The position numbers and the translations under genes were made by a program. Source: Patescibacteria group bacterium (lineage in GTDB: Bacteria; Patescibacteriota; Gracilibacteria; UBA1369; LOWO2-01-FULL-3). From it: a DNA stretch of 64,000 bases. Positions 1-64,000 of the stretch are shown here, in pieces (the stretch's first letter is position 1; each line of letters opens with the position of its first letter). The notes below the pieces were generated by a model. That model ran no database searches. It was not told where the DNA came from and saw nothing but the letters and a program-made list of their open reading frames with translations. The stretch covers positions 363 to 64,362 of the forward strand of contig JBBTQK010000005.1 of assembly GCA_038065735.1 (NCBI GenBank), given 5' to 3'.

Positions 1-165
1 ATGAATGAAGATAAAGTGCCTGCTGGTAAGCGTTGTGCTTCTACCAGTAATAGAAATTTTGTTGGAAGACAGGGTAAAGGTGCGATAACACATTTAATGA
101 GTCCAATCATGGCGGCTGCGGCTGCGGTAACTGGTAAAATAACTGATGTACGTAAATTTTTATGA
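1..165 (+). CDS. leuC: 3-isopropylmalate dehydratase large subunit, C-terminal fragment (gene starts upstream of window)
   Basis: Frame 1 is open from base 1 to TGA at 163-165. The translation ...[26 protein letters not shown]... is the conserved aconitase-family C-terminus. The stop overlaps the leuD start (ATGA). Confidence 0.85.
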
Positions 166-761
166 TGAAAAATATTAGATCAAAAATAGTGCCGATACCA
201 CGTAAGGATATAGATACGGATTTGATTATTTCTGCAGAATTTTTGACTGTAACTGATAAAAAAGGCTTGGGAGAGCATGTTTTTGAGAGGCTTCGAGTGA
301 GTGATCCAGATTTTCCTTTAAATTTTGAGAAGTACAAGGGTGCAGAAATTTTGGTGGCTCGTAGTAATTTTGGTTGTGGTAGTTCACGTGAACATGCGGC
401 CTGGGCACTTTTTGATTATGGAATTAAGGTCGTTATTGCTCCAAGTTTTAGTGATATTTTTTATAGTAATGCTATGAAGAATGGGATTTTGCCTTTAATT
501 CTTGAAGAAAAAACTGTGGAGGAAATTTTTGAAGATGAGGCTATGAATAGTGGTGAATATGTTGTGAGTGTGGATTTGCCAAATCAGATTATAGAGCTTG
601 CTGATGGGCAGAAGTACGAGTTTAAAATTGATCCATATCGTAAGGAATGTTTGATTAAAGGTATGGATGATATGGATTATTTGTTGGAGAATATTGCAGA
701 AATTAATAAGTTCGATAAAAAACATAAAAATTTTATTTTTTTTGACACTAAAAATTTATGA
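162..761 (+). CDS. leuD: 3-isopropylmalate dehydratase small subunit
   Basis: 199 aa with [18 protein letters not shown] and NGILPL motifs of the LeuD swivel domain. Flanked by leuC and leuB with ATGA overlaps. Confidence 0.9.
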
Positions 762-1837
762 ATAAAAAAATTGCAGTTTTGGCAGGGGATGGAATTGGTC
801 CTGAAATTATGGAAGAAGCTTTAAAAGTTTTGACTCGTATTGGCGAAATTTTTGGGCATCAATTTGAATTCAAGGATGGTTTTATCGGTGGTGCTGCTTG
901 GGATGAGTATGAGAGCCATTTTCCTCAAGAAACTGTAGCGATTTGTGAAGGGTCAGATGCCATTTTATTTGGTTCCGTTGGTGGACCAGTGGATAAGCAG
1001 CACGAGCCAAGGTGGAAAAACTGTGAAGTTAATTCTATCTTAGCGATAAGAAATCATTTTAGTTTTGGAATTAATTTGCGTCCGGTAAAAATTTATCCTC
1101 AATTGAAGGATGCTTGTGTTTTGAGACCGGAAATTATTGAAAAAGGTGTGGATATTTTGTGCGTGAGAGAGCTTTTGCAAGATGTGTATTTTGGGGATCA
1201 TGGTATAGAAGGCGAGATGGGAGAAAGAGTTGCGACTGATTTAATGGTTTATGATGAGGAAGTTATAGAGAGAATTGCGCACGTGGCATTTAAGGCTGCT
1301 ATGAAACGAAAAATGAAGGTGACTTCTGTGGATAAGGCTAATGTTTTGAGTTGTAGCAAGTTGTGGAGAGAAGTTGTTTGGAATGTAGCAAAAGAATATC
1401 CAAAATGTAAGCTTGAAAATATTCTTGTAGATAATTTGAGTATGCAGGTTATTCGCAGGCCATATGATTTTGATGTTTTGTTAATGCCAAATATGTTTGG
1501 AGATATTATTTCTGATGAAGTGAGTGTGTTTTCTAGTCTTGGTATGTTGCCGTCTGCGTCTTTGAATGAGGAGGGTTTTGGCTTGTATGAGCCGTCTTCT
1601 GGTAGCGCACCGGATATTGCCGGTAAGGGAATTGCCAATCCAATTGGACAAATTTTATCTGCGGCGATGATGCTCAAATATTCTTTTGGGATGAACGATG
1701 AGCATGATGCAATTGTGCTCGCCGTTGATAAGGCTCTTGATGATGGTTATAGAACTGCGGATATTACCCTGCCGGAGCATACTTTTGTTTCGACTGATGT
1801 CCTGGGAGACGCAATTTGTAAGAACATTCAAAAATAA
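758..1837 (+). CDS. leuB: 3-isopropylmalate dehydrogenase
   Basis: 359 aa with IAVLAGDGIGPEI, VDKANVL and NMFGDIISDE motifs of isopropylmalate/isocitrate dehydrogenases. Confidence 0.95.
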   Translation: MNKKIAVLAGDGIGPEIMEEALKVLTRIGEIFGHQFEFKDGFIGGAAWDEYESHFPQETVAICEGSDAILFGSVGGPVDKQHEPRWKNCEVNSILAIRNHFSFGINLRPVKIYPQLKDACVLRPEIIEKGVDILCVRELLQDVYFGDHGIEGEMGERVATDLMVYDEEVIERIAHVAFKAAMKRKMKVTSVDKANVLSCSKLWREVVWNVAKEYPKCKLENILVDNLSMQVIRRPYDFDVLLMPNMFGDIISDEVSVFSSLGMLPSASLNEEGFGLYEPSSGSAPDIAGKGIANPIGQILSAAMMLKYSFGMNDEHDAIVLAVDKALDDGYRTADITLPEHTFVSTDVLGDAICKNIQK

Positions 1838-1857
1838 TATTTATAACAATTAAAATA

Positions 1858-2790
1858 ATGAAAGATAGAATTAAGACAATGATGGATTATGCCTATTTTG
1901 AGGGCAAAATTACCCCTTCTGTTGAGTCTAAAATTAGTATAGCTTCACACAGTATTCAATATGGTTCTACTTGTTTTGGTGGAATGCGTGGATATTTGAG
2001 AGAAGGCAAGGCCAGGTTATTTAGAATTGAAGATCATTTTGAACGATTGATGAATGCGGTGAAAATTTTTGGTATGGATTTTAAGATGACTTTTGAAGAA
2101 TTTAAAAAAGCAGTGAGTGAATTAATTCTTGCGAACAAACCTGCGACGGATTTTTATATTCGTCCATTTATTTATTCTGATGATGAAGATTTAACACCAA
2201 AATTTGTTGGAATTAGTTTCAAAATTGCACTTTATATGATTCCGCTTGGAGATTACCTGGATACGAGTAGAGGGCTTAGGCTAATGGTTTCCAGTTGGCA
2301 AAAGTTTCCAGATGCCTCAATTTCTACAAAGGCAAAAGCTGGCGGTTCTTATTTAAATTCTTCATTAGCAAGAAGTGAAGCAATACGTTGTGGATATGAT
2401 GAAGCTTTGGTCATGGATCAAAATTGGAGCATCGTAGAAGGAAGTGCGGAAAATTTCTTTATAGTTTATAGAGGAGAAATGATTATGCCTTCAATTGGTA
2501 GTTCGATGTTGGAAGGAATTACCATGCGTACAGTTGTAGAAATTTGTAAGGAAGAAAATATTTCTATTCGTTTTGAAAAAATTGATCGTTCAATGGTGTA
2601 TACCGCTGATGAAATTTTGTTAACTGGAACTGGTGCTCAAATTCTGTTTGCTGACTCTGTTGATGATAGAGTTATTGGCGATGGAAAAATGGGAGAGGTA
2701 TGCCAAAGATTGCGTAATATCTATACTGCGATTATTGAGAAAAAACATCCAAAAAGTAAACTGTGGATTAGTGAATATGAGGTTTGTTAG
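1858..2790 (+). CDS. ilvE: branched-chain amino acid aminotransferase (fold-type IV)
   Basis: 310 aa with class IV aminotransferase-like segments (YGSTCFGGMRGY, TKAKAGGSYLNS, LEGITMRT). Embedded in the leu cluster. Confidence 0.8.
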   Translation: MKDRIKTMMDYAYFEGKITPSVESKISIASHSIQYGSTCFGGMRGYLREGKARLFRIEDHFERLMNAVKIFGMDFKMTFEEFKKAVSELILANKPATDFYIRPFIYSDDEDLTPKFVGISFKIALYMIPLGDYLDTSRGLRLMVSSWQKFPDASISTKAKAGGSYLNSSLARSEAIRCGYDEALVMDQNWSIVEGSAENFFIVYRGEMIMPSIGSSMLEGITMRTVVEICKEENISIRFEKIDRSMVYTADEILLTGTGAQILFADSVDDRVIGDGKMGEVCQRLRNIYTAIIEKKHPKSKLWISEYEVC

Positions 2791-2837
2791 TTTTTAGTTC
2801 CTTATGAAATTCTAAATAAAATTTATTCTACAAAAAA

Positions 2838-4394
2838 ATGATTAAAATATTTGATACAACCTTGAGAGATGGAGAACAGTCGCCAGGTTTCTCTATGAAT
2901 TTGAAAGAAAAATTATTAATGGCGCAACAATTGGAAAAATTGGGTGTTGATGTAATCGAAGCTGGATTTGCAAATGCTTCTCCAGAAGATTTTGAATCTG
3001 TAAGGCAAATTGGAGAATTATGTAAGAAAACTGAGATTTGTGGACTTGCTCGTTGTCATGAAGCGGATATTGAGGCGACGATAAAAGCCCTTAAGGATGC
3101 CGCAAAACCACGTATTCATGTTTTTATCGCGACTAGTGATATTCATTTGGAATATAAATTGAAAATTAGTCGTGATGAAGCCGTGATGAAAGCAATTGCT
3201 GGAATTAAATTAGCAAAAACTTTTACGGATAGAGTGGATTTTTCGCCAGAAGATGGAACTCGCTCTGATTGGGATTTTTTAAAAATTATTTTAGAAGAAG
3301 CAATTAAGGCCGGTGCAGATACTTTAAATATTCCGGATACTGTTGGTTATTCTACACCTGAAGAATTTGCTGCTTTGATAAAATTTATCAGAGAAAATGT
3401 GAAAGGTGCTCATCAAGTAATCATTTCTACGCACTGTCATGACGATTTGGGACTTGCTGTAGCGAATAGTTTGGCCGGTGTGAGAAGCGGAGCCACACAA
3501 GTTGAGTGCACCATCAATGGAATTGGTGAACGCGCTGGAAACGCATCTTTGGAAGAAGTAGTGATGGCGATGAAGACGCGTCCTGATTTATTTCCTGATG
3601 GAAATAATATTGATACAAAACAAATTCTTGCGACGAGTCGTTTGCTTTCACAAATTACCGGACAAAAAGTTCAACCAAATAAAGCTATTGTTGGTAAGAA
3701 TGCTTTTGCGCATGAAGCTGGAATTCACCAACACGGTATTTTGGCTAACAGATTGACTTACGAGATCATGAAGGCTGAAGATGTCGGGTATGTAAGTAAT
3801 CAAATTATCATTGGAAAACATTCTGGTAGAAATGCTTTGGCTGATAGATTGAAACAATTGGGAATTGAAATTTCAAAAGAAAAAATGGATGAAATTTTTG
3901 CAAAGTTTAAAATTCTCGCAGATAAAAAGAAAAATATTTATGATGAGGATTTAATTATGATTGCGACTGATCATGATATAGAACAAAAATATGAATTGAT
4001 TGATGCGCATATAAATTCTCAGAAAGATAAAGTGTCTAAAGCTGATTGCGTTATTAGAATTGGAGAAAAAATAGTTGAGATGGCTGCGGAGAGTGATGGG
4101 TCGGTTTCTGCCTTGTACGAAGCCATTATTGCTGCTAGTGAACTTAAAGGTAAATTGACTGCTTTTAATATAAATGCTCTCACTCCAGACAACGAAGCGA
4201 TTGGTGTGGTAAAAATTGAATGGAAGGATGAGAATGATAAAATTTGGTATGGAAGCGGTTCTGATACTGATGTTGTAGTCGCAGCTGGTAAAGCATTGAT
4301 CGATATTTTAAATAGAATTGAAATTCGTAGAATGCATGAAGAGGGTTTGGATAAAAATAAACAAGCTGCTAGTTTGATTAAAGAATATATTTAA
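2838..4394 (+). CDS. leuA: 2-isopropylmalate synthase
   Basis: 518 aa with [14 protein letters not shown] and [16 protein letters not shown] catalytic motifs plus a C-terminal LeuA regulatory domain. Confidence 0.95.
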
Positions 4395-4404
4395 TCCTGA
4401 ATTT

Positions 4405-4959
4405 ATGGTTTTGATGGAGTCGCTGAGTTTGCCTATGGGGAGCCCTATAATTGATTTTAGTCTTAAGGGGATTGATGGCCGTGTTTATAGTTTGAATGAT
4501 TTTGCTGATGCTCAATCAATTGTTGTAGTTTTTATGTGTAATCATTGTCCGTACGTACAGGCAGTGTGGAGTAGGTTAGTTGCACTGCAGGAAAAATATA
4601 AAAATGATGGAGTGCAGTTTGTTGGTATAAATGCGAATATAAATCCTAAATATGAAGAAGATAGTTTTGAGAATATGAAAAAATATTTTGAAATGTATAA
4701 AATGAATTTTCCTTATTTGGCCGATGAGGGGCAGAATGTTGCGCGAGAATATCAGGCCCAATGCACTCCTGATATATATGTTTTTGATGCTGGTAGGAAG
4801 TTGGCCTATCATGGAAGGCTTGATGACAGCTGGAAAGATGAGAGTAAAGTGACTAAAAAAGAGCTTGATCAAGCGATTGGTTTGATTTTGGCTGGTAAGA
4901 AAATAGAGGAAAAACAGAATCCTTCGATGGGATGTTCTATTAAGTGGGTGGAAAGTTAA
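4405..4959 (+). CDS. thioredoxin-fold redoxin (AhpC/TSA-like thiol-disulfide oxidoreductase)
   Basis: 184 aa with a CxxC centre in VVVFMCNHCPYV and a redoxin-like layout. Confidence 0.7.
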   Translation: MVLMESLSLPMGSPIIDFSLKGIDGRVYSLNDFADAQSIVVVFMCNHCPYVQAVWSRLVALQEKYKNDGVQFVGINANINPKYEEDSFENMKKYFEMYKMNFPYLADEGQNVAREYQAQCTPDIYVFDAGRKLAYHGRLDDSWKDESKVTKKELDQAIGLILAGKKIEEKQNPSMGCSIKWVES

Positions 4960-5004
4960 AAAAAGTTAGAAGTGGTATGCGTTTGGAGATGCGAATTCAC
5001 AAAT

Positions 5005-5040
5005 AAAAAAAAGCCCCACATGATGTAGGGCTTTTTTGTT
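5005..5040. terminator. bidirectional rho-independent terminator
   Basis: AAGCCC(5011-5016)/GGGCTT(5028-5033) stem flanked by an A-run and a T-run, between convergent genes. Confidence 0.6.
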
Positions 5041-5050
5041 TAGATCAGAA

Positions 5051-5269
5051 TTACTTCTTTCCACCAGCTGGAACGATCTTCTTGATAAGTGGAAGACCAG
5101 TTTTTTTGCTTTCTACTACTGTTCTACCTTCTGGAAGAGCATCAATTGCTCCTGGTTTTACTTCACGAGCGAAGTAAAAAATGATTTGTTTGCGTCCACC
5201 TCTTAGAGTTACATTTTTGGAATGTAGGTAGTAGGTCTGACCTTTGCTGTTTTTATGAGAGTAAGCCAT
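5051..5269 (-). CDS. small conserved hypothetical protein (72 aa, basic)
   Basis: Clean ORF between two terminators. Coding-like composition (KGQTYYLH..., Lys-rich C-terminus). No family recognised. Confidence 0.5.
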   Translation of the reverse strand: MAYSHKNSKGQTYYLHSKNVTLRGGRKQIIFYFAREVKPGAIDALPEGRTVVESKKTGLPLIKKIVPAGGKK

Positions 5270-5408
5270 AGTTTTATGGGTTAATTATTAGATAAAGACT
5301 AGGATTTTAGTCTGTTAAAGTCAAGGATCTACCTGTTTTATTGTTGACATCTCCAATATTGGGTTTGGAATATGTACATCTGTAAAAGGTAAGATAACTT
5401 AATAATAA

Positions 5409-5438
5409 CAAAAAAACACCCCTCAAATTGAGGAGTGT
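5409..5438 (-). terminator. rho-independent terminator (minus strand)
   Basis: 10-bp stem 5416-5425/5429-5438. It is perfect on the minus-strand RNA if one G.U pair is allowed, and is followed by a U-run. Confidence 0.6.
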
Positions 5439-5461
5439 TTTAGTAGAAAAAATCTAAGAAA

Positions 5462-5581
5462 TTATTTCTTTTTCTTAGCAACTTTTTTCTTAGCTACTTT
5501 TTTTGGAGCTGCTTTTTTAGCAACTTTCTTTTTAAGAACTTTTTTCTTAGCTACTACTTTTTTTTTCTTGGCAACTGCCAT
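5462..5581 (-). CDS. histone H1-like Lys/Ala-rich nucleoid protein (39 aa from the internal ATG)
   Basis: MAVAKKKKVVAKKKVLKKKVAKKAAPKKVAKKKVAKKKK. The longer ORF to 5650 adds a non-coding-looking N-terminus. A terminator lies immediately downstream. Confidence 0.5.
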   Translation of the reverse strand: MAVAKKKKVVAKKKVLKKKVAKKAAPKKVAKKKVAKKKK

Positions 5582-5961
5582 AAGAGTGAGGTTAATTAAA
5601 TTACTTTCATTATTGATTTTTTTATTAAAAAAGCAAGGTGTTATGCGCATATTTGTGTAATGAGCGTGATGAGTGATATGAATTTTTATTAAATTTACGT
5701 CGTATAGATGTAGTGATTTACTGGCTTCTTGAGCCGTTAAATCACGTGTCTGTGAAAATAAAAATTATAATATTAAAAAAAATGCACGCAACAAAAAATA
5801 TTTTTATTTTCATTTAATTAAAACTTTTTAAAAAAATATTTTATTTTTTTATTTATATATTTTTATTTTTTATTTATGTTTTTTGAAAATAAAAATTTTG
5901 TTTTACTAAAAATAAAATTTTTTTTATTTAATTTGACTGAGAATAAAACTATTAACGTTTA

Positions 5962-7746
5962 ATGGTTGGTGATAATGTGTGGTGGATGAAAAATCCATAC
6001 TTATATTTACTTAAAATTAGCTGGCGATTTGCGGGCCATAGAAAGCCATATTTGGTGCTGACTTACATTCTGTTTATCATTACCAATGTTGCCGTTATGG
6101 TGGAGCCAATGCTTTTTGCATTATTTTTGAATAGAATTCAGCGGGGTGGTGAAAATTTGTTGTGGGATTCTGCTTTTTATTTGGGTTTGTTTGTTTCTGT
6201 TACATTTATTTTTTGGTTACTGCATGGTCCAACGCGAGTTGTGGAACGTATAAATAGTTTTCATATTGTGCAGAATTATAAGGAATATATTTTTAAAATA
6301 ATTTCTTCGCTACCTTTAAAGTGGCATAAAAATCATCATTCTGGGTCGGTGATGAGTCGTGTTGGTAAATCTTCTGCGGCATTGAAGGATTTTACTGATA
6401 TGAGTTTTATGTATATAGAAGTAGTGGTACGTTTTTTTGCTACGACGATTGCGATTTTTATTCTATCTACTATTGGTGGAATTTTGGTTTTTGTAGTTGG
6501 TATGCTTGTAATGATTATTATTTTTGCTTTTGATAAAGTATTGGTTAAAAATCTGCGTGACATAAATGAAAAGGGTCACAAAGCGGATTCAGTTTTTTAT
6601 GATTATGTTGTAAATATAATTACGGTTATTACTCTTAGGCTTGAGAAATTAGCCAAGATGGAGGTAGTGCAAAAAATAGCTTCGATTTTTCCTTTGTGGA
6701 AAAAGAGAGCGATTCTTAATGAGACTAAGTGGTTTACTATTGATATTATTCTGCTGCTTTTGAAATTTGCGGTTTTAATGATTTATTTATATGGCAAAAT
6801 TTCTGCAGGTGAAGCAATTTTGATAGGTAGCTTGGTTGCTTTGTATCAATACGTTCAGCTTTTTCAAAATGTTTTTTTGGATTTGGCTTGGAAGTATGAA
6901 ACTGTTGTTGGTTATTACACTGATATAAAGAGTTGCGATATTATTACAAGTCAGGCTGACATTCTAAAGATAGATACTTTTAAATCTGCTAATTTGAAGG
7001 ATTGGAAGGAAATTAAGATTAGTGATTTATTTTTTAAGTATGAAGATGAAGGTCATCACAAACATAATTTGAGCAACATTAATGTTAATTTAAAGAAAGG
7101 TTTAAAAATTGCTTTTGTGGGAGAAAGTGGTAGCGGGAAGAGTACGTTAATGGCTTTGTTGAGAGGTTTAGAGCGAGCCGATAGAGTGGTGGTGGAAATT
7201 GATGGGGTTAGTTATGATTCGTTGCAGGTTTTGTCTGATATGGTAACTTTGATGCCGCAGGATCCTGAAATTTTTGAGAATACTATAGAATATAATTTGG
7301 CCGCGGGTTTGCGTCATAGTAAGGCTGAGATTTTGAGAGCTTGTGACTTGGCTTGTTTTACTAAAGTTTTGGAAAGATTGCCAAGTGGTCTTAAAACCAA
7401 TATTAAAGAGAAGGGAGTAAATCTGTCTGGAGGCGAGAAGCAGAGATTGGCTTTAGCTAGAGGAATTTTTGCTGCGAAGAGTAGTAGTATAGTTTTGATG
7501 GATGAGCCAACTAGTAGTGTGGATTCTCAAAATGAAATAAAAATTTATCACAATATTTTTAAAGAATTTAAGGATAAATGTATTATTTCGTCTATTCACA
7601 GGTTGCATTTATTATCTGAATTTGATGTGATTTATTTGTTTGAGAAAGGTGTTTTGGTGGATATGGGTAGTTTTGAAGAGTTGTTGAATTTTAATAAGCT
7701 TTTTCAAAAGATGTGGTCGTTGTATGAGAAAAGTGTGAAGAAGTAG
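5962..7746 (+). CDS. ABC exporter, fused permease/ATPase
   Basis: 594 aa with an N-terminal multi-TM domain, then Walker A GESGSGKST, signature LSGGEKQR and Walker B IVLMDEPTS. Confidence 0.9.
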   Translation: MVGDNVWWMKNPYLYLLKISWRFAGHRKPYLVLTYILFIITNVAVMVEPMLFALFLNRIQRGGENLLWDSAFYLGLFVSVTFIFWLLHGPTRVVERINSFHIVQNYKEYIFKIISSLPLKWHKNHHSGSVMSRVGKSSAALKDFTDMSFMYIEVVVRFFATTIAIFILSTIGGILVFVVGMLVMIIIFAFDKVLVKNLRDINEKGHKADSVFYDYVVNIITVITLRLEKLAKMEVVQKIASIFPLWKKRAILNETKWFTIDIILLLLKFAVLMIYLYGKISAGEAILIGSLVALYQYVQLFQNVFLDLAWKYETVVGYYTDIKSCDIITSQADILKIDTFKSANLKDWKEIKISDLFFKYEDEGHHKHNLSNINVNLKKGLKIAFVGESGSGKSTLMALLRGLERADRVVVEIDGVSYDSLQVLSDMVTLMPQDPEIFENTIEYNLAAGLRHSKAEILRACDLACFTKVLERLPSGLKTNIKEKGVNLSGGEKQRLALARGIFAAKSSSIVLMDEPTSSVDSQNEIKIYHNIFKEFKDKCIISSIHRLHLLSEFDVIYLFEKGVLVDMGSFEELLNFNKLFQKMWSLYEKSVKK

Positions 7747-7816
7747 TGGGCTGGCTTGACTAAATGGGTTGAATATTATATATTTGCATTTAGCATTCTA
7801 TTAAAAAGAAATTAAA

Positions 7817-9067
7817 ATGAGTTTTATGAGACGTAGACAAGGAGGAGGAAGGCCAGGTGGCCATGTATCAGGTGGATCTGGTAGACCTCAAGGTGGACAT
7901 ACCGGAGGGCGTGGTAGATCAGGTGGTGGAGGACAGGGTAGAACCCGCAATCACCAGAATTCTGGTGCGAAAATTGATATTTCAAGATTTATTAATAAAG
8001 CTACGGCTGTTGAAGAAGTAAAATATGAAGCCAAACATAAGTTTGAGGACTTTCCGCTTAATGCCATTCTAAAAACGAATATTGCTAATAAAGGATATAA
8101 ATCTCCAACGCCTATTCAGGATCAGGCGATTCCACCGATTATTAAAGGACAGGACGTCGTGGGTATTGCGCAAACTGGTACAGGTAAAACAGCAGCTTTT
8201 TTGATTCCACTAATTAATAAAGTACTTTTTAATCCTAGGGAAAAAGTTTTGATTCTTGCGCCTGTGCGTGAGCTTGCTTCTCAAATTAGAGATGAATTTA
8301 TGGGCTTTAGTAAGGGCATGCACTTGTATTCTGCCTTATGTGTAGGTGGAATGGGAATTGTGCCTCAGATGAGAGACATGAAGAGAAATCCGAACTTTGT
8401 GATTGCGACTCCAGGACGACTTAGAGATTTGATTAAACGTCGTGCTATTAATCTTGAACAATTTCAAAATATAGTTTTGGATGAGGCGGATAGAATGGTG
8501 GACATGGGTTTTATTCATGAAGTTAAATATATTCTTAGTTTGATGTCAAAAAAGAGACATTCCTTGTTTTTTTCTGCGACTGTTTCACCTGCGGTTCATG
8601 GCTTGATTCAGCAGTTTTTGACTAATCCAGTAACTGTTTCCGTGAAGGTGAGAGAAACTTCTTCAAATGTTGATCAGGAAATTATTAAGATTACGGACAA
8701 AGCTAAAAAAATGGATATTCTACAGGATTTATTGAGGAAACCTGATTTTAATAAAGTTTTGATTTTTGGTAGGACAAAGCATGGTGTGGAAAAAATTTCA
8801 GATACTTTACGTAAAGCTGGTTTTCACGCGGCTTCAATTCATGGGAATAAAACTCAGAATAATAGACAAAAAGCTTTGGACATGTTTAAGAAAGGTGAAC
8901 TCAATGTTTTAGTTGCGACAGATGTGGCAGCTAGAGGTTTGGATATCAGCGATGTGAGTCATGTGATTAACTATGACGTTCCTGCAACTTATGAAGATTA
9001 TGTTCATAGAATTGGTCGTACTGGTCGTGCGAATAAAGCTGGTAGTGCAGTGACTTTTGTGGAGTAA
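7817..9067 (+). CDS. DEAD-box RNA helicase with N-terminal Arg/Gly-rich region
   Basis: 416 aa with AQTGTGKTAAF, VLDEADRM (DEAD), SAT and HRIGRTGR. The first ~50 aa are RGG-like low complexity. Confidence 0.9.
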   Translation: MSFMRRRQGGGRPGGHVSGGSGRPQGGHTGGRGRSGGGGQGRTRNHQNSGAKIDISRFINKATAVEEVKYEAKHKFEDFPLNAILKTNIANKGYKSPTPIQDQAIPPIIKGQDVVGIAQTGTGKTAAFLIPLINKVLFNPREKVLILAPVRELASQIRDEFMGFSKGMHLYSALCVGGMGIVPQMRDMKRNPNFVIATPGRLRDLIKRRAINLEQFQNIVLDEADRMVDMGFIHEVKYILSLMSKKRHSLFFSATVSPAVHGLIQQFLTNPVTVSVKVRETSSNVDQEIIKITDKAKKMDILQDLLRKPDFNKVLIFGRTKHGVEKISDTLRKAGFHAASIHGNKTQNNRQKALDMFKKGELNVLVATDVAARGLDISDVSHVINYDVPATYEDYVHRIGRTGRANKAGSAVTFVE

Positions 9068-9092
9068 TTTTTTGTGATATAGTGCTTGGACC

Positions 9093-10847
9093 ATGGGAAA
9101 AGATCTCACAAAAAAAGATAAAGTTGAGAATAAGAAAGCGAGTATTTTTGCTTTATTGAAACCTTATAAGAGGGTAATAAATTTTTTGATTGTACTTGCA
9201 ATTGTAAGCAATTTGGCTGGTTTGATTTTGCCAAAACTTATTTCATATGGAATTGATGATTATGTGAAAGGAACTTTAGATTTGAGTACTGTGATCTGGG
9301 AGTTCGGGCTTATTTCTCTGTTTATTTTCATTCTTACTTATGCGCAAAGTGTGGTGCAGACTTATGCGTCTGAACGTGTGGCGCGAGATTTGCGTGCTGA
9401 TTTAACGGCTAAAATTTCAAGACAAAGTTATTTATTTGTGCAGAATTCCAATCCTTCTAAACTGCTTACTAATCTGACTTCAGATATAGATTCTGTAAAA
9501 ATGTTTGTGGCGCAGGCGATAGTGTCGTTGGTTTCTTCTGTAGTAATTATTATTGGTGCCAGTGTTTTGTTGTTAACCATTAATTGGAAGTTGGCGTTGG
9601 CGGTTTTGACTATTCTGCCGATTATTGGAGGAACTTTCTTTTTGGTTTTGAAGCAAGTGAGAGTTTTATTTAAAGAAAGTAGGGAAGTGATAGATTGGCT
9701 TAATAAGATCATAAATGAGAGTATTTTGGGTGCAGCTTTAGTTCGAGTTTTGAATTCTAAAAAGAAAGAAGCGGACAAATTTAGTGAAGCGAATACGAAT
9801 GCTAAGAATATTGGAATGAAGATTTTGAATATGTTTGCGTCGATGATTCCGGTGGTGACGTTTTTTGCGAATGTGGGAACTCTGATTGTGTTGTCACTTG
9901 GAGGACATTTTGTGATTTCTGGGAGTATGAGTTTGGGAGAATTTGCCGCGTTTATCAGTTATATTGCGGTGTTGATTTTCCCGATATTTGTGATTGGATT
10001 TATGAGTAACATCATTGCTCAATCTGGGGCTTCCTATCAACGTATTTATGATGTTTTGTCAGCAGCGGAATTACCAGAAGGTGGAAGTATTAAGACAGCT
10101 TTAAAAGGTGATATAGAATTAAAAAAAGTTAATGTGATTTATGGTGAAAAACCTGCGCTCAAGGATGTTTCTTTTAAGGTGAAGGCTGGGACAAAAGTGG
10201 CGATAATCGGGCCGACTGCGGCTGGTAAATCTCAATTACTGTATCTGTTAACTGGTTTGACCAAGCCGGATAGTGGGGTGGTGGAATTTGATGGGAAGAA
10301 TTTGGATCAATATGAGAGGTCGGCTTTGCATAAACAGACGGGTTTTGTTTTTCAGGATAGTATTTTGTTTAATATGACTTTGCGTGAAAATATTGCCTTT
10401 AGTCCTGATGCGACAGATGAATCTTTGCAAAAAGCGATTGATACTGCGGAGTTGCGGGACTTTATTAAAGAGTTGCCTGATGGCTTGCAGACTGTGGTTT
10501 CAGAGAGGGGGACTAGTCTTTCTGGAGGGCAAAAACAGCGTGTGATGCTGGCGAGAGCTTTGGCTTTAAATCCTAGAATTTTATTTTTAGATGATTTTAC
10601 GGCGCGTGTTGATAATAGAACTGAGCAAAAAATTCTTAAGAATCTAGAGAAAAATTATCCTGATTTAACTTTAATTTCCGTAACTCAAAAGATTTCTTCA
10701 ATAGAGGAATATGATCAAATAGTTGTTTTAATGGAGGGCGAACTTTTGGCTAAAGGAACTCATAAAGAGTTGATGGAAAGTTCTCCTGAATACGTACAGA
10801 TTTATAATTCACAAAGAAGTACAAACCAATATGAACTACACACTTGA
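9093..10847 (+). CDS. ABC exporter subunit (permease/ATPase) with non-canonical Walker B
   Basis: 584 aa with Walker A GPTAAGKSQ and signature LSGGQKQR. Walker B is ILFLDDFT, with Asp in place of the catalytic Glu. Overlaps the partner gene by 17 nt. Confidence 0.9.
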   Translation: MGKDLTKKDKVENKKASIFALLKPYKRVINFLIVLAIVSNLAGLILPKLISYGIDDYVKGTLDLSTVIWEFGLISLFIFILTYAQSVVQTYASERVARDLRADLTAKISRQSYLFVQNSNPSKLLTNLTSDIDSVKMFVAQAIVSLVSSVVIIIGASVLLLTINWKLALAVLTILPIIGGTFFLVLKQVRVLFKESREVIDWLNKIINESILGAALVRVLNSKKKEADKFSEANTNAKNIGMKILNMFASMIPVVTFFANVGTLIVLSLGGHFVISGSMSLGEFAAFISYIAVLIFPIFVIGFMSNIIAQSGASYQRIYDVLSAAELPEGGSIKTALKGDIELKKVNVIYGEKPALKDVSFKVKAGTKVAIIGPTAAGKSQLLYLLTGLTKPDSGVVEFDGKNLDQYERSALHKQTGFVFQDSILFNMTLRENIAFSPDATDESLQKAIDTAELRDFIKELPDGLQTVVSERGTSLSGGQKQRVMLARALALNPRILFLDDFTARVDNRTEQKILKNLEKNYPDLTLISVTQKISSIEEYDQIVVLMEGELLAKGTHKELMESSPEYVQIYNSQRSTNQYELHT

Positions 10848-12600
10848 TATAAAAAAAGAGCATGGTAGGAAGACTAGCTACGTTGATGCTGCCAAAAAAT
10901 TGTGGCCACTTTTGTGTGAAGAAAAAGGGAATTTGATAATGGCTTCTGTTGCAATTTTCTTGAACTCGGCTTTAAATCTGGTGGCACCGATGGTTGTGGC
11001 GCATGTAATTGATACTTATATTCCGACAAAAGATTATCATGGTGTCTTTGTTTTTTCTGGGATTTTGTTGACGATGTATGTGGCGGCTTTGTTTACGAGT
11101 TATTTTCAAACCAGATGGATGGGTGGAGTTGGACAGAGAGTTTTGTTTAATTTGCGCAGTGCGATTTTTAATAAATTACAGGAATTGCCGGTGGCATTCT
11201 TTAATCAGAATAAGGCTGGAGATCTGATTTCTCGTATAAATAATGATACGGACAAGTTGAATCAGTTTTTTTCACAATCTTTGATGCAGTTCATCGGAAG
11301 TATTTTTATTATGATTGGTGCCGGTGTGTTTTTGTTGTCTTTGAATCTTAAATTGGGTGCTGCGGCTTTGGCTCCGGCCCTGGCTCTGTTTATTTTTACA
11401 CGTTTGATTTCTGGCTGGGTAAAGCGCAAAAACACTATGAATCTAAGTAGTGTTGGTGGAATGAGCTCGGAAATTCAGGAGAGTTTGAATAATTTTAAAG
11501 TGATTGTGGCTTTTAATCGTAGAGATTATTTTCGTCAGCGTTTTGAAGAGGCAAATAATGAAAATTATAAGACTTCGGTGAAGGCTGGTTTGGCGAATAA
11601 TTTGTTTACGCCAGTTTTTGGTCTGTCTTCTAATCTCGCGCAATTGGTGATTTTGGCTTTTGGTATTTATTTGATTATGCAGGGAGAATTTACTCTTGGA
11701 CTTTTGATCAGTTTTATTTCTTATGCGAATAATTTTTATAATCCTTTGAGGCAGCTTGCAGCTTTGTGGGCGAATTTTCAGGTGGCTATGGCAGGTTGGG
11801 ATAGGATTGCAGCGATTCTGGATATGAAATCGGATTTGAAAACTGTGGACATAAAAGAAAAAGGATTAGCGAATGCAAAGGTGCCAATTTTGGAATTTAA
11901 GGGCGTGAAATTTGGTTATCCAAATGGTAAGGAGGTTTTGCATGATGTGAATTTTAAGCTTGAGAAAGGCAAAACTTACGCTTTGGTTGGGCCAACTGGT
12001 GGAGGTAAAACGACGACTGCTTCGTTGATGGCGAGACTTTATGATCCTACTGAGGGCGTGGTGATGCTTGATGGAAAAGATATTCGTTCTTATGAACCGA
12101 ATGCACGCACAGATAAAATTGGCTTTATTCTACAAGAGCCGTTTTTGTTTACTGGAAGTGTGCGTGAAAATATTCTTTATGGAAATGTTAAATATCAAAA
12201 TTACTCTAATGAAGAATTGGAACAGGTAATTAAGGAAGCTAATTTGGAGACTTTGTTGGGACGTTTTGAGAATGGTTTGGACACAAAGGTGATGAGTAGT
12301 GGTGATGCCGTGAGTTTGGGCCAGAGGCAGTTAATTGCCTTTATTAGAGCCGTTTTGCGTAATCCCGATTTGTTGATACTTGATGAAGCGACGGCCAATG
12401 TGGACACTGTAACTGAGCAACTTCTTGAAGATATTCTTAAAAAACTTTCCAAAGAAACTACACGCGTGATTATTGCGCATAGATTAAATACTATTGAGAA
12501 TGCTGATGAGATTTTCTTTGTGAATTCAGGAGAGGTAATTAGGGCCGGATCAATGGAGCATGCGGTGGAAATGCTACTTCATGGTAAGAGGAAGAGCTAA
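10831..12600 (+). CDS. ABC exporter subunit (permease/ATPase) with degenerate signature motif
   Basis: 589 aa with Walker A GPTGGGKTT and Walker B LLILDEATA. The signature position reads VSLGQRQ instead of LSGGQ. Confidence 0.9.
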   Translation: MNYTLDIKKEHGRKTSYVDAAKKLWPLLCEEKGNLIMASVAIFLNSALNLVAPMVVAHVIDTYIPTKDYHGVFVFSGILLTMYVAALFTSYFQTRWMGGVGQRVLFNLRSAIFNKLQELPVAFFNQNKAGDLISRINNDTDKLNQFFSQSLMQFIGSIFIMIGAGVFLLSLNLKLGAAALAPALALFIFTRLISGWVKRKNTMNLSSVGGMSSEIQESLNNFKVIVAFNRRDYFRQRFEEANNENYKTSVKAGLANNLFTPVFGLSSNLAQLVILAFGIYLIMQGEFTLGLLISFISYANNFYNPLRQLAALWANFQVAMAGWDRIAAILDMKSDLKTVDIKEKGLANAKVPILEFKGVKFGYPNGKEVLHDVNFKLEKGKTYALVGPTGGGKTTTASLMARLYDPTEGVVMLDGKDIRSYEPNARTDKIGFILQEPFLFTGSVRENILYGNVKYQNYSNEELEQVIKEANLETLLGRFENGLDTKVMSSGDAVSLGQRQLIAFIRAVLRNPDLLILDEATANVDTVTEQLLEDILKKLSKETTRVIIAHRLNTIENADEIFFVNSGEVIRAGSMEHAVEMLLHGKRKS

Positions 12601-12617
12601 AAATAGTCTTAGCTCAA

Positions 12618-14339
12618 TTATCGACGACCTCTTGGTGCGCCTCTAGATCCACCTCTGAACTCTGGTCTTCCTCCGCCAAAACCGCCTGGTCTTGGTGGAC
12701 GGCCAGCGCCATCTCTGCCATAGCGAGATCTAGATTGTGGGGGAGCCTGTTCGAATTTAATTCTGATTGGTTTACCTCTGTAACTTGCGTATTTAAAGCA
12801 GTTTAGGATAGCGTTTTCGTAGCTTGCATCAACTTCAAAATAACTGAAATTTTCAAGAATGCTGATGTGACCAATTTCTACGCCTTTGGCTTTTGGTTCT
12901 GTATTAATGAGTTTGAATAAATCTCTAACCTCCAATCCATCTTTTTTACCAAGGTCGATTTTGAATGAACTAAATTTCATTCCTGGATTTCTTTCTCGTG
13001 GATTTGAGCTTACTGCAGCGTTTAAATCGACTGCGTCTTTGTAAATTCCCAAGAAATGATTGAATTCCATTGAGACGAAATGTTTGATCAAAGTTTCTCT
13101 ATCCATTCCTTCTAATTTTTTGAAAACTGCAGGAAGGTAGTCGCAAATTTCGTCTTCGTTAACGGTTACTTTTTCTACTTTATCAATCAGATTTAAAAGT
13201 TGTTTTTCGCAAATGTCGCTACCTGAAGGGATTGGTTCTCTCTTAAAAGCTTTGCCAATTTTATTCTCCAAAATACGGATTTTGCCCATTTCTTTCATGT
13301 GAATGATAGAAAGAGAAGTTCCGCTTTTGCCCGCACGACCTGTTCGTCCACTGCGGTGTACATAAGTTTCCAAGCTATCTGGAAGCTGATAATTGATAAT
13401 ATGAGTTAGGTCATCAACGTCGATACCACGGGCAGCCACATCTGTTGCAACCATCAATTGTACCTGTTTCTTACGGAAACGTTCCATGATGCTGGTCCTT
13501 TGCTGTTGTGAAAGGTCTCCATGGATTGCTTCGGCAGAATATTTATCCTGGATTAATTTGTCAGCGATTTCTTGAGTTTCTGCTCTGGTACGACAGAAAA
13601 TAATTCCATAAATTGCTGGGTTTAAATCGGCAATACGTCTTAAGGCTTCGTAACGATCTTTTGCGTGAACCATATAGTATTTGTGCTCCACATTTACTGC
13701 GCCTTTTAGCGATTTATCAACTCTGATTTCTTCAGAATCTTTCATATATTTTTTAGCGATCATGCTGATTGCGCTTGGCATTGTTGCAGAAAAAAGCATG
13801 GTCTGTTTTTCTTTTGGAGTAGTCGCAAGAATCGCATCGAGGTCATCTTTGAAACCCATATCGAGGATTTCGTCGGCCTCATCTATGATTAACCAGCTAA
13901 TCTTGTCGATCATTAGTTTTTTACGTTCTATCAAATCAAGTACACGACCTGGAGTTCCCACTACTATTTGTACACCCTGTCTTAATTCTTGAATCTGCTC
14001 ATAGGCGTTTGCACCTCCGTAGATTGGAGTAACTCTTAACCCTGGAGAATGCTTAATAAAATTTTGAATTTCTTTAGTAATTTGCAGACAAAGTTCACGA
14101 GTTGGGCAAAGTACCATAGCTTGGACGTCACGTGAATTTGCATCGAGTTGTTGAATAACCGGAAGACTGTAAGCAGCTGTTTTACCAGTACCAGTCTGGG
14201 CTAAAGCTACTAAGTCTTTTTTAGATTCTAAAAGACGTGGAATAGCTTTTTCTTGAATAGGGGTAGGCGTAATAAATTCTAGCTCTGCTAAAGCTTTTAA
14301 AATATTCTCGTTTAAGCCAAGGTCTGAAAATGTGGACAT
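12618..14339 (-). CDS. DEAD-box RNA helicase (DeaD/CsdA-like) with C-terminal RNA-binding domain and RG-rich tail
   Basis: 573 aa with AQTGTGKTAAY, IIDEADEIL, SAT and HRSGRTGRAG. It has a DbpA-like C-terminal domain and ends ...GRPPRPGGFGGGRPEFRGGSRGAPRGRR. Confidence 0.9.
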   Translation of the reverse strand: MSTFSDLGLNENILKALAELEFITPTPIQEKAIPRLLESKKDLVALAQTGTGKTAAYSLPVIQQLDANSRDVQAMVLCPTRELCLQITKEIQNFIKHSPGLRVTPIYGGANAYEQIQELRQGVQIVVGTPGRVLDLIERKKLMIDKISWLIIDEADEILDMGFKDDLDAILATTPKEKQTMLFSATMPSAISMIAKKYMKDSEEIRVDKSLKGAVNVEHKYYMVHAKDRYEALRRIADLNPAIYGIIFCRTRAETQEIADKLIQDKYSAEAIHGDLSQQQRTSIMERFRKKQVQLMVATDVAARGIDVDDLTHIINYQLPDSLETYVHRSGRTGRAGKSGTSLSIIHMKEMGKIRILENKIGKAFKREPIPSGSDICEKQLLNLIDKVEKVTVNEDEICDYLPAVFKKLEGMDRETLIKHFVSMEFNHFLGIYKDAVDLNAAVSSNPRERNPGMKFSSFKIDLGKKDGLEVRDLFKLINTEPKAKGVEIGHISILENFSYFEVDASYENAILNCFKYASYRGKPIRIKFEQAPPQSRSRYGRDGAGRPPRPGGFGGGRPEFRGGSRGAPRGRR

Positions 14340-14457
14340 GAAAGGTTCTTTTATTTAAATGGACTTGATTCTACGTAGAAAATTGACGATTGTCAAATAT
14401 TCTGTTGCTTTGTCTGTCAAAAAGTTTTAAAATGCTTTCTTTATTCATTAATAAATT

Positions 14458-15111
14458 ATGGAAATTAGATCTGATCCGCAAATTATTGGTGAAATTGATT
14501 TAACTGATCAAGTACGTGCATGTTTTGAGCCTTTGACCAAGGAAGTTGCAGGTCATGGAGATTATATAGTCCGCAATTTAAGAAAACCCGACCATGCGCA
14601 GCCGCAAAAAGTGGCAAATGTTTTGGCAAATTTCGATGAATGTTTAATAAGGCCAATTGTTAATGTTATTGAGGGGATTGGTAAGAGAATTTTGGATGTT
14701 GATTATCGGTGCAATATGGAAAGAGCGAATGAGCTTGAGAGGTATAAAGATATAGATACAACTGAGGATTTAGACAGGTTGAGGTACGGAGTGGCGAGAA
14801 CAGACCTTCTTTATCATGTTGATCCTTTTGACCAAGTTTTGTTTACCTATGGTAGCGATATCGCTGATACGGATTGTGTGGCTGGTGTCGTGCCTTGTGA
14901 GGGAATTGATCTGGAATTTTTGAATTTATCTTTGCCTCAGATGCATCTGGCTACGAGAAGGGCGCTTGAGACTGGTGCTGCACGAAAGTTTGTAGCAAAA
15001 AATGGTCAGCTATTGTATCTGAGGAAGAATCTTGATATTCATCGTAAACAATTATCGCGGGCGAATGGTCCTAGGCATTTGCTAAGTTTTATACTTGAGG
15101 ATCTAAGATAG
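14458..15111 (+). CDS. hypothetical protein, divergent member of a local three-gene paralog family
   Basis: 217 aa. Shares the N-terminal S-[ND]-P-x-[VI]-[LI]-G motif and mid/C-terminal blocks with the ORFs at 15750 and 16584. Confidence 0.6.
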   Translation: MEIRSDPQIIGEIDLTDQVRACFEPLTKEVAGHGDYIVRNLRKPDHAQPQKVANVLANFDECLIRPIVNVIEGIGKRILDVDYRCNMERANELERYKDIDTTEDLDRLRYGVARTDLLYHVDPFDQVLFTYGSDIADTDCVAGVVPCEGIDLEFLNLSLPQMHLATRRALETGAARKFVAKNGQLLYLRKNLDIHRKQLSRANGPRHLLSFILEDLR

Positions 15112-15615
15112 TAGCTGATAGAAAGTGTAGAAGAAAATTCCTAAGATCATGTATGAAGTTGCGGCCATGCCTGGTGCGCGATAGAGGGGATTTTTGCGGT
15201 AGCCGATCCAAAAAGCGATGCGGGCAATGATGAAAGTGATAGTTAGAGCTGTGATAATTTTGAGCTGATGAATTTCTAAAACCGTACTGAGAGTTAGAGT
15301 GGCAATGACAAAAGCGAAAGTTTGTTCAAGTGTGTTGTTGGCGACTTTGCCGTCGATTTTGATTTGGTCAGTTTCGGCATTGGCTAGCGGATTTATGGCT
15401 TCACTAGTAAAACGGGAATTGCCGATGTGAGCAAGCATAATAAAGAATAAAAAAACTGGGAAAATGAGATTTTGTAGAGTGAAGCTGAGTCGATCGGCGA
15501 GGTTGTCTTGTAGATTTATTTCAGGTAGAAATTGATAGAGCAAGCAGATTAAGATTGCGTTTGTTGTTACGCCGCATGCTACGCCGGTTAAGACTGTTTT
15601 TTGTGATTTGTTCAT
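15103..15615 (-). CDS. MAPEG-family membrane protein (tentative)
   Basis: 170 aa with about 4 TM helices. NNTLEQTFAF and a C-terminal ...YRKNPLYRAPG... resemble MAPEG motifs. Confidence 0.55.
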   Translation of the reverse strand: MNKSQKTVLTGVACGVTTNAILICLLYQFLPEINLQDNLADRLSFTLQNLIFPVFLFFIMLAHIGNSRFTSEAINPLANAETDQIKIDGKVANNTLEQTFAFVIATLTLSTVLEIHQLKIITALTITFIIARIAFWIGYRKNPLYRAPGMAATSYMILGIFFYTFYQLLS

Positions 15616-15749
15616 AGGATTGGTTTGTTTTAAGAGATTTTATGATTCCCTAGGGAGGATTTTACAGAAGGTTTTAATCGACATTATCAAACGCACTTGC
15701 ATTTTTTTGGAATAATTGTATCCTGCATTCTTACATTTAACCATTTCAT

Positions 15750-16544
15750 ATGGCAATCAGATTAGAATCGAATCCAGAAGTACTAGGTCAATTACCTCAA
15801 GATCCAAGGTTGGCAGCGGCTCTAAAGTATTTAGGTAAGATGGATGAGAGATTTGGTGGAATGATGTTTGATGGAACACCGGGTTATTATGATTTTAGGG
15901 ATACAGGTAAAGTTGGTCGCTCAGACAGGCATATTGCCAAGCATACTGATAATATTGTAGCAATTGTGGACGAAGTATTGAAAGATAGGGGTCTAAGAGT
16001 TGATAACCTTGAATTTAGATCTGATCTACAGTATCCAGCATCTGAATTTGATCGTAGAACGGTGAATACTAAAGTTGGTGCTCGTGAATTTGGTATACAA
16101 GACGGATTTGATCCAGAAGATCTGATAGGAAATTTTTGGGAGACTAGTAGAGATCTTAGATATCCACAAAATTCACAGGCAATCTTAACTTTTGGTCCGA
16201 ATGCTGGGGTTGATTATGTTAGAGGTGGTGTGGATGTTCAGCCTAAAAGAGAGTTTGAAACTGCTCGTGAACGGGTTGAGCGTATGGGTATGGCTCTTAC
16301 TAATGAAAGACGTGTGCAGCTTTTGAAAGATCCGGAAAGGTTGCTTACTAAGCCTATTGATATTTTGCAGGGTGCAGTGCATAAAAGTACATTAGATGCT
16401 TTGCGTAATGGTAAGGCCATGAGAGCTAAATCTGGTCCAGGAGAATTATTACTAGTTGAATATAATAGGGATATTACTCGTGAGCCATTACCTTCTGCTG
16501 ATGGTTTAAGACAGGAATTTAAATTTAGATTGGAGAATGCTTAA
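15750..16544 (+). CDS. hypothetical protein, paralog family member
   Basis: 264 aa with LESNPEVLGQLP at the N-terminus, ILTFGPNAGVDYV, and GAVHKSTLDAL...REPLPSADGLRQEF. All are shared with the ORF at 16584. Confidence 0.7.
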   Translation: MAIRLESNPEVLGQLPQDPRLAAALKYLGKMDERFGGMMFDGTPGYYDFRDTGKVGRSDRHIAKHTDNIVAIVDEVLKDRGLRVDNLEFRSDLQYPASEFDRRTVNTKVGAREFGIQDGFDPEDLIGNFWETSRDLRYPQNSQAILTFGPNAGVDYVRGGVDVQPKREFETARERVERMGMALTNERRVQLLKDPERLLTKPIDILQGAVHKSTLDALRNGKAMRAKSGPGELLLVEYNRDITREPLPSADGLRQEFKFRLENA

Positions 16545-16583
16545 AGTGTTAATTTTTATCTTGAATTACCGTAAATTATTGAT

Positions 16584-17399
16584 ATGGAATTAGATTCAAA
16601 TCCACAGGTTTTAGGAGATTTGCCTCGTGGTTTAGCTGCGGTGGATAATGCAGTAGAATATTTGGCTGATTTAGAACTTGATAAAGCTAATGCTGGTCTT
16701 GTTTTTGGTCTTGATGGACGAGAATTCGAAATTGAATCTCTTCCAGTGGGAGTAAAAGTAAAAAAAGGCGAGTTTGTTGAGATCGTCAAACCTTTAATCA
16801 AAGTTGTTAATAGCGTTGTGGCTAAGCAGGGTCTTGTAATAGGTGGGCTTCGCTATGCGGCGCATTGTAGAGAGCCAGTGGCTGAAGAGGATATTGCAGC
16901 TGTAAATGATCAGATTCCGCCACCAAGGATCAAGCTGAAAGGTGGATTTGCGACTGATAGGGCTGCTAAATCTAGAAAGTATGCCAATAAAAGTGGTCGT
17001 GTTAGATATGCTGATAAAGAGGTGGAGTTTGATGATGATGAATGTCCTGATGATGCTCGGGCTCATTATTATTGGGATACGAGGGTTGACCGGAGAGATC
17101 TTGCTGATTCACGGTATGGGGTTTTGGTTTTTGGTGATAATGCTGGAACTGAGTTTATAACTGGCAAAGTTGGTTTTCCAAATCATGATAAGGTGCCAGT
17201 GACTAGACTTGGTGGAGCTATTCATAGAGCGACTTTAGCGGCTTTGGCGGATGGAACTGTGACTAAAGGGGTAGTTGGAGCTGGTCAGATATTAGGTCTA
17301 ACTCAAAATGTTGATATTGTACGTGAACCGATAGCTAAGACTGAAGGGCTACGTCAGGCATTTATGTTGAGGCTTGTAAAAGCGGGGCGCAAATTCTAG
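16584..17399 (+). CDS. hypothetical protein, paralog family member
   Basis: 271 aa with LDSNPQVLGDLP, VLVFGDNAGTEFI and GAIHRATLAAL...REPIAKTEGLRQAF. Confidence 0.7.
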   Translation: MELDSNPQVLGDLPRGLAAVDNAVEYLADLELDKANAGLVFGLDGREFEIESLPVGVKVKKGEFVEIVKPLIKVVNSVVAKQGLVIGGLRYAAHCREPVAEEDIAAVNDQIPPPRIKLKGGFATDRAAKSRKYANKSGRVRYADKEVEFDDDECPDDARAHYYWDTRVDRRDLADSRYGVLVFGDNAGTEFITGKVGFPNHDKVPVTRLGGAIHRATLAALADGTVTKGVVGAGQILGLTQNVDIVREPIAKTEGLRQAFMLRLVKAGRKF

Positions 17400-17905
17400 T
17401 TAATAAACTTCACTAGAATTTTGAAGATCAAAATGGTGCCAAAAAATCCTAAAAGCATTCCACCGATGACGTCCGTTGGGTAGTGGGCGCCGAGGTAGAT
17501 TCTTGATAAGGCCACGCAAATTGCGAAGGCTAAAGTTGCCCAGGTATACCATTTGTCTGGGTGAATTATTAGTAATATTGCGAAAAGTGAAAAGGCGACA
17601 ACTGTGTGTGAAGAAGGAAATGACTCGAGGTGGTAACGTCTACGGACTATTGCATCTACGATACTTTCTACTGGGCGTGGACGATCAATGATTAATTTTA
17701 GAATAGTGGAAATGCCATAGGTTATTACTGCTGATATAAGTGCTGGCAGAATAAGTTTGTTTTCTTTGTTCTGCAGAATGAGAAAAATGCTGAAGCCGCT
17801 CATCCAGATATAATTCAAATAGTGAATTCCTAAAAAAAATAACATCCAGCCTTTGCCCGGAAGTGTATTTATAAAGTTGAAAATGGCGACGTCGAATTCT
17901 CTCAT
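17396..17905 (-). CDS. PAP2-family phosphatase (undecaprenyl-diphosphatase-like)
   Basis: 169 aa membrane protein with KLIIDRPRP, SFPSSHT and SRIYLGAHYPTDV, the three PAP2 motifs. Confidence 0.8.
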   Translation of the reverse strand: MREFDVAIFNFINTLPGKGWMLFFLGIHYLNYIWMSGFSIFLILQNKENKLILPALISAVITYGISTILKLIIDRPRPVESIVDAIVRRRYHLESFPSSHTVVAFSLFAILLIIHPDKWYTWATLAFAICVALSRIYLGAHYPTDVIGGMLLGFFGTILIFKILVKFIN

Positions 17906-18005
17906 ATAATATTTTGATTATACCTTTTGCTAAAGTAAATTCTAACTAAAAAACACCAGCAATTTTTTACTGATGTTTTTTTTGACTGTAGAAACCGAGC
18001 GAAGA

Positions 18006-18098
18006 CTATTTTTTGTTCTTGTTCTTCTTCTTGCTGCTATTGCTTCCTTCTTGTGGTTTTTTCTTTACAGCTTTTTTGTGGTTTTGTTGTTCTGCCAT
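18006..18098 (-). CDS. possible 30-aa basic micro-protein
   Basis: ATG...TAG ORF giving MAEQQNHKKAVKKKPQEGSNSSKKKNKNKK in an otherwise empty 300-nt gap. Not in the supplied track because it is under 60 aa. Confidence 0.25.
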   Translation of the reverse strand: MAEQQNHKKAVKKKPQEGSNSSKKKNKNKK

Positions 18099-18204
18099 AG
18101 GATTTGAGGATATGAAGTATTGAAAAGATTATACACCAATATTTTTTAATGAAAAATATTTTTGGTATTTTGCCGGAGCAAGTTTTTTTTGTTATATTGA
18201 ATGT

Positions 18205-19686
18205 ATGAAAAATTTATCAAAGTTTGTTGCGAGTTTTTTATTCTTTATAATTTTAAGTCAGAATGTAATTGCGGAAGATGCGACTTCTGCGGTGCCGGGT
18301 GAAGAAGTACAGTCAGAAGCGGTGGAAACACCAGCGCAGGAAAATTCTCCAGAAGAAGCTGAAAAAGTGGATTTACCAGATCCAAAATTTACAGATATTG
18401 AAAATAGTCAGTATAAAGAAAGTATTATTTCTCTAGCAAAAAAAGGAGTTGTGCAGGGTTATGGAAATGGAGAATTTAGACCTTCACAAACTATTAATCG
18501 TGCGGAATTATTGAAAATTATTTTTGCGGCGATTGCGGCGGATGCTGGAAATTTTGCGGGTGGATGTTTTCCGGATGTGCAGGACGAATGGTTTGCGCCT
18601 TATGTTTGTAAGGCTAAAGAATTGGCTGTAATTCAGGGTTATCCGGATGGTTTATATAAACCTGGGCAGTCGGTGAATATGGTGGAAGCTTTGAAAATTA
18701 CTATCAAGGCTTTTGGTTTTCCTCTGCCAGAATTAAAAGAAGGAGATGTTTGGTACAAGCCGTTTATGACTTTTGCTCATTGGAATAGATTGTTCTCAAA
18801 ATACTCATATACACCGGGTCGTGATGCACGCAGGGATGAAGTTGCTTTTATGGTTGATCAATTATTAGAAGTACAAAGAGAAGAAGAAATTTTGTATGTT
18901 TATAGAGATGTGAGATCGCCTGGTTGTTTTAAGGAGACTGCGCCTGCAATTCCACCAACAAGTTTTAGTGTTGATGGACTCGATAGATCTACAATAACTG
19001 TGATTCCTGAAACTTATTCACCTGGTACACCGTTGTCATTAATTTTTGCTTTTCATGGCAGAACAAACTCAAACACAATGGTTCGTGGTTACTATGGAAT
19101 CGAAAAAGCTGCTGAGGGACAGGCGATTATCGTTTATCCGGCGGGGTTACCAAATGCCGGTGGTTATAGTTGGTCAAATGCTGGAGACAAGTCTGGGGAT
19201 TTACGTGATTACGAATTTTTTGATGTGATGTATAAAGAATTTACGGAAAATTATTGTGTGAATATGGATGAAGTTTATGTGATGGGACATTCTTTGGGTG
19301 CGTGGTTTAGTAATAGTTTGGCTTGTGCTCGTGGAGATAAAATTAGAGCCGTGGCGTCGCTTGGTGGAGCTCGTTCTACAAGTAAATGTACTGGGCCAGT
19401 TGCGGTAATGCAGTGGCATAATCCAAAAGATGAGCAGGCGAGTTTTGCCAGCGCGGAAGCGGCTAGAAACGATTTTATAGCTCAAAATCAATGTTCTAAA
19501 GAGAGTGTTGCGGTGCAGCCAAGTTGGGGTAATTGTGTGGAATATAAAGGCTGTCTTGAAGACGCACCAGTTTTATTCTGCCCACACAATGTAGATACTG
19601 ATTATCGAGGAAGTTACTATCCGCACACCTGGCCAAAAGACACTGGCAAAGAAATGTGGAAATTCTTTAAGAGTTTGGGGGAGTAG
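18205..19686 (+). CDS. secreted SLH-domain protein with C-terminal alpha/beta-hydrolase (PHB-depolymerase/esterase-like) domain
   Basis: 493 aa with a signal peptide, two SLH-like repeats (...GYGNGEFRPSQTINRAELLKII...) and a GHSLG nucleophile elbow. Confidence 0.65.
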   Translation: MKNLSKFVASFLFFIILSQNVIAEDATSAVPGEEVQSEAVETPAQENSPEEAEKVDLPDPKFTDIENSQYKESIISLAKKGVVQGYGNGEFRPSQTINRAELLKIIFAAIAADAGNFAGGCFPDVQDEWFAPYVCKAKELAVIQGYPDGLYKPGQSVNMVEALKITIKAFGFPLPELKEGDVWYKPFMTFAHWNRLFSKYSYTPGRDARRDEVAFMVDQLLEVQREEEILYVYRDVRSPGCFKETAPAIPPTSFSVDGLDRSTITVIPETYSPGTPLSLIFAFHGRTNSNTMVRGYYGIEKAAEGQAIIVYPAGLPNAGGYSWSNAGDKSGDLRDYEFFDVMYKEFTENYCVNMDEVYVMGHSLGAWFSNSLACARGDKIRAVASLGGARSTSKCTGPVAVMQWHNPKDEQASFASAEAARNDFIAQNQCSKESVAVQPSWGNCVEYKGCLEDAPVLFCPHNVDTDYRGSYYPHTWPKDTGKEMWKFFKSLGE

Positions 19687-20560
19687 ATTTCTTGAGAAGA
19701 GAGCTGCAAATTCCACCAATAGTAATTACGATTAAGCCAATTAATTGGTATGGGCTTGGTATTTCTTTGAAGAAAATAATTAAGAAAATTAGACTGAAAA
19801 GTGGGAAAGTCATGAGAATTGAAATAGCCTTGGAAACTTCTAAATGCTTAAGGCCTTTGTACCAAATCGTGTTGGTGAATGCAGAAAGGACGATTCCGTT
19901 GATGAAGATGTAGATCCAGTATTCTTTTGCTGAAGCTAGAAATAAGCTTGAATCTTCGGTGATGAAGCTAAGTGCTAGCAAAAATATTCCTCCAACTGAA
20001 TATCTTATTATCATTAAAGTTTCTGCGGAAATTTCGTTGAGAATTTTTTTGCTGAAATAGTTGCCGAATGGAAAAGTCATTGTACTTAAGAAAATTAGTA
20101 TATCTCCTATGTTTATTCCATCTGGGCTTGATTTAAATAGGATCATAAAGGCACCTGCAAGCACGAGTAATCCGCTGAGCGTTTTATATAAAGTTGGCCT
20201 TTCTCCAAGAAAAGGCATTATGAGCAGTGTGAAAATTATTTCAGAAAGAAGTAGGGCGGCCGTGTTAATACCGGAAGTTAGTTGTGATCCGATGAACAGT
20301 AGAGCTTCTGGGATTGCAGTACCGGTTATTGCTACGATGATGCCTAATTTCCAGCCTCTTTTATTCTTTAATTCTTTTAGACTTTTTTTGAATAGGCTAA
20401 TGATGAATATTGTTATACAGCTAAGCAAAACTGAGCTTGCTGCAAAGAAAATTGGCTGTATATGCTGCGACCCTTTGTTAACGACTATCGGAAACATTCC
20501 CCAGAGTATGGCTACTAGAAAGATTTGTATGGTAGCGATTTTTTCGGATTTTTTTGTCAT
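19667..20560 (-). CDS. EamA/DMT-family transporter
   Basis: 297 aa with about 10 TM helices and the duplicated EamA-like architecture. Confidence 0.8.
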   Translation of the reverse strand: MTKKSEKIATIQIFLVAILWGMFPIVVNKGSQHIQPIFFAASSVLLSCITIFIISLFKKSLKELKNKRGWKLGIIVAITGTAIPEALLFIGSQLTSGINTAALLLSEIIFTLLIMPFLGERPTLYKTLSGLLVLAGAFMILFKSSPDGINIGDILIFLSTMTFPFGNYFSKKILNEISAETLMIIRYSVGGIFLLALSFITEDSSLFLASAKEYWIYIFINGIVLSAFTNTIWYKGLKHLEVSKAISILMTFPLFSLIFLIIFFKEIPSPYQLIGLIVITIGGICSSLLKKSTPPNS

Positions 20561-20755
20561 TTGAGATTTTGTGGAGTGGAATTTTACTAGATTATATCAG
20601 AATTTAGTAAGAGTGATTGATATCGTTGAAAAATGTTTATTTGAAGCCAAAACAAACCTGTTCCATTTTGGAACATACTGCCCAGCTGTTGCAAAAATTG
20701 CAACTGTTCAACTGTAGGATAAGTTTAACTCTCCCCGGGGATTCTTTTGATAATT

Positions 20756-21430
20756 TTACAGCTCGGTCCAATCAATAGTTTTTTTGCCCATGAGCGCTAG
20801 GTATTCGTTGGTTTTGCTGAAGGGTTTGCTACCAAAAAATCCTCTATCTGCGGAAAAAGGTGATGGGTGTGGTGAAGATAAAATATAATGTTTGGATTCG
20901 TCGATAACTTTGCCTTTGTCCTGAGCATATTTGCCCCAAAGGATAAAAACGACGTTTTCTCGATGATCGGAAATTGTTTTGATAACTGCGTCGGTAAATT
21001 CTTCCCAGCCTTTTTTTTGATGTGAACCTGGAGTGTTGGCGCGTACGGTCAAAGTTGCATTGAGAAGTAAAACTCCCTGCCTGGCCCAGTTGTCGAGATT
21101 GCCTTTTGTTGGGCGGTCTACTTTTAGGTCAGCAGCAATTTCTTTATAAATATTTTGCAAAGAAGGTGGTAGTGCAACATCGTCATTAACCGAAAAACTC
21201 AGTCCGTTAGCCTGTTTTGGGCCGTGGTATGGGTCTTGTCCGAGGATGACAACTTTGACTTCTGTGAAAGGGCAGAGTTCAAATGCGCGAAAAATATTTT
21301 TACCTTCAGGATAAATTGTGCCAGTTTTATATTCCTGTTTTACAAATTCTGTCAGTTTTTTGAAATATTCTTTATCGAATTCTTCGTTGAGAATTTTTTG
21401 CCAGGATGGGTGAATTTTTACTTCCGCCAT
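20756..21430 (-). CDS. ung: uracil-DNA glycosylase (family 1)
   Basis: 224 aa with the GQDPYHGPKQANGLSFSV catalytic motif and the HPSPFSA leucine-loop region. Confidence 0.95.
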   Translation of the reverse strand: MAEVKIHPSWQKILNEEFDKEYFKKLTEFVKQEYKTGTIYPEGKNIFRAFELCPFTEVKVVILGQDPYHGPKQANGLSFSVNDDVALPPSLQNIYKEIAADLKVDRPTKGNLDNWARQGVLLLNATLTVRANTPGSHQKKGWEEFTDAVIKTISDHRENVVFILWGKYAQDKGKVIDESKHYILSSPHPSPFSADRGFFGSKPFSKTNEYLALMGKKTIDWTEL

Positions 21431-21562
21431 ATCTTGAAATTAGATGCTGTTTGTATCATAGCGTTTTTTTGCCGATCGCTGAATATAAATTATTGTTTTG
21501 TAATGCAGAATCTTGGCGCCGTCGCGGATTTGTTAAGATTTAGAAAATGTTGTACTTTAGGT

Positions 21563-21580
21563 TTTCGGACCGGTCCGAAA
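21563..21580. promoter_or_regulatory. perfect 18-bp palindrome TTTCGGACC|GGTCCGAAA in a divergent intergenic region
   Basis: The reverse complement equals the sequence itself. It is GC-rich within AT-rich spacer between ung and the ORF at 21681. Confidence 0.4.
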
Positions 21581-21680
21581 GTTGAATTTTACTTCCCCAG
21601 AAACGTGGTCCAATTTAGTTTTGGTCTTTCATGAGCCGTTAGCTGGACTTTTGGCTTGAGTTTTGGGGAAGTTATTAAGA

Positions 21681-22262
21681 ATGTTTAATTCGCCTATGGT
21701 CAAGTTTGCGTTGATGCCTGATGTGTTGTACAATCGTGTCTTTTATCGATTCTTTATGAGGGAGGTGGATGGAAAACAAGGTTTAAGAGATTTTGAATCT
21801 GTAACTCAAGAGATGTTGGAGGCTCTAGTTCCACAGCGTTTTAGGGAAATGACTGAAGCAGAGGGAGCAAATGTTGTGGTTGACATATTGCAACAGGGGC
21901 ATCGTTCTTTGGAGTTTAAGATAGGGAGTTCAGATCAAAGGATGGGTTTAAATATTATTTTAGGTGTAGAGCCTAATCTGGCTAATTCAAATTCTTCTGT
22001 ATGTGTTTACGACTTTGAGCATGGTGACCACGTAAGAGGTCAACATATAGTTATGGAATTTTATTTTAAGCTGGAAGCCATGTTAAAAGAGATGGGTTTT
22101 ACTTATTATTTTGGTGGGGGTAGTGAAAGGAACGTCACTTATTTTACTAATAAATTAGGGAGGCAGAGGACAAGAGCATTGCCAGCTGATGAAATTAGAG
22201 CAATTACAGGTTTTACTGAGGATTTAGCTCTTAGGTATATGACTCACAAAAAGTTGAACTAG
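21681..22262 (+). CDS. hypothetical protein
   Basis: The ORF opens at a TTG at 21663 and the first ATG is at 21681. Coding-like composition, no family recognised. Confidence 0.5.
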   Translation: MFNSPMVKFALMPDVLYNRVFYRFFMREVDGKQGLRDFESVTQEMLEALVPQRFREMTEAEGANVVVDILQQGHRSLEFKIGSSDQRMGLNIILGVEPNLANSNSSVCVYDFEHGDHVRGQHIVMEFYFKLEAMLKEMGFTYYFGGGSERNVTYFTNKLGRQRTRALPADEIRAITGFTEDLALRYMTHKKLN

Positions 22263-22312
22263 CCCTGATTTGTAGATCGTAATATATTGCCTGCGTCTTC
22301 TAATTTTTTATT

Positions 22313-23488
22313 ATGCACAAAAAAATTCTGCTTCTTGGGTCTGGAGAATTGGGTAAAGAGCTAGTGATTGCGCTAAAAAGGCTTGGGCAATATGTGGTGG
22401 CGGTGGATTCTTATAAAAATGCGCCAGCAATGCAGGTGGCGGATGAGTTTGAGGTAATTAATATGTTGGATGGCGAGGCGCTGGACTTTCTTGTGGCAAA
22501 GCATAAACCGGATTTGATAGTGCCTGAGATTGAGGCGATTCGTACGGAGCGTTTTTATGAATATGAAAAACAGGGATACACGGTGATTCCGAGTGCCAGA
22601 GCGGCAAATTATACGATGAATAGGAAAGCGATTCGTGATTTGGCGGCTAAAGAATTGGGAGTGAAAACTGCTAAATATCAGTACGCAAAAAATTTGGAAG
22701 AATTGAAGGCGGCGGTTGAAGTGCTTGGACTACCCTGTGTTGTAAAACCTTTGATGTCTTCTTCCGGTAAGGGGCAGTCTTTTGTACGTACGCAGGAAGA
22801 TATAGAAAAAGCCTTTGATGTAGCTATGGCAAAAGGCAGGGGCGACTACCCAGAAGTGATTGTCGAAGAATTCATCAACTTTGATTTTGAGATTACATTG
22901 CTAACGGTGACGCAAAATAATGATGAGACTGTATTTTGCCCGGCGATTGGTCACAGGCAGGAAAGAGGGGATTATCAGGAGAGTTGGCAGCCTTGTCCAA
23001 TGAGAGATGAGGATTATAAAGCGGCTTGTGAAATTGCGCGTAAGGTGACTGGAGCTTTGACTGGTTCGGGGATTTTTGGTGTGGAATTTTTTGTTGGAAA
23101 GGATGGGGTTTATTTTTCTGAACTTTCACCAAGACCACATGATACAGGGATGGTGACTTTGGCCGGTACGCAAACTTTTACAGAATTTGAATTACATGCG
23201 AGAGCGATTTTAGGTTTACCGATACCGCTAGTTAAGTCTGAACGAGTTGGCGCGAGCGCCGTAATTCTTTGTAATGAAGATAAAGAAGTTGTGCCAGTTT
23301 TTACTGGAATTGAAGATGCTTTGGCGGAAGCTGGGACCGATGTGAGAATTTTTGGCAAACCGATTACGCGCAAATATCGCAGAATGGGAGTGGCACTTGC
23401 TTGGTTGGATACGCTTGAGGCAAATGAGGAGAATATTAAAAATGTGAGGGAAAAAGCTTTTAGGGTGGCGAGTAGGGTTAAACTTTAA
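22313..23488 (+). CDS. purT: formate-dependent phosphoribosylglycinamide formyltransferase (GAR transformylase 2)
   Basis: 391 aa with an ATP-grasp layout. [13 protein letters not shown] at the N-terminus and the SPRPHDTG motif are typical of PurT. Confidence 0.9.
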
Positions 23489-23511
23489 TTGAGTTGGCTG
23501 TCTATTTAATT

Positions 23512-23551
23512 CAAAAAAAAGAGACCACTCGATTTTAGTCGAATGATCTCT
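23512..23551 (-). terminator. rho-independent terminator (best on minus strand; may also stop purT)
   Basis: 13-bp stem 23520-23532/23539-23551. The two plus-strand mismatches become G.U pairs on the minus strand, and a U-run follows. Confidence 0.6.
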
Positions 23552-23569
23552 TTTAGTTTTGGTTTAGAA

Positions 23570-23797
23570 TTAAGCCTGAGCTTGTTCGTCACCTGCTTCA
23601 ACAACTTCAACGTTTGTAGCTTTTGGGCCTTTTTCTGAATCGCCCATGTCAAAGCTTACTGTCTGACCTTCTGATAGGTCTTTGATGTTTACTCCATTTA
23701 GCAAGTCGCTATTGTGGAAAAACACGTCTTTGCCTCCTTCTTCTGGAGTGATGAATCCGAAACCTTTTTCGTTGATTCTTTTGATAATACCTTTCAT
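23570..23797 (-). CDS. cold-shock domain protein
   Basis: 75 aa with the KGFGFI (RNP1) and VFFH (RNP2) motifs of the CspA family, plus a short acidic C-terminal tail. Confidence 0.9.
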   Translation of the reverse strand: MKGIIKRINEKGFGFITPEEGGKDVFFHNSDLLNGVNIKDLSEGQTVSFDMGDSEKGPKATNVEVVEAGDEQAQA

Positions 23798-23927
23798 GTG
23801 TAAAAGGTTAAAAAATAAATTCCATTGGTTTGTACTTGGGGAATTTATTCAATTACCTTGGTAGTAGACTAATAGAAATCCTATATTGGCAGAGAATACT
23901 TAATAAGTCAAGGTTATAGTGTGTTTT

Positions 23928-24611
23928 TTATGGACGGTAAATCTTTGTTCTGACGTCTTTAAGGAAATCTGGAAGTAAAAAATATTTATCGCAATCAGGT
24001 GGAATATCGAGCTTTTGTTCGACTATCTCAAAAGGAACTTCTATTACTACGCCGTCTTCTCTTGAGCGATCATCCATACTAAATCCATCTTTTGCGAAGG
24101 TGAGCGCTCTATGTTGATTATGCCTTCCTGTAAAATCTACTGTGTTACTTAGTGTCCCAGGATTTAGTCCATAGGCCATGTTTTGAATATAAAATCTGTT
24201 CTCTGTTGAAGATAATTCAGGTTTCAATAATAGATTTCTGGCCAAAGCACCTCTGTAAATATGGTTTGGTTTTAAATCTGGTGCATTAATTTGTGGAAGC
24301 GTATTTGCAAATGCTGTCGCTAATTTTATTTGTTTATTTTTTAACTCATAACGTTGTTCTATTAATTTTGTTTTTTTAGATCTTACTTCTATTACGGATC
24401 TCCTTTTTCTAAGTAATTCATAAAATTCTTTAGTAGGTTCATCTTCCCGAAGCCCAAGTTCTTGTAATACGGCTAGCCTTGTTGATCTGGTTAAATTTAT
24501 ACTTTCCTCATCGTCTTTTTTGATTTCAGCTTCAATAACTCTGATTTCAGCATCAAGGTCTCTAAATCCTGAAATTATTCCTTGGCGGTTTTCGCTTACT
24601 AATTCTCTCAT
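23928..24611 (-). CDS. hypothetical protein (N-terminal coiled-coil)
   Basis: 227-aa clean ORF. No family recognised. Confidence 0.5.
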   Translation of the reverse strand: MRELVSENRQGIISGFRDLDAEIRVIEAEIKKDDEESINLTRSTRLAVLQELGLREDEPTKEFYELLRKRRSVIEVRSKKTKLIEQRYELKNKQIKLATAFANTLPQINAPDLKPNHIYRGALARNLLLKPELSSTENRFYIQNMAYGLNPGTLSNTVDFTGRHNQHRALTFAKDGFSMDDRSREDGVVIEVPFEIVEQKLDIPPDCDKYFLLPDFLKDVRTKIYRP

Positions 24612-24688
24612 ATATTGTGACAGTGGTTGCTGATTTTACAGCCTGAGATTTATTAGTCAAATAGGCGGACTTGGATAATAAATGCATG

Positions 24689-24710
24689 TTGTAAGTTTTT
24701 TGCTTTAAGC
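24689..24710 (+). promoter_or_regulatory. 22-nt upstream motif TTGTAAGTTTTTTGCTTTAAGC (copy 1)
   Basis: 21/22 identical to 25143-25164. It lies about 50 nt upstream of the PhnA-like gene's ATG. Confidence 0.4.
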
Positions 24711-24758
24711 AGATTTTGGTATACAGTTAATCGCGGATAAATATTACTTTTAAATTTT

Positions 24759-25124
24759 ATGGCTCATTTTGTTTGTAAGGGAGGATGTAAGGGTGTTTCT
24801 GAAGTGGCAGGGTTTTGTGAGGCTGAGGGTTGTGCAAGTCAGTGGCAGATGTTGGAAGAATGTAGCTGCGCTGATGGTAAGCATTTTGCAGAAGGCAATG
24901 ATGCTGATGCAGTTGCTGTGGCAAAAGATAGCAACGGCAATGTACTTCAAGATGGTGATTCTGTAGCGCTAATTAAAGATTTAACCCTGAGAGGTTCTTC
25001 CACTACTTTTAAACGTGGAACCAAAGTTACGAATATCAAATTAACTGGTAATTCTGAAGAGGTTGATTGCAAATTAGATGGATCCGCAATCGTTTTGAAA
25101 ACTTGTTTTTTGAAGAAAATTTAA
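24759..25124 (+). CDS. PhnA-like protein (PhnA C-terminal domain with atypical Cys-rich N-terminus)
   Basis: 121 aa. The C-terminal ...DSNGNVLQDGDSVALIKDL...GTKV...IVLKTCFLKK matches the PhnA domain. The N-terminus carries 7 Cys (CKGGCKG...CEAEGC...CSC). Confidence 0.7.
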   Translation: MAHFVCKGGCKGVSEVAGFCEAEGCASQWQMLEECSCADGKHFAEGNDADAVAVAKDSNGNVLQDGDSVALIKDLTLRGSSTTFKRGTKVTNIKLTGNSEEVDCKLDGSAIVLKTCFLKKI

Positions 25125-25142
25125 ATTGTTTTTCATTCTTAA

Positions 25143-25164
25143 TTGTAAGTTTTTTGCTTTAGGC
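25143..25164 (+). promoter_or_regulatory. 22-nt upstream motif (copy 2)
   Basis: TTGTAAGTTTTTTGCTTTAGGC, about 40 nt upstream of the small ORF at 25204. Confidence 0.4.
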
Positions 25165-25203
25165 GCATCTTAGTGTACGTACTTCTTCCTAAATAAAAAT
25201 AAT

Positions 25204-25350
25204 ATGACAAACCTCAATGATCCTCACCGTCAGGTTGATAAGAAAAAAATGATGCGTGAAGAATTTCACCTAATGCGCCCACCAAGAATGGAAGGTAACG
25301 TGAATCATTTTCAGACTCATCCAGCTAAGAAAGCAAAGAAGAGCAAGTAA
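25204..25350 (+). CDS. possible 48-aa basic peptide
   Basis: ATG...TAA ORF giving MTNLNDPHRQVDKKKMMREEFHLMRPPRMEGNVNHFQTHPAKKAKKSK. Preceded by the repeated 22-nt motif. Not in the track because it is under 60 aa. Confidence 0.3.
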   Translation: MTNLNDPHRQVDKKKMMREEFHLMRPPRMEGNVNHFQTHPAKKAKKSK

Positions 25351-25797
25351 TTATTTTTCAGTGATTTCTTTTAGTTTGTTGAGAGCGTTTGGCCACATGT
25401 CGTCAAACATCTTTGCGAATTCCTGATTCATGTTGGCTTGGATGTCGACCTGAATTTCAGTTTTGCTGTCCACTTCTTTAAAAGTATAGTTTTCATAAGC
25501 GTCTTTCCAATCTGTTACTGATGGATTAGGTTTGCCGGTGTGTATTTCTCCCAAGTGCTCGATAGAAATAAATTCGTAGAGACGGTTGTCTTTTATGCGA
25601 GAAATCATGCCGCCTTCAGTTCCATCTTCATTTGGACCCAAAAACTGGATGTCTGCGCCTTTTTCCCAGCTGCCTTTGTAGTATGAACCTTTACAAAAAG
25701 CCTCCGTCCATTGGCGGTAAGTTGCGTCGTTTAACATAGTTTCCCAAACTTTTTGTTTTGGGGCGTTGATAGTGATTTCGTAATGAAGTTTGATCAT
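25351..25797 (-). CDS. SRPBCC/AHSA1-like domain protein
   Basis: 148 aa. The ...INAPKQKVWETMLNDATYRQWT... start is typical of the Activator-of-Hsp90-ATPase-homologue/START-like fold. Confidence 0.7.
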   Translation of the reverse strand: MIKLHYEITINAPKQKVWETMLNDATYRQWTEAFCKGSYYKGSWEKGADIQFLGPNEDGTEGGMISRIKDNRLYEFISIEHLGEIHTGKPNPSVTDWKDAYENYTFKEVDSKTEIQVDIQANMNQEFAKMFDDMWPNALNKLKEITEK

Positions 25798-25876
25798 ATG
25801 TAGAAAGTTAATATTTAGTGTAATTCAGAGTGTACTATTTTCAGAAGATTCTTCAAATATTACTTCTTTATTCTGA

Positions 25877-27808
25877 GTGTCTTCAGATGCTATATTCTTG
25901 ATCCAAGGTTTTAATAAGAAAATAGTGCGAACAACTCTGAAGAATTATTTTGGGTATGATGAATTTCGGCCTTTGCAGGAGGAGATTATTAATAGTGTGT
26001 TAGCAAAAAAAGATGCCTTGGTTATTATGCCAACCGGTGGCGGGAAATCGCTTTGTTATCAGCTGCCGGCGATTTGTTTGAATGGATTAACCTTGGTGAT
26101 TTCGCCGTTGATTGCCTTGATGAAAGATCAGGTTGATGCCTTAAAGGCGAATGGAGTTTCGGCCGAATTTATTAATAGTTCGTTGTCATCTGAAGAAATT
26201 CTTGAGATTCAGGAAAAAGCAGAAAAGGGGATGATAAAAATTCTTTATGTTGCTCCTGAACGTCTGGCCGTTGAGTCTTTTCGTGATTTTTTGGAAACTG
26301 TTGATGTCCAACTTATAGCCATAGATGAAGCTCATTGTATTTCAGAATGGGGTCATGATTTTAGGCCTGAATATCGCAATCTAAAAAAACTTCGACAGGA
26401 TTTCCCTGATATTCCTCTAATTGCTTTAACCGCTACTGCAACCATAAAAGTACGTAAGGATATTGTTGAACAGCTGAGTCTGCAGAAGGCAAAGATATTT
26501 TTGCGCAGTTTTAATCGTGAAAATCTTACTTACTTTGTACAACCAAAGCAGGAAGTTTTTGATCAGATTAAAGGGCTTTTGGAAAAGCACAAAAATCAGT
26601 CAGCTATTATTTATTGTGCTTCCCGAAAAACTACTGAAGAAGTTGCTAAAAGTTTAAGAAAGGAAAAATTTAATGCTTTTGCTTATCATGCTGGACTTGA
26701 TCAACAAACGAGAAGTGAAACTCAAGAAAAATTTATTCGTGATGAAATTGAGATTATTGTGGCGACTATAGCTTTTGGTATGGGTATAGATAAGCCGGAT
26801 GTGAGGCTTGTTATGCATTATGATTTGCCAAAAAGTCTGGAAGGATATTATCAAGAAACGGGGCGTGCAGGACGTGACGGTTTGGCGAGTGAGTGTGTGC
26901 TTTTTTATTCTTATGGCGACAGAATGAAGCAGGATTATTTTATTAGGCAGATTTCCAAGGAGCATGAACGTTTAATGGCAGAACAAAAGCTTGATCAGAT
27001 GATTGAGTTTTGTGAATTAGATCATTGTCGCAGAGGATATTTGATGAAATATTTTGGTGAAAACTGGGAGACAGTAAACTGTGGAAATTGTGATACCTGT
27101 TTGATTCCAAAGGAGCAGTTTGATGCTACGGAAATAAGTTATAAAATTCTATCTGCGGTGATTCGTACTGGAGAGCGTTTTGGAATTAACCATGTTACTG
27201 ATGTCCTTTTAGGAAAAAGTACTCCAAAAGTAAAAGATCTTGGCCACGAACTTTTGTCTGTTTTTGGTGTCGAAAAGCATTTCCAAAAAGAAGATATAAG
27301 GCATTTTATTCTTGCCTTATTGTCACGTAAATTATTAATCAAAAATGAGGGGAAATATCCAACACTTGCAGTAAGTGAGATGGGCAGGGATTCGCTTAAG
27401 TATAGGGAAAACATTGTGTTGTCCAAACCACCAACTGTTAAGAAAGTAACGGTGAAAAAGGGTAAAACTGATCTCGGATTTGATGCGGGACTTTTTGAAC
27501 AGCTACGTGCTTTACGTAAAGAATTGGCCGACCAAAAAAATGTCCCACCGTTTGTGATTTTTAATGATGTGTCACTGCAGGCAATGTCGCACTACTTCCC
27601 ACAAACTTTGGATAATTTCAGGAAAATTAGTGGCGTGGGAGATATGAAATTAGAGCAATATGGAAAGCAGTTTTTAAAGATAATTGTATCTTACACCCGG
27701 GAACATCAACTCAAGGAATTGGCTATTCCGTTGCGTGAAGTAGGTCAGATGCGCCAGGTTCGTAGGATATGCAAAAAATCAAAGAAATATGGAAGGAAAA
27801 GGTATTGA
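25877..27808 (+). CDS. recQ: ATP-dependent DNA helicase RecQ
   Basis: 643 aa with a GTG start. Motifs: FGYDEFRPLQ, MPTGGGKSLCYQLP, DEAHCISEWGHDFRPEY, a Zn-binding Cys cluster, and a C-terminal HRDC domain. Confidence 0.9.
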   Translation: MSSDAIFLIQGFNKKIVRTTLKNYFGYDEFRPLQEEIINSVLAKKDALVIMPTGGGKSLCYQLPAICLNGLTLVISPLIALMKDQVDALKANGVSAEFINSSLSSEEILEIQEKAEKGMIKILYVAPERLAVESFRDFLETVDVQLIAIDEAHCISEWGHDFRPEYRNLKKLRQDFPDIPLIALTATATIKVRKDIVEQLSLQKAKIFLRSFNRENLTYFVQPKQEVFDQIKGLLEKHKNQSAIIYCASRKTTEEVAKSLRKEKFNAFAYHAGLDQQTRSETQEKFIRDEIEIIVATIAFGMGIDKPDVRLVMHYDLPKSLEGYYQETGRAGRDGLASECVLFYSYGDRMKQDYFIRQISKEHERLMAEQKLDQMIEFCELDHCRRGYLMKYFGENWETVNCGNCDTCLIPKEQFDATEISYKILSAVIRTGERFGINHVTDVLLGKSTPKVKDLGHELLSVFGVEKHFQKEDIRHFILALLSRKLLIKNEGKYPTLAVSEMGRDSLKYRENIVLSKPPTVKKVTVKKGKTDLGFDAGLFEQLRALRKELADQKNVPPFVIFNDVSLQAMSHYFPQTLDNFRKISGVGDMKLEQYGKQFLKIIVSYTREHQLKELAIPLREVGQMRQVRRICKKSKKYGRKRY

Positions 27809-27878
27809 AAGGAGACTAAGGTTTTTTGTGCAAACTGGTTTCCGCTGATGGGCAAGTTCAGAACTCTAAATTGGAGTG

Positions 27879-28844
27879 TTATTTCAGAATCAATAAAATC
27901 AATCCAATCATGCGATCCTTTTCTTTTGGATTGCTTTCGGCAACTAGAAGCGTCAAAGAAGTAAGCGCTTCTGGATTCATGCGTAGGGGATTGAGAAGGC
28001 CGGCTTTTTTGAGAAACCATACAAAGGCAAAAGCGCCTGACCGTTTATTACCATCAATAAATGGATGATTTTTAACTGTAAAATAAAGGAGATGTGCAGC
28101 TTTTTCTTCCAGGGTTGGATATAAATCTTCTCCTCCAAATGACTGCAGGACATTGCCTAATATTCCTTCTATGCTTTGTTGTGGTCTGATAATACCAAAT
28201 AGATCACTAGCTTGCTTATTTTGGGTGAGGTTGGTTTTTAAATCTCCAAGAGCCTCCATCAATTCTTTTGCTGTAATTTCAAATTCTTTTTTTGTTGCTC
28301 CTTTTTTAGGGAAATTTTCTCTATCGTATGCATCAAGTGAAAACCAGGTATTGGCAAACATTTTCACTAATTCTAGAGCATCTGTTGCCTCCATAGCGCT
28401 TCCGGTTGGCAAGAGTGATCTTACTTGGTCAACTGCATTTAAGAATGCGCTATAGTTTTTTGTAAGTCTTTTTTTGTTGATTGTGTATCCATCAACAATG
28501 TGAGAATGAAGGGTTTTTGTTGCCCATTGGCGGAATTTTGTGGCATTTATAGAATTCACTCTATATCCAACGGATATAACTGCATCCAAGTTATAAAACT
28601 TTTGTTTTCTTTGAATACTTCTGCCACCTTCTGTTTGAACTTGTAAGGAATCCTTACAAGTTGAGTTTTGAGAAAGTTCGTTTTCGTTAAAAATATTTTT
28701 AAGATGAAGCGTTATGTTTTGAGGAGTAGTATTGAAAATTTGAGCAATTTGAGATTGGGTTGCCCAAAAAGTTTTATATGTTAAGTCTTTTTTAAGCTCA
28801 ATTGCTCCAGTTTTTGTTTGATAGATTATGATTTCATTTTTCAT
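27879..28844 (-). CDS. RhuM/ORF6N-type DNA-binding domain fused to a Fic/Doc domain
   Basis: 321 aa. The N-terminus (...IIIYQTKTGAIEL...YNLDAVISVGYRVNSINATKFRQWAT...) is RhuM-like. The C-terminus carries the Doc-type motif HPFIDGNKRSGA. Confidence 0.8.
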   Translation of the reverse strand: MKNEIIIYQTKTGAIELKKDLTYKTFWATQSQIAQIFNTTPQNITLHLKNIFNENELSQNSTCKDSLQVQTEGGRSIQRKQKFYNLDAVISVGYRVNSINATKFRQWATKTLHSHIVDGYTINKKRLTKNYSAFLNAVDQVRSLLPTGSAMEATDALELVKMFANTWFSLDAYDRENFPKKGATKKEFEITAKELMEALGDLKTNLTQNKQASDLFGIIRPQQSIEGILGNVLQSFGGEDLYPTLEEKAAHLLYFTVKNHPFIDGNKRSGAFAFVWFLKKAGLLNPLRMNPEALTSLTLLVAESNPKEKDRMIGLILLILK

Positions 28845-28867
28845 GGGATTTTCATAAGATTGGCCTA

Positions 28868-28896
28868 AGTATAGGTGAGTGCATACTCACCGTCAA
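28868..28896 (-). promoter_or_regulatory. sigma70-like promoter TTGACG-N17-TATACT with GGTGAGT-ATGC-ACTCACC palindrome in the spacer
   Basis: Read on the minus strand, about 24 nt upstream of the RhuM-Doc ATG. Same architecture as 39808-39836. Confidence 0.55.
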
Positions 28897-29061
28897 GGAG
28901 TTTTTGTTAAATAATACTCGATTACTGAAAAACGCCTTATGTAAGCCGTGAAATATAAATTGGCGCTGGTTATTTGACGGAATTAGATTTAATTCTTTAC
29001 AGTAAATCTTTTAATTCGGATTTAATGCTTTTTAAGTGTTTTGATCTGTTTGCTGAAATAA

Positions 29062-29205
29062 TTACTGATAATTACCTAATATATCTGCAAATTGCTTATC
29101 GAATGATAAGTCTAATTTACTCTTTTCATCTAATTTTTTCAAAACTTCTTCAAGTTCGTTTGCGGCTTTTTTAAAGTTTTCTATTTCAATTTGTTGTTTA
29201 TTCAT
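29062..29205 (-). CDS. possible 47-aa helical peptide
   Basis: ATG...TAA ORF giving MNKQQIEIENFKKAANELEEVLKKLDEKSKLDLSFDKQFADILGNYQ. It lies upstream of the RhuM-Doc gene but is separated from it by that gene's promoter. Confidence 0.25.
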   Translation of the reverse strand: MNKQQIEIENFKKAANELEEVLKKLDEKSKLDLSFDKQFADILGNYQ

Positions 29206-29335
29206 AATTGGGTCAAAAATGAAAACTCTCAGCTCTATCCCGTTAGGGAAAGCGGCGTAAACACCACCTTTTGAGCCAAGAGCAATTCCGTGGATATTTT
29301 AATACTAAAAATTGCTGTAGATCAAGATTTTATAC

Positions 29336-29410
29336 TGGCTCCCGAGGTCGGATTCGAACCGACGACCAACTCGTTAACAGCGAGCTGCGCTACCACTGCG
29401 CTACTCGGGA
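29336..29410 (-). tRNA. tRNA-Asn (anticodon GTT), CCA encoded
   Basis: Hand-folded cloverleaf: acceptor TCCCGAG/CTCGGGA, D arm GCGC-AGTGGTA-GCGC, anticodon arm GCTCG-CTGTTAA-CGAGT, T arm GTCGG-TTCGAAT-CCGAC, discriminator G plus CCA. 75 nt. Confidence 0.9.
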
Positions 29411-29465
29411 ACATTTACGGACAAAGCGCAGTATACTCAAGCAGGTTTTGTTTTTCAATATAAAT

Positions 29466-30638
29466 TTAGAGCTTTTGCAGTACCTTGATGTTGCGGGCCA
29501 CGATTTGCTCCTCTCTATCGTAAATAAAGCTCTCTAATATCTGGAAACCAGCCATTTTGGCGATTTCGTCGAATTTTGGGAAGTATTCTAAGCCACGGTC
29601 TTTCCTAAAAGCTGGGATACACATAACAATTTTAGCACTTCTCTTGAGAATACCAGCCGCCGCGCGAAGCCAGTTCAGATTCAAGTTGGATAATTCTCTG
29701 AAAATTTTCTCACATTTATCAGCAGATGGTGGCTGTGATTGCGGCTCACCAAGGTAAGTTTCTGTAACAATCGCATCAATATCAATTTTAAGGTCTCCTG
29801 GAATCAAAAATCTTGCGTCTTTGCAAAACAAATCATAGTTCACCGGATTTTTAATTCTGGTTTTGATCCATTCCATATTCTCTTGAGTATAATCAATCAT
29901 TCTCTGATCAATGTCTGAGCCAATCATCCCTTTTTTAGCCATAATCGCGGCCTCCATCAACACAGTGCCTGTGCCGCAAAATGGATCATAGATAGTTTTA
30001 GTATAAGGTCCGGCCAGGTTAATCATCACTTGAGCTAATTTTGGCGGTAACATGCCAACTTTGGCGTCTCGCTTTGGTTTGTTGTAGTCACGTTCGGAGT
30101 AGAAATCGATGTTTTGGATAGTCACGGCTTCTCCCAAAAAGAAAGTATCTTCGCCTCTAATAATATTAATATCAGTGCCTTTTTCGATTACGCGAGCCTT
30201 ATAAATGGTCGAAGATCTCGTGTTTTCAAAGTTTTTATTTACGAATCTACTATTCAAACCTAAAGATTTTAGAATTTTTTTAGAAAAATTTAATAAGTTT
30301 TTGATATTAATTAACTTAGGATTTTTAAAACTTAATAAAGTTATGCTAAAAGGGATTTTGCCAGAACGGGTTTGGAAGTTGTCCATCAGATGGTTTTCGA
30401 TGAATTTCATGAACTCTTTTTCATCCAAGGCATCTATTTTTTTGCTGATTTTGACAATTTTGATAGTGCCGCCAAGTGAGTCCTGGACGTTCTGGATTCT
30501 GTCCTCCTGTTCTTTTTCTAACTTAAAAATGGCAGTGTCGAGATTTCTTTCGACAAGGGCTTTTTCGCCAAGCACTGCGATTAATTCTGCAAAGCAAAGA
30601 TCTTTTTTGCGTCCCAATTCAAATGCGTACAAATTCAT
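29466..30638 (-). CDS. SAM-dependent RNA (tRNA/rRNA) methyltransferase, Trm11/UPF0020-like
   Basis: 390 aa with SAM motif I DPFCGTGTVLMEAA, preceded by a THUMP-like N-terminal region. Confidence 0.7.
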   Translation of the reverse strand: MNLYAFELGRKKDLCFAELIAVLGEKALVERNLDTAIFKLEKEQEDRIQNVQDSLGGTIKIVKISKKIDALDEKEFMKFIENHLMDNFQTRSGKIPFSITLLSFKNPKLINIKNLLNFSKKILKSLGLNSRFVNKNFENTRSSTIYKARVIEKGTDINIIRGEDTFFLGEAVTIQNIDFYSERDYNKPKRDAKVGMLPPKLAQVMINLAGPYTKTIYDPFCGTGTVLMEAAIMAKKGMIGSDIDQRMIDYTQENMEWIKTRIKNPVNYDLFCKDARFLIPGDLKIDIDAIVTETYLGEPQSQPPSADKCEKIFRELSNLNLNWLRAAAGILKRSAKIVMCIPAFRKDRGLEYFPKFDEIAKMAGFQILESFIYDREEQIVARNIKVLQKL

Positions 30639-30668
30639 ATATTTTTATAATTTAACCAAAGTTAGTTT

Positions 30669-30830
30669 ATGTTAAACGAAATTCGAAAAATGTCAATTGA
30701 GCAGTGGTTTGTAATTCTGCTGATTTTGCTGGCTTTTGTGCTTGGTTTGGTCACGGGTTATGCTTATTTTCGCTACTGGAAAATAGAAACCTGTAAGCCG
30801 TCAATAGAAGTAGGGGATTTTGGCGAATAA
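30669..30830 (+). CDS. possible 53-aa single-TM peptide
   Basis: ATG...TAA ORF giving MLNEIRKMSIEQWFVILLILLAFVLGLVTGYAYFRYWK..., with one clear hydrophobic helix. Confidence 0.3.
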   Translation: MLNEIRKMSIEQWFVILLILLAFVLGLVTGYAYFRYWKIETCKPSIEVGDFGE

Positions 30831-30890
30831 AATCTTGTCATAGTTGTAAGTAGTCGGGTATGTTGCTGTCGTATTTTAACCCAAGAGCTT

Positions 30891-31358
30891 ATGGCGTATT
30901 CCCTAAACAAGGCACAATTAATTGGTAATTTGACTCGAGATCCAGAGATCCGTCAGATTCCTGGTGGTCAGTCAGTAGCGACTTTTGGCATTGCGACAAA
31001 TTTTACTTGGACTGATTCAAGTGGTGCAAAGCAAAATAAAGCTGAATATCACAATATCGTAGCTTGGAGGAAATTGGCTGAGATCATCGGCCAGTACCTA
31101 AAAAAAGGTAGCAAAATTTACGTAGAAGGTCGTATGCAGACTAGAGAATGGGAAGGGGAAGATGGTGTAAAGAGATACCGCACAGAAATTATCGCCGACA
31201 ACATGATCATGCTTGATAGCAAAGGAAACGCTATGGGCGGTGAAAGAGAAGCAGGCGGCATCAGCAACAAGTCTGAAGATTACTCACAGCAGGAAGAAGC
31301 CCCAATGGTAGCTTCAGCTCCACAGGATGAGGTTAAGATTGATGATTTGCCATTCTGA
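30891..31358 (+). CDS. ssb: single-stranded DNA-binding protein
   Basis: 155 aa with an OB-fold N-terminus (NKAQLIGNLTRDPE...), a Gly/Gln-rich linker and an acidic C-terminal tip ending DDLPF. Confidence 0.95.
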   Translation: MAYSLNKAQLIGNLTRDPEIRQIPGGQSVATFGIATNFTWTDSSGAKQNKAEYHNIVAWRKLAEIIGQYLKKGSKIYVEGRMQTREWEGEDGVKRYRTEIIADNMIMLDSKGNAMGGEREAGGISNKSEDYSQQEEAPMVASAPQDEVKIDDLPF

Positions 31359-31405
31359 TCTTGAAGAATTTGCAATTAGAGAATTATTAGTGATACCTTG
31401 ATTCC

Positions 31406-32719
31406 ATGAAAAAAATTTTATTGTGGTCTGGAGGTATCCTAATTTTTTTGATTCTAGGTGTTGGTTATCTGTTTTTCTTTTATCCTGATGAAGAACTAAA
31501 GTCTTTTAAAGAGCTTGAGTTAAATTTGCCAAATATTTCTGAAGAAGAAAATGGGTATAAGTATCTGATTCAGGCTTACGAGGCTTTTAAGTTACCTGAG
31601 GCGGTAGAAGCAATTGATTATGGGCTGGAAAGTGATGGTAAGGTGGAGATGTCTGAAATTGCAGAGTTATTTGCTCCTGCAGAGGAGGATGATTATGGTA
31701 AATTAATGAGTCAAATTTATGGTGAGAGTGGGGAATTAGTGGATCTTGAGAGTATGCCTGATTTTTATCCATTTCTAAAACTAAATAGTGAAGCTTTGAT
31801 TCTAATGGATAAGGCCAATGAATTTGATTATATAATTCAAGATTTTGATTTAGCAAATACTGATTTAAATTATTTAGTTTCAAGGGGACTTATGATTGAG
31901 AACTCTATAGCTGCTGATAGATTATTGGTTTATAGAGCTTTGTACACTTTGCAACAAGGTGATCAGAATAGAGCTATGGAAAGAATTTTTGCTTTAATAG
32001 ATTTTCATAATAAAAAGCTTCTTTTTCCTAATTCTTTAATTGGATATTTGATGAATAATGCCTCTATAAAAAGTGTATTCGACGTTTTAGATTTAGTTCT
32101 AGAGACTGGTGATTTGAGTAAGGAAGATTATCAAAAACTACTGAACTATTTAAATGATTTTGAGCCTAATTTTACGACTGGTTGGGAGAATGCTGTAAAA
32201 ATTGAATTTAATACTAATATGAATTATATTACTGCTCTAAAGAAAATTGGTGAAACTAGTGGCGGGTTTTTTGATAAAAGTAGGTTTCATTTCCAAGTTA
32301 ATAAGACAAAAAATGCATTTGCTGAGCGTTTTAAAAAGATGATTGATGATCCTTTTTATTCTTTTGAAGAAGAAGACAGTTTATTGATGAGAAAGGGGAG
32401 CAGTATGTTGTTTAGCCAAAATTCTGTTGGCAAAGCTATAATGTATGGCTTCTTGCCTAGTCTTTTTGGCTGTAAACCATTTATTACAACTTTTGATTTT
32501 AATTCTATGCGCTTGTTGGTTGCTATTAAGCTTTATGAAATTGAGAACGGTGAAGTACCAGATAGATTAGAAGATCTTGTGCCTGGTTACTTTGAGGATT
32601 TAGAGTGGTTGGATTTTAACGGCGAAAGAATGATTAATTATAAACCGACTGGGATTTTATATTCAGATTTCTTAGTGAAGAATTGTAATGACGAGAAATC
32701 TGTTAAGTTACTCAAATAA
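31406..32719 (+). CDS. membrane-anchored hypothetical protein
   Basis: 437 aa with one N-terminal TM helix. No family recognised. Confidence 0.6.
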   Translation: MKKILLWSGGILIFLILGVGYLFFFYPDEELKSFKELELNLPNISEEENGYKYLIQAYEAFKLPEAVEAIDYGLESDGKVEMSEIAELFAPAEEDDYGKLMSQIYGESGELVDLESMPDFYPFLKLNSEALILMDKANEFDYIIQDFDLANTDLNYLVSRGLMIENSIAADRLLVYRALYTLQQGDQNRAMERIFALIDFHNKKLLFPNSLIGYLMNNASIKSVFDVLDLVLETGDLSKEDYQKLLNYLNDFEPNFTTGWENAVKIEFNTNMNYITALKKIGETSGGFFDKSRFHFQVNKTKNAFAERFKKMIDDPFYSFEEEDSLLMRKGSSMLFSQNSVGKAIMYGFLPSLFGCKPFITTFDFNSMRLLVAIKLYEIENGEVPDRLEDLVPGYFEDLEWLDFNGERMINYKPTGILYSDFLVKNCNDEKSVKLLK

Positions 32720-32728
32720 AAAAATAAG

Positions 32729-32801
32729 GGACACCCTGTCAAATTTCACGTGACGAACCTTGTAAAAAAGGTTGATGGTCAGAGGTGGACAGAGTGTCCC
32801 A
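32729..32801 (+). other. long imperfect hairpin directly after the stop at 32719
   Basis: GGGACACCCTGTC (32729-32741) pairs with GACAGAGTGTCCC (32789-32801). An inner AACCTT/AAGGTT hairpin sits in between. Confidence 0.5.
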
Positions 32802-32809
32802 ACGTATTG

Positions 32810-32838
32810 CTCTTTAAAAAAAGAGCGGTTTGTTTTGC
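32810..32838 (+). terminator. rho-independent terminator
   Basis: GCTCTTT-AAAA-AAAGAGC stem-loop followed by GGTTTGTTTTG. Confidence 0.6.
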
Positions 32839-33086
32839 AAGAGCTTCCAACTATCTCCTGCGAATTGGTCAATCACTTGTTCTAAGCAATGTGACCGGCC
32901 CCCCTACCGTCCTTTGGTGATTTGTTTTAGAACGTTGCAGCACCAGCCGTTCAGTTTTGTTTTTGTTTTTTTTGATCATTCTCACACATGTTTGCATGGG
33001 AATGAGGAAATTGTGTTTTTGTTTTATCCCTTCATTTTATTTTGAAATAAAGGGAGCTTTAGGTGGTAGTAGTTGGCTACCAGCGA

Positions 33087-33153
33087 AAAGTAGGGAGTAG
33101 AGACAGAGACTTTTTTATTATTGTTTTTGCTCTGCCTCTATTCCCCACTTTTC
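33087..33153. other. 23-bp stem hairpin in the gmk upstream region
   Basis: AAAAGTAGGGAGTAGAGACAGAG pairs with CTCTGCCTCTATTCCCCACTTTT. The plus strand has 2 A.C mismatches and 1 G.U. The minus strand has 2 G.U and 1 C.A. Confidence 0.5.
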
Positions 33154-33286
33154 ACATAGGGTTTGGGGGCTTGTTTTTAAAGGGTCAAAAATAACTGAAT
33201 AAATTAGAGTATTATATCATAAATTTTTAGGGTTTTCAATAGCTCAAGTTATGGATATAATCATGCCCGACCTGTAACCCATCAAA

Positions 33287-33868
33287 ATGACTGGAAAATT
33301 GTTTCTCATCGTAGGACCGTCCGGATCTGGCAAAGGCACTGTAATCAAGGAATTACAGAGGAAATACAAGGGTTTTGTGTATCCGATTTCTTATACAACC
33401 CGTCAGCCTAGAGATGGTGAGGAGGATGGGCAAGTTTACCATTTCATCACTAAGGACAAATTTAAGGAAATGATCGAGGCAGGGGAGTTTTTGGAATATG
33501 CGACGGTTCATTCTGATAATTTTTATGGCACTGCAAAAAAGGAGATTCTCGAGGCACTTGAGGGTTCAGCAGTAGTAATTAGAGAAGTGGATATGCAGGG
33601 TTTTCATTCTATAAAAAATTTAGTACCAAAAGAGAATTTAGTATCGATTTTTATGAAAGTGATTAGTGAAGAAGACTTAAGCGAGAGAATTTTACGCCGC
33701 GGTGAAATCAGCGAAGACGAGCTAAACAAGCGTATGGAAAGCGCCCGCAAAGAGATTGCTCAATCCGGCGACTGTGACTATCAAGTCGAAAACGAATGGG
33801 GCTATGCCATGCGTTGCGTGACCTCAGTTGAGAAGATCGTGCTTGATGAGATCAAGAATTTGTATTAG
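33287..33868 (+). CDS. gmk: guanylate kinase
   Basis: 193 aa with P-loop GPSGSGKGT, and the YTTRQPRDGE and YHF motifs. Confidence 0.95.
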   Translation: MTGKLFLIVGPSGSGKGTVIKELQRKYKGFVYPISYTTRQPRDGEEDGQVYHFITKDKFKEMIEAGEFLEYATVHSDNFYGTAKKEILEALEGSAVVIREVDMQGFHSIKNLVPKENLVSIFMKVISEEDLSERILRRGEISEDELNKRMESARKEIAQSGDCDYQVENEWGYAMRCVTSVEKIVLDEIKNLY

Positions 33869-34107
33869 TTCTTTCTAATTAGGAAAATCATAGAAACCAA
33901 TGCTGTCACTGTAGCAACCAAAAAGCCTACGGAGAGCAGGTTTTCTGATACCGCCCAGGAATATTCGCGAGCTAGGTCGTAGTAAACGTAAATTCCGAAG
34001 GTGATGACAAAACCGAGTATGTAGGCTTTGCCTCTGAATGCTGCGACAAGAGCGAGTAGGGCAATTACAACTTCGAGGACGATTGAAACTACAGGGATGA
34101 TGTTCAT
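33865..34107 (-). CDS. small membrane protein (80 aa, 2-3 TM)
   Basis: Strongly hydrophobic ORF. Preferred over the overlapping 151-aa ORF in another frame. Confidence 0.5.
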   Translation of the reverse strand: MNIIPVVSIVLEVVIALLALVAAFRGKAYILGFVITFGIYVYYDLAREYSWAVSENLLSVGFLVATVTALVSMIFLIRKN

Positions 34108-34139
34108 AAGGTGTGGTTAGGGGATTGAGAGAGTTTAAT

Positions 34140-34385
34140 TTATAACTTTCTGACACCTGTGATTTTTGAAACACCTTTGCTGGCAGATTTAAGCCAGTCG
34201 ACGAATTTTTGAATAGCTGCCATGTCGTTGTGGGCAAGGGTGACGGTGAGAGCATCGTGCGAACGAAGAGCAAAGGTGGCGCTGAGGCCATGATGCTTGT
34301 GCTCTCGAATTGGACGTTCAATGTACTCAAGAAAAAAAGAAGTTTGTACGTTCACACCTTTGACTTCGTAATTGTATTGGAGCAT
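34140..34385 (-). CDS. hypothetical 81-aa protein (possibly a divergent acylphosphatase-like fold)
   Basis: The pattern ...VKGVNVQTSFF...GLSATF...VTLAHNDMAAIQKFVDWLKS... loosely follows acylphosphatase topology, but the canonical VQGVGFR motif is absent. Confidence 0.4.
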   Translation of the reverse strand: MLQYNYEVKGVNVQTSFFLEYIERPIREHKHHGLSATFALRSHDALTVTLAHNDMAAIQKFVDWLKSASKGVSKITGVRKL

Positions 34386-34403
34386 GGGGAGAATTGTAAT
34401 AGT

Positions 34404-34835
34404 TTATTTAGTTGTATCCTGACTAAATTCTACGGTCCATTCAATACCATATTTGTCTCTAAGCATTCCAAAGTGTGAACCCCAAGGGCTCTCTGCCATC
34501 GGCATTTCAACTGTTCCGCCTGAGGAAAGTCCAGCGAATAATTTGTCTGCTTCTTCTTTGCTTTCTGCACTAATTGAAATTTTAGATCTGTTTTCGTTTT
34601 CATTTACTCGGCCCAAAATTTCTGGAACGTCATTGGCTATTAAAATGTTTTTGCCAATAGGTAAAGCAATGCGCATTATTTTATTGGCTTCATTTTCTGG
34701 TACTGGGAATTCAGCGCTTGAAATGTCTTTGAAACGAGTAATCTTTGTGAATTCTCCGCCAAAAACTGATCTGTAAAATGTGAAAGCTTCTTCGGCATTG
34801 CCGTTGAAGTTAATGTGAGGATTAATTTGTGCCAT
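34404..34835 (-). CDS. VOC-family (glyoxalase/PhnB-like) protein
   Basis: Start moved to the internal ATG (MAQINPHINFNGNAEEAFTFYRSVFGG...), which is the typical PhnB-like N-terminus. The longer ORF would run into repeat copy A. Confidence 0.8.
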   Translation of the reverse strand: MAQINPHINFNGNAEEAFTFYRSVFGGEFTKITRFKDISSAEFPVPENEANKIMRIALPIGKNILIANDVPEILGRVNENENRSKISISAESKEEADKLFAGLSSGGTVEMPMAESPWGSHFGMLRDKYGIEWTVEFSQDTTK

Positions 34836-34858
34836 AGGTTTGATTGTTAATTGGTAAT

Positions 34859-34905
34859 TTGGCCACGCTTGACACAAATCTGCTGATTTGGCTGAGAGTT
34901 ACTGG
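34859..34905 (-). repeat. structured intergenic element, copy A (3' part truncated)
   Basis: TTGGCCACGCTTGACACAAATCTGCTGATTTGGCTGAGAGTTACTGG, with the hairpin CAAATC-TGCT-GATTTG at 34875-34890. Confidence 0.8.
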
Positions 34906-34932
34906 ACAAAGTTCGAACCATTATCGAAACCC

Positions 34933-34960
34933 ATCATACAGAATTTAGTATATTTGTAAA
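34933..34960 (-). promoter_or_regulatory. candidate sigma70-like promoter TTTACA-N16-TATGAT upstream of copy A and the VOC gene
   Basis: Hexamers read on the minus strand. It would place copy A in the 5' leader. Confidence 0.35.
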
Positions 34961-34984
34961 AACTGTGTTTCAGTTATTAAATCT

Positions 34985-36781
34985 TTATTTTTGATGTGCA
35001 ACATAAAAGTCGGAGTGTCCCGGATCGTTCTTGGGTTTTCTTTTATAGGCATTTATAACCAGATTATCATAAGCATTTATTAATGCACTATTGGCTTCTA
35101 ATATTTTTTCTACATCTTCCATGGTTTTTATATCTTCAGGATTTTTTAATGGAATAAAAGATGGTAAATTTGCGAATCCACTATCATCTACTGCACCTGC
35201 GCCTTTAGAATCGCTATAATCTAGAATAATTCTTCTTTTGTGCTCTAACTTGGTCAAGCCACTAGTGAAACCTTCTAGGCAACGTCCTATCAGACCACCT
35301 TGTACAGTGATGTCGCTATTCTTTGGGATAAGTCTATCTATTGTTACTGAGTCACGTTCCATCATATCACCGGATTCTTTTGTATTGGTTTGAAGGTAGA
35401 AAACGTTGCCTTTGCCCTGATTGAAATCACTCATAACATTATAAAAATCTCCTTCAGCCTGGGGATCACTTGCATAAACCTTTTGTAAGGCAAAAATAAC
35501 GACATTTTTTGGAGAAGAGATAAGCTCTTTATACCTTTTAAATTCTCTTATTTCTCTAATTAAACCGAGTGCCTCGGCACCTTTTAAGCCTGTTTTTGAG
35601 GTCATTGTTTTTTGTACTAAGTTTCGCATTTGTACAATGAAACTAGCTTCAAACATTTTTTCTACATTTCCGCCGTATTTTTTGAGCTGGTCTTTGTCCT
35701 GGGCCCCTGCTCGTGGTCCATAAAAAGGGTGTACAATAAAATACACTGATTTTCCTTTAAAAGTCTCGGGGGTTGCTTCATATAGTGAGGGTATGGAGAG
35801 GTCTTTGTTTTCCGGGCTTGCTTTGATCCTTTCTTGAGCAAGTTTTTTTGTCTTGGCATCAATAAATTTTGGATATGTCTTTAATAAATATTCACAGTCA
35901 GTGCCGCTGCCCATTTGTATTAAACAAGACGCAATTTTTTGTTTTTGCTCATCTGGCAAGTGTTTACTATTTAATATTTCGCTGAAAAAGAAACCGGAAG
36001 AAAATTGAGAGAATCCTTCATTCCAATCGCCTCCAAAACGTGAATCTTTGGGGTCTTTGCCGCTTTCATAAAGTGCATGATCTGTAGTATACGCGGTTAA
36101 ACCGCTAATCATGGTATTTTGTTGTTCTCTGTTTAAAGGTAATTTTGAGAGCAACAAGGTAAATAGATATGAATCCTCATATGGTGAACATTTGATTGCG
36201 TATTTATTAAGTCTTTCCTGTTGTTGTGGAGTTAAGGTGCAATATTCTGATAGGAAAAGGATTGCCGTAAAGAGGCTATTGTCTCCGGCGCTATCATCAG
36301 CAATGGCGTCAATATCCGCATCTGTAATAGTGAGCTTTGATATTGAGGCGAATTCAGGATTTTTTCTTCGTAGATCCTCAATTTTCAATTTGTGGTAAAT
36401 TTCTACTATTTTGGGGTTTGAAATTTTGTAAGTATCTTTTAGGGCAATCATTGCTTTGACGTTCTCTGTTTCAACAATAGCTGTTTTACTTAATTCTTGA
36501 TTTTTGATGTAACAGCTTAGTAAATCTCCAAGGTCTTGTATGTCATCCATTAGGTCATTGAGCGCGGCGAATTCCTCCTGCTCTTCTGTGGAAAGTTTTG
36601 GTTTGTACAGGAGAATTTCTCGACGTTGTCTAAGCTCCTTAATCTCTTTTATAATATTGCCAAGTTCAGCATCAATGGTTTTCTCAACTTCCTCGGAAAG
36701 TACATGCTTATCCACATCTTTTGCGATACTTTGAAACCGGGTTTCTATTTTTTCAAATTTTTGTTTTGGATTTTCTTCCAT
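34985..36781 (-). CDS. hypothetical 598-aa protein (orphan)
   Basis: Long clean ORF with a coiled-coil-like N-terminus. No motif recognised. Confidence 0.65.
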   Translation of the reverse strand: MEENPKQKFEKIETRFQSIAKDVDKHVLSEEVEKTIDAELGNIIKEIKELRQRREILLYKPKLSTEEQEEFAALNDLMDDIQDLGDLLSCYIKNQELSKTAIVETENVKAMIALKDTYKISNPKIVEIYHKLKIEDLRRKNPEFASISKLTITDADIDAIADDSAGDNSLFTAILFLSEYCTLTPQQQERLNKYAIKCSPYEDSYLFTLLLSKLPLNREQQNTMISGLTAYTTDHALYESGKDPKDSRFGGDWNEGFSQFSSGFFFSEILNSKHLPDEQKQKIASCLIQMGSGTDCEYLLKTYPKFIDAKTKKLAQERIKASPENKDLSIPSLYEATPETFKGKSVYFIVHPFYGPRAGAQDKDQLKKYGGNVEKMFEASFIVQMRNLVQKTMTSKTGLKGAEALGLIREIREFKRYKELISSPKNVVIFALQKVYASDPQAEGDFYNVMSDFNQGKGNVFYLQTNTKESGDMMERDSVTIDRLIPKNSDITVQGGLIGRCLEGFTSGLTKLEHKRRIILDYSDSKGAGAVDDSGFANLPSFIPLKNPEDIKTMEDVEKILEANSALINAYDNLVINAYKRKPKNDPGHSDFYVAHQK

Positions 36782-36782
36782 T

Positions 36783-36890
36783 TTATAATTTTTTTACTAA
36801 TTCACTTAGCAGATGCAGCTCTTTGGCTCTTGAGATTTTCTCCTTAATTTGCTTTATTTTTTGTTGAATTTTTTGTAATTCTGGATTCAT
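36783..36890 (-). CDS. possible 35-aa helical peptide coupled to the 598-aa gene
   Basis: MNPELQKIQQKIKQIKEKISRAKELHLLSELVKKL. Its TAA stop is 1 nt before the ATG at 36781. TGCTATAAT lies upstream at 36922-36930. Confidence 0.25.
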   Translation of the reverse strand: MNPELQKIQQKIKQIKEKISRAKELHLLSELVKKL

Positions 36891-36921
36891 AGATAACTCG
36901 AGGTTATTGGACTATCTGATA

Positions 36922-36930
36922 ATTATAGCA
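36922..36930 (-). promoter_or_regulatory. extended -10 element TGCTATAAT
   Basis: Read on the minus strand, about 30 nt upstream of the ATG at 36890. Confidence 0.4.
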
Positions 36931-37026
36931 TTTTCTGAGGTTTTTTTCTAGGATTGAAAGCTTAGAACTAGAAAAAGACAGCCTACTAAGCCAAGAAAAG
37001 GCCAATATGGAACAAATTCGTCTATC

Positions 37027-37082
37027 TTGGCCACGTTTGGCACAAATCTGCTGATCTGGCTGGCTAGTCGGGGCTAGTACCG
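37027..37082 (-). repeat. structured intergenic element, copy B
   Basis: TTGGCCACGTTTGGCACAAATCTGCTGATCTGGCTGGCTAGTCGGGGCTAGTACCG, with the hairpin at 37043-37058. It abuts the stop codon at 37085-37087. Confidence 0.8.
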
Positions 37083-37084
37083 TT

Positions 37085-38773
37085 TTATTTCACCAATTTT
37101 AAATATTCCTCTTCACACAAAATTCTTCCATCAAATTTTGATGGCCAGTTAGTTTTTATTTTTACTCCAGATTTTGAACAAACTGCATCACGTAACTCGC
37201 CATTAAACGGCATCCACGCAAAGTTATCCTGCAAACGATGAACATAATAATCGTGAGGTAGTGGGCCTTTAATTTTTTTTGCAAAATCAATATCTTTTTG
37301 AGTAACTTGAAAAGATCTCTTATATTTTTCATCCCAAAAAATCTGTTCAGCAAGCCACTTTTCTTTTTCAGAACTTAATTCATTGTAAGTATCAGGGATA
37401 GCATCAATTTCAGCAGTTTTCACATTTTTTCTTTCTACGGGTCCCCCTTCCCTAAATCCAAGATCCTTTGGCTTATCAAGAGGAAAATGGAATCCAGAAA
37501 AACTTTCCTCATAAGGGTTTGGAGCAAAGTAACCAGGGAAAAATTCTCCCCATTCAGCCTCCGTCGGCACTCCCTGCTGGTCGCCAGTTTTTTTAAGATG
37601 CTCAATTATTTTTTCACGCAAGATTTCATATTCTTTTTCGGAATATTGCTTATTGAAAATACAATATTTTTTATTTACCAAACCACAGCAGCCAAAACAA
37701 TACTGACAATTTTGAAGATAAGCCGAATATTCGATGAATTTACAGTGGGCAACGCTAAAAGAAAAAATTACATAGTAGGAAAAAACCGGTAGCGAAGTCA
37801 TGAAAGTAAGCTCACCGCCAACTGTTCCCAAGGAATCCAAAGTTACCTTAGCATCAGGTCCGGAAAAACAATCATTCGCAGAATTCTCATGTTTCGAAAG
37901 CAGATAGCAATTTTCACAGTCCTTGCTTTGCTTGATGAAATTACCTGAGGAATCTTCACATTGATCAATCTGCAAAGCTCTATGCCATGCAGTATTTGAC
38001 ATCATTTCACTGAAAAATTCTTTTGCCTTTTCGTAAGTTTTTCTAGATGTAAAATCCCACATAGTCTTTTGTTTCTCAAATTCTTCTTTTGAAAGTTGTT
38101 TATTCCCGAAACAATAGCTTTTGTTGCGAAGATTAAAGCAAAAAAGGCAATTGCTACAATCTCGACAGTCATACATAAAGGCGGAATCACTGACCGTTTT
38201 GCAATTCAACAAAAACAAACTATTAAAGCAATTAGAGGAATTTATCAGATCAAAACATAGTTCCGAATAGAAAGCGGAAACACCATAGTGGACATTTTTA
38301 CAATGATCGCATTCATAACAATAGGAACAATCTTCGCTATACTGGCCTGAATGGCAAAGATAACAATTTTTGCTGTAATACCAGTCATCGGTATATTCAC
38401 AATTTTGATTATTATTTTCAAAAACATGAGGTATTGGACATTTTTGAAACAACTCCCAAGCCTGATCAAAAAATGGCTGTGAAGGATCAAAGTCTCGAGA
38501 TGGGGGATTATTATTTTCAAACCATTCCTTTCTTTTCCAGACAGGATAAACGCAATCCGGACGGAAAACGGATATAATAGGCTCGCCGGTTTTGTCACAT
38601 TTTCTCTTATGTAAATTCCACTGAGGCCAAAATGCTCCAAGATATTGAAAACGATATTTTGGCAAAATCTTAGGCAAGCTATCTCCAAACCCAAATTTTT
38701 CCCTAAGAGTCATTTCATGCTCAGAAATCTCAAAATTTCGCCCAGAAATTTCACATTTAACTTCCATGCTCAA
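37085..38773 (-). CDS. Cys-rich hypothetical protein (562 aa)
   Basis: 31 Cys by hand count, mostly as [ND]-C in a central repeat-like zone (...SKNCYLCHSGQYSEDCSYCYECDHC...DCRDCSNCLFCFN...). C-x-x-[ST]-G motifs sit at both termini. Confidence 0.65.
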   Translation of the reverse strand: MSMEVKCEISGRNFEISEHEMTLREKFGFGDSLPKILPKYRFQYLGAFWPQWNLHKRKCDKTGEPIISVFRPDCVYPVWKRKEWFENNNPPSRDFDPSQPFFDQAWELFQKCPIPHVFENNNQNCEYTDDWYYSKNCYLCHSGQYSEDCSYCYECDHCKNVHYGVSAFYSELCFDLINSSNCFNSLFLLNCKTVSDSAFMYDCRDCSNCLFCFNLRNKSYCFGNKQLSKEEFEKQKTMWDFTSRKTYEKAKEFFSEMMSNTAWHRALQIDQCEDSSGNFIKQSKDCENCYLLSKHENSANDCFSGPDAKVTLDSLGTVGGELTFMTSLPVFSYYVIFSFSVAHCKFIEYSAYLQNCQYCFGCCGLVNKKYCIFNKQYSEKEYEILREKIIEHLKKTGDQQGVPTEAEWGEFFPGYFAPNPYEESFSGFHFPLDKPKDLGFREGGPVERKNVKTAEIDAIPDTYNELSSEKEKWLAEQIFWDEKYKRSFQVTQKDIDFAKKIKGPLPHDYYVHRLQDNFAWMPFNGELRDAVCSKSGVKIKTNWPSKFDGRILCEEEYLKLVK

Positions 38774-38818
38774 AAGGATACTTTAAACGTGGTTAGAAAT
38801 CAAAAAGCTAGATATCTC

Positions 38819-38923
38819 TTGGCCACGCTTGACACAAATCTGCTGATTTGGTCACGCTTGACACAGACTTGCTAGTCTGGCTGGCCAGTCGGGTCTAGTA
38901 CCCTTTCTGGACTAGTCAGGGTT
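38819..38923 (-). repeat. structured intergenic element, copy C (internally duplicated)
   Basis: Two hairpin units at 38835-38850 (CAAATC-TGCT-GATTTG) and 38864-38879 (CAGACT-TGCT-AGTCTG), followed by the common 3' part and a partial extra repeat. Confidence 0.8.
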
Positions 38924-38951
38924 ATTGTAGCATAACTAGAAAATGAGACAG
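38924..38951 (-). promoter_or_regulatory. candidate promoter CTGTCT-N16-(TGC)TACAAT upstream of copy C and the Cys-rich gene
   Basis: Minus-strand hexamers. The TGTCTCATTT -35 region is shared with the promoter at 40010-40038. Confidence 0.4.
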
Positions 38952-38964
38952 TAAAAAAGCATGT

Positions 38965-39780
38965 TCATTCCAGTTTTTTAGTAGTGGGATTTGAAAGAAG
39001 TGATTTCATTTGCATTATTGCAATCTCATTGAGCATAATCAGCCTTTTTTCTTGAGTGAGCCCTTGACGGATAAATTCGGCATTGAGTGACTCCATATTT
39101 GCGAGACAAACCAGCTGTGTAACATCTGCGCAATCGCGCATATTTGCCTTTGTGTCCGGATTCGCATCTCTCCATTCTTTGGATGTCACGCCAAAAAGTG
39201 CCATATTCAATACATCGGCTTCATTGGCATACACAAAATCTTTTTGTTTTTTTGTTATCAGCCTTGGAACAATATGCTCCTTGACAGCGTCGGTATGTAT
39301 TTTATAATTTATTTTAGTCAACATTCGCTTGGCATCCCAACCCAGATTCTTTCTCTCGCCTTCTTCCTCCTTTAATCTTTGGAATTCTTTGATGAGATAT
39401 AGTTTGAATTCCGGAGAAAGCCATGTTGCGAATTCAAAAGCGATATCTTTATGAGCAAAAGTGCCGCCATATCTTCCGGCGCTTGATTTAATACCAATGG
39501 CATTTGTTTTTTTAATCCACATCGACGAAGAAACGATAAAGCCGTTTGTTCCTGCCTCATTTTTAATCTTATGGAATTCAATAAGATTAAAATCAGGATT
39601 GTGTAGCTGTTCCCATGCCCCCATAAATTGAACGGTGTATTTGGTTGTAAGCCAATTTGATATAACCACTCCGCTATCATAGGTCTTATATTTGGCCATA
39701 TCAGTCAATGAAATGTAATCTCCATCATTCTGTGAGTGATATGCTATATTGATATTTTTGACGATTAGATCTTTTTTCAT
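38965..39780 (-). CDS. KilA-N domain protein
   Basis: ...DGDYISLTDMAKYK...WLTTKYTVQFMGAWEQLHNPDFN...GGTFAHKDIAFEFATWLSPEFKLYLIKEFQRLKE is typical of KilA-N. The start is moved to MKKDLIV because the longer ORF's ATG lies inside the promoter palindrome. Confidence 0.8.
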   Translation of the reverse strand: MKKDLIVKNINIAYHSQNDGDYISLTDMAKYKTYDSGVVISNWLTTKYTVQFMGAWEQLHNPDFNLIEFHKIKNEAGTNGFIVSSSMWIKKTNAIGIKSSAGRYGGTFAHKDIAFEFATWLSPEFKLYLIKEFQRLKEEEGERKNLGWDAKRMLTKINYKIHTDAVKEHIVPRLITKKQKDFVYANEADVLNMALFGVTSKEWRDANPDTKANMRDCADVTQLVCLANMESLNAEFIRQGLTQEKRLIMLNEIAIMQMKSLLSNPTTKKLE

Positions 39781-39807
39781 AGAAAGTAAAAAGTTCTTGA
39801 TACCCAC

Positions 39808-39836
39808 ATCGTAGGTGAGCATACGCTCACCGTCAA
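39808..39836 (-). promoter_or_regulatory. sigma70-like promoter TTGACG-N17-TACGAT with GGTGAGC-GTAT-GCTCACC palindrome in the spacer
   Basis: Read on the minus strand, about 28 nt upstream of the ATG at 39780. Same architecture as 28868-28896. Confidence 0.55.
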
Positions 39837-39932
39837 GGGAATCTTGATTTACATAGTTAAAATTAAAATTGCAAATTCAAAAACCGCTCGTCCTCCATAC
39901 GACAACGGATCAACAAGCTAGGCGTAATTTCA

Positions 39933-39988
39933 TTGGCCACGCTTGGCACAAATCTGCTGATTTGGCTGACTAGGCGGGTCTAGTAACT
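39933..39988 (-). repeat. structured intergenic element, copy D
   Basis: TTGGCCACGCTTGGCACAAATCTGCTGATTTGGCTGACTAGGCGGGTCTAGTAACTC, with the hairpin at 39949-39964. Confidence 0.8.
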
Positions 39989-40009
39989 CTTTGTGGCGAC
40001 CCTGGACTT

Positions 40010-40038
40010 ATTATACCTTTCGGCGTGAAATGAGACAA
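40010..40038 (-). promoter_or_regulatory. candidate promoter TTGTCT-N17-TATAAT upstream of copy D
   Basis: Minus-strand hexamers. The -35 region lies in a tandem AATGAGACA repeat (plus strand, 40028-40046). Confidence 0.4.
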
Positions 40039-40146
40039 ATGAGACATTATAAAAAGGGAAAAGAAGTGTCTCAAAAACTTGCAAATTAGCACTCAGTAGA
40101 ATAGAGTGACAGCCACTTAACAAACATACTACTTAATTACTAAATA

Positions 40147-41355
40147 ATGGACATTATACTAATAATTATTGCTGCACTACTGTTGGCAGGAGTTGGGTAC
40201 GCAATCTTCCTTATAAGAAATAAGGCAGATAATTCAAGTGAATTAATAGAACTAAAAGAGAATAACGCTAGATTAAACACTGAAAAATCACAGGCTGAGA
40301 ATAAAATAGGAGAACTTCAGGAGAAATTTGAAAATGAAAAAAGTGAAAAAGACCAATCTAATGGCAACAATAAACGAATGTATGTAGAAATTAGTGATTT
40401 GAAAAAAGATTTGCAAGTTAGTCAGGAAAAAGTCAGTGAATTAAAGAAAGAATTAACTACAATTAACACCAAGTCTGAACAAGAAAGAAAAGAGCATAAA
40501 GAAGAAATATCAAAACTAGAAAATGCACGGAAAAGTTTAGAAAAGGAACAAGATAGAGTCACCAATGAAGATGAAGAGAAGAAGGAAAAAGAGAAAAATG
40601 AAAGAGATAGGATATGGAATGAACACGAAGGGGAAGTAAAAAGAAGAATTAGCGATATTTGTAAATCCCCTGAATACGCCTTTCAGTATTATGACAATAC
40701 CAATTTACCGGAAGATTTTGATGGAAAATTGAAACCAGACTGCATGATAGAATTCTTAGGACGATATATTATTTTCGACCCAAAAACTTCTAGATCCGGT
40801 AATTTACAGACATATCTGGATGGACAGATTAAAAGTACTGTAGAAAAAATTAAAGAGTCCACACAAATAAACAAAACAATATTTTTTGTAGTCCCCACAG
40901 ATGCAGTAAGTTCATTAAAAAAACTGCAATATTATGAACAAGGATACACATTCCATATCATATCACCAGAAGCATTAGCACCAATAATATGGAGTTTTAA
41001 GGAGATATCAAAATATGAGTTTGCAGAAAAACTCGATCCACAAGAAAGAGAAAATATAATCAACTTGATCGCTGAATTCGATAACCATATCAATTTCAGA
41101 AATGCTGCAGACATACTACTGGCACAAACTGGAATAAATATCTTGCACAAAGCAAATCAGTTAGTACCAAACCTTGAAGAGGAAATTCAGCAAAAAAGAA
41201 ATAAAATTGGCTTAAGAAATTTGAAGCCAACAGATATAAAAAGATTGATGCTAAATAGAGATACTCAGCAAAGGGACATCGACAATATCGTTAATCCTAA
41301 ATCTGACATACCGAACGAAGTAATAGAAAGGGCCACAGAAATGATGAAGGAATAA
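40147..41355 (+). CDS. RmuC-like DNA recombination/nuclease protein (tentative)
   Basis: 402 aa with an N-terminal TM helix, a long coiled coil, then ...KLKPDCMIEFLGRYIIFDPKTS...TYL...IFFVVPTD.... This parallels the RmuC PD-(D/E)xK core (PD...viDaK...Y...lmFiP). Confidence 0.55.
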   Translation: MDIILIIIAALLLAGVGYAIFLIRNKADNSSELIELKENNARLNTEKSQAENKIGELQEKFENEKSEKDQSNGNNKRMYVEISDLKKDLQVSQEKVSELKKELTTINTKSEQERKEHKEEISKLENARKSLEKEQDRVTNEDEEKKEKEKNERDRIWNEHEGEVKRRISDICKSPEYAFQYYDNTNLPEDFDGKLKPDCMIEFLGRYIIFDPKTSRSGNLQTYLDGQIKSTVEKIKESTQINKTIFFVVPTDAVSSLKKLQYYEQGYTFHIISPEALAPIIWSFKEISKYEFAEKLDPQERENIINLIAEFDNHINFRNAADILLAQTGINILHKANQLVPNLEEEIQQKRNKIGLRNLKPTDIKRLMLNRDTQQRDIDNIVNPKSDIPNEVIERATEMMKE

Positions 41356-41448
41356 AAACCCCAAAAGTATATTTTACGCCTAGATTACAGTCTCACAAAA
41401 CTCTGTATGGACAAGCATCGTAATTATATAAATGTGAGGCTGTAATTT

Positions 41449-44400
41449 TCATGAATTTTGTATAATAGATTCAAATATCCAGTGGGTTTTGTCTCTTTTA
41501 CCTAAGCATAATTGACCTACAATGCCATTATCTTTAGTTGAGTACATTAGTCCAATATATCTAGTTTTTATTCCAAGGAACGCTTTAATTTCAACACATA
41601 GAACGTAGTGATGGCCAGATGCTGAACGTTCACTACTTAGTATTTGAGCTTTTTTATAGGCAGTAAGTAAGCAAACTTTTTTGCATACATTTTCTTCTAA
41701 TTCAAAATGAGAACCGCCGACTAAAGTACCATCCAATAATCTCTTCAATATCTTCATATTCCCAGATTCATCAAGATATTTAAAATGGAGTTCAATATTC
41801 AACAATCTACAAACCCTTATGTCATCTGGATGACATTGGAATCCACTCCATACACATACCTTTGACTCGAGTGGTGAACAGAATTTGCCTTCATCAGATT
41901 TGATAGCTTCCTCCTCGAGTATTAGACTCTCAGAAATGCTACTTTTAACAAAAAACTTCTTTAGTGCTCTTTTTTCACTAAAAGTGGAAGTTAGTAATTC
42001 ACTTGGCAATACTTTTTGACTAGTTACTATGCAAGTTTCTAAAATACCAGGTGCAACAATAGCACCAGTTACTTCACAGATTTCTGCTTCCTCAGATATT
42101 AACGGCTTACCTGTTTGCGAACATTTAATAAATTCCGATTTATGCCCAGCTTTACCAGAAACCGATGAAGTTAATTTTTCATCCATACGATAATTTTTCC
42201 CAGATACATCACTCACGCACAACTCAGCTTTTAAAGCTTCTGAATTGCTAAAATCGCATGTACCTATATAAATCGGCTCCGCCCATCTACCACTTACATC
42301 TGACTTTTTCATGACAGAAATAAGCACGCTCTTGCCAGTTACATCCGATTCTTGAACTTCATCCTTTAACACTTTTTTCTGCGTATATGAGCATGTGGCA
42401 AAGTATTCTGGCAATGCCTTGCGGCCACTCTCCTCAGAAGATTGTAATTTATCAGATAATGCAAATTTCCCACTGATCTCGCAGGTGCCCAAGCAAGTTA
42501 GGGGCAGATTCATACCTGTTATTTGACACACTCCCATATCAGGTTGAGCAGAGATCGAACCCCTTGATGGCAATACCCCTAAACTACTTTTATATTCAAC
42601 TCCAGACTCAAGTTCGTAAACACACTCTAGTTCAAGTTCACGGCAAACACTCCCCTCTAAGGCCACCAATGTCGCACTAACCCTAGGTGTAAAATCATCT
42701 TCAAGTTTTTTCCTTTTTCTCTCATCTGAACCAGCTGATTTGATTTCATGTTTTCTACGTTCTTCGTAAAATCTACAAAATTCCGCAACTCCTGGATCCA
42801 ACAGTATTTCTTGTGCTATTTGATTTAAATTTATCCCAGCATCACTTGGATCGTTCAGAAAGTCTCTGTCGAAATGGTCTAAAGAATTTGCAGTTGTAAA
42901 ATGACTGTCAGGACTGCAATCAACTTCAACAAGTCTCTCGTAGCTATCGTGGGCGACAGTAACTTTAACGTATACCAAAGCGGTACCTGCAAAAATATTC
43001 TTAACAGATTTCAACTCAGACAACTTTAAAGTCCCCTTGAAGTCGCTAGTCCAATTTTCGGCAAGATTTTTAGCTATATCCTCTGGTTCCACATCCAAAT
43101 CTTCTAAAATAAACATCCCATCATTAGTCATGCTTTTTACCAGCCTGTCGAAAGCTCCTGCACCTGGCCTATATAGAGTGCTAAATACCGCTCGCTTAGG
43201 GCCTGCAGTATTTAGTTCGACAATCTCAGTTTTTCCATCTTTTTCAAACGTTAGTATGCCATTGTCAGACTCAGTTAAACTCAACCCAAAACTTTCAAAG
43301 CTCTTAATAATAAAAGTCTCCAAATCCATAGATCTTGATATCTCAGGTAGATTTGGAGATTGAGGGCCATTGTACTCTGTTGTTTCTCCCAACAAATGTT
43401 CGATATTCGCTTCCTCTTCCTCTAATTTTTTCTTTGCAGACTCTATACTTTTCTCTTCTCTTTTGGCAGCATCCTCAACATCTATGCCCTTTAACGATGC
43501 CAATACTAATTTTAAGATTTTATCTTCAAACTTTTCTGCCTTTTCATCGCTATTTTCATCAATCCCACTTGCCTCAAGTAATGCCTCTATATCTCCAATA
43601 GCCTGTGAGGCCATTTGTAATTTTTCCATCAACCTATTCACAATATATTCTTCAAATGTTCCTTTCAGAGTCATGTTGAAAATTGATACATTCGCATGTT
43701 TTGATGCCAAACGCTGTACACGACCTATACGTTGCTCAACAATCATAGGATTCCATGGTAGGTCATAATTAACTAAAACATTTGAAGCCTGCAGATTAAC
43801 ACCTTCACTACCAGCTTCAGTTGAAATAATTACATTAATTTCTGGAGGCTCATTCTTGAAACTACTAATAGTTTCAGAATTCTTTGAAGTAGTGTCACCA
43901 TTTATCAAACTGCACTTAATACCTTTTTCTTCTAAAAAAAGCTGTATTGAAGTCTGAGTTTCACGACTACATGTAAAAATGACCATTCTCCAATCCTGGG
44001 GTTTCTCTGATCTTAGTCTTTCAACCAATGCTCCCAGCCCTCCCATCTTGGCGGTAATCGGAATTCGTTTCACTATTTCATCAATACTATCTCTAACTTG
44101 AGCATCAATAGTGCCATTTCTTACCATCGAGTTCATCCAAGACAATAATGCTTCAGGGCTACTAACAGATGCCTTTAATATTCCTATCTGAGCTAAACGA
44201 TTCAGATCCTCGATTGATTCAGAAACTACTTTAAGCAGCTCCAACTCTTCGTTAGTTGGATCGACAATATACCTTTCCACAATACGATCAGGAAACTGCA
44301 AATCAGCATCAGCCCTTCTAATTCGAGACATATAGCTATAAACAATATCTCTAAAATCTTCTTTTGCCTCAGGTTTTAATTTTCGAGCTTGGTCACGACT

Positions 44401-45159
44401 ATCATCAACGAATTTTCTATAAAATAATCCACTGCTACCAAAAGGGTTTTCATGCCCTCTGGCAGTAGACAATAAATCTACAAGAGAATACATGTCCCAA
44501 AGCCTATTCTGGATAGGAGTTGCTGTTAACATAAGTACATACCGAAACATTCGATTCGCCAAAGCTTTTTGAAATTGTATCGCAACTTTAGGTGTTTTAT
44601 CTACGCCGTAAAGATTTCGCAACTTATGGGCTTCATCCAAAATCAACATATCATAGCCATTATCTATAATTTTCTCTAAATGGATACGGGCTGATGTATA
44701 GGTTGTTATTACTGCTCCTTGACCATCTGGAGGTTCGGCAGAAATGAGATCTCCACCAATAGCTATAGTTGATTGAATGCCAAATTTTGATTGCAGCTCC
44801 TCCTGCCATTGCTCCATCAATAATTTAGGACAAACAATCAAAACCTTTTCAATGCGATTTTGCGTCATTAGTTCACTCATCACCAATCCTGCACTGATTG
44901 TTTTACCAAGACCTACATCATCGGCTAGCAAAGTAACCGGCAGTCTTCTGCAAAAAGTTATTAGATTTTTTACTTGATGTTCATATGGCTTAACTTTATC
45001 CTTCCATGCATTTTTAGATTTTAAGTCAGATTCCTTCTCAATAACTATGGGGTCAATTAAACTCCATTCTAAAGCCGCCTTATATAAATAAAACTTCGAT
45101 TTATCCGTATTACGCTTTAGCGGCTTTATTTTGATTTTTGACTCAAATTCATTCACCAA
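41449..45159 (-). CDS. SNF2-family helicase (1236 aa) with a long C-terminal extension containing a 15-residue repeat array
   Basis: Motifs LADDVGLGKTI (I), DEAHKLRN (II), LLTATPIQN (III) and QRIGRVQRLASK (VI) in the first ~520 aa. The C-terminal ~700 aa are unassigned. Confidence 0.85.
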   Translation of the reverse strand: MVNEFESKIKIKPLKRNTDKSKFYLYKAALEWSLIDPIVIEKESDLKSKNAWKDKVKPYEHQVKNLITFCRRLPVTLLADDVGLGKTISAGLVMSELMTQNRIEKVLIVCPKLLMEQWQEELQSKFGIQSTIAIGGDLISAEPPDGQGAVITTYTSARIHLEKIIDNGYDMLILDEAHKLRNLYGVDKTPKVAIQFQKALANRMFRYVLMLTATPIQNRLWDMYSLVDLLSTARGHENPFGSSGLFYRKFVDDSRDQARKLKPEAKEDFRDIVYSYMSRIRRADADLQFPDRIVERYIVDPTNEELELLKVVSESIEDLNRLAQIGILKASVSSPEALLSWMNSMVRNGTIDAQVRDSIDEIVKRIPITAKMGGLGALVERLRSEKPQDWRMVIFTCSRETQTSIQLFLEEKGIKCSLINGDTTSKNSETISSFKNEPPEINVIISTEAGSEGVNLQASNVLVNYDLPWNPMIVEQRIGRVQRLASKHANVSIFNMTLKGTFEEYIVNRLMEKLQMASQAIGDIEALLEASGIDENSDEKAEKFEDKILKLVLASLKGIDVEDAAKREEKSIESAKKKLEEEEANIEHLLGETTEYNGPQSPNLPEISRSMDLETFIIKSFESFGLSLTESDNGILTFEKDGKTEIVELNTAGPKRAVFSTLYRPGAGAFDRLVKSMTNDGMFILEDLDVEPEDIAKNLAENWTSDFKGTLKLSELKSVKNIFAGTALVYVKVTVAHDSYERLVEVDCSPDSHFTTANSLDHFDRDFLNDPSDAGINLNQIAQEILLDPGVAEFCRFYEERRKHEIKSAGSDERKRKKLEDDFTPRVSATLVALEGSVCRELELECVYELESGVEYKSSLGVLPSRGSISAQPDMGVCQITGMNLPLTCLGTCEISGKFALSDKLQSSEESGRKALPEYFATCSYTQKKVLKDEVQESDVTGKSVLISVMKKSDVSGRWAEPIYIGTCDFSNSEALKAELCVSDVSGKNYRMDEKLTSSVSGKAGHKSEFIKCSQTGKPLISEEAEICEVTGAIVAPGILETCIVTSQKVLPSELLTSTFSEKRALKKFFVKSSISESLILEEEAIKSDEGKFCSPLESKVCVWSGFQCHPDDIRVCRLLNIELHFKYLDESGNMKILKRLLDGTLVGGSHFELEENVCKKVCLLTAYKKAQILSSERSASGHHYVLCVEIKAFLGIKTRYIGLMYSTKDNGIVGQLCLGKRDKTHWIFESIIQNS
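41812..42528 (-). repeat. coding tandem repeat: about 16 units of 15 aa (45 nt), consensus [CS]-x-[VI]-[ST]-G-[KR]-x-x-L-x6
   Basis: aa 878-1116 of the SNF2 protein: CQITGMNLPLTCLGT / CEISGKFALSDKLQS / SEESGRKALPEYFAT / ... / CVWSGFQCHPDDIRV. Strict 15-aa register, with one 14-aa unit. Confidence 0.8.
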
Positions 45160-45306
45160 TAACTTGAATTAGATATGTTTAGATACCGATTATATAAGGA
45201 TAAAAGCATTTAAGCCATATTTTATCGATATGATCTAGCCTTATTCTAAGCCACAAAGGATCTTCCGCACGTAAAACTCTAGTATCTATAGCCATAGGTA
45301 CTCGGG

Positions 45307-45320
45307 TCATAGGTCTAAAT
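45307..45320. repeat. 14-nt direct repeat flanking tRNA-Gln (left copy)
   Basis: TCATAGGTCTAAAT compared with TCATAGATCTAAAT at 45440-45453 (13/14). Confidence 0.5.
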
Positions 45321-45338
45321 TCTAAATAATGCACGTTT

Positions 45339-45412
45339 TGGCTGGGGATGAGGGATTCGAACCCCCGATGTCGCCTCCAGAGGGCGATGCCTTACCGCTT
45401 GGCGAATCCCCA
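45339..45412 (-). tRNA. tRNA-Gln (anticodon CTG), CCA encoded
   Basis: Hand-folded: acceptor TGGGGAT/ATCCCCA, D region TCGCCAAGCGGTAAGGCA as in E. coli tRNA-Gln, anticodon arm TCGCC-CTCTGGA-GGCGA, T loop TTCGAAT, then G plus CCA. 74 nt. Confidence 0.9.
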
Positions 45413-45439
45413 GAGTAAGCACGACGAATTTTAGCTAGA

Positions 45440-45453
45440 TCATAGATCTAAAT
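45440..45453. repeat. 14-nt direct repeat flanking tRNA-Gln (right copy)
   Basis: See 45307-45320. Confidence 0.5.
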
Positions 45454-45471
45454 CAACCTAAAAGTGTAGTC

Positions 45472-45822
45472 TTATTGTCTCAAAATCTTTTCCATCGGTC
45501 TGCCTTTAGCCAATTCATCAACCAGCTTATCTAAATAGCGGACCTTTTTCATGAGTTTGTCTGGAATCTCTTCTATACGATAACCACAAATTACACCTGT
45601 AATTTTTGACACATTGGGATTGAGCTGTGGTGCTTCGGCAAAAAAAGTTTCGAAATTAACTTCTTTATCAATTTGCTGCTGAAGCTGTTTTTGACTATAG
45701 CCCGTGAGCCAGCAAATAATTTCATCAACCTCCGCCTTTGTGCGGCCCTTTTTCTCTGCTTTTTTGATATAAAGCGGGTACACACTCGCAAAAGACATCT
45801 TATATATTCTGGTGTTCATCAT
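45472..45822 (-). CDS. DUF2200-family protein
   Basis: [41 protein letters not shown]...[20 protein letters not shown] matches the DUF2200 family as I recall it. The start is moved to the internal Met pair. Confidence 0.75.
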
Positions 45823-45905
45823 GTGTGGATAATAATGTTTTCGTCTCCATTTTGCCAGCTTTTTGCCGTACATTTGGAGACGGTTTGGTAAACCAGTGGG
45901 TGTAT

Positions 45906-46427
45906 CTACAATCTTAACCATTCCTCCATCAGCGCCTCAACCTCTTTACTGCCTTCTTCGGGGAAGGCGGGGTGGAAGGATTTGTCGGTTTCGGGATTGT
46001 AGGGGCCGGTTTTGTTTTCGATCATGATGAGCATTTCGGAGTTGGCCACGAGGGTGTGGTAGACCTGAGGTGGGATGAGGATGAATTCGGGTTTTGCGGC
46101 GCTGATGGGCATAATTCTGATAATATTACCGCTGTTGTCGAAAAAGATTATTTTGCCAGAGCCTTTATGGCAAACAAAAGATTCACCTTTTTGGACAGCG
46201 CCATCTTGAGTCCAGTGACGGTGAGGTCTGATATATGAACCTCGCCTAATGTAATTTACCATTGCGTGCAAGGGCGCATCTGGGCTTCCGTGAAGAGTTT
46301 GTAAAGCGCGGCCGCGAGTTGAGGTTTGTGCTGCTCTGATACCTTGCTCGTGGTCTAGTAAATCTAGAGACGTGACTAGGCTGGCGTCTGAGATTGGTTC
46401 CACTAGGTCTGGGCGATCTGGGGTCAT
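45906..46427 (-). CDS. cupin-fold protein (WbuC-like, tentative)
   Basis: 173 aa with ...YIRPHRH...[16 protein letters not shown]...[10 protein letters not shown]..., a cupin His/β-barrel pattern. Confidence 0.55.
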
Positions 46428-46636
46428 TTTAAAGTTTAATTGGAGATCTTTTTACATCATATTTGTCGCGTTTTCAACTTCTGTTACAATTTCTCCAGTA
46501 ATAATTTAAGAAAATTTTAGAATTATTTAATAAAAATTTAATGTCTGGCGTGTACGATGGCATAGATTTCTTGCTTTACGCGCCGGAAATGATGTGATAC
46601 GATGTGTATATAACGTATACTTATAATCTGATTAAT

Positions 46637-46897
46637 ATGACTACACTAATACACGTTCGTGTTCCTGAGGATATGAAAACTAAGGCGACAAAGATTTTTG
46701 CCAAATTGGGAATTGATATGTCGACTGGAATCAAAATCTATCTAAATAAGGTCGTTGAGGAGAAGGGCATTCCTTTTCCACTGCAGACTAGAGAGGCTTT
46801 GATTCAGGAGCTCAAGGAGGCACGGGCACAGTATGAGAGGGGTGAGTTTATTTCATCTGATGAACTTAGGGCGCGTATTGCCAAGAAAGCTGCTTAG
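46637..46897 (+). CDS. RelB/DinJ-family antitoxin
   Basis: MTTLIHVRVPEDMKTKATKIFAKLGIDMSTGIKIYLNKVVEEKGIPFPL is a typical DinJ/RelB ribbon-helix-helix N-terminus. The ATG at 46637 is preferred over the GTG at 46604. Confidence 0.8.
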   Translation: MTTLIHVRVPEDMKTKATKIFAKLGIDMSTGIKIYLNKVVEEKGIPFPLQTREALIQELKEARAQYERGEFISSDELRARIAKKAA

Positions 46898-46906
46898 CTT
46901 TCTAAA

Positions 46907-47203
46907 ATGAATTTGAATTATTTGCCAAATGCGCGGAAAAATTTAGAGCGTCTTGAACCTGACATTGGCTTGAGGATTCTTGATAAGATGCAATGGTTTG
47001 CTTATTGCCCTAAGCCGTTACTTTTTGCGAAGCCTTTGAGAAACATTAATTTTGCTACTCATAGGTTTAGGATTGGTGATTATAGAGTATTAGTGAAAAT
47101 TGATATGACGAAGAATGAGCTGTGTGTCGTGCTATCAAGCATAGGCGAGAAGCATATGAAGCGGATTGATTTTTCTTGCTTTCGGCCCTTGTTTTTGTTT
47201 TGA
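46907..47203 (+). CDS. RelE/ParE-family toxin (C-terminus atypical)
   Basis: 98 aa with ...RILDKM...FRIGDYRVLVKID...ELCVVLSSIGEKH.... It lies 9 nt after the antitoxin stop. The last ~15 aa are unlike canonical RelE. Confidence 0.65.
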   Translation: MNLNYLPNARKNLERLEPDIGLRILDKMQWFAYCPKPLLFAKPLRNINFATHRFRIGDYRVLVKIDMTKNELCVVLSSIGEKHMKRIDFSCFRPLFLF

Positions 47204-47521
47204 AAATATGGTATGATATACACAGTTCTTTAAAAAACAGATGTAAAACTTGAGGCGCAAGCGGTGATAAATGATTTCTCGCTGGTTGTGCCCTAAGTTT
47301 TGAATAGCATAAATAAGTCTAGTTGTAGGCCTTCCCAAAGGTTTATGGCTATTGTTCACTCGCTTTAGACGGGCTTGGTGTTTAAGGAGGAGAAACAGAC
47401 GGATTGCAGATTGAGGCGACTTGGTCAGCAAAAGGTTGTTACAGTGATGTTTCAATTCTTACTATAAACTCTTATCCGATACTGAAAATACTATTTAAAA
47501 CTTAGGGCTTTTGTATGTAAT

Positions 47522-47552
47522 AAAAAAACACCCCGTGATGAGGTGTTATTTT
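47522..47552 (-). terminator. rho-independent terminator of the DoxX gene
   Basis: AACACC...GGTGTT stem with a U-run on the minus strand (an A-run on the plus strand). Confidence 0.55.
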
Positions 47553-47588
47553 TATTTAAAATTCTGTTTAACATCTAAATAAACTTGT

Positions 47589-47978
47589 TTAGCGTGTAAA
47601 CAAAGCTTTGTATTTTGCCCAGTAAACGTAACCAAAATAGATTTCTAGAAGAGCAACGATTACACCACTGATAACGTATTGTGGAGCAACAAAAGAATTG
47701 AAAACGATAATTCCAACTGCAATTGGAGCTAGGAAAATTACTCCAAGCGCTGGTAATAAATTTAAAGCTAACATCAAGCCGGCGACTGCTTCTGTGATTT
47801 TGATCATGTAAAAAATACCATTGTCTTTTAGGCCTTCAACTACTGGAATCATTGCTTCAGGCATTCCCTCCATTGAGCCGGTATAGGCTAACCATAGGCC
47901 ACTAACGCCGCTAAAAAGCATGAATAATCCGAATAAGGTTCTGAGAGTGTTTACTAGGTACTTGTTGCGTGCGCTCAT
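47589..47978 (-). CDS. DoxX-family membrane protein
   Basis: 129 aa with 4 TM helices and DoxX-like size and topology. Confidence 0.65.
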   Translation of the reverse strand: MSARNKYLVNTLRTLFGLFMLFSGVSGLWLAYTGSMEGMPEAMIPVVEGLKDNGIFYMIKITEAVAGLMLALNLLPALGVIFLAPIAVGIIVFNSFVAPQYVISGVIVALLEIYFGYVYWAKYKALFTR

Positions 47979-48132
47979 AAAATGGGGTTAAAAAAATTTA
48001 TGTAATTATACTTCGGTGATAAAAAATTACAACGTCGGGTTAGTATGTCTACGTCTTGTTGTTTGAGTTATTTATGCATCTGATATAGTGGGTTGGAAAT
48101 TTATATTATATTTATCCTCCTTCTTTATAATC

Positions 48133-51100
48133 ATGGTTTATTTTAATTTTAGAAATCGATTTTTTGTTTTGTTGTTAGTATTTGCTTTAGTGTTCGCCAA
48201 CTTTTATGAGGTTCCAGTTGCTCATGCTACGTCTTACAGTATTGATACCTGTACAGAATTACAGGCGATGAATGATGATAAGGATGGGGATTATAGTTTG
48301 ATTGCGGATGTGGATTGTTCTGCGAGTAGTGGGTGGAATGCTGGTGCGGGTTTTTTGCCGATTGGATCAGCTGGAGCGATGTTCACTGGTACTTTTGATG
48401 GTAATGGCTATGAAATTAGTGGTTTGTATATAAGTCGTTCTGGAAGTAATTATGTTGGATTGTTTAGCTGGATTGACACTGGTTCTCCAGTTGCTGATTT
48501 TGGTTTAGTCAGTCCGAATATTACGGGCAGTGCTTTTACTGGAGCTGTAGTTAGCTCGTTAAAGGGTTCTGTAACTAATGTCTATGTCACTGGTGGTTCT
48601 GTTACTGGAGGTAACTATGCGGGTGGGATTGTGGGTTATTTAAATGGTGGAACGGTTACCACTTCTTATGCTTCGACGACAGTTAGTGGTAGTAATTATG
48701 TTGGGGGTTTGGCTGGTTATGTTGAAGCTGGTACGCTTTCAAATTCTTATTCATTTTCAACGGTTGTTGGGTCTGGTAGTTATCCCGGAGGTTTTGCCGG
48801 CTTAAATATGGCTACTATTCAAAAGGCTTATGCGGGCGGTAGTGTTACTGGCACAAATCGTGGTGGTTTGGTTGGTTTAAATATAGGAACTATTACGAGT
48901 TCTTTTTATGACGGTCAGACAACTGGGGCGAGTGATACAGGTAAGGGTACCTCAAAAACTACGGCAGAAATGAAGACTCAAGGCACTTTTACTGACTGGA
49001 CTTTTACGGTGGCTGGTAATGGAACTATTGGAACTTGGATTATGGCTGGTTATCCACATTTGCAGATGGAGCATCGTACTGCTATTGATAGTGCGGTAGA
49101 GCTCCAGTTGATGGCGATTAATTTGGATGGCGACTATACAATGACCGGAAATGTAAATGCTGTAGCGGTTACTAACTATACTCCGATAGGTACGCTTGAT
49201 GTGCCTTTTACCGGAACTTTTGATGGTAATGGTTATATGATTAGTAATCTTGCGATAAGTCAGTCAAGCCTGCAGTCTGCCGGAATTTTTGGTTCTACGA
49301 GTGCTGCAGTGACAATTACAGAATTGGGTTATAGGAGTGGAAGCGTGATTGGTAATCGTTTTGTTGGTGGCATAGTTGGATATAATCGTGGAGCTATTAG
49401 TAAATCTTTTTCTGCCGTTGATGTTACGGCGACCACGGTTGTTGCTTCAAATGGAGAGGCGGGAGGTTTGGTAGGCGCGAATATTGATGCTAGTGGCGTA
49501 ATTACAGACAGTTATTCAACGGGAGATGTTTCTTCTACGTTTGATGTAGGTGGATTGATTGGATATAACAGTGGGCCTGTTACACGTGCATATGCAAGTG
49601 GAGACGTCAGTGGAGGTGAAAATTTAGGAGGATTAATTGGAAGGGCTGAAGTGGCTGCTATTACTAACACTTTTGCGACTGGTGCTATTGGTGCTGGTAC
49701 TAGTAGGGGAGGTTTGGTGGGCACGCTTGCTGGTGGATCAAGTATCAGTGGGGGATATTGGAATAATACAGGGTCGCCGACGAGCTGTTATGCAACTGGC
49801 GATACTGGGTGTACCGCAGTGGCTAGCAGTCTGACCTATTTTTATGAGATTACGAATGCACCAATGAGCGCTTGGAATTTTTCTACCACGTGGCTTGATG
49901 CTTATATTATTTCTCCTACTCTCTTAGTGTTTGGGGATATTAGTGCGCCTGGTGTTTTTAATGTGAGTTCCGATAAGACAAATGGATCATATAAAGTTGG
50001 TGAGGTTATTGATATTGATGTGACTTTTTCTGAGGCGGTAACTTCTACTGGTAATGTTACAGTTACCCTTGAGACTGGTGATACTGATAGAACTTGTACT
50101 TTTACAGTGACAGCCGCAACTAGTGGAACTTGTAATTACACAGTGCAGGCTAGTGATATTTCCGGCGATCTTACCGTGAGTTCTATTTCAGGGACTATTG
50201 CAGATGGGTCGTCTAATGCTATGAGTAATTTTGTTCCTGTCACTAACCTTGCGGCAAATAAAGCTTTGGTTATTGATACGGTGACGCCAACAGTGCAGAT
50301 TTCTTCTGCTGATGTTATTTCTGGAGGTAGTATTAGGAGCATTAGTGTTCCATTTGTCGTTACTTTTAGCGAGAGTGTTGTGGATTTTGATGCTAGTGAT
50401 ATTTCTGTTGTTAATGGGACGGCCGCAAATTTACAGGTGGTTACTGCAAATTCTGTATTTAGTTTTAATCTGCTGCCAAGTGGTCCAGGTAGCGTGGGCG
50501 TGAGTATTGGTGCGGGTATTGTTGCTGACTTAGCTGGAAATTCTACTACTGCTTCAAATTCTTATCCTTTTACTTATATCGATGCCGGTGATTTATTTAT
50601 TAATCGTGGGCGTGCGTCAAGTGTTAAGAAAATTAATAACTCAGCGGTTGGAAGTGTAGATGGTGTTGCTTCATTTGAAGATGTTCAGAATAATTTTGCG
50701 GGCGAAGCGATACAAAGGCTGCATGCTAAAAATATTGTTCAAGGCAGGAGTAAAACAAAGTATGAGCCAGATTCTCTTTTGAGTAGAGCAGAGGCGCTTA
50801 AAATTATTCTGCTAGCGATGAATTATCCTCTAGATACAGACTTAAAAAATATAGAAAAATATAGTGATGTTGCTAAGGATTTTTGGTATGCAAAATTTAT
50901 TGGAACTGCAACTAAGACAGGTATTGCAGGTGGTTATAAAAATGGAAGTTTTCAGCCAGATTCTAATGTCACAAGGGCGGAGGTTTTAAAAATGCTGCTT
51001 ACCACTATGGGTCCAGGTCTCAAAAATCCAAAAAGCTCACCGTTTACCGATGTCGCTGCTGCTTCTTGGTATAAGCAGTTTGTGGATTATGCTTATATTT

Positions 51101-51213
51101 TGGGATTAGTGAAGGGTAGAAGTGCTACCGTTTTTGCTCCTGATGAATTTATGACGCGTGCCGAAATCGCGATCATGGTAGATAGGTCCATGCTCTTAAC
51201 AGATGGATATTAG
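48133..51213 (+). CDS. large cell-surface protein: signal peptide, GLUG-motif repeats, Ig-like region, three C-terminal SLH domains
   Basis: Repeated ...GG[LI]VG...N.G.I..SY[AS].G.V.G... units (GLUG motif). The C-terminus has three SLH-like modules (...F.DV...WY...GY..G.F.PD...TRAE...). ATG at 48133 chosen, directly before the signal peptide. Confidence 0.8.
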   Translation: MVYFNFRNRFFVLLLVFALVFANFYEVPVAHATSYSIDTCTELQAMNDDKDGDYSLIADVDCSASSGWNAGAGFLPIGSAGAMFTGTFDGNGYEISGLYISRSGSNYVGLFSWIDTGSPVADFGLVSPNITGSAFTGAVVSSLKGSVTNVYVTGGSVTGGNYAGGIVGYLNGGTVTTSYASTTVSGSNYVGGLAGYVEAGTLSNSYSFSTVVGSGSYPGGFAGLNMATIQKAYAGGSVTGTNRGGLVGLNIGTITSSFYDGQTTGASDTGKGTSKTTAEMKTQGTFTDWTFTVAGNGTIGTWIMAGYPHLQMEHRTAIDSAVELQLMAINLDGDYTMTGNVNAVAVTNYTPIGTLDVPFTGTFDGNGYMISNLAISQSSLQSAGIFGSTSAAVTITELGYRSGSVIGNRFVGGIVGYNRGAISKSFSAVDVTATTVVASNGEAGGLVGANIDASGVITDSYSTGDVSSTFDVGGLIGYNSGPVTRAYASGDVSGGENLGGLIGRAEVAAITNTFATGAIGAGTSRGGLVGTLAGGSSISGGYWNNTGSPTSCYATGDTGCTAVASSLTYFYEITNAPMSAWNFSTTWLDAYIISPTLLVFGDISAPGVFNVSSDKTNGSYKVGEVIDIDVTFSEAVTSTGNVTVTLETGDTDRTCTFTVTAATSGTCNYTVQASDISGDLTVSSISGTIADGSSNAMSNFVPVTNLAANKALVIDTVTPTVQISSADVISGGSIRSISVPFVVTFSESVVDFDASDISVVNGTAANLQVVTANSVFSFNLLPSGPGSVGVSIGAGIVADLAGNSTTASNSYPFTYIDAGDLFINRGRASSVKKINNSAVGSVDGVASFEDVQNNFAGEAIQRLHAKNIVQGRSKTKYEPDSLLSRAEALKIILLAMNYPLDTDLKNIEKYSDVAKDFWYAKFIGTATKTGIAGGYKNGSFQPDSNVTRAEVLKMLLTTMGPGLKNPKSSPFTDVAAASWYKQFVDYAYILGLVKGRSATVFAPDEFMTRAEIAIMVDRSMLLTDGY

Positions 51214-51217
51214 ATCT

Positions 51218-51532
51218 TTATTTCAATTTGTAGATTAATTCTTCGACGTTTTTTATTCTGCCATTCTCAATTGTTATGCCTTCTTTTTGGAGAATTTTAA
51301 TTTTGCCTTGAGTTCCTCCTGGGCCGGAATAATTTCCGATGAGGCCGTTTTTGGTGATGACGCGGTGGCATGGAGTGGAGGGGACGTTTGGGTTTTTGCC
51401 GCAAGCTGTGCCTACTGCGCGAGTGGCTTTGGGTTTGCCTAGATAGTTGGCGATTTCACTATAAGTTGTGAGTTTGCCTTTGGGAATTTTTTTGATGGCG
51501 TTCCAGACTGATTGTTGAAATGGCGTTGGCAT
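51218..51532 (-). CDS. methylated-DNA-protein-cysteine methyltransferase, DNA-binding/catalytic domain only
   Basis: 104 aa with active-site PCHRV and upstream helix-turn-helix (YSEIANYLGKPKATRAVG). Confidence 0.9.
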   Translation of the reverse strand: MPTPFQQSVWNAIKKIPKGKLTTYSEIANYLGKPKATRAVGTACGKNPNVPSTPCHRVITKNGLIGNYSGPGGTQGKIKILQKEGITIENGRIKNVEELIYKLK

Positions 51533-51547
51533 GAATTTATTCTAAAG

Positions 51548-54049
51548 TTATTCGATAATTTCTGCTAATTCTTTGCGGGCGTTTTCCCAGACATCTGGAT
51601 CGTCTGACCAGCTGATTTCGCTGCGTACCCATGTTGGGTCGTTGGCATAATTTACACCGTATTCCCAAAGTACTTTCGGCACAATTTCTGTAATAATTCT
51701 TGCAACTGCCTGTGGATCTTTTTGAGCGGCTAAAGTTAAATAATCAACATCCTGAATACCACGACGCCAATATTTTAAACGCAAGCTGGCAATTGGACCA
51801 TCTATTTCATATGACTCAGCCGGGAAGACTTTATCTGTGCCAGGATAGAATAAAACGCCGTCACCGTTGCTGTAATTCCAGCCACTTTCACCTTTTAATT
51901 TGTCGGAACCATCATTGCCACCAAAGGTATGCGCCGTCGTAAAAACGTTGCTTTCACCTCGGCCAGCCTGGAAATTATTGTAGTATGTTGATTCCCAATA
52001 AAACCATCTATCAATTGATTTTTTGTATTGTCCCCAGGCTAATTCCCTCAATGCTATACCGTCATCATCGGTCATAAAGCTGCCTTGTCCCGGACGTCCG
52101 CCGTTATACATATACATTCTCTTGTCGCTTTTGTTGTTAAAATAGTCGACTGCTTTTTGAGTTGGAATTGTGTCGCCAACGTACATTCCAGAGGTAGCGA
52201 TATCCAGGCTCGGTGTGTTTTTGTAAGCACTTGGAGCCCAGATTGTAGCAAAGGACATTAAATTTTTGCCTGGGCCGGGACTTTTTTCTATCCACTTTGC
52301 CCATTGTTCTATTTGTTCGTAATCTGAACTTTCATCAATTAAATACAAAAATCTTTCAGTGGTAGGGGAGTTGTCCTGGAACCATTTTTCCCAGCTGTCA
52401 GTATTTTTTTGCATACCAGCCTCACCTTCTTCTTGCCAGCCCCAAGAGCCATAATGCCCTATAGAGAAGACATTATTACCAACGTTAATTCCTGGACCAT
52501 CGTAGCCATTTGCTGCTGTAAAAAGATCTCCACTCAAGCGATCTAACCATTGATCAGCGGGTTTGTCGTTTAGGCTATCGTTATCAACTAAGGAAATTTT
52601 GTGTCTGTGTGCGAGTTTAAAATGTTCGTCTCTGATTTCTTTGATTTTAGCCAAAGAATCCGTGTCGTTCGGCCATTTTTCTCCCATGTATCTTTGATTA
52701 ATATCGCCATATCCAAGACTCAACATGGTTTTAGAATTTGGCATGTCTGGCAAAGTGAAATCATAAACTTTTAATTCTACTGGAATTGTTGAGACGACCT
52801 TATTATTTTGGCTGATTTCAATTGTTCCGTTATATGTTCCTGCTGGTTTATTTTTTGGAATATAAATATCCACCCATATACTCTGATTTTTGTTTGCAGC
52901 AATATCAAAACCCTGTTCTAGTTCTAATGGAACTGCGATTTCCGGGTAGAATTTATTGTGGTTTGGGCGGTCTGTCCAGCCAACTAAAATATTATCTTGA
53001 GAATCACTTAAAGGCCTACCTTCTGAATCATGTGGGGTGCGTAATTTTTTAGGTAAATGTCGCTGATCATAATTATCTCCCATAAAGGCGCTGAGCCCTT
53101 TTATTTCTAAATATTTAACATAAAAAAGCTCGATATTTTTTTCGGTCCAATCAAAGAATTCTGAGCTGCTGGTTTCTATCTTTGCGGAATTTGGTCCCGT
53201 CAATGTGTCGAATTTTACTGCCAAATTTGAGAGTTTTTGATCTGGTGCTTCGATTATTAGATTAAAATTAACAACTTCATTTTTAGCAGCAAAAATATTA
53301 ATACCCGCGCCATCCCAAACGGAATTTTTTACTGCGGTGGCATTTTTATCAGCTCTTAATTCATCTTGAGTAACTTTGTCTCCGCCTTCGTTTGCCCAGA
53401 CTATTAACTCACTGGCAAATTGTGGATTATTATCATCGTCGTTTGTTTCTTCATCATTAATCATACTTCTATAAGCAAAAAGGCTGAATTCTCCTCGAGT
53501 TATAGAGCTTTCTGGATAAAAAAAGTTTTGGGCTAAAGTGACCTTTTGGTCTTTTGCCACTTTTACGTATGGCGCATACCATTCTCCAACTTTTACATCT
53601 TTAAAAATGTTTGTATTTACATTAGCTGGGACTTCGATTTTTCTAGAATTTAAGAGCATTTTCATGGCTTCTGCACGATTTACATTTTGGGCAGGTTTAA
53701 AAGTATTGTTTGGATAGCCCTGTACCCAGCCTTTTTCTTTGGCAAAACAAATATAACGTGCAAACCATTCTTTTTTTACATCAGGAAAACAGCTGTGATA
53801 TTGATCAACATCAGGATTATAGTCGGCTGCTTCTACCAAGATTTTTGCTAATTCTGCACGATTAATTAAATTATTAGGCTTAAAAGTTCCATCTGCATAT
53901 CCATCAATAACTCCTTTGGCCTCTAAGTAATCTATGGCTATTTTTTGTTCGCTGTCTTTTATATCTGTAAAGGCCTGTGTAGTTAGGGTTATCGAACTTA
54001 TGGTTGTTACTAGAATAAGGCTGACTATGAATTTATTAGTTTTTTGCAT
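51548..54049 (-). CDS. SLH-anchored secreted protein with DUF4091/glycoside-hydrolase-like C-terminal region
   Basis: 833 aa with a signal peptide, three N-terminal SLH modules, and a C-terminal ...NGDGVLFYPG... segment as seen in DUF4091 proteins. Confidence 0.7.
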   Translation of the reverse strand: MQKTNKFIVSLILVTTISSITLTTQAFTDIKDSEQKIAIDYLEAKGVIDGYADGTFKPNNLINRAELAKILVEAADYNPDVDQYHSCFPDVKKEWFARYICFAKEKGWVQGYPNNTFKPAQNVNRAEAMKMLLNSRKIEVPANVNTNIFKDVKVGEWYAPYVKVAKDQKVTLAQNFFYPESSITRGEFSLFAYRSMINDEETNDDDNNPQFASELIVWANEGGDKVTQDELRADKNATAVKNSVWDGAGINIFAAKNEVVNFNLIIEAPDQKLSNLAVKFDTLTGPNSAKIETSSSEFFDWTEKNIELFYVKYLEIKGLSAFMGDNYDQRHLPKKLRTPHDSEGRPLSDSQDNILVGWTDRPNHNKFYPEIAVPLELEQGFDIAANKNQSIWVDIYIPKNKPAGTYNGTIEISQNNKVVSTIPVELKVYDFTLPDMPNSKTMLSLGYGDINQRYMGEKWPNDTDSLAKIKEIRDEHFKLAHRHKISLVDNDSLNDKPADQWLDRLSGDLFTAANGYDGPGINVGNNVFSIGHYGSWGWQEEGEAGMQKNTDSWEKWFQDNSPTTERFLYLIDESSDYEQIEQWAKWIEKSPGPGKNLMSFATIWAPSAYKNTPSLDIATSGMYVGDTIPTQKAVDYFNNKSDKRMYMYNGGRPGQGSFMTDDDGIALRELAWGQYKKSIDRWFYWESTYYNNFQAGRGESNVFTTAHTFGGNDGSDKLKGESGWNYSNGDGVLFYPGTDKVFPAESYEIDGPIASLRLKYWRRGIQDVDYLTLAAQKDPQAVARIITEIVPKVLWEYGVNYANDPTWVRSEISWSDDPDVWENARKELAEIIE

Positions 54050-54153
54050 ATATGAATTTGGTCAAATTTTTAGGTATTTACAATATTACGCTAAATTCTT
54101 TGATTGGAGAACTTTTTTTGCTAGAATCCTCGTATTCGATAAACAAATTTAAT

Positions 54154-55074
54154 ATGACAGGAGAAACTTTACTTTGGGTAATATTTGCAACTATTGTGGT
54201 TGGATTTTTGGTGGTGGATTTGGGTTACTTTAACCGTAGAGCGCATAAAATAGGGCCAAAATCAGCTTTGATTCAGTCGGCTTTTTGGATTTTGATTTCT
54301 TTAGCTTATGGTTATTTGGTCTATAGAATTATGGGTAAAGTACCTGCGGCAAACTTTTTGAGTGCCTATGTAACCGAAAAAATTCTTTCTGTTGATAATC
54401 TTTTTGTTATTTTGTTGATTTTTAGTTTCTTTAAATTGGACGAGAAATATCATCACAAAATTTTGTTTTGGGGAATTTTGGGCGCTGTAATTTTTAGAGG
54501 TCTTTTTATCTCTGTTGGATCGGTTATTATCGATCAGTTTCATTGGATTTTGTATATTTTTGGCGTGATTCTTTTGTATACAGGTTTCAAATTGTTTGCA
54601 GATAAAAAAGAGGAGCATGTGGATTTTGAAAGTAATAAGGTTTTGAAATTTGCCAAGAAATATCTGAGATATACGGATGATCATCATGATGGAAAATTTA
54701 TCGTGAGAGAAAGAGGACAGCTGCATGTTACAATTTTATTTATGGTGCTTTTGCTGGTTGAGACTACCGATATTATTTTTGCAGTGGACTCTATTCCAGC
54801 GGTTTTTTTGATTAGTCAGGATCCATTTATCGTCTTTACTTCCAATGTTTTCGCAGTTATGGGACTTAGGGCATTGTTCTTTTTGGTGGAGAATATTTTG
54901 CACAAATTTCATCATCTACAAAAGGGATTGGCGTTCATTCTACTTTTTATTGGTTCAAAGATGTTGTTAGGAATTTTTGAGATTCATCTTTCACCGCTAA
55001 TTTCTTTAAGCGTTATCTTGTCTGCGCTTGGGCTTTCATTGATTCTTTCGGTAATTTTTCCTAAGAAAATATAA
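54154..55074 (+). CDS. TerC-family integral membrane protein
   Basis: From the internal ATG: MTGETLLWVIFATIVVGFLVVDLG...EKILSVDNLFV...ETTDIIFAVDSIPAV, the duplicated TerC motifs. Confidence 0.85.
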   Translation: MTGETLLWVIFATIVVGFLVVDLGYFNRRAHKIGPKSALIQSAFWILISLAYGYLVYRIMGKVPAANFLSAYVTEKILSVDNLFVILLIFSFFKLDEKYHHKILFWGILGAVIFRGLFISVGSVIIDQFHWILYIFGVILLYTGFKLFADKKEEHVDFESNKVLKFAKKYLRYTDDHHDGKFIVRERGQLHVTILFMVLLLVETTDIIFAVDSIPAVFLISQDPFIVFTSNVFAVMGLRALFFLVENILHKFHHLQKGLAFILLFIGSKMLLGIFEIHLSPLISLSVILSALGLSLILSVIFPKKI

Positions 55075-55559
55075 TGAATAGCTATTTGCTTTTGATAACT
55101 CTTGGGATGGTTTCGGCTTATTTTATGCTGTTTTTTTTGTTGCCGTACTTTTTTGAGAAGCCGGTGCCAAAGCTAAAATTGAAGTCTTTGTATTCTGTGA
55201 TTTTCATTATTATATTTAGTCTATTTGTTTATGAATTTACTGATAGAATGGCGAATCATGAGCTGGGAAATAGAATTCTGCATGCTGTTGCTGGTGGTTT
55301 TTTGGCTTTTGTAACATGTTTTTTGGCTGCGAGGGATGGTCAGTTAAAGATTACAGGTTTTCAGTTTTTCTTCTTTAGTTTGCTTCTCGTAATTGCTTTT
55401 GGTGTCGCTAATGAATTTTTAGAGGCTTATTTGCAGAATCACACTACAATTATTTTTGCCCCAAACGTCAATGACACTTGGTTTGATTTGATTAGTAATT
55501 TTGTTGGAGCGATTATTGCGGCTGGTATTTTGATGCCACTTTTTAAGAGAAGGATGTAA
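55074..55559 (+). CDS. membrane protein (161 aa, 4-5 TM)
   Basis: Hydrophobic ORF whose start overlaps the TerC stop (TAATG). Confidence 0.5.
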   Translation: MNSYLLLITLGMVSAYFMLFFLLPYFFEKPVPKLKLKSLYSVIFIIIFSLFVYEFTDRMANHELGNRILHAVAGGFLAFVTCFLAARDGQLKITGFQFFFFSLLLVIAFGVANEFLEAYLQNHTTIIFAPNVNDTWFDLISNFVGAIIAAGILMPLFKRRM

Positions 55560-55629
55560 GATTATGGAATTGCTTACGTCTACCTTATAGACTACAATTT
55601 TTGTAGCCTAATTATTTAATCGAATTTAT

Positions 55630-56379
55630 ATGAAATTGAAAAGTTTGCTAGTGGTGACTTTGGTTGCGGTTGTATCTAGCTCAACAACTTTTGCCTTGGG
55701 CAAAATGTTTGGAGATGTTTCTTTGCAGAGTTGGTATGGACCTTCAGTAGAAAAATTAGCCGGCATTGGAATTATCAAGGGTTATGCTGATGGCTCTTTT
55801 AAACCAAATAATAATGTTACTAGAGCTGAGGTTGCGGTGATGCTTGATAGGACTATTCAATATATGGAAACTGGTAAAGTCGAGAGTTTAGAAGTTTACT
55901 ACAATACAAAATTTAATTATCAGTTAAGTGTGCCTGCAGGGGCTACTTTGAATACTGATTTGATTATGGGAACAGTGGCCCGTGAAGAAGCTGCTTATAT
56001 TGCTGTCGACTTTGGCAATGAAGAACGTGCAAATATGCAGGCGATGAATGATTCTGAAAGTTTTCCTGATATTAAAGGCTATGAAAATGTTGGTGCTCAA
56101 AAATATGTCGAGGATTGGTGGACTTTAAATAAAAATGACACTAATCCAAATGTAACGCCAGAGTTATCCCCGGTTTTTGAAAAAACTATTGGTGGCATTA
56201 CCTGGTATGGTTTTACTGTTGATAAGGCTATAGTATTTGCAAATAATGGTGGCGGAGAAATTGTTAATGAGCCAAGAATTGTGATGGTTACCAAGCAAGG
56301 TAATACTTTTTATCAATGGTCATATAATGTAGATATCAAAACAAAAGTTGAGGCTATGCTTGGGACTTTTAAACTTTAA
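55630..56379 (+). CDS. SLH-domain secreted protein
   Basis: 249 aa with a signal peptide and one SLH module (FGDVSLQSWYGPSVEKLAGIGIIKGYADGSFKPNNNVTRAEVAVML). Confidence 0.7.
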   Translation: MKLKSLLVVTLVAVVSSSTTFALGKMFGDVSLQSWYGPSVEKLAGIGIIKGYADGSFKPNNNVTRAEVAVMLDRTIQYMETGKVESLEVYYNTKFNYQLSVPAGATLNTDLIMGTVAREEAAYIAVDFGNEERANMQAMNDSESFPDIKGYENVGAQKYVEDWWTLNKNDTNPNVTPELSPVFEKTIGGITWYGFTVDKAIVFANNGGGEIVNEPRIVMVTKQGNTFYQWSYNVDIKTKVEAMLGTFKL

Positions 56380-56406
56380 TTCTTAAAAAATTTTTAATCT
56401 AAACTT

Positions 56407-57141
56407 ATGGAGAATAAATCAAATATTAATACAATTCTGCTGACGATAATTCTAACTATTTTGGTTGTTGGTGGAGGATGTTATTTATGGCAGCAGAGTA
56501 GGAACGATGCAATTGAGAACACAGAAGTTACGATAGATAACGATGTAGAAGTAGAAGATGAAGAAGTGGTTGATGATGTAGCTGTTTCTACAGAAAAAAA
56601 GATGGCCTTGGATTCCATTCAAACGGCTAATTATTCTCAAACAGTAAAACTTAATAAAATATCAGATTATAGCGTGGTTTTGTATTCTCCAGATTCTGAG
56701 GAAGATACTACTGAAGGTTGTCAGCATGGATATCGACTTGGTCATTTTACTCTTGGCTTGGTAGATAAAAATGGCATTATTGTTAATAATATAGATTTGG
56801 GAGAGTTGTCCGTTCCTGCAAAAGATGCACTTCATACTGATAGTTTTAGCGTTTCATTGCCTTCTGCGGTTGATGATAGTACTAATTTTCTGATGGTGGA
56901 GAGTTATTGGGGCTGCAATAATAATAGTTTTAATTTCTATTATTTTGATAAAGAAAGTGGTGAACTAAAGGCTGCGAATTTTGATGATACAAAGTCCAAT
57001 GTCTTGTATGCGTATAAAATAACGGATATAGATTTTGAATTAATGACCGTTGCTGTGAGGACTTACGACAATTCCAAAGCTGAATGGGTTGAAAAATCTT
57101 ACACTTGGGATGAGGAAAAAATGGAGTTTAAAAATTCTTAA
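56407..57141 (+). CDS. membrane-anchored hypothetical protein
   Basis: 244 aa with one N-terminal TM helix followed by an acidic linker. Confidence 0.5.
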   Translation: MENKSNINTILLTIILTILVVGGGCYLWQQSRNDAIENTEVTIDNDVEVEDEEVVDDVAVSTEKKMALDSIQTANYSQTVKLNKISDYSVVLYSPDSEEDTTEGCQHGYRLGHFTLGLVDKNGIIVNNIDLGELSVPAKDALHTDSFSVSLPSAVDDSTNFLMVESYWGCNNNSFNFYYFDKESGELKAANFDDTKSNVLYAYKITDIDFELMTVAVRTYDNSKAEWVEKSYTWDEEKMEFKNS

Positions 57142-57160
57142 ATCTCTCATTAAGTGAAGG

Positions 57161-58081
57161 CTATAAACCGATTTCCAATAAAATGGTCATGGCATAAAAA
57201 CCGAGTAGGGCTAATCCCTCGGTTTTTGTGATTTTGCGGCCACTGTCCATGAAGAAGAATAGTAAAATTCCACCAACTAACATACAGATGCCGGTGACAA
57301 AGATAATTTTTTTGTCGAAGTAGAATGGTGAAATCATTGCCAGTAAGCCAATAACTATAGTTGCGTCGCTAATGACTGTGCCGAGTAAATCACCAATGGC
57401 CAGGCTGTAGTTATTCTTTTTTATTGCTTGAATTGAGAAAAATAATTCAGGGAGAGTTGTGCCCAGTCCTACGATAAAAATACTGATTAAGGCTGTCGGA
57501 ACTGATAATTCATTGGCAATACTAATGCCAAATTTTACCGTTAAATAAGCTCCAACTAAGAGTACCAAAAGAGAACTTAAAAGTTTCACAAGAGTGCTGA
57601 ATTCAAATTTAACACTTATTCTTTTGTCTATTCCAAAGCTATTTTTGTCGAGTGAGCGATAGAAATATAGTGCACCAGCAAGGAATATGATAAGACCCTC
57701 TAAACGGGTGAATTGCCCATTTAACCCAAACATTATTGGTACAGATAGCAGGGGAAGGTAGTAGAGATTTTTTGATAAGATTTCTTTGTTAACTTTGATG
57801 CCTGATTTTTTGGCAAAAAGAGTGATGATAAAGAAAATCAGAGTTAAATCTGCAACATTTGAGCCTACTAATGTCCCAAGACCGAATTCCGGGTTATCTT
57901 GTATTGCTGAGGCAATAGCAACAAAAGTTTCTGGTAGAATCGAGATTAGTGAAACGATTAAAAAACCCACTACGTATTTGGAGAAATTGAGATTTCTGGC
58001 TAGGGCGTTCGAATATTTTATTGAATGTTCTGCGCTTTTGATGACCATCACTAGGGATAGTAGGAAAAGGATGTAACTCAT
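57161..58081 (-). CDS. sodium/calcium exchanger (CaCA, YrbG-like) family protein
   Basis: 306 aa with about 10 TM helices and two alpha-repeat motifs (GTLVGSNVADLTL and GDLLGTVISDATIV). Confidence 0.8.
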   Translation of the reverse strand: MSYILFLLSLVMVIKSAEHSIKYSNALARNLNFSKYVVGFLIVSLISILPETFVAIASAIQDNPEFGLGTLVGSNVADLTLIFFIITLFAKKSGIKVNKEILSKNLYYLPLLSVPIMFGLNGQFTRLEGLIIFLAGALYFYRSLDKNSFGIDKRISVKFEFSTLVKLLSSLLVLLVGAYLTVKFGISIANELSVPTALISIFIVGLGTTLPELFFSIQAIKKNNYSLAIGDLLGTVISDATIVIGLLAMISPFYFDKKIIFVTGICMLVGGILLFFFMDSGRKITKTEGLALLGFYAMTILLEIGL

Positions 58082-58192
58082 TTATTTTGGTTTTTGGTTC
58101 TAAAGTATCCCCGTATTTTATCATAAAAAGCCTTAATAGTCGAGGGCTGAGTTTTGTAATTATATGATTGTGGGGGCTCTGTCCATTAGCTA

Positions 58193-58209
58193 TTGCAATA
58201 TTATTGCGA
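58193..58209. promoter_or_regulatory. candidate Fur/Zur box: 8-1-8 inverted repeat TTGCAATA-T-TATTGCGA
   Basis: 7/8 complementary half-sites, 34 nt upstream of the Fur-family gene's ATG. Confidence 0.45.
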
Positions 58210-58242
58210 TAACTGTATGTTGTGGAAAATTAAATCTACAAA

Positions 58243-58674
58243 ATGTTTGATAGTAATCAAATAACTGAGGTGCTGCAAAAAGCTGGATATAGAGTTACAG
58301 AGCCGCGTTTGAAGGTTTTGGAGATTCTTGGTGAAAGTAAAAAGCCTTTAAATGCTTATGAGATTTGTGAAAAAACAAAGTCTAATTTGGATGTATCAAC
58401 CGTTTATAGAATTTTAGAAGTTTTTAAGAAGCTTAAGGTTCTACATTTTGTAAAAGATAAAAAAGGCTATATTTTATGCCAGGAATCAGAATGTAAAAAT
58501 GATAAACACTGTCATCATCAGTTTGTTTGTCAGAAGTGTGAAGAAACTACTGAGATGCACCTAGACGATCAAGAATTCTTAAAATCCATTGAAGATAAAT
58601 TCAAAGATGTGCTTTTTGCAAGCCATTATTTTGAGTTTTCTGGGGTCTGCGGTAATTGCCGTAAAAATAATTAA
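58243..58674 (+). CDS. Fur-family metalloregulator (probably Zur)
   Basis: 143 aa with a winged-helix N-terminus (RVTEPRLKVLEIL...), HHQFVCQKCEE and C-terminal CGNC Cys pairs. A ZIP transporter gene follows. Confidence 0.85.
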   Translation: MFDSNQITEVLQKAGYRVTEPRLKVLEILGESKKPLNAYEICEKTKSNLDVSTVYRILEVFKKLKVLHFVKDKKGYILCQESECKNDKHCHHQFVCQKCEETTEMHLDDQEFLKSIEDKFKDVLFASHYFEFSGVCGNCRKNN

Positions 58675-58688
58675 TTAATCAACTTTTT

Positions 58689-59441
58689 ATGATTTCACAA
58701 GTTTGGGGGTATTCCTTGGTTAGTGTGTTGGTGGTTAGTTTGGTTTCTTTAGTTGGTGTGATTACTTTGTATGTGAATATTCAAAGACTTAAAAAAATTC
58801 TTTCATATCTAATTAGTCTTGCGGCGGGTGCGTTGATTGGTGATGCATTGATTCATTTGTTGCCTGAAGTTGTTGAGGAAAACGGCTTTACTTTAACGGT
58901 GTCATTTTGGGTTTTGGGAGGAATTGTTGTCAGTTTTGTGATGGAAAAAATTATTCATTGGAGGCATTGTCACCATATTACGAATGAAGAGCATCCACAT
59001 CCTTTTGCCTGGATTAATTTAATTGGAGATGGAGTTCATAATTTCATTGATGGCTTGATCATTGCTGCTGCCTACATGGTTGATGTAAATCTTGGTTTGG
59101 TTACGACGGCGGCGGTTATTCTGCATGAAATTCCTCAGGAAATAGGGGATTTTGCGGTTTTGGTTCATGGAGGATTTAGCAGGAGCAAGGCTTTATTTAT
59201 GAATTTTTTAACTGCCCTGAGTGCGGTTTTTGGTACGGTTGTGGCTTTGTTGCTTGGTGATGTGAATGGGGAGATTATGCTTTATTTGGTGCCGTTTGCG
59301 GCTGGTATGTTTATTTATATTTCTTGTGCGGATTTGATTCCAGAGTTACATAAAGAGCAGCATGCTGGTAAGTCTGTATTACAGTTGATTGCTTTTATTT
59401 TGGGTATTGCTTTGATGGTTGGCCTGCTGGCTTTTGAATAA
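58689..59441 (+). CDS. ZIP-family zinc transporter
   Basis: 250 aa with a His-rich loop (HWRHCHHITNEEHPHP) and the HNFIDGL and HEIPQEIGDF motifs. Confidence 0.85.
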   Translation: MISQVWGYSLVSVLVVSLVSLVGVITLYVNIQRLKKILSYLISLAAGALIGDALIHLLPEVVEENGFTLTVSFWVLGGIVVSFVMEKIIHWRHCHHITNEEHPHPFAWINLIGDGVHNFIDGLIIAAAYMVDVNLGLVTTAAVILHEIPQEIGDFAVLVHGGFSRSKALFMNFLTALSAVFGTVVALLLGDVNGEIMLYLVPFAAGMFIYISCADLIPELHKEQHAGKSVLQLIAFILGIALMVGLLAFE

Positions 59442-59506
59442 TTCCGCTTTATTACTTGCCAAATGGCGTTTTTAGGATAAAATCTATGGGCTTGTAACCC
59501 AATACC

Positions 59507-61306
59507 ATGGAAATCCGAAATATTGCTATTATTGCCCACGTAGATCACGGTAAAACAACTTTGGTTGATACCTTGCTTAAAACTGGTGGTGCTTTTGAAT
59601 CTCATCAAAAAATGGAGGAACGCGTTATGGACAGCAATGACCAGGAAAAAGAACGTGGTATCACTATTTATGCAAAAAACTGCGCAATTACCTATAAAGG
59701 AACTAAAATTAATATAGTTGATACTCCAGGACATGCCGATTTCGGATCAGAAGTTGAACGTATTTTGAGAACAGTAGATGCGACTTTATTGGTTGTGGAT
59801 GCCTATGAAGGGCCTATGCCACAGACAAAATTCGTGTTACGTAAGGCTCTTGAACTTGGACTTAAAGTTTTGGTTGTAATTAACAAGATTGATAAGCCGA
59901 TGGCTAGACCTTTGACTGTTGTGGATTTGATTTTTGACTTGTTTGTGAATTTGGGTGCGACTAATGAACAGTTGGATTTCCCATATATTTTTGCGATTGC
60001 TCGTGAGGGTATTGCGGTGAGGGATTTGAATGATGAGAGAAAAGATATTACTCCACTTTTGGATTTCGTACTTGAACACGTTAAACCTGTTGAACAAAAT
60101 TTAGACAAACCTTTTAGAATGCAGCCAGCTACTTTGACTTATGATAATTTCTTGGGTCGTATGGCAATCGGACGTGTTTATGAAGGTAGAATGAGCGGCA
60201 ATAAGCCAGTTTTTGTGATTGGTAATGATGGCAAAATTAGAACTTCAAAAATTACTAAAGTGTTTAGTTTTAAAGGTTTAAATAGAGCAGAGGTAGATGA
60301 GATTATAGCTGGAGATATAGTGACTTTAGCGGGTATTCCTGATATTTACGTAGGTGAAACTATTACTACAGATGAGAAAGCTGAGCGTTTGCCAGCGATT
60401 AAAATTGATCCACCAGCCTTGGCGGTAGAATTCATGGTTAATGATTCTCCTTTTGCTGGTAGGGAAGGTAAGTATGTGACTAGTCGACATATCAAAGAGC
60501 GTCTTGAAAAAGAATTGGAGACGAACGTTGGTTTAAAGATTGAAGAAGTTGCTAATAGCGACACGATTAAGGTTTACGGTAGAGGTGAAATGCACATTGC
60601 CGTTTTGATAGAATCAATGCGTCGTGAAGGGTTTGAGTTACAAATTTCTCAGCCTGAAGTAGTTATGCAAATGATTGATGGTGTTAAGTCTGAGCCTATA
60701 GAATTTGCTGTGATTAACGTTCCTGATGAAATGGCTGGTAAAGTTATTGAAGCTGTTTCTCAGAGAAAAGGTGAAATGAAGAATATGAAATCTGATAATG
60801 GAAATACTTTGTTGGAATTTGAAGTGCCTACACGTGGTTTACTTGGTTTCAGATCTAATTTTATGATTTTAACTAGAGGTGAAGGTACGCTTTATCATTC
60901 TTTTGATCATTTTGCTCCACATAAAGGTGCTATCGAAAAACGTGGTGTTGGCTCAATGATTTGTGGAGAAACTGGTGCGACTATGGCCTATTCTCTATGG
61001 AAATTACAGGAAAGAGGTCCATTATTTGTTTCACCAGCTACTGAAGTTTATGCAGGTATGATCATTGGTGAGCACAACCAGGGTACTGACTTGGTGGTAA
61101 ATCCTTTGAAGAATAAGAAACTTACAAATATGCGTGCTTCTGGTGCTGATGAGGCAATTATGCTTATTCCACCACTTGAAATGACTCTAGAAAAAGCCAT
61201 CGAGTACATCAAAGAAGGTGAGTACGTAGAAATCACTCCAAAGAGCATTAGACTTCGCAAAAAGTACTTGAGTGAGACTGACAGAAGGAGAGATGCTAGA
61301 GACTAA
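59507..61306 (+). CDS. typA: translational GTPase TypA/BipA
   Basis: 599 aa with [25 protein letters not shown] and NKID, and the BipA-specific C-terminal domain. Confidence 0.95.
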
Positions 61307-61309
61307 ATC

Positions 61310-62188
61310 TTACGTTGAGAATTCGAAGCTTTCTAGAATTTCTTGCTTATCTTCGGTTAATTCTTTTGTGTTGTTGAACTCAATAAGGTAGTTTTTGCCA
61401 TTTTGGTATCTGATTGTGGTAATTCTGGATGTTGTGCTGCAATGTACTAGGCAGGCATTGGAATATTCGTCTTCTTGCTTGTTGCAGTTTGCATCGCAGT
61501 AACCGTTTGGAAAACTATAAATGTCGGTTTCCATGTCGTTTATTTCTATTGTTTTGTCTGGTTGTTGAGTCTGATAGTTCGTAATTTTTTGTCCTTCTAT
61601 TACATCAATCACAAAAAAATCATCACTATTTATTGACCACCTTGAGAATTTCACAGGATTTTCTAGATTGTATTTTGTTGTTAGGTAATCTGGCTTAAAC
61701 TCAATGCTGTAGCCAAAACTTTCGTTTTTAAACTTTGTTTTTTGCAGCTGGATAGTTTTCATGATTTTTTCTACAGTTTTGATGTGATCTGGATTTTTTG
61801 TATCTAGTTTTGCCATGACATAAAAATCATCATCTAGTTGAATAAAATATGATTTGCCTGGTTCATTAGGCGTGTCCGCCATTACTTCCTCCATTGAGAC
61901 TTCTGAAAATTCATTCAGATAAGCTAATTCAAGATGAAAGTTAGTTGATTTATCTTGGTTTACTACATCTAATGCTCCTCCAATACCATCGGTGCCAAAA
62001 ATATTTTCTGTATGCCAGTTTTCGGGATAGTCGAAGGATAGGTGGACTAATTTATCGCCTTCAAAAGTTTGCCAGCTTGGGTCGACAAGATGTTCAGTTT
62101 CTGTACTTTGTTTTTCTGTTGTGTTTTTACCACATCCAACAAAAACCAGACTTAAAAGAAGGAAAGTTGTCAGAAATATTTTTTTCAT
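61310..62188 (-). CDS. lipoprotein, hypothetical (paralog of 62774..63376)
   Basis: 292 aa with signal peptide plus lipobox LLLSLVFVGCGK. Confidence 0.6.
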   Translation of the reverse strand: MKKIFLTTFLLLSLVFVGCGKNTTEKQSTETEHLVDPSWQTFEGDKLVHLSFDYPENWHTENIFGTDGIGGALDVVNQDKSTNFHLELAYLNEFSEVSMEEVMADTPNEPGKSYFIQLDDDFYVMAKLDTKNPDHIKTVEKIMKTIQLQKTKFKNESFGYSIEFKPDYLTTKYNLENPVKFSRWSINSDDFFVIDVIEGQKITNYQTQQPDKTIEINDMETDIYSFPNGYCDANCNKQEDEYSNACLVHCSTTSRITTIRYQNGKNYLIEFNNTKELTEDKQEILESFEFST

Positions 62189-62191
62189 AAT

Positions 62192-62563
62192 TTAAATTTC
62201 AATGAGTTTTAGTTGATTTAAATTCTTAAAGTCTTTGATATTTCTTGTGACTAGGGGAGTTTTGGTTTGAATTGCCGTTGCAGCGATGGCAGCATCGGGT
62301 AGTTTTAATTTCTTGGTTTTTCTTAACTGTGATGCTATTTCAGCTAATCTTCTGTCAAAAGAAATGGATATAAAATTTTCTTGTAAAAAGATTTTTACTA
62401 AATTTTCTTCTTTTTCGGTCCAGCCTGTAAAAGATAAAAGTTCACTTTCTACGATTGTTGGCAAATACAAGAAACCGCCCTGATTTCTCCAGGAGTTTAA
62501 GAAATTAATCACCTTTTCGTCACCGGATAGATAGGCTATGAGGATGTTGGTGTCTATGGTCAT
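62192..62563 (-). CDS. vapC: PIN-domain toxin (VapC-like)
   Basis: 123 aa with MTIDTNILIAYL... (first acidic residue), ...ESEL... and ...TRNIKDF..., typical of PIN. Confidence 0.8.
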   Translation of the reverse strand: MTIDTNILIAYLSGDEKVINFLNSWRNQGGFLYLPTIVESELLSFTGWTEKEENLVKIFLQENFISISFDRRLAEIASQLRKTKKLKLPDAAIAATAIQTKTPLVTRNIKDFKNLNQLKLIEI

Positions 62564-62577
62564 TTAAGAGGATGATT

Positions 62578-62730
62578 TTACTTCTTGTCCCATTCGTTCC
62601 GGATTCTTTTTCCGTGATCTGCAAGAGTTTTCTTTTTATTATTTGCTAATCCAGCAGCCAATTTCCAGCTTTTTGGTATAGGTTGGATTTGGATCCTTTC
62701 TATTGTTGTTCTTTCAATTAGTTTTGTCAT
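62578..62730 (-). CDS. probable cognate antitoxin (50 aa)
   Basis: ATG...TAA ORF giving MTKLIERTTIERIQIQPIPKSWKLAAGLANNKKKTLADHGKRIRNEWDKK, ending 14 nt before the vapC ATG. Not in the track because it is under 60 aa. Confidence 0.5.
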   Translation of the reverse strand: MTKLIERTTIERIQIQPIPKSWKLAAGLANNKKKTLADHGKRIRNEWDKK

Positions 62731-62773
62731 GGCTTAACTTTATCAGAATTTTTACTTTACGCCAATTTTCTTA

Positions 62774-63376
62774 TTAGAATTTTATAGTCTCTAGGATTTT
62801 TTCGAATTCAGATTGTGCGGCCTCAGTTGGGTCATAGAATTCTATTTCTATGAATTTGTCGTCTTTAGAGAATGTGTAGTAAATACGCTGATTTTTGCCT
62901 TCATAGCTGAGTTCGGGCTCATCAGATTGATATTTTTCAGTTAATTTGTCTGTTGTTTCTATTCTCAGTTTTAGGAATGTAATATTGCCAATTATTTTTT
63001 CTTCAGCATTTATCACTTTGCTACATACCTGAATGGTTTCACATGAATCTTGAAATTTTGCCTCTTCAGTGATAAGCATTTCATCGTAACTCAAAGTTTT
63101 TACGACGTTTTCACTTGTTATCACTATTCCTGGATATTCGTAATTTTTAAAGCTAATTAGCTCTGCATTGTAAGGTTGGTTTGACTGTTCCTGTTCTTCA
63201 CTTTTTGTCAGGGTGAATAGGTAAGGGACTTCCAATGTGAATCCACTGAATTCATTAGTGTAAATGTATGGACCAAGGTCAGTTACTGGCTTTACGGTTT
63301 CTTTATCAATTTTTTTACCACAGCCAACAAAAACCAGACTTAAGAGAATAAATGTTGAGAGTAATTTTTTCTGCAT
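62774..63376 (-). CDS. lipoprotein, hypothetical (paralog of 61310..62188)
   Basis: 200 aa with lipobox ILLSLVFVGCGK. The C-terminal ...EFEKILETIKF resembles ...KQEILESFEF of the paralog. Confidence 0.6.
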   Translation of the reverse strand: MQKKLLSTFILLSLVFVGCGKKIDKETVKPVTDLGPYIYTNEFSGFTLEVPYLFTLTKSEEQEQSNQPYNAELISFKNYEYPGIVITSENVVKTLSYDEMLITEEAKFQDSCETIQVCSKVINAEEKIIGNITFLKLRIETTDKLTEKYQSDEPELSYEGKNQRIYYTFSKDDKFIEIEFYDPTEAAQSEFEKILETIKF

Positions 63377-63408
63377 AAGCCTGGTTTGTTAAAATTTTTA
63401 ATTTAGAA

Positions 63409-64000
63409 TTATCCTTTCAAGAATCTAACCATCAAAAGAGCTACGATGTTGATGATTTTGATCATTGGGTTGATAGCTGGACCGGCAGTGTCTTTGTATG
63501 GATCACCAACTGTGTCACCAGTTACAGCAGCTTTGTGAGCTTCTGAACCTTTGCCTCCAAAATGACCTTCTTCAATATATTTTTTAGCGTTGTCCCAAGC
63601 GGCACCACCAGTTGTCATAGAAATACCTACGAAAATACCTGTGATGATAGTACCAACTAATAGACCACCTAATGCAGCAGCGCCAAGCCATAAACCAACA
63701 ACGATTGGTACAACAACCGGGATTAATGCTGGAATAATCATTTCACGAATAGCGGCTTTAGTAACGATATCTACGGCTCTTGAATAGTCGGGTTTTGCTT
63801 CTCCGGTCATAATGCCTTTGATTTCTCTAAACTGTCTTCTAACTTCTTCTACAACGGCAGTTGCAGCTTTACCAACGGCAGACATTGCGAAGCTCGCAAA
63901 CAAATATGGAAGTAAGCCACCAATTAGTAGACCAACTAATACTTTGCTGTTGGATAGATCAAAAGTTGAGCTGATTCCAGCAAGGTTTAATTCTTCAACG
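63409..64000 (-). CDS. hppA: membrane-bound H+/Na+-translocating pyrophosphatase, C-terminal part (gene continues beyond window)
   Basis: The frame is open to the window edge. ...[22 protein letters not shown]...[12 protein letters not shown]...[18 protein letters not shown]... are hallmark HppA motifs. Confidence 0.9.

Follow-up and report, generated by a model that had tools for sequence, protein, structure and literature searches.

Results

Genes, promoters and repeat copies of the island

The window, a stretch of 64,000 nucleotides from a Patescibacteria genome, carries a run of minus-strand genes among which a short repeat occurs as five units in four copies, A to D, all on one island and all oriented like the genes. 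In the direction of reading, copies D and C bracket a KilA-N gene (38965..39822; PADLOC PDC-S22, E=4e-126) whose start codon is probably the one at 39780, and copies C and B bracket a gene for a Cys-rich protein of 560 amino acids (37085..38767). Further on lie a 35-aa ORF (36890-36783) and a gene for a 598-aa protein (36781-34985), which together span 34985..36890 and gave no family match; copy A is followed by a gene of the VOC/glyoxalase family (34404..34835).

Each copy is a composite, in which a core of 28-30 nt that is found throughout the lineage is joined to a two-hairpin unit (H2 and H3) that, among the genomes searched, is peculiar to this one. An earlier note on this DNA had described a single motif of about 55 nt; this does not hold, since the 5' third belongs to the lineage-wide motif and the hairpin part is a separate unit of 29 nt. 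The four positions given there (34859-34905, 37027-37082, 38819-38923 and 39933-39988) are confirmed. Copy D (39933..39990) has its core, AGAGTTACTAGACCCGCCTAGTCAGCCA, at 39990-39963, H2 at 39964-39949, H3 at 39947-39936, and a tail CCAA. Copy C (38819..38905) has a core without mismatches to the lineage consensus (38905-38878), followed by two units spaced 29 nt apart, C2 (H2 38879-38864, H3 38862-38851) and C1 (H2 38850-38835, H3 38833-38822). Copy B (37027..37084) adjoins the TAA stop codon of the Cys-rich gene directly, with the core at 37084-37057, H2 at 37058-37043 (one G.U pair) and H3 at 37041-37030. Copy A (34859..34907), 23 nt upstream of the ATG of the VOC gene (34835), has an internal deletion of about 20 nt in the 5' part of its core; it reads GTCCAG, TAACTC and TCAGCCA, then H2 (34890-34875) and H3 (34873-34862).

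The 5' half of the consensus occurs five times at no more than three mismatches, against 0.04 expected, and the 3' half three times, against 0 expected. A covariance model run with filters off matched only the known units in the window and no extra unit in a further 20 kb of the same contig (84 kb of the genome in all), which bears out the claim that the repeat stands nowhere else in the 64 kb. For Rfam families, covariance-model scores were judged against the gathering threshold; the Rfam 15 search, which the note had proposed, gave no match for any copy even at E<=10, nor for the cores or promoter-leader blocks in 21 related loci. The four copies likewise had no match in plasmid or phage collections, or in the literature. 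The four repeats are real and previously undescribed.

Of the three promoters proposed earlier, a promoter scan recovered those before A (34960-34933) and D (40038-40010), but the block before C, a homologue of a promoter block that other genomes conserve, scored below threshold. The block before D (40010..40038, minus strand; TTGTCT-17-TATAAT) has its homologue in the "type 1" block TGTCTCATTTGTCTCATTTCACsCCGAAAGGTATAmTAAGTCCAG of the loci L005, L017 and L051, and a further promoter-like site lies upstream of it (40074-40046, minus strand). The block before C (38924..38951, minus strand) reads CTGTCT-16-TACAAT, then ..AGTCCAG, and resembles the blocks of L024 and L050; the site before A (34933..34960, minus strand) reads TTTACA-16-TATGAT. 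Two more promoter-like sites were found on the minus strand. One, with an extended -10 region (TGCTATAAT), lies at 36922..36950, downstream of copy B and before the 35-aa ORF and the 598-aa gene. The other, at 39808..39836 with the palindrome GGTGAGC-GTAT-GCTCACC, is repeated at 28898-28872 and stands between copy D and the probable KilA-N start at 39780, so that copy D is not the simple leader of the KilA-N gene that had been suggested.

The 29-nt hairpin unit

The unit CCAAATCAGCAGATTTGTGYCAAGCGTGR, which the earlier note regarded as the core of its motif, is single in copies A, B and D and doubled in copy C, is placed inside the 3' end of the older motif, and is absent from every other genome searched. 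Its larger hairpin, H2, is the stem CAAATC-TGCT-GATTTG already described in the note; on minus-strand RNA it pairs the core's own tail, CAAAUC, with GAUUUG. H3, which had gone undescribed, is a 4-bp hairpin, GYCA-ARCG-UGRC on minus-strand RNA. The stems are 4-6 bp long and A/U-rich.

Both hairpins are paired in every unit, with four pairs changed on both sides. Units C2 and C1 differ at 7 of 29 positions and all seven differences preserve pairing: six make up three compensated pairs in the H2 stem, as had been observed before, and the seventh turns a U.G pair of H3 into U-A. All 62 stem cells are paired on the minus strand against 58 of 62 on the plus strand, because four G.U pairs exist on the minus (gene) strand only and become A.C on the other; the earlier argument that wobble pairs favour the gene strand is thus upheld. 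Three of 500 shuffled controls reached the observed values, and slid controls collapsed. This compensation is drawn from five paralogous units of one genome, and it could also come from template switching in a DNA hairpin, or quasipalindrome correction, without selection.

A core motif common to many Peribacteria

The core AAAGGGTACTAGACCCGACTRGYCAGCCA is nearly invariant in at least 12 species of Peribacteria/Peregrinibacteria. Peribacteria are uncultured CPR bacteria, and in many of them the motif, 28-30 nt in extent as AAAGGGTACTAGACCCGACTRGYCAGCCA(AAT), lies at the edges of single genes. The 55 instances examined are without exception intergenic. Where the flanking genes are co-directional, the core runs in sense in 19 instances and in antisense in 3, in agreement with the reading of the repeat on the gene strand. 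What is conserved is primary sequence: covariation supports no fold (observed equals shuffled), self-complementarity is low, and a stem enclosing the core is found only in a subset of copies. Dyad symmetry is limited to the centre, CTAG-N6-CTRG, and does not extend to the outer arms. A single central position is strongly polymorphic, A or G in roughly equal shares opposite an invariant U, a change that is neutral on the sense strand only. Genomes with no more than 67-70% DNA identity in their BipA-type gene have the identical core, and related genomes diverge exactly at core motifs.

A core may follow a conserved promoter block, separate two cistrons or follow a last gene, and single ORFs are often bracketed by cores. 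The description of the element as a 5' leader is accordingly right in part, as family members do stand after promoters but also follow last genes, or stand alone after promoters. In 11 of 34 cases the core ends 16-25 nt before the next ATG; the spacers are AU-rich, and no Shine-Dalgarno sequence was seen in them. Conserved sigma-70-like promoter blocks end 8-25 nt upstream of many cores, so that the core would there stand at the 5' end of the transcript. In arrays it fills the gap from stop codon to next ATG and leaves no space for a promoter, and must therefore be intercistronic RNA. Some units of promoter, core and terminator have no ORF and resemble small RNA genes.

Comparison with known elements

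The repeats do not belong to the MITE or Correia type. Their ends, GGTACTAG.. and ..GCGTGGCCAA, are not complementary and the flanks of A-D share no duplicated bases; the terminal inverted repeats and target-site duplications by which the earlier note would have recognised an ordinary MITE are absent. The Correia elements of Neisseria and "mobile promoters" are also repeated intergenic sequences with outward promoters, and are co-transcribed with flanking genes, as the present element would be, and can alter mRNA processing or stability. However, Correia elements have terminal inverted repeats, TA target duplications and both orientations, none of which was seen here. Pneumococcal BOX (boxA-boxB(n)-boxC) and enterobacterial REP/BIME elements are likewise short modular extragenic repeats with an inner module variable in number (here 0, 1 or 2 x 29 nt), and they form hairpins and are co-transcribed with neighbouring genes, the latter only presumed in our case. 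Assignment to this class was rejected on account of four copies in 84 kb and the sense bias of 19 to 3; unlike BOX and REP, the element has a core nearly invariant across species and with little self-complementarity, and is regularly placed relative to start and stop codons.

Integron cassettes offer a closer likeness in organisation, in how the arrays would work rather than in membership: arrays in which short, unrelated units, most with a single ORF, all point the same way and each end in a conserved site, with a promoter before the first site, ORFs that nearly fill the units, and content that differs among related genomes. An attC site was nevertheless rejected, since the sequence has neither RYYYAAC nor GTTRRRY boxes, no long dyad across the element and no R''/L''-L'/R' imperfect palindrome. 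No intI lies nearby, no integrase stands among the Pfam annotations of the genes called near the window's array and near related arrays, and the sites here are 28-30 nt long, conserved in sequence, and spread over many small arrays rather than one platform. The conserved 5'-UTR recombination sites at the variable lipoprotein loci of Mycoplasma (vsa with its vrs box, vsp/vpma) resemble the present ones in a length of 20-35 bp, in a constant orientation ahead of numerous small lipoprotein genes, and in promoters shared between genes; those sites are, in contrast, mutually inverted and lie beside a dedicated recombinase that drives inversions, whereas here the repeats are direct, no recombinase is adjacent, and many of the flanked genes do not encode lipoproteins. 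The ops/JUMPStart element, which recruits RfaH, is also short, orientation-specific and read as sequence, in leaders and long operons whose downstream genes lack Shine-Dalgarno sites, but the core has no similarity to GGCGGTAGCGTG and occurs after last genes as well.

Three further classes were rejected. A minus-strand scan for intrinsic terminators was negative at every copy, in accord with the earlier opinion that this is not a simple terminator; the sole match, 37059-37078, belongs to the plus strand, which has no gene end at that place. CRISPR arrays, with repeats of 25-40 nt and spacers of uniform length, do not fit cores that lie 0.5-2 kb apart with ORFs between them, one pair 61 nt apart (L016) excepted. 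Sigma-54 promoters have the form TGGCAC-N5-TTGC with GG and GC exactly 10 nt apart; the plus-strand TGGCACAAATCTGCT of B and D has a spacing of 9 nt, A and C read TGACAC, and such promoters would face away from the genes.

Discussion

Our preferred reading, which we hold tentatively and rate somewhat short of probable, is that a putative factor reads the core as a transcribed boundary or leader element, to which the hairpins are a local addition at the RNA level. The core would be copied into mRNA, where it would be found in three kinds of place: a few nucleotides past the start of a transcript that a promoter leads, in the gap between two cistrons, and at the 3' end of the final one. A putative lineage-specific factor, a protein or ribonuclease acting in trans, would read it as sequence and so govern how the mRNA of the flanking gene is processed, how stable it is or how it is translated; transcription, factor and effect on expression are all inferred. 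The 29-nt unit would have arisen within the 3' end of a core, where H2 and H3 may hide the 3' tail of the core or act as a buffer for it, or may shield the 5' part of the four island mRNAs, and the composite probably spread among neighbouring cores through gene conversion. The earlier proposal of a new cis-regulatory or processing RNA motif survives in part: Rfam has no counterpart and pairing favours the gene strand, but covariation is confined to the 29-nt unit of one genome. The want of covariation in the core, and of an enclosing stem outside a subset of copies, speaks against a boundary or leader role. Cores after the last gene and before the first gene of an array are unneeded for a simple leader or translation role.

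Some of the same facts invite other explanations. As a double-stranded DNA operator, the 16-bp dyad CAAATC-N4-GATTTG and/or the core would bind a repressor, either the KilA-N protein or a global regulator, that co-regulates the four island genes. Promoter-like -10 hexamers do stand 10-25 bp upstream of A, C and D, H2 is perfectly dyad-symmetric, the array encodes a protein with a KilA-N DNA-binding domain, and symmetric half-site changes such as those of C2 can also mean a changed operator specificity. We think it very improbable nonetheless, as C2 alters three of six bases per half-site with pairing kept, and H3 behaves likewise; copy B follows a stop codon and precedes the promoter of its neighbour, an operator has no role where family members stand between cistrons or behind last genes, and wobble asymmetry is meaningless for duplex DNA. 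A factor-dependent terminator at gene ends, serving as a regulated attenuator after promoters, would suit the orientation-specific cores 0-27 nt past stop codons and copy B directly behind the Cys-rich gene. This is extremely improbable: the gene strand has no G+C-rich stem with U-tract, promoterless genes inside arrays would never be expressed, and in L030 and L049 the core is followed by a canonical intrinsic terminator, which would be redundant. A selfish or neutral modular intergenic repeat, of the BOX, REP/BIME or Correia sort, spread and homogenised by gene conversion and compensated by template switching, would account for the modular build (promoter block, core, 0, 1 or 2 units of 29 nt, and other modules after cores elsewhere), for presence and absence among related genomes, for the sharing of one unit at one place by four local copies, as gene conversion predicts, and for short-read contigs that break within repeats. 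It is improbable in view of a sharp-edged 28-nt sequence that stays identical in species with about 68% identity in their housekeeping genes, which needs strong selection or recognition by some machinery. The strong orientation bias, regular start-codon spacing and low copy number also tell against it, as does the lack of terminal repeats, target duplications and, in the annotated gene lists near copies, transposases.

An RNA role faces its serious rival in DNA recombination, because genomes differ exactly at the motif; DNA exchange is the more direct explanation of differences that start or end exactly at cores and of single genes with a core on either side. Here the core would be a recombination site bounding portable single-gene cassettes (leader, ORF and core) that move between promoter "platforms" (promoter and core) by a recombinase encoded elsewhere, or, once DNA has been taken up, by recombination over short homologies; the window would contain an array of such cassettes, and transcription of the core would be incidental. 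We consider this main rival possible, if on the unlikely side. Among neighbouring same-strand core pairs, 13-14 of 22 enclose a single ORF that takes up 90% or more of the intervening sequence, with 16-48 nt from core to ATG and -11 to +27 nt from stop to core, and at least eight arrays end in a core directly before a convergent gene. L015 and L023 share nothing but a lipoprotein gene with a core on either side (1211-1866 = 1792-2450), their promoters being different; the 89% identity between L028 and L041 runs to the final base of the core, past which they are unrelated; L014 and L019 have different bracketed genes beside the same conserved neighbour. The Cys-rich gene is core-bracketed in the window and, in a different neighbourhood, in L005, and occurs without cores in L004, L007 and L058. 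Gene-less promoter-core units resemble empty platforms, and the 29-nt unit is placed at the same 3' edge of the core. Tyrosine-recombinase core sites of the Xer/dif or another type consist of two inverted arms around a crossover region of 6-8 bp, cut by the cognate recombinase, and the CTAG-N6-CTRG centre recalls such a region of 6 bp. On the other hand, the annotated genes within about 10 kb of arrays include no integrase, transposase or other recombinase, the genes divergent from platforms are mutually unrelated, the cores, which lack an attC-like palindrome and box, are dispersed instead of collected in one array, and ordinary homologous recombination at any conserved repeat would yield the same homology edges. 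In other samples of the same organism no alternative arrangement of the island was seen, and a cassette model leaves compensated hairpins and a tight ATG spacing of 16-17 nt unexplained.

In its full form, a previously unrecognised gene-cassette system of Peribacteria, in which a near-invariant site of 28-30 nt ends each cassette of short leader, one ORF and site, and follows conserved strong promoter platforms, is a proposition we regard as unlikely. If true, it would be an integron-like system without the attC fold or an adjacent integrase, in which exchange at the site is carried out by a recombinase in trans, or by transformation and short-homology recombination. Its cargo would include many small lipoprotein, membrane or defence-candidate genes, and the window would represent an array of four genes whose sites have gained an extra hairpin unit.

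Anatomy of the repeats

Repeat searching and sequence inspection of the window found five units of one element at four places, all on the minus (gene) strand: copy A at 34859-34905, copy B at 37027-37082, copy C at 38819-38923, which holds two units 29 nt apart, and copy D at 39933-39988. The earlier note had named these four places, and they stand. Its statement that the element is absent from the rest of the 64 kb also holds, since a covariance model built from the copies (R1), run with filters off, matches the five units and nothing else in the window. R1 finds no extra copies in a further 10 kb on either side along the same 330-kb contig (ENA ERZ1292638 NODE_3). Within the window, the 5' half of the consensus has five matches at three or fewer mismatches, against 0.04 expected, and the 3' half three, against none expected. 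A possible sixth copy at 30713-30734, a partial match inside a small membrane ORF, was set aside as chance.

On the gene strand, a full copy opens with AAAGGGTACTAGACCCGACTRGYCAGCCA, continues with a 29-nt unit, CCAAATCAGCAGATTTGTGYCAAGCGTGR, present once or twice, and closes with CCAA. Copy A is missing about 20 nt of the upstream motif and retains TCAGCCA and the 29-nt unit. The 29-nt spacing in copy C comes from the repeat search; Tandem Repeats Finder left the 2 x 29-nt array uncalled because its score is too low. None of copies A-D has terminal inverted repeats or target duplications, the features by which the note would have recognised a MITE, and the Rfam check that it proposed gave no match for any copy, even at E<=10. 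Two short-read Logan contigs of the same organism, L002 and L003, begin or finish exactly within copies C and A; the repeats are longer than the assembler k-mer length and assemblies are broken there, which may conceal such elements in other MAGs.

Two hairpins in the 29-nt unit

RNAalifold predicts two hairpins. H2 is the 6-bp stem with compensating changes that the earlier note had described, CARAYY-AGCA-RRUYUG, and its 5' arm is supplied by the upstream motif, whose tail (..GCCAAAUC) it uses. H3, a 4-bp hairpin GYCA-ARCG-UGRC, had been overlooked. Over H2 and H3 in the five units, 62 of 62 stem cells pair on the minus strand, and in four pairs both partners have changed. Column shuffling matched the observed values in only 3 of 500 trials, and sliding the partners lowers pairing to 15-42%. 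Seven differences separate the tandem units of copy C, of which six make up three compensated H2 pairs and the seventh, in H3, changes U.G to U-A. On the plus strand pairing falls to 58 of 62, as four G.U cells turn into A.C, so that any single-strand folding is on the gene strand, the strand to which the note's wobble argument had pointed.

A core shared among related genomes

The search of relatives that the note suggested recovered one part of the element. In L005, a contig whose Cys-rich protein is 84% identical to that of the window, five partial copies match R1, all of them on the gene strand, and they retain the first part alone, GGGTACTAGACCCGACTGGTCAGCCAAA; two of the five come after the promoter block seen at copy D. 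We call this 28-30-nt first part the core. Its pattern matches 12 species-representative MAGs labelled Peribacteria, Peregrinibacteria, Gracilibacteria or Patescibacteria, together with 29 metagenome loci and three high-G+C chance hits. The core-bearing genomes have 65-70% DNA identity to the window in two conserved coding regions (67-70% in a BipA-type gene).

At seven or fewer mismatches, 55 distinct core instances were gathered, 27 of them identical across 28 nt. Conservation within the pattern is inflated, because the instances were collected by a near-consensus pattern; AAGGG, five flanking bases outside the search requirement, is still about 90% conserved. The edges of the core are sharp, with flanks that are random save for an A-run before it and A/T after it. 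Viral contigs lack the core apart from one chance-type hit, BLAST of plasmid and phage collections gave no match, and full-text literature searches, made on the motif and on Peribacteria repeats, returned nothing relevant, with no description of the motif. A sequence identical over 28 nt across species must, we argue, be read by some machinery.

The 29-nt unit appears private to the window's organism. It occurs in none of the foreign core copies, and a strict hairpin-half pattern (TTGGYCACGYTTGRCACN6TGCTN6GY) has no matches in viral, genome or metagenome collections. Compared with L005 and a further contig, L007, the two 29-nt units of copy C are an insertion in the window, placed precisely where the core meets the conserved leader of the Cys-rich gene. 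The private hairpin unit is an example of local modification of a shared site.

For the core itself, GGGU/ACCC and CUAG/CURG hairpins show no more covariation than shuffles, and uncompensated changes disrupt both in several copies. An enclosing stem is found in a subset alone, as GACCAGUC...GACUGGUC in contig L024 and CUAGUC...GACUGG in copy C. A general stem around the core was ruled out: the best helix is 4.26 long against 4.02 for control flanks (at least three enclosing pairs in 13 of 55 cores and 4 of 55 controls), and in a fixed register flank and core variants do not covary (permutation p=0.57). The core therefore is conserved as sequence. Its commonest polymorphism, A/G, sits opposite an invariant U and is neutral on the sense strand only, a weak hint of RNA pairing.

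Position and orientation of the core

All 55 core instances are intergenic. Between co-directional genes, 19 are sense and 3 antisense (binomial p ~4e-4), and the three antisense cores are doubtful cases in poorly resolved loci. Four arrangements recur. The core may come after a conserved promoter block of sigma-70-like type, made up of a T-tract upstream, a -35 TTGTCTCA and a -10 ending 8-25 nt 5' of the core, and precede an ATG by 16-50 nt. It may occupy the gap from a stop codon (-11 to +27 nt) to the following ATG, where a promoter cannot fit. It may stand behind the last gene, immediately before a convergent gene. Finally, it may stand behind a promoter with no gene, in one case with a canonical terminator after it. 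Eleven of 34 cores end 16-25 nt before the ATG, and the mode is 16-17; the spacers are AU-rich and no Shine-Dalgarno sequence was seen in them. Many of the downstream genes, judged by eye, encode small lipoproteins or membrane proteins. Thirteen or fourteen of 22 neighbouring same-strand core pairs enclose a single ORF occupying 90% or more of the space between them, and a few bracketed ORFs terminate at a TAG within the core.

Several features accompany the core in other genomes. Geneless promoter-core units lie at L030 2640-2860 (-) and L049 3380-3600 (+), and also in L010, L024/L039 and L050; two have a canonical hairpin-plus-U terminator directly after them, and such units would be genes for small RNAs or, alternatively, expression sites left empty. 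Conserved modules, without Rfam match, follow some cores (TTACGGGYAGATTGRA..CCTAGG, GTTAGGATTCTAACCCTAG, and ..GATTGTWAGG..CCCAGGGKTCGTAAGCGRAGCGTC; L019 4987+, L011 5171+, L032 2718-, L016 1328-, L014 1250-, L021 2128-). Some 110 nt upstream of cores, a conserved block contains two promoter-like sites in tandem (L012, L019, L021-L023, L028, L033, L036, L040, L041). Each -35 region in it contains TGTCTCA; this sequence occurs as three direct copies and sometimes one inverted copy, TGAGACA, and is a candidate motif that a regulator may bind. No shared recombinase or regulator adjoins the promoter blocks, whose neighbouring genes are mutually unrelated.

Pairs of genomes differ at cores. L015 and L023 have in common only a block of core, lipoprotein gene and core, with different promoters. 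Between L028 and L041, an identity of 89% extends to the final base of the core, beyond which the two are unrelated, and L014 and L019 have the same conserved neighbour beside different core-bracketed genes. Both the window and L005 have the Cys-rich gene between two cores, in differing neighbourhoods. Contigs followed up as closer relatives through its protein (L004, L007, L058, L061) lack the hairpin unit and cores around the gene; L004, L007 and L058 have no cores with it. None of the arrays has an annotated recombinase gene nearby.

Gene neighbourhood in the window

By the names that its protein homologues and the matching genomes carry, the organism is a CPR bacterium of Peregrinibacteria/Peribacteria type. 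The copies sit in a minus-strand gene run adjoining gmk: a KilA-N gene (PADLOC defence-candidate profile PDC-S22), the Cys-rich 560-aa gene, a 35-aa ORF with a 598-aa protein, and a VOC gene. An SNF2/DrmD-like helicase gene and a RhuM/Fic gene (PDC-S23) are nearby, and other samples of the same organism have identical gene order. Promoters had been proposed before copies A, C and D. A promoter scan finds promoter-like sites 5' of A and D; the site before C scores low, yet is homologous to the block conserved in other genomes. Copy B begins directly after the Cys-rich stop, as described, with a promoter-like site downstream at 36950-36922. Copy D had been read as the leader of the KilA-N gene. 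A second, palindrome-bearing promoter-like site (39836-39808, minus strand) intervenes, and the true KilA-N start is probably the ATG at 39780, because the first ATG (39822) falls within that site and the PDC-S22 match begins at residue 16 of the ORF; copy D is therefore not simply the KilA-N leader.

The same palindromic site (TTGACG-GGTGAGY..RCTCACC-TA, the palindrome lying between the hexamers) occurs on the minus strand at 39808-39836 and 28872-28898, preceding both defence candidates, KilA-N/PDC-S22 and RhuM-Fic/PDC-S23. It recurs in L017, another Peribacteria genome, at about 2020-2060 after a promoter and core unit, and looks like a shared operator. The Cys-rich gene (37085-38767, minus strand) has about 1,900 homologues in Peregrinibacteria and Gracilibacteria, and its protein matches no Pfam, NCBIfam or PADLOC model. 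An Rfam DUF3800-IX RNA (RF02968) match at 29221-29283 (minus strand; 39.4 bits, gathering threshold 36.8) lies 50 nt downstream of tRNA-Asn (29336-29410) and precedes a short ORF and then the RhuM/Fic gene (28844-27879); no DUF3800 gene is among the window proteins scanned. A 67-nt repeat, 84% identical between 62124-62190 and 63312-63378, spans the 5' ends of neighbouring minus-strand ORFs (61310-62188 and 62774-63376) and, by eye, encodes a common lipoprotein-type signal peptide. The region 33287-45159, beside gmk, SSB and a UPF0020 methyltransferase, is a variable island, holding KilA-N through VOC in the window, a reverse transcriptase (RVT_1) in L058 and other genes in L007; L005, which is a separate contig, holds Pycsar-like genes (PycTM and cyclase). 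A tRNA-derived att site or island border was ruled out, as 27-47 kb of the window contains no tRNA-Gln or tRNA-Asn 3'-end repeat.

Interpretation

What these observations establish is how the element is built, its strand and positions, its conservation and its pattern of exchange; the level at which the core acts, RNA or DNA, we infer. We rank first, tentatively, a role in RNA, with the core as a leader, intercistronic and 3' element that would be recognised by a factor, and H2 and H3 as a local structured add-on whose hairpins would mask the tail of the core. No other reading explains why the hairpins are compensated and strand-asymmetric, why cores run mostly in sense, why some copies lie between cistrons with no promoter, and why the spacing to the ATG is fixed. 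The core might instead be a DNA recombination site at cassette boundaries, which we rate somewhat less likely: this accounts more directly for the bracketing of ORFs, for cores at the ends of arrays, for promoter-core units that lack a gene and for the edges of homology, but no recombinase is annotated near the arrays, and homologous recombination at any conserved repeat could also mimic such edges.

We give lesser weight to a selfish modular repeat, in which template switching would produce the apparent hairpin compensation, to the core or hairpin as a duplex operator, and to the core as a terminator. A plus-strand sigma-54 promoter was rejected for its wrong spacing and the absence of GG in two copies. 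The features of MITEs, attC sites, CRISPR and intrinsic terminators that we looked for were not found; of the membership features with a clear outcome, only a modular build, as in modular extragenic repeats (BOX, REP), and a cassette-like organisation of the core arrays, as in integron cassettes, were present. The nearest known elements we take to be BOX/REP repeats, promoter-bearing Correia elements, integron cassettes, the recombination sites in Mycoplasma lipoprotein 5'-UTRs, and ops/JUMPStart. The motif would be a conserved intergenic cis element of a known type, and there is a genuine possibility that it is something less ordinary.

The genomes of CPR bacteria are tiny and encode few regulators that can be recognised, and to our knowledge almost nothing is known of gene control or exchange in them. 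If the machinery that reads the core acts on RNA, the core would be a lineage-wide post-transcriptional signal over many small envelope lipoprotein genes and, in the window, candidate defence genes as well. If it acts on DNA, the core would represent a new mode of gene-cassette shuffling in an uncultured phylum. Either way, the motif is a precise searchable handle, defined by sequence, strand and junction, for which existing metagenomes and metatranscriptomes are suitable test material.

What the first reader, a model, noticed from the sequence alone, without database searches (positions are those of the whole stretch)
41812..42528. SNF2 helicase tail built from ~16 strictly phased 15-residue repeats ([CS]-x-[VI]-[ST]-G-[KR]...)
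- Amino acids 878-1116 of the 1236-aa SNF2 protein parse into consecutive 15-aa units with no spacer. One unit is 14 aa.
- The units in order: CQITGMNLPLTCLGT, CEISGKFALSDKLQS, SEESGRKALPEYFAT, CSYTQKKVLKDEVQE, SDVTGKSVLISVMKK, SDVSGRWAEPIYIGT, CDFSNSEALKAELCV, SDVSGKNYRMDEKLT, SSVSGKAGHKSEFIK, CSQTGKPLISEEAEI, CEVTGAIVAPGILET, CIVTSQKVLPSELLT, STFSEKRALKKFFVK, SSISESLILEEEAIK, SDEGKFCSPLESKV, CVWSGFQCHPDDIRV.
- Position 1 alternates Cys and Ser, positions 4-6 are usually [ST]-G-[KR], and position 9 is often Leu.
- The repeats are conserved at the protein level but not the DNA level, so this is an old, selected solenoid-like array rather than a recent duplication.
- I cannot assign the repeat to a named domain. 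A repeat array fused to a chromatin-remodeller-type ATPase next to a tRNA gene is a plausible sensor or binding module of an anti-mobile-element or DNA-transaction system.
Basis: seen in the sequence. Interest (0 to 1): 0.6.

Follow-up and report, generated by a model that had tools for sequence, protein, structure and literature searches.

The report
Beta-hairpin repeat stalk on SNF2 helicase
The tail of this 1236-residue SNF2 motor protein really is an old, strongly conserved array of 16-17 fifteen-residue beta-hairpin units that matches no described domain, grows to about 72 units in relatives, and sits on a rarely carried accessory gene often paired with Cas4-like nucleases, so its role (probably action on foreign DNA) is still inferred.

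Summary
Residues 878-1116 of the SNF2 protein (window 41812-42528, minus strand) have a strict 15-residue period (lag-15 z = 11.1). Position 1 is only Cys or Ser and position 4 only Ser or Thr. There is no DNA-level repeat.

AlphaFold2 models each unit with high confidence (pLDDT 91) as strand, six-residue [CS]xx[ST]G[KR] loop, strand and a one-turn helix.

Pfam, NCBIfam, PHROGs, PADLOC and PDB sequence searches find nothing in the tail. Foldseek finds no significant PDB match. The weak top hits are tandem zinc-finger hairpin arrays such as LIM domains. The units lack the second ligand, so they are essentially metal-free.

The family has at least 354 clusters at 50% identity across many phyla. 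Arrays run from 16 to 24, 34, 46, 59 and 72 units by block duplication.

The gene is accessory. It is absent from 60 of 60 relatives and present in 5 of 151 Bradyrhizobium species. About a third of loci carry an adjacent Cas4-like/RNase H-like nuclease gene, but this genome has none.

Best reading: a conserved, length-variable stalk or docking surface on a DNA translocase of an uncharacterised defence or DNA-transaction system. Function is untested.

The parts
41449..45159 (-). SNF2-family ATPase gene, 1236 aa, TTG start. It is a single-copy accessory gene.
   Evidence: ORF and translation. More than 648 full-length homologues. Absent from 60 of 60 relatives.
44215..44934 (-). ATPase lobe 1 (SNF2-related domain, aa 76-315), with motif I DDVGLGKT and motif II DEAHKLRN.
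   Evidence: Pfam PF00176, 94.6 bits against a cut-off of 24.9. The motifs can be read in the translation.
43708..44016 (-). ATPase lobe 2 (Helicase_C, aa 382-484), with motif VI QRIGRVQR just after it.
   Evidence: Pfam PF00271, 70.8 bits against a cut-off of 23.5. Translation.
42529..43302 (-). Unassigned middle region (aa 620-877). It holds alpha/beta domains, a helical segment and long beta-hairpins, with the conserved motifs TVAHDSYERL and KKLEDDFTPR.
   Evidence: AlphaFold2 secondary structure. Invariant columns. No family match.
41812..42528 (-). The finding: 16 in-phase beta-hairpin units (aa 878-1116). Fifteen are 15 residues long and one is 14.
   Evidence: Periodicity z = 11.1. Position statistics. 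AlphaFold2 pattern EEE------EEEHHH with pLDDT above 90.
41770..41811 (-). A 17th, degenerate hairpin unit (aa 1117-1130, CRLLNIELHFKYLD). Its first Cys is invariant.
   Evidence: AlphaFold2 strands continue through it. C257 is invariant in alignment A2.
41452..41769 (-). C-terminal globular alpha+beta 'head' (aa 1131-1236): helices followed by a five-stranded sheet.
   Evidence: AlphaFold2. Invariant G, R and W columns near the C-terminus. No family match.
45339..45412 (-). tRNA-Gln(CTG), 180 nt upstream on the same strand. This is context only.
   Evidence: ARAGORN. No duplicated 3' end elsewhere in the window.

Best explanation
**What it is**
- The gene encodes an intact SNF2-type, ATP-driven double-stranded-DNA translocase.
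- Its tail is an undescribed module: two alpha/beta domains, then an elongated array of 16-17 beta-hairpin units, then a small globular head.
- Each 15-residue unit is strand, six-residue knuckle-type loop ([CS]-x-[VIL]-[ST]-G-[KR]), strand and a one-turn helix.
- Four apolar positions per unit (3, 8, 9 and 13) would give a continuous core.
- The loop resembles a zinc knuckle (CxxCG) that has lost its second ligand, so the array is essentially metal-free.

**How it varies**
- The array changes length by duplication of blocks of units, from 16 up to about 72 units in relatives.
- Each unit keeps its own conserved surface residues across phyla.

**What I infer it does**
- I infer that the array is a stiff stalk and docking surface. 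It would hold the C-terminal head, or a partner protein, at a set distance from the motor.
- I infer that the protein belongs to a horizontally spread accessory system that acts on foreign or damaged DNA. In about a third of genomes it would work with an adjacent Cas4-like PD-(D/E)xK plus RNase H-like 3'-5' exonuclease.
- In this Peribacteria genome the helicase stands alone.

**Shown versus inferred**
- Shown: the repeat, its conservation, the predicted hairpin secondary structure, the absence of known-domain matches, the length variation, the patchy distribution, and the nuclease association.
- Inferred: stiffness, stalk or docking role, absence of metal, and defence function.
For: **Repeat and structure**
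- Periodicity and motif statistics.
- AlphaFold2: pLDDT 87.7 for the whole tail and 91.3 (pTM 0.63) for the array alone, with the same EEE------EEEHHH pattern in every unit.
- No match in Pfam, NCBIfam, PHROGs or PDB sequences.
- No Foldseek PDB hit at E <= 1e-3. The weak top hits are tandem LIM, CHY, PHD and IBR zinc-finger hairpin arrays.
- 26 BFVD hits at E <= 1e-3, mostly uncharacterised phage and giant-virus proteins, including one named as a LIM-domain protein.
- Position 4 is never Cys.

**Length variation**
- 354 representatives, 1167-2098 aa long.
- Arrays of 24, 34, 46, 59 and 72 units, almost all at steps of exactly 15 residues.
- An 8-unit block duplication gives 0.44 identity at offset 120.

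**Selection**
- The array is more conserved than its flanks (0.69 against 0.57 and 0.53).
- Non-core positions have 0.48-0.77 identity.

**Motor and distribution**
- ATPase motifs are intact.
- Present in 0 of 60 relatives and in 5 of 151 Bradyrhizobium species.

**Neighbours**
- Within two genes in 47 loci: DUF2779 in 9, RNase_H_2/PDDEXK_1 in 6, DUF2130 in 3, OLD in 3, serine recombinase in 3, integrase in 3, AbiEii in 2, SbcCD in 2.
- The nuclease genes are co-oriented, with gaps of 1-11 nt in several loci.
- DUF2779 and COG2251 are described as a Cas4-like nuclease joined to a predicted 3'-5' exonuclease (PMC3985635, PMC13621843). DUF2130 is listed as a PD-(D/E)xK family (PMC3424549).
Against: - No experiment or expression data were available.
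- I had no model coordinates. Rod shape, rise per unit and Cys-Cys distances are unmeasured, and pTM is only 0.53-0.63.
- Two thirds of loci, including this one, have no adjacent nuclease. This genome has no DUF2779 or RNase_H_2 gene at all.
- The family does not match any PADLOC system beyond the shared helicase core.
- It was not found in the phage or plasmid collections.
- About ten Cys are invariant and unit-specific, and the reason is unexplained. A terminal metal site (C1094, C1102, C1109/H1110, C1117) cannot be excluded.
- High surface conservation fits a binding surface but does not say what binds.
Confidence: 0.5

Rival explanations
1. This is a DNA-repair or recombination accessory factor rather than immunity. 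The SNF2 motor would clear or remodel DNA ends for a Cas4-like/RNase H-like exonuclease, as Fun30 helps end resection in eukaryotes (from my own knowledge). The hairpin array would be a scaffold for that partner.
For: - The partners are RecB/Cas4-like nucleases, some fused to SF1 helicases.
- SbcCD lies next to the gene in three loci.
- The Cas4 phylogenomics paper considers repair roles for solo Cas4-like nucleases (PMC5704561).
Against: - Repair factors are usually inherited vertically. This gene is in 0 of 60 relatives and in 3% of Bradyrhizobium species.
- Its neighbours include OLD, AbiEii, toxin-antitoxin genes, restriction-modification genes, recombinases and a Bil-type ubiquitin-like system.
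Confidence: 0.2
2. The array is a nucleic-acid-binding track. The conserved Lys/Arg of the successive knuckle loops would follow the phosphate backbone, so the tail would hold or measure DNA while the motor pumps it.
For: - Position 6 is K or R in 68% of units and at least 80% conserved in 7 of 14 units.
- The regular spacing and the fusion to a DNA translocase fit this reading.
Against: - The array is nearly neutral, even slightly acidic (29 K+R against 34 D+E).
- Glu at position 12 is conserved about as often as Lys at position 6. That fits salt bridges between units better than a basic DNA-binding face.
- No nucleic-acid-binding fold was matched.
Confidence: 0.12
3. The array is a true poly-zinc-finger, like tandem LIM or zinc-ribbon domains. 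Its invariant cysteines from neighbouring units would combine into metal sites.
For: - The best, though non-significant, Foldseek PDB hits are zinc-finger hairpin arrays.
- Cys at position 1 is invariant in 9-10 units.
- One relative, P0184, has real CxxC clusters next to and inside its array, with Cys at position 1 in most units.
Against: - Position 4 is Ser or Thr in all 745 units, never Cys or His. Seven of the 16 units in this protein have Ser at position 1 as well.
- That leaves at most one thiol per hairpin, and none in the runs of Ser-only units.
Confidence: 0.08
4. This is a housekeeping transcription factor of the RapA type, which recycles RNA polymerase, carrying a lineage-specific tail.
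For: RapA is the best PDB sequence match after the Sulfolobus SNF2 core. The NCBIfam RapA model gives 138.6 bits.
Against: - The RapA score is far below the cut-off of 576, and only the ATPase core aligns.
- The gene is absent from all 60 relatives searched.
Confidence: 0.04

Closest known systems
Defence-island SNF2 helicases: DISARM DrmD, BREX BrxHI, Hma HmaA, Zorya ZorD, Dpd DpdE
   Same: - The Swi2/Snf2 ATPase core is shared, and these are the best PADLOC and NCBIfam hits.
- The gene has an accessory, patchy distribution and is paired with nucleases. HmaA and ZorD carry a fused nuclease (PMC11232893 and the PADLOC descriptions).
   Different: - All scores are far below the family cut-offs and cover only the core: DrmD 213 against 610, DpdE 175 against 500, ZorD 75 against 1500.
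- None of the partner genes of those systems lies next to this gene.
- None of those families is reported with a 15-residue hairpin array.
- Here the nuclease, when present, is a separate DUF2779/COG2251 protein.
Tandem LIM domains and other zinc-knuckle or zinc-ribbon hairpin arrays (for example LMO2:LDB1, 2xjy)
   Same: - Both are successive short beta-hairpins of about 13-15 residues with a knuckle loop C-x-x-[C/S/T]-G, forming an extended array.
- These are the best-ranked Foldseek PDB hits, and there is a BFVD hit named as a LIM-domain protein.
   Different: - The hits are not significant (E >= 0.07, TM <= 0.3).
- The second ligand position is never Cys or His, so the metal sites that define those domains cannot form.
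- 16 to 72 uninterrupted units is far beyond the 2-5 LIM domains of known proteins (from my own knowledge).
Adenovirus fibre shaft (triple beta-spiral, 15-residue pseudo-repeat) and choline-binding beta-hairpin solenoids (C-LytA)
   Same: - All are elongated rods built from short beta-hairpin repeats, with length set by repeat number.
- The adenovirus shaft shares the 15-residue period (from my own knowledge).
- Fibre shafts appear among the BFVD hits at E about 1e-4.
   Different: - Foldseek probability is only 0.2-0.4 for the fibres and 0.02 for C-LytA.
- There is no sequence-motif similarity and no Pfam CW_binding hit.
- The fibre shaft is an obligate trimer and extracellular or viral, whereas this array is cytoplasmic and modelled confidently as a monomer.

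Membership tests
Swi2/Snf2 family ATPases | SNF2-related N-lobe and Helicase_C lobe both above the curated cut-offs | tested here: met
   PF00176 94.6 bits (cut-off 24.9) and PF00271 70.8 bits (cut-off 23.5). The best PDB hit is the Sulfolobus SNF2/Rad54 core 1z63, at 1.3e-28.
Swi2/Snf2 family ATPases | Intact Walker A (GxGKT), DExH box and motif VI arginines | tested here: met
   DDVGLGKT, DEAHKLRN and QRIGRVQR can be read in the translation. They are nearly invariant in the alignments.
DISARM DrmD | Score above the NCBIfam equivalog cut-off, and drmA/B/C or methylase neighbours | tested here: not met
   NF038317 213 bits against 610, and NF038318 182 bits against 950. Window neighbours have no DISARM hits in PADLOC.
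Hma HmaA | Snf2 helicase with a C-terminal PD-(D/E)xK nuclease domain (PMC11232893) | tested here: not met
   The PADLOC HmaA hit (156.8 bits) covers only model positions 510-647 of the helicase. No nuclease family matches the tail.
RapA | Score above the NCBIfam cut-off | tested here: not met
   NF003426 138.6 bits against 576.
Zinc ribbon / zinc knuckle / LIM arrays | Two Cys/His ligands per knuckle (CxxC), giving four ligands per finger | tested here: not met
   Position 4 is S (60%) or T (40%) in 745 units. Position 1 is S in 45% of units.
Zinc ribbon / zinc knuckle / LIM arrays | Significant structural similarity of the hairpin array | tested here: inconclusive
   LIM, CHY, PHD and IBR entries dominate the top of the Foldseek PDB list, but at E 0.07-2 and TM 0.1-0.3.
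Zinc ribbon / zinc knuckle / LIM arrays | Bound zinc | not testable with these tools
   This needs metal analysis of purified protein.
Choline-binding / cell-wall-binding hairpin solenoid | CW_binding repeat signature and fold match | tested here: not met
   No Pfam hit. C-LytA 1gvm is at rank 36 with probability 0.02.
Adenovirus-type triple beta-spiral | 15-residue repeat forming a trimeric shaft | tested here: inconclusive
   The period matches. Fibre hits have E about 1e-4 but probability 0.2-0.4 and TM about 0.1. Oligomeric state was not tested.

The most novel reading that the evidence does not exclude
The array is a new class of protein repeat: a metal-free descendant of zinc-knuckle hairpins that builds a stiff stalk. 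Block duplication tunes its length from 16 to about 72 units. By my rough estimate that is from about ten to several tens of nanometres, but I could not measure it. The stalk would act as a molecular ruler or reach-arm, setting the distance between a DNA-pumping SNF2 motor and a sensing or recruiting head. Together they would form a previously unrecognised anti-mobile-element system whose effector is a Cas4-like/RNase H-like nuclease.
Probability: 0.25. Interest if true: 0.8.

Novelty: new variant of a known kind. Interest (0 to 1): 0.58.

Why it matters
- Bacterial SNF2 motors keep turning up as cores of immune systems (DISARM, BREX, Zorya, Hma, Dpd). This is a large, phylum-spanning SNF2 family with no name, no model in the domain or defence libraries searched, and no paper found.
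- Its most conserved part is a repeat that no library recognises.
- A hairpin array whose length changes four-fold between relatives, while each unit keeps its own surface, is rare. It gives a direct handle for experiments, such as swapping 16-, 24- and 72-unit arrays.
- The recurrent pairing with DUF2779/COG2251 gives a first functional context for those widespread but uncharacterised Cas4-like exonucleases.
- Cultured carriers exist (Bradyrhizobium, Rhodopseudomonas pseudopalustris DSM 123, Arenimonas donghaensis DSM 18148), so the questions can be tested.

Tried and rejected
1. **Named domains.** Pfam, NCBIfam, PHROGs, PADLOC and PDB sequences find nothing in aa 620-1236.
2. **Fold matches.** Foldseek against the PDB gives no hit at E <= 1e-3, either with the whole tail or with the array alone.
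3. **Stand-alone repeat proteins.** A search restricted to proteins of 131-418 aa found only 14 hits, most on contigs under 7 kb, which look like fragments of the same gene.
4. **Plasmid or phage carriage.** No tblastn hit in either collection.
5. **tRNA-Gln island boundary.** There is no second copy of the tRNA 3' end in the window.
6. **Nuclease partner elsewhere in this genome.** None was found for DUF2779, RNase_H_2, DUF2130 or OLD. The DUF2779 search had no positive control, but tblastn with real partner proteins was also empty.
7. **The convergent 402-aa neighbour as a DUF2130/RmuC-type nuclease.** hhalign probability is 0.3, there is no Pfam hit, and only coiled-coil-type hits fall on its N-terminus.
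8. **Shared module with the Cys-rich 562-aa neighbour.** Only one unit-like stretch scores 9.9 bits, below every true unit. The other proposed stretches score negative.
9. **Promoter and terminator scan around the gene.** The counts equal those of shuffled sequence.
11. **Three-dimensional geometry.** Model coordinates are not exposed, so rise per unit and Cys distances could not be measured.
Full report
**1. The observation**

The ORF at 41449-45159 on the minus strand encodes a 1236-residue protein. Residues 878-1116 correspond exactly to window 41812-42528.

The periodicity is far beyond chance.
- BLOSUM62 autocorrelation against 500 shuffles gives z = 11.1 at lag 15 and z of about 7 at lags 30, 45 and 60. 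Nothing exceeds z = 2 at any other lag up to 60.
- A position-specific matrix built from homologous units was run over every six-frame ORF of at least 100 aa in the 1.41-Mb genome. Of the 16 positions that score 14 bits or more, 15 are these units.

The repeat is not visible in the DNA.
- Tandem Repeats Finder finds nothing in the region.
- Units share 39% DNA identity on average, against 28% for random in-frame 45-mers of the same gene.

One correction is needed. Position 1 does not alternate between Cys and Ser. Each unit has its own fixed residue (C C S C S S C S S C C C S S S C, then C1117). Apart from unit 13, it is invariant across 51 homologues from several phyla.

**2. What the unit is**

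Statistics over 745 distinct units:

| Position | Residues |
|---|---|
| 1 | only C or S |
| 4 | only S or T |
| 5 | G, 69% |
| 6 | K or R, 68% |
| 3, 8, 9, 13 | apolar |

AlphaFold2 was run on the tail (aa 620-1236, 25 sequences, mean pLDDT 87.7) and on the array alone (aa 861-1130, 51 sequences, pLDDT 91.3, pTM 0.63).
- Both give the same pattern in every unit: EEE------EEEHHH.
- Mapped onto the sequence, the six-residue loop is the [CS]xx[ST]G[KR] motif. The strands are positions 7-9 and 13-15. Positions 10-12 form a one-turn helix.
- The hairpin pattern continues into a 17th unit (aa 1117-1130).
- Before the array lie alpha/beta domains and long hairpins. After it comes a small alpha+beta head.

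**3. Comparison with known domains**

- Pfam, NCBIfam, PADLOC and PHROGs recognise only the SNF2 ATPase core. Nothing matches aa 620-1236.
- PDB sequences give no hit for the tail.
- Foldseek against the PDB gives no match at E <= 1e-3 for either model.
- The non-significant top of the list for the array is dominated by tandem zinc-finger hairpin arrays: LIM domains of LMO2, CRP1, PINCH, Isl1 and LMO4, and CHY, PHD/PZP and IBR fingers. C-LytA appears at rank 36.
- Against predicted viral structures there are 26 hits at E <= 1e-3. Most are uncharacterised phage or giant-virus proteins, and one is named as a LIM-domain protein. Adenovirus fibre shafts appear at low probability.

The loop looks like a zinc knuckle (CxxCG) whose second ligand has become Ser or Thr. 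That position is never Cys or His, and nearly half of the units also have Ser at position 1, so regular zinc sites cannot form.

A terminal site made of C1094, C1102, C1109/H1110 and C1117 cannot be excluded. One relative (P0184) has genuine CxxC clusters next to its array. That fits a zinc-knuckle ancestry but does not prove it.

**4. The family**

- A search restricted to the tail found more than 648 full-length homologues at about 44% identity. They come from Patescibacteria, Nitrospirota, Elusimicrobiota, Acidobacteriota and Alpha-, Beta- and Gammaproteobacteria.
- An exhaustive search with the 239-residue array found 354 cluster representatives at E <= 1e-3. Their lengths run from 1167 to 2098 aa, with up to 12 separate matches per protein.
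- Chaining units with the matrix gives arrays of 24, 34, 46, 59 and 72 units. Almost every step is exactly 15 residues.
- The 1350-aa forms carry a duplication of an eight-unit block, with 0.44 identity at offset 120. The long forms, which include Planctomycetota genes, show a three-unit C-S-S super-repeat, with identity peaks at multiples of 45.
- No stand-alone repeat proteins were found apart from apparent gene fragments.
- The array is the most conserved part of the tail, with mean column identity 0.69 against 0.57 and 0.53 for its flanks. Non-core positions have 0.48-0.77 identity. A passive linker would not be expected to be conserved like this.
- The array is nearly neutral in charge (29 K+R, 34 D+E). 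Lys at position 6 and Glu at position 12 are conserved about equally often. I read that as salt bridges between units rather than a basic DNA-binding face. This is an inference.

**5. Genomic context**

The gene is accessory.
- None of 60 genomes of the same family or order carries it.
- Only 5 of 151 Bradyrhizobium species do.
- It was not found in the plasmid or phage collections.

Neighbourhoods are variable across 55 loci. One theme recurs. A gene of about 500 aa is co-oriented and often separated from the helicase gene by only 1-11 nt. It encodes a Cas4-like PD-(D/E)xK domain plus an RNase H-like domain.
- DUF2779 occurs in 9-10 loci.
- PDDEXK_1 plus RNase_H_2 (COG2251 type) occurs in 5-6 loci.
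- In three or more loci the same protein is fused to an SF1 helicase.

Other neighbours within two genes are DUF2130 (a PD-(D/E)xK family, PMC3424549), OLD nucleases, serine recombinases, integrases, AbiEii and SbcCD. Individual loci also show an Eco57I-type restriction-modification gene, ParE/PhD, and a ubiquitin-like E1/E2 system.

DUF2779 and COG2251 are predicted 3'-5' exonucleases joined to Cas4-like nucleases, and they are uncharacterised (PMC3985635, PMC13621843).

In the window itself the helicase is solo.
- The genome has no DUF2779, RNase_H_2, DUF2130 or OLD gene.
- The convergent 402-aa neighbour shows no similarity to DUF2130.
- The KilA-N gene at 38965-39822 matches the PADLOC candidate PDC-S22 at 3.8e-126.
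- tRNA-Gln lies 180 nt upstream, but no copy of its 3' end marks an island boundary.

**6. Mechanism**

The following are shown:
- an intact SNF2 motor;
- a conserved array predicted with high confidence as beta-hairpins;
- variation of array length by block duplication;
- accessory distribution;
- recurrent pairing with a nuclease.

The following are inferred:
- The array is a stiff stalk and docking surface between the motor and a C-terminal head.
- The system acts on foreign or damaged DNA, with the Cas4-like exonuclease as effector where it is present.

I give this combined reading about 0.5. The rivals are a repair accessory factor (0.2), a nucleic-acid track (0.12), a true poly-zinc finger (0.08) and a RapA-like housekeeping factor (0.04).

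**7. Membership and novelty**

- The protein is a member of the Swi2/Snf2 ATPases.
- By curated cut-offs it is not DrmD, DpdE, ZorD, RapA or HmaA.
- The array fails the defining ligand test for zinc fingers.
- Its similarity to LIM arrays, choline-binding solenoids and the adenovirus triple beta-spiral is only weak or inconclusive.
- Full-text searches for the partner families together with SNF2, and for a 15-residue hairpin repeat in helicases, found no description of this family.
I reproduced its main claims independently here, but it is not independent evidence.

I class the finding as a new variant of a known kind: an accessory SNF2 helicase with an undescribed repeat module.

**8. Limits**

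- No coordinates of the models were available.
- ORFs in the related loci were called with a simple longest-ORF rule.
- Enrichment of defence genes near the family was not tested against a background.

Noticed in passing
window 38965-39822 (-): The KilA-N protein (285 aa) matches the PADLOC single-gene defence candidate PDC-S22 almost end to end (E 3.8e-126). A KilA-N gene also precedes the DUF2130 and SNF2 genes in the Blackburnbacteria locus L003.
   Followed up: partly
window 37085-38773 (-): The Cys-rich 562-aa protein was said to share the C-x-x-[ST]-G module with the SNF2 tail. With the unit matrix, only CEISGRNFEISEHEM (aa 7-21) scores 9.9 bits, below every true unit. The other proposed stretches score negative. 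It has no Pfam or PADLOC match.
   Followed up: yes
window 40147-41355 (+): The convergent 402-aa protein (N-terminal membrane helix plus coiled coil) has no Pfam hit and no profile similarity to DUF2130. Only weak hits fall on its N-terminus (RTasRmuC model 1e-6, Rz-like spanin). The 'RmuC-like nuclease' label remains unverified.
   Followed up: partly
genome contig C12, 9185-9229 (-): This is the only other place in the genome with a unit-like 15-mer (CEITQKIGIKDILIT, 22.2 bits). It is a single copy inside a 350-aa ORF that has an N-terminal membrane helix, and it is probably a chance match.
   Followed up: no
protein P0184 (1443 aa): This relative has a different front end. It starts inside the helicase C-lobe, so it may be truncated. 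It has dense CxxC/CPDH clusters before and inside a 43-unit array, and position 1 is Cys in most units. It may be a zinc-retaining form of the repeat.
   Followed up: no
locus L001 1-12062 (Hyphomicrobium sp.): Here the SNF2 gene follows a 1155-aa fusion of Cas4-like nuclease, RNase_H_2 and SF1 helicase. Just upstream lie a Peptidase_M78 gene and a ThiF / Multi_ubiq / Prok-E2_E ubiquitin-like conjugation cluster. The setting looks like a defence island.
   Followed up: no
loci L020 and L038 (Nitrospira), L014, L015, L054: In Nitrospira, an OLD-family ATPase-TOPRIM nuclease with SbcC and SbcD lies next to the SNF2 gene. In L014 and L054 the OLD gene is paired with DUF2130 instead. This is a second recurrent neighbourhood besides the Cas4-like partner.
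   Followed up: partly
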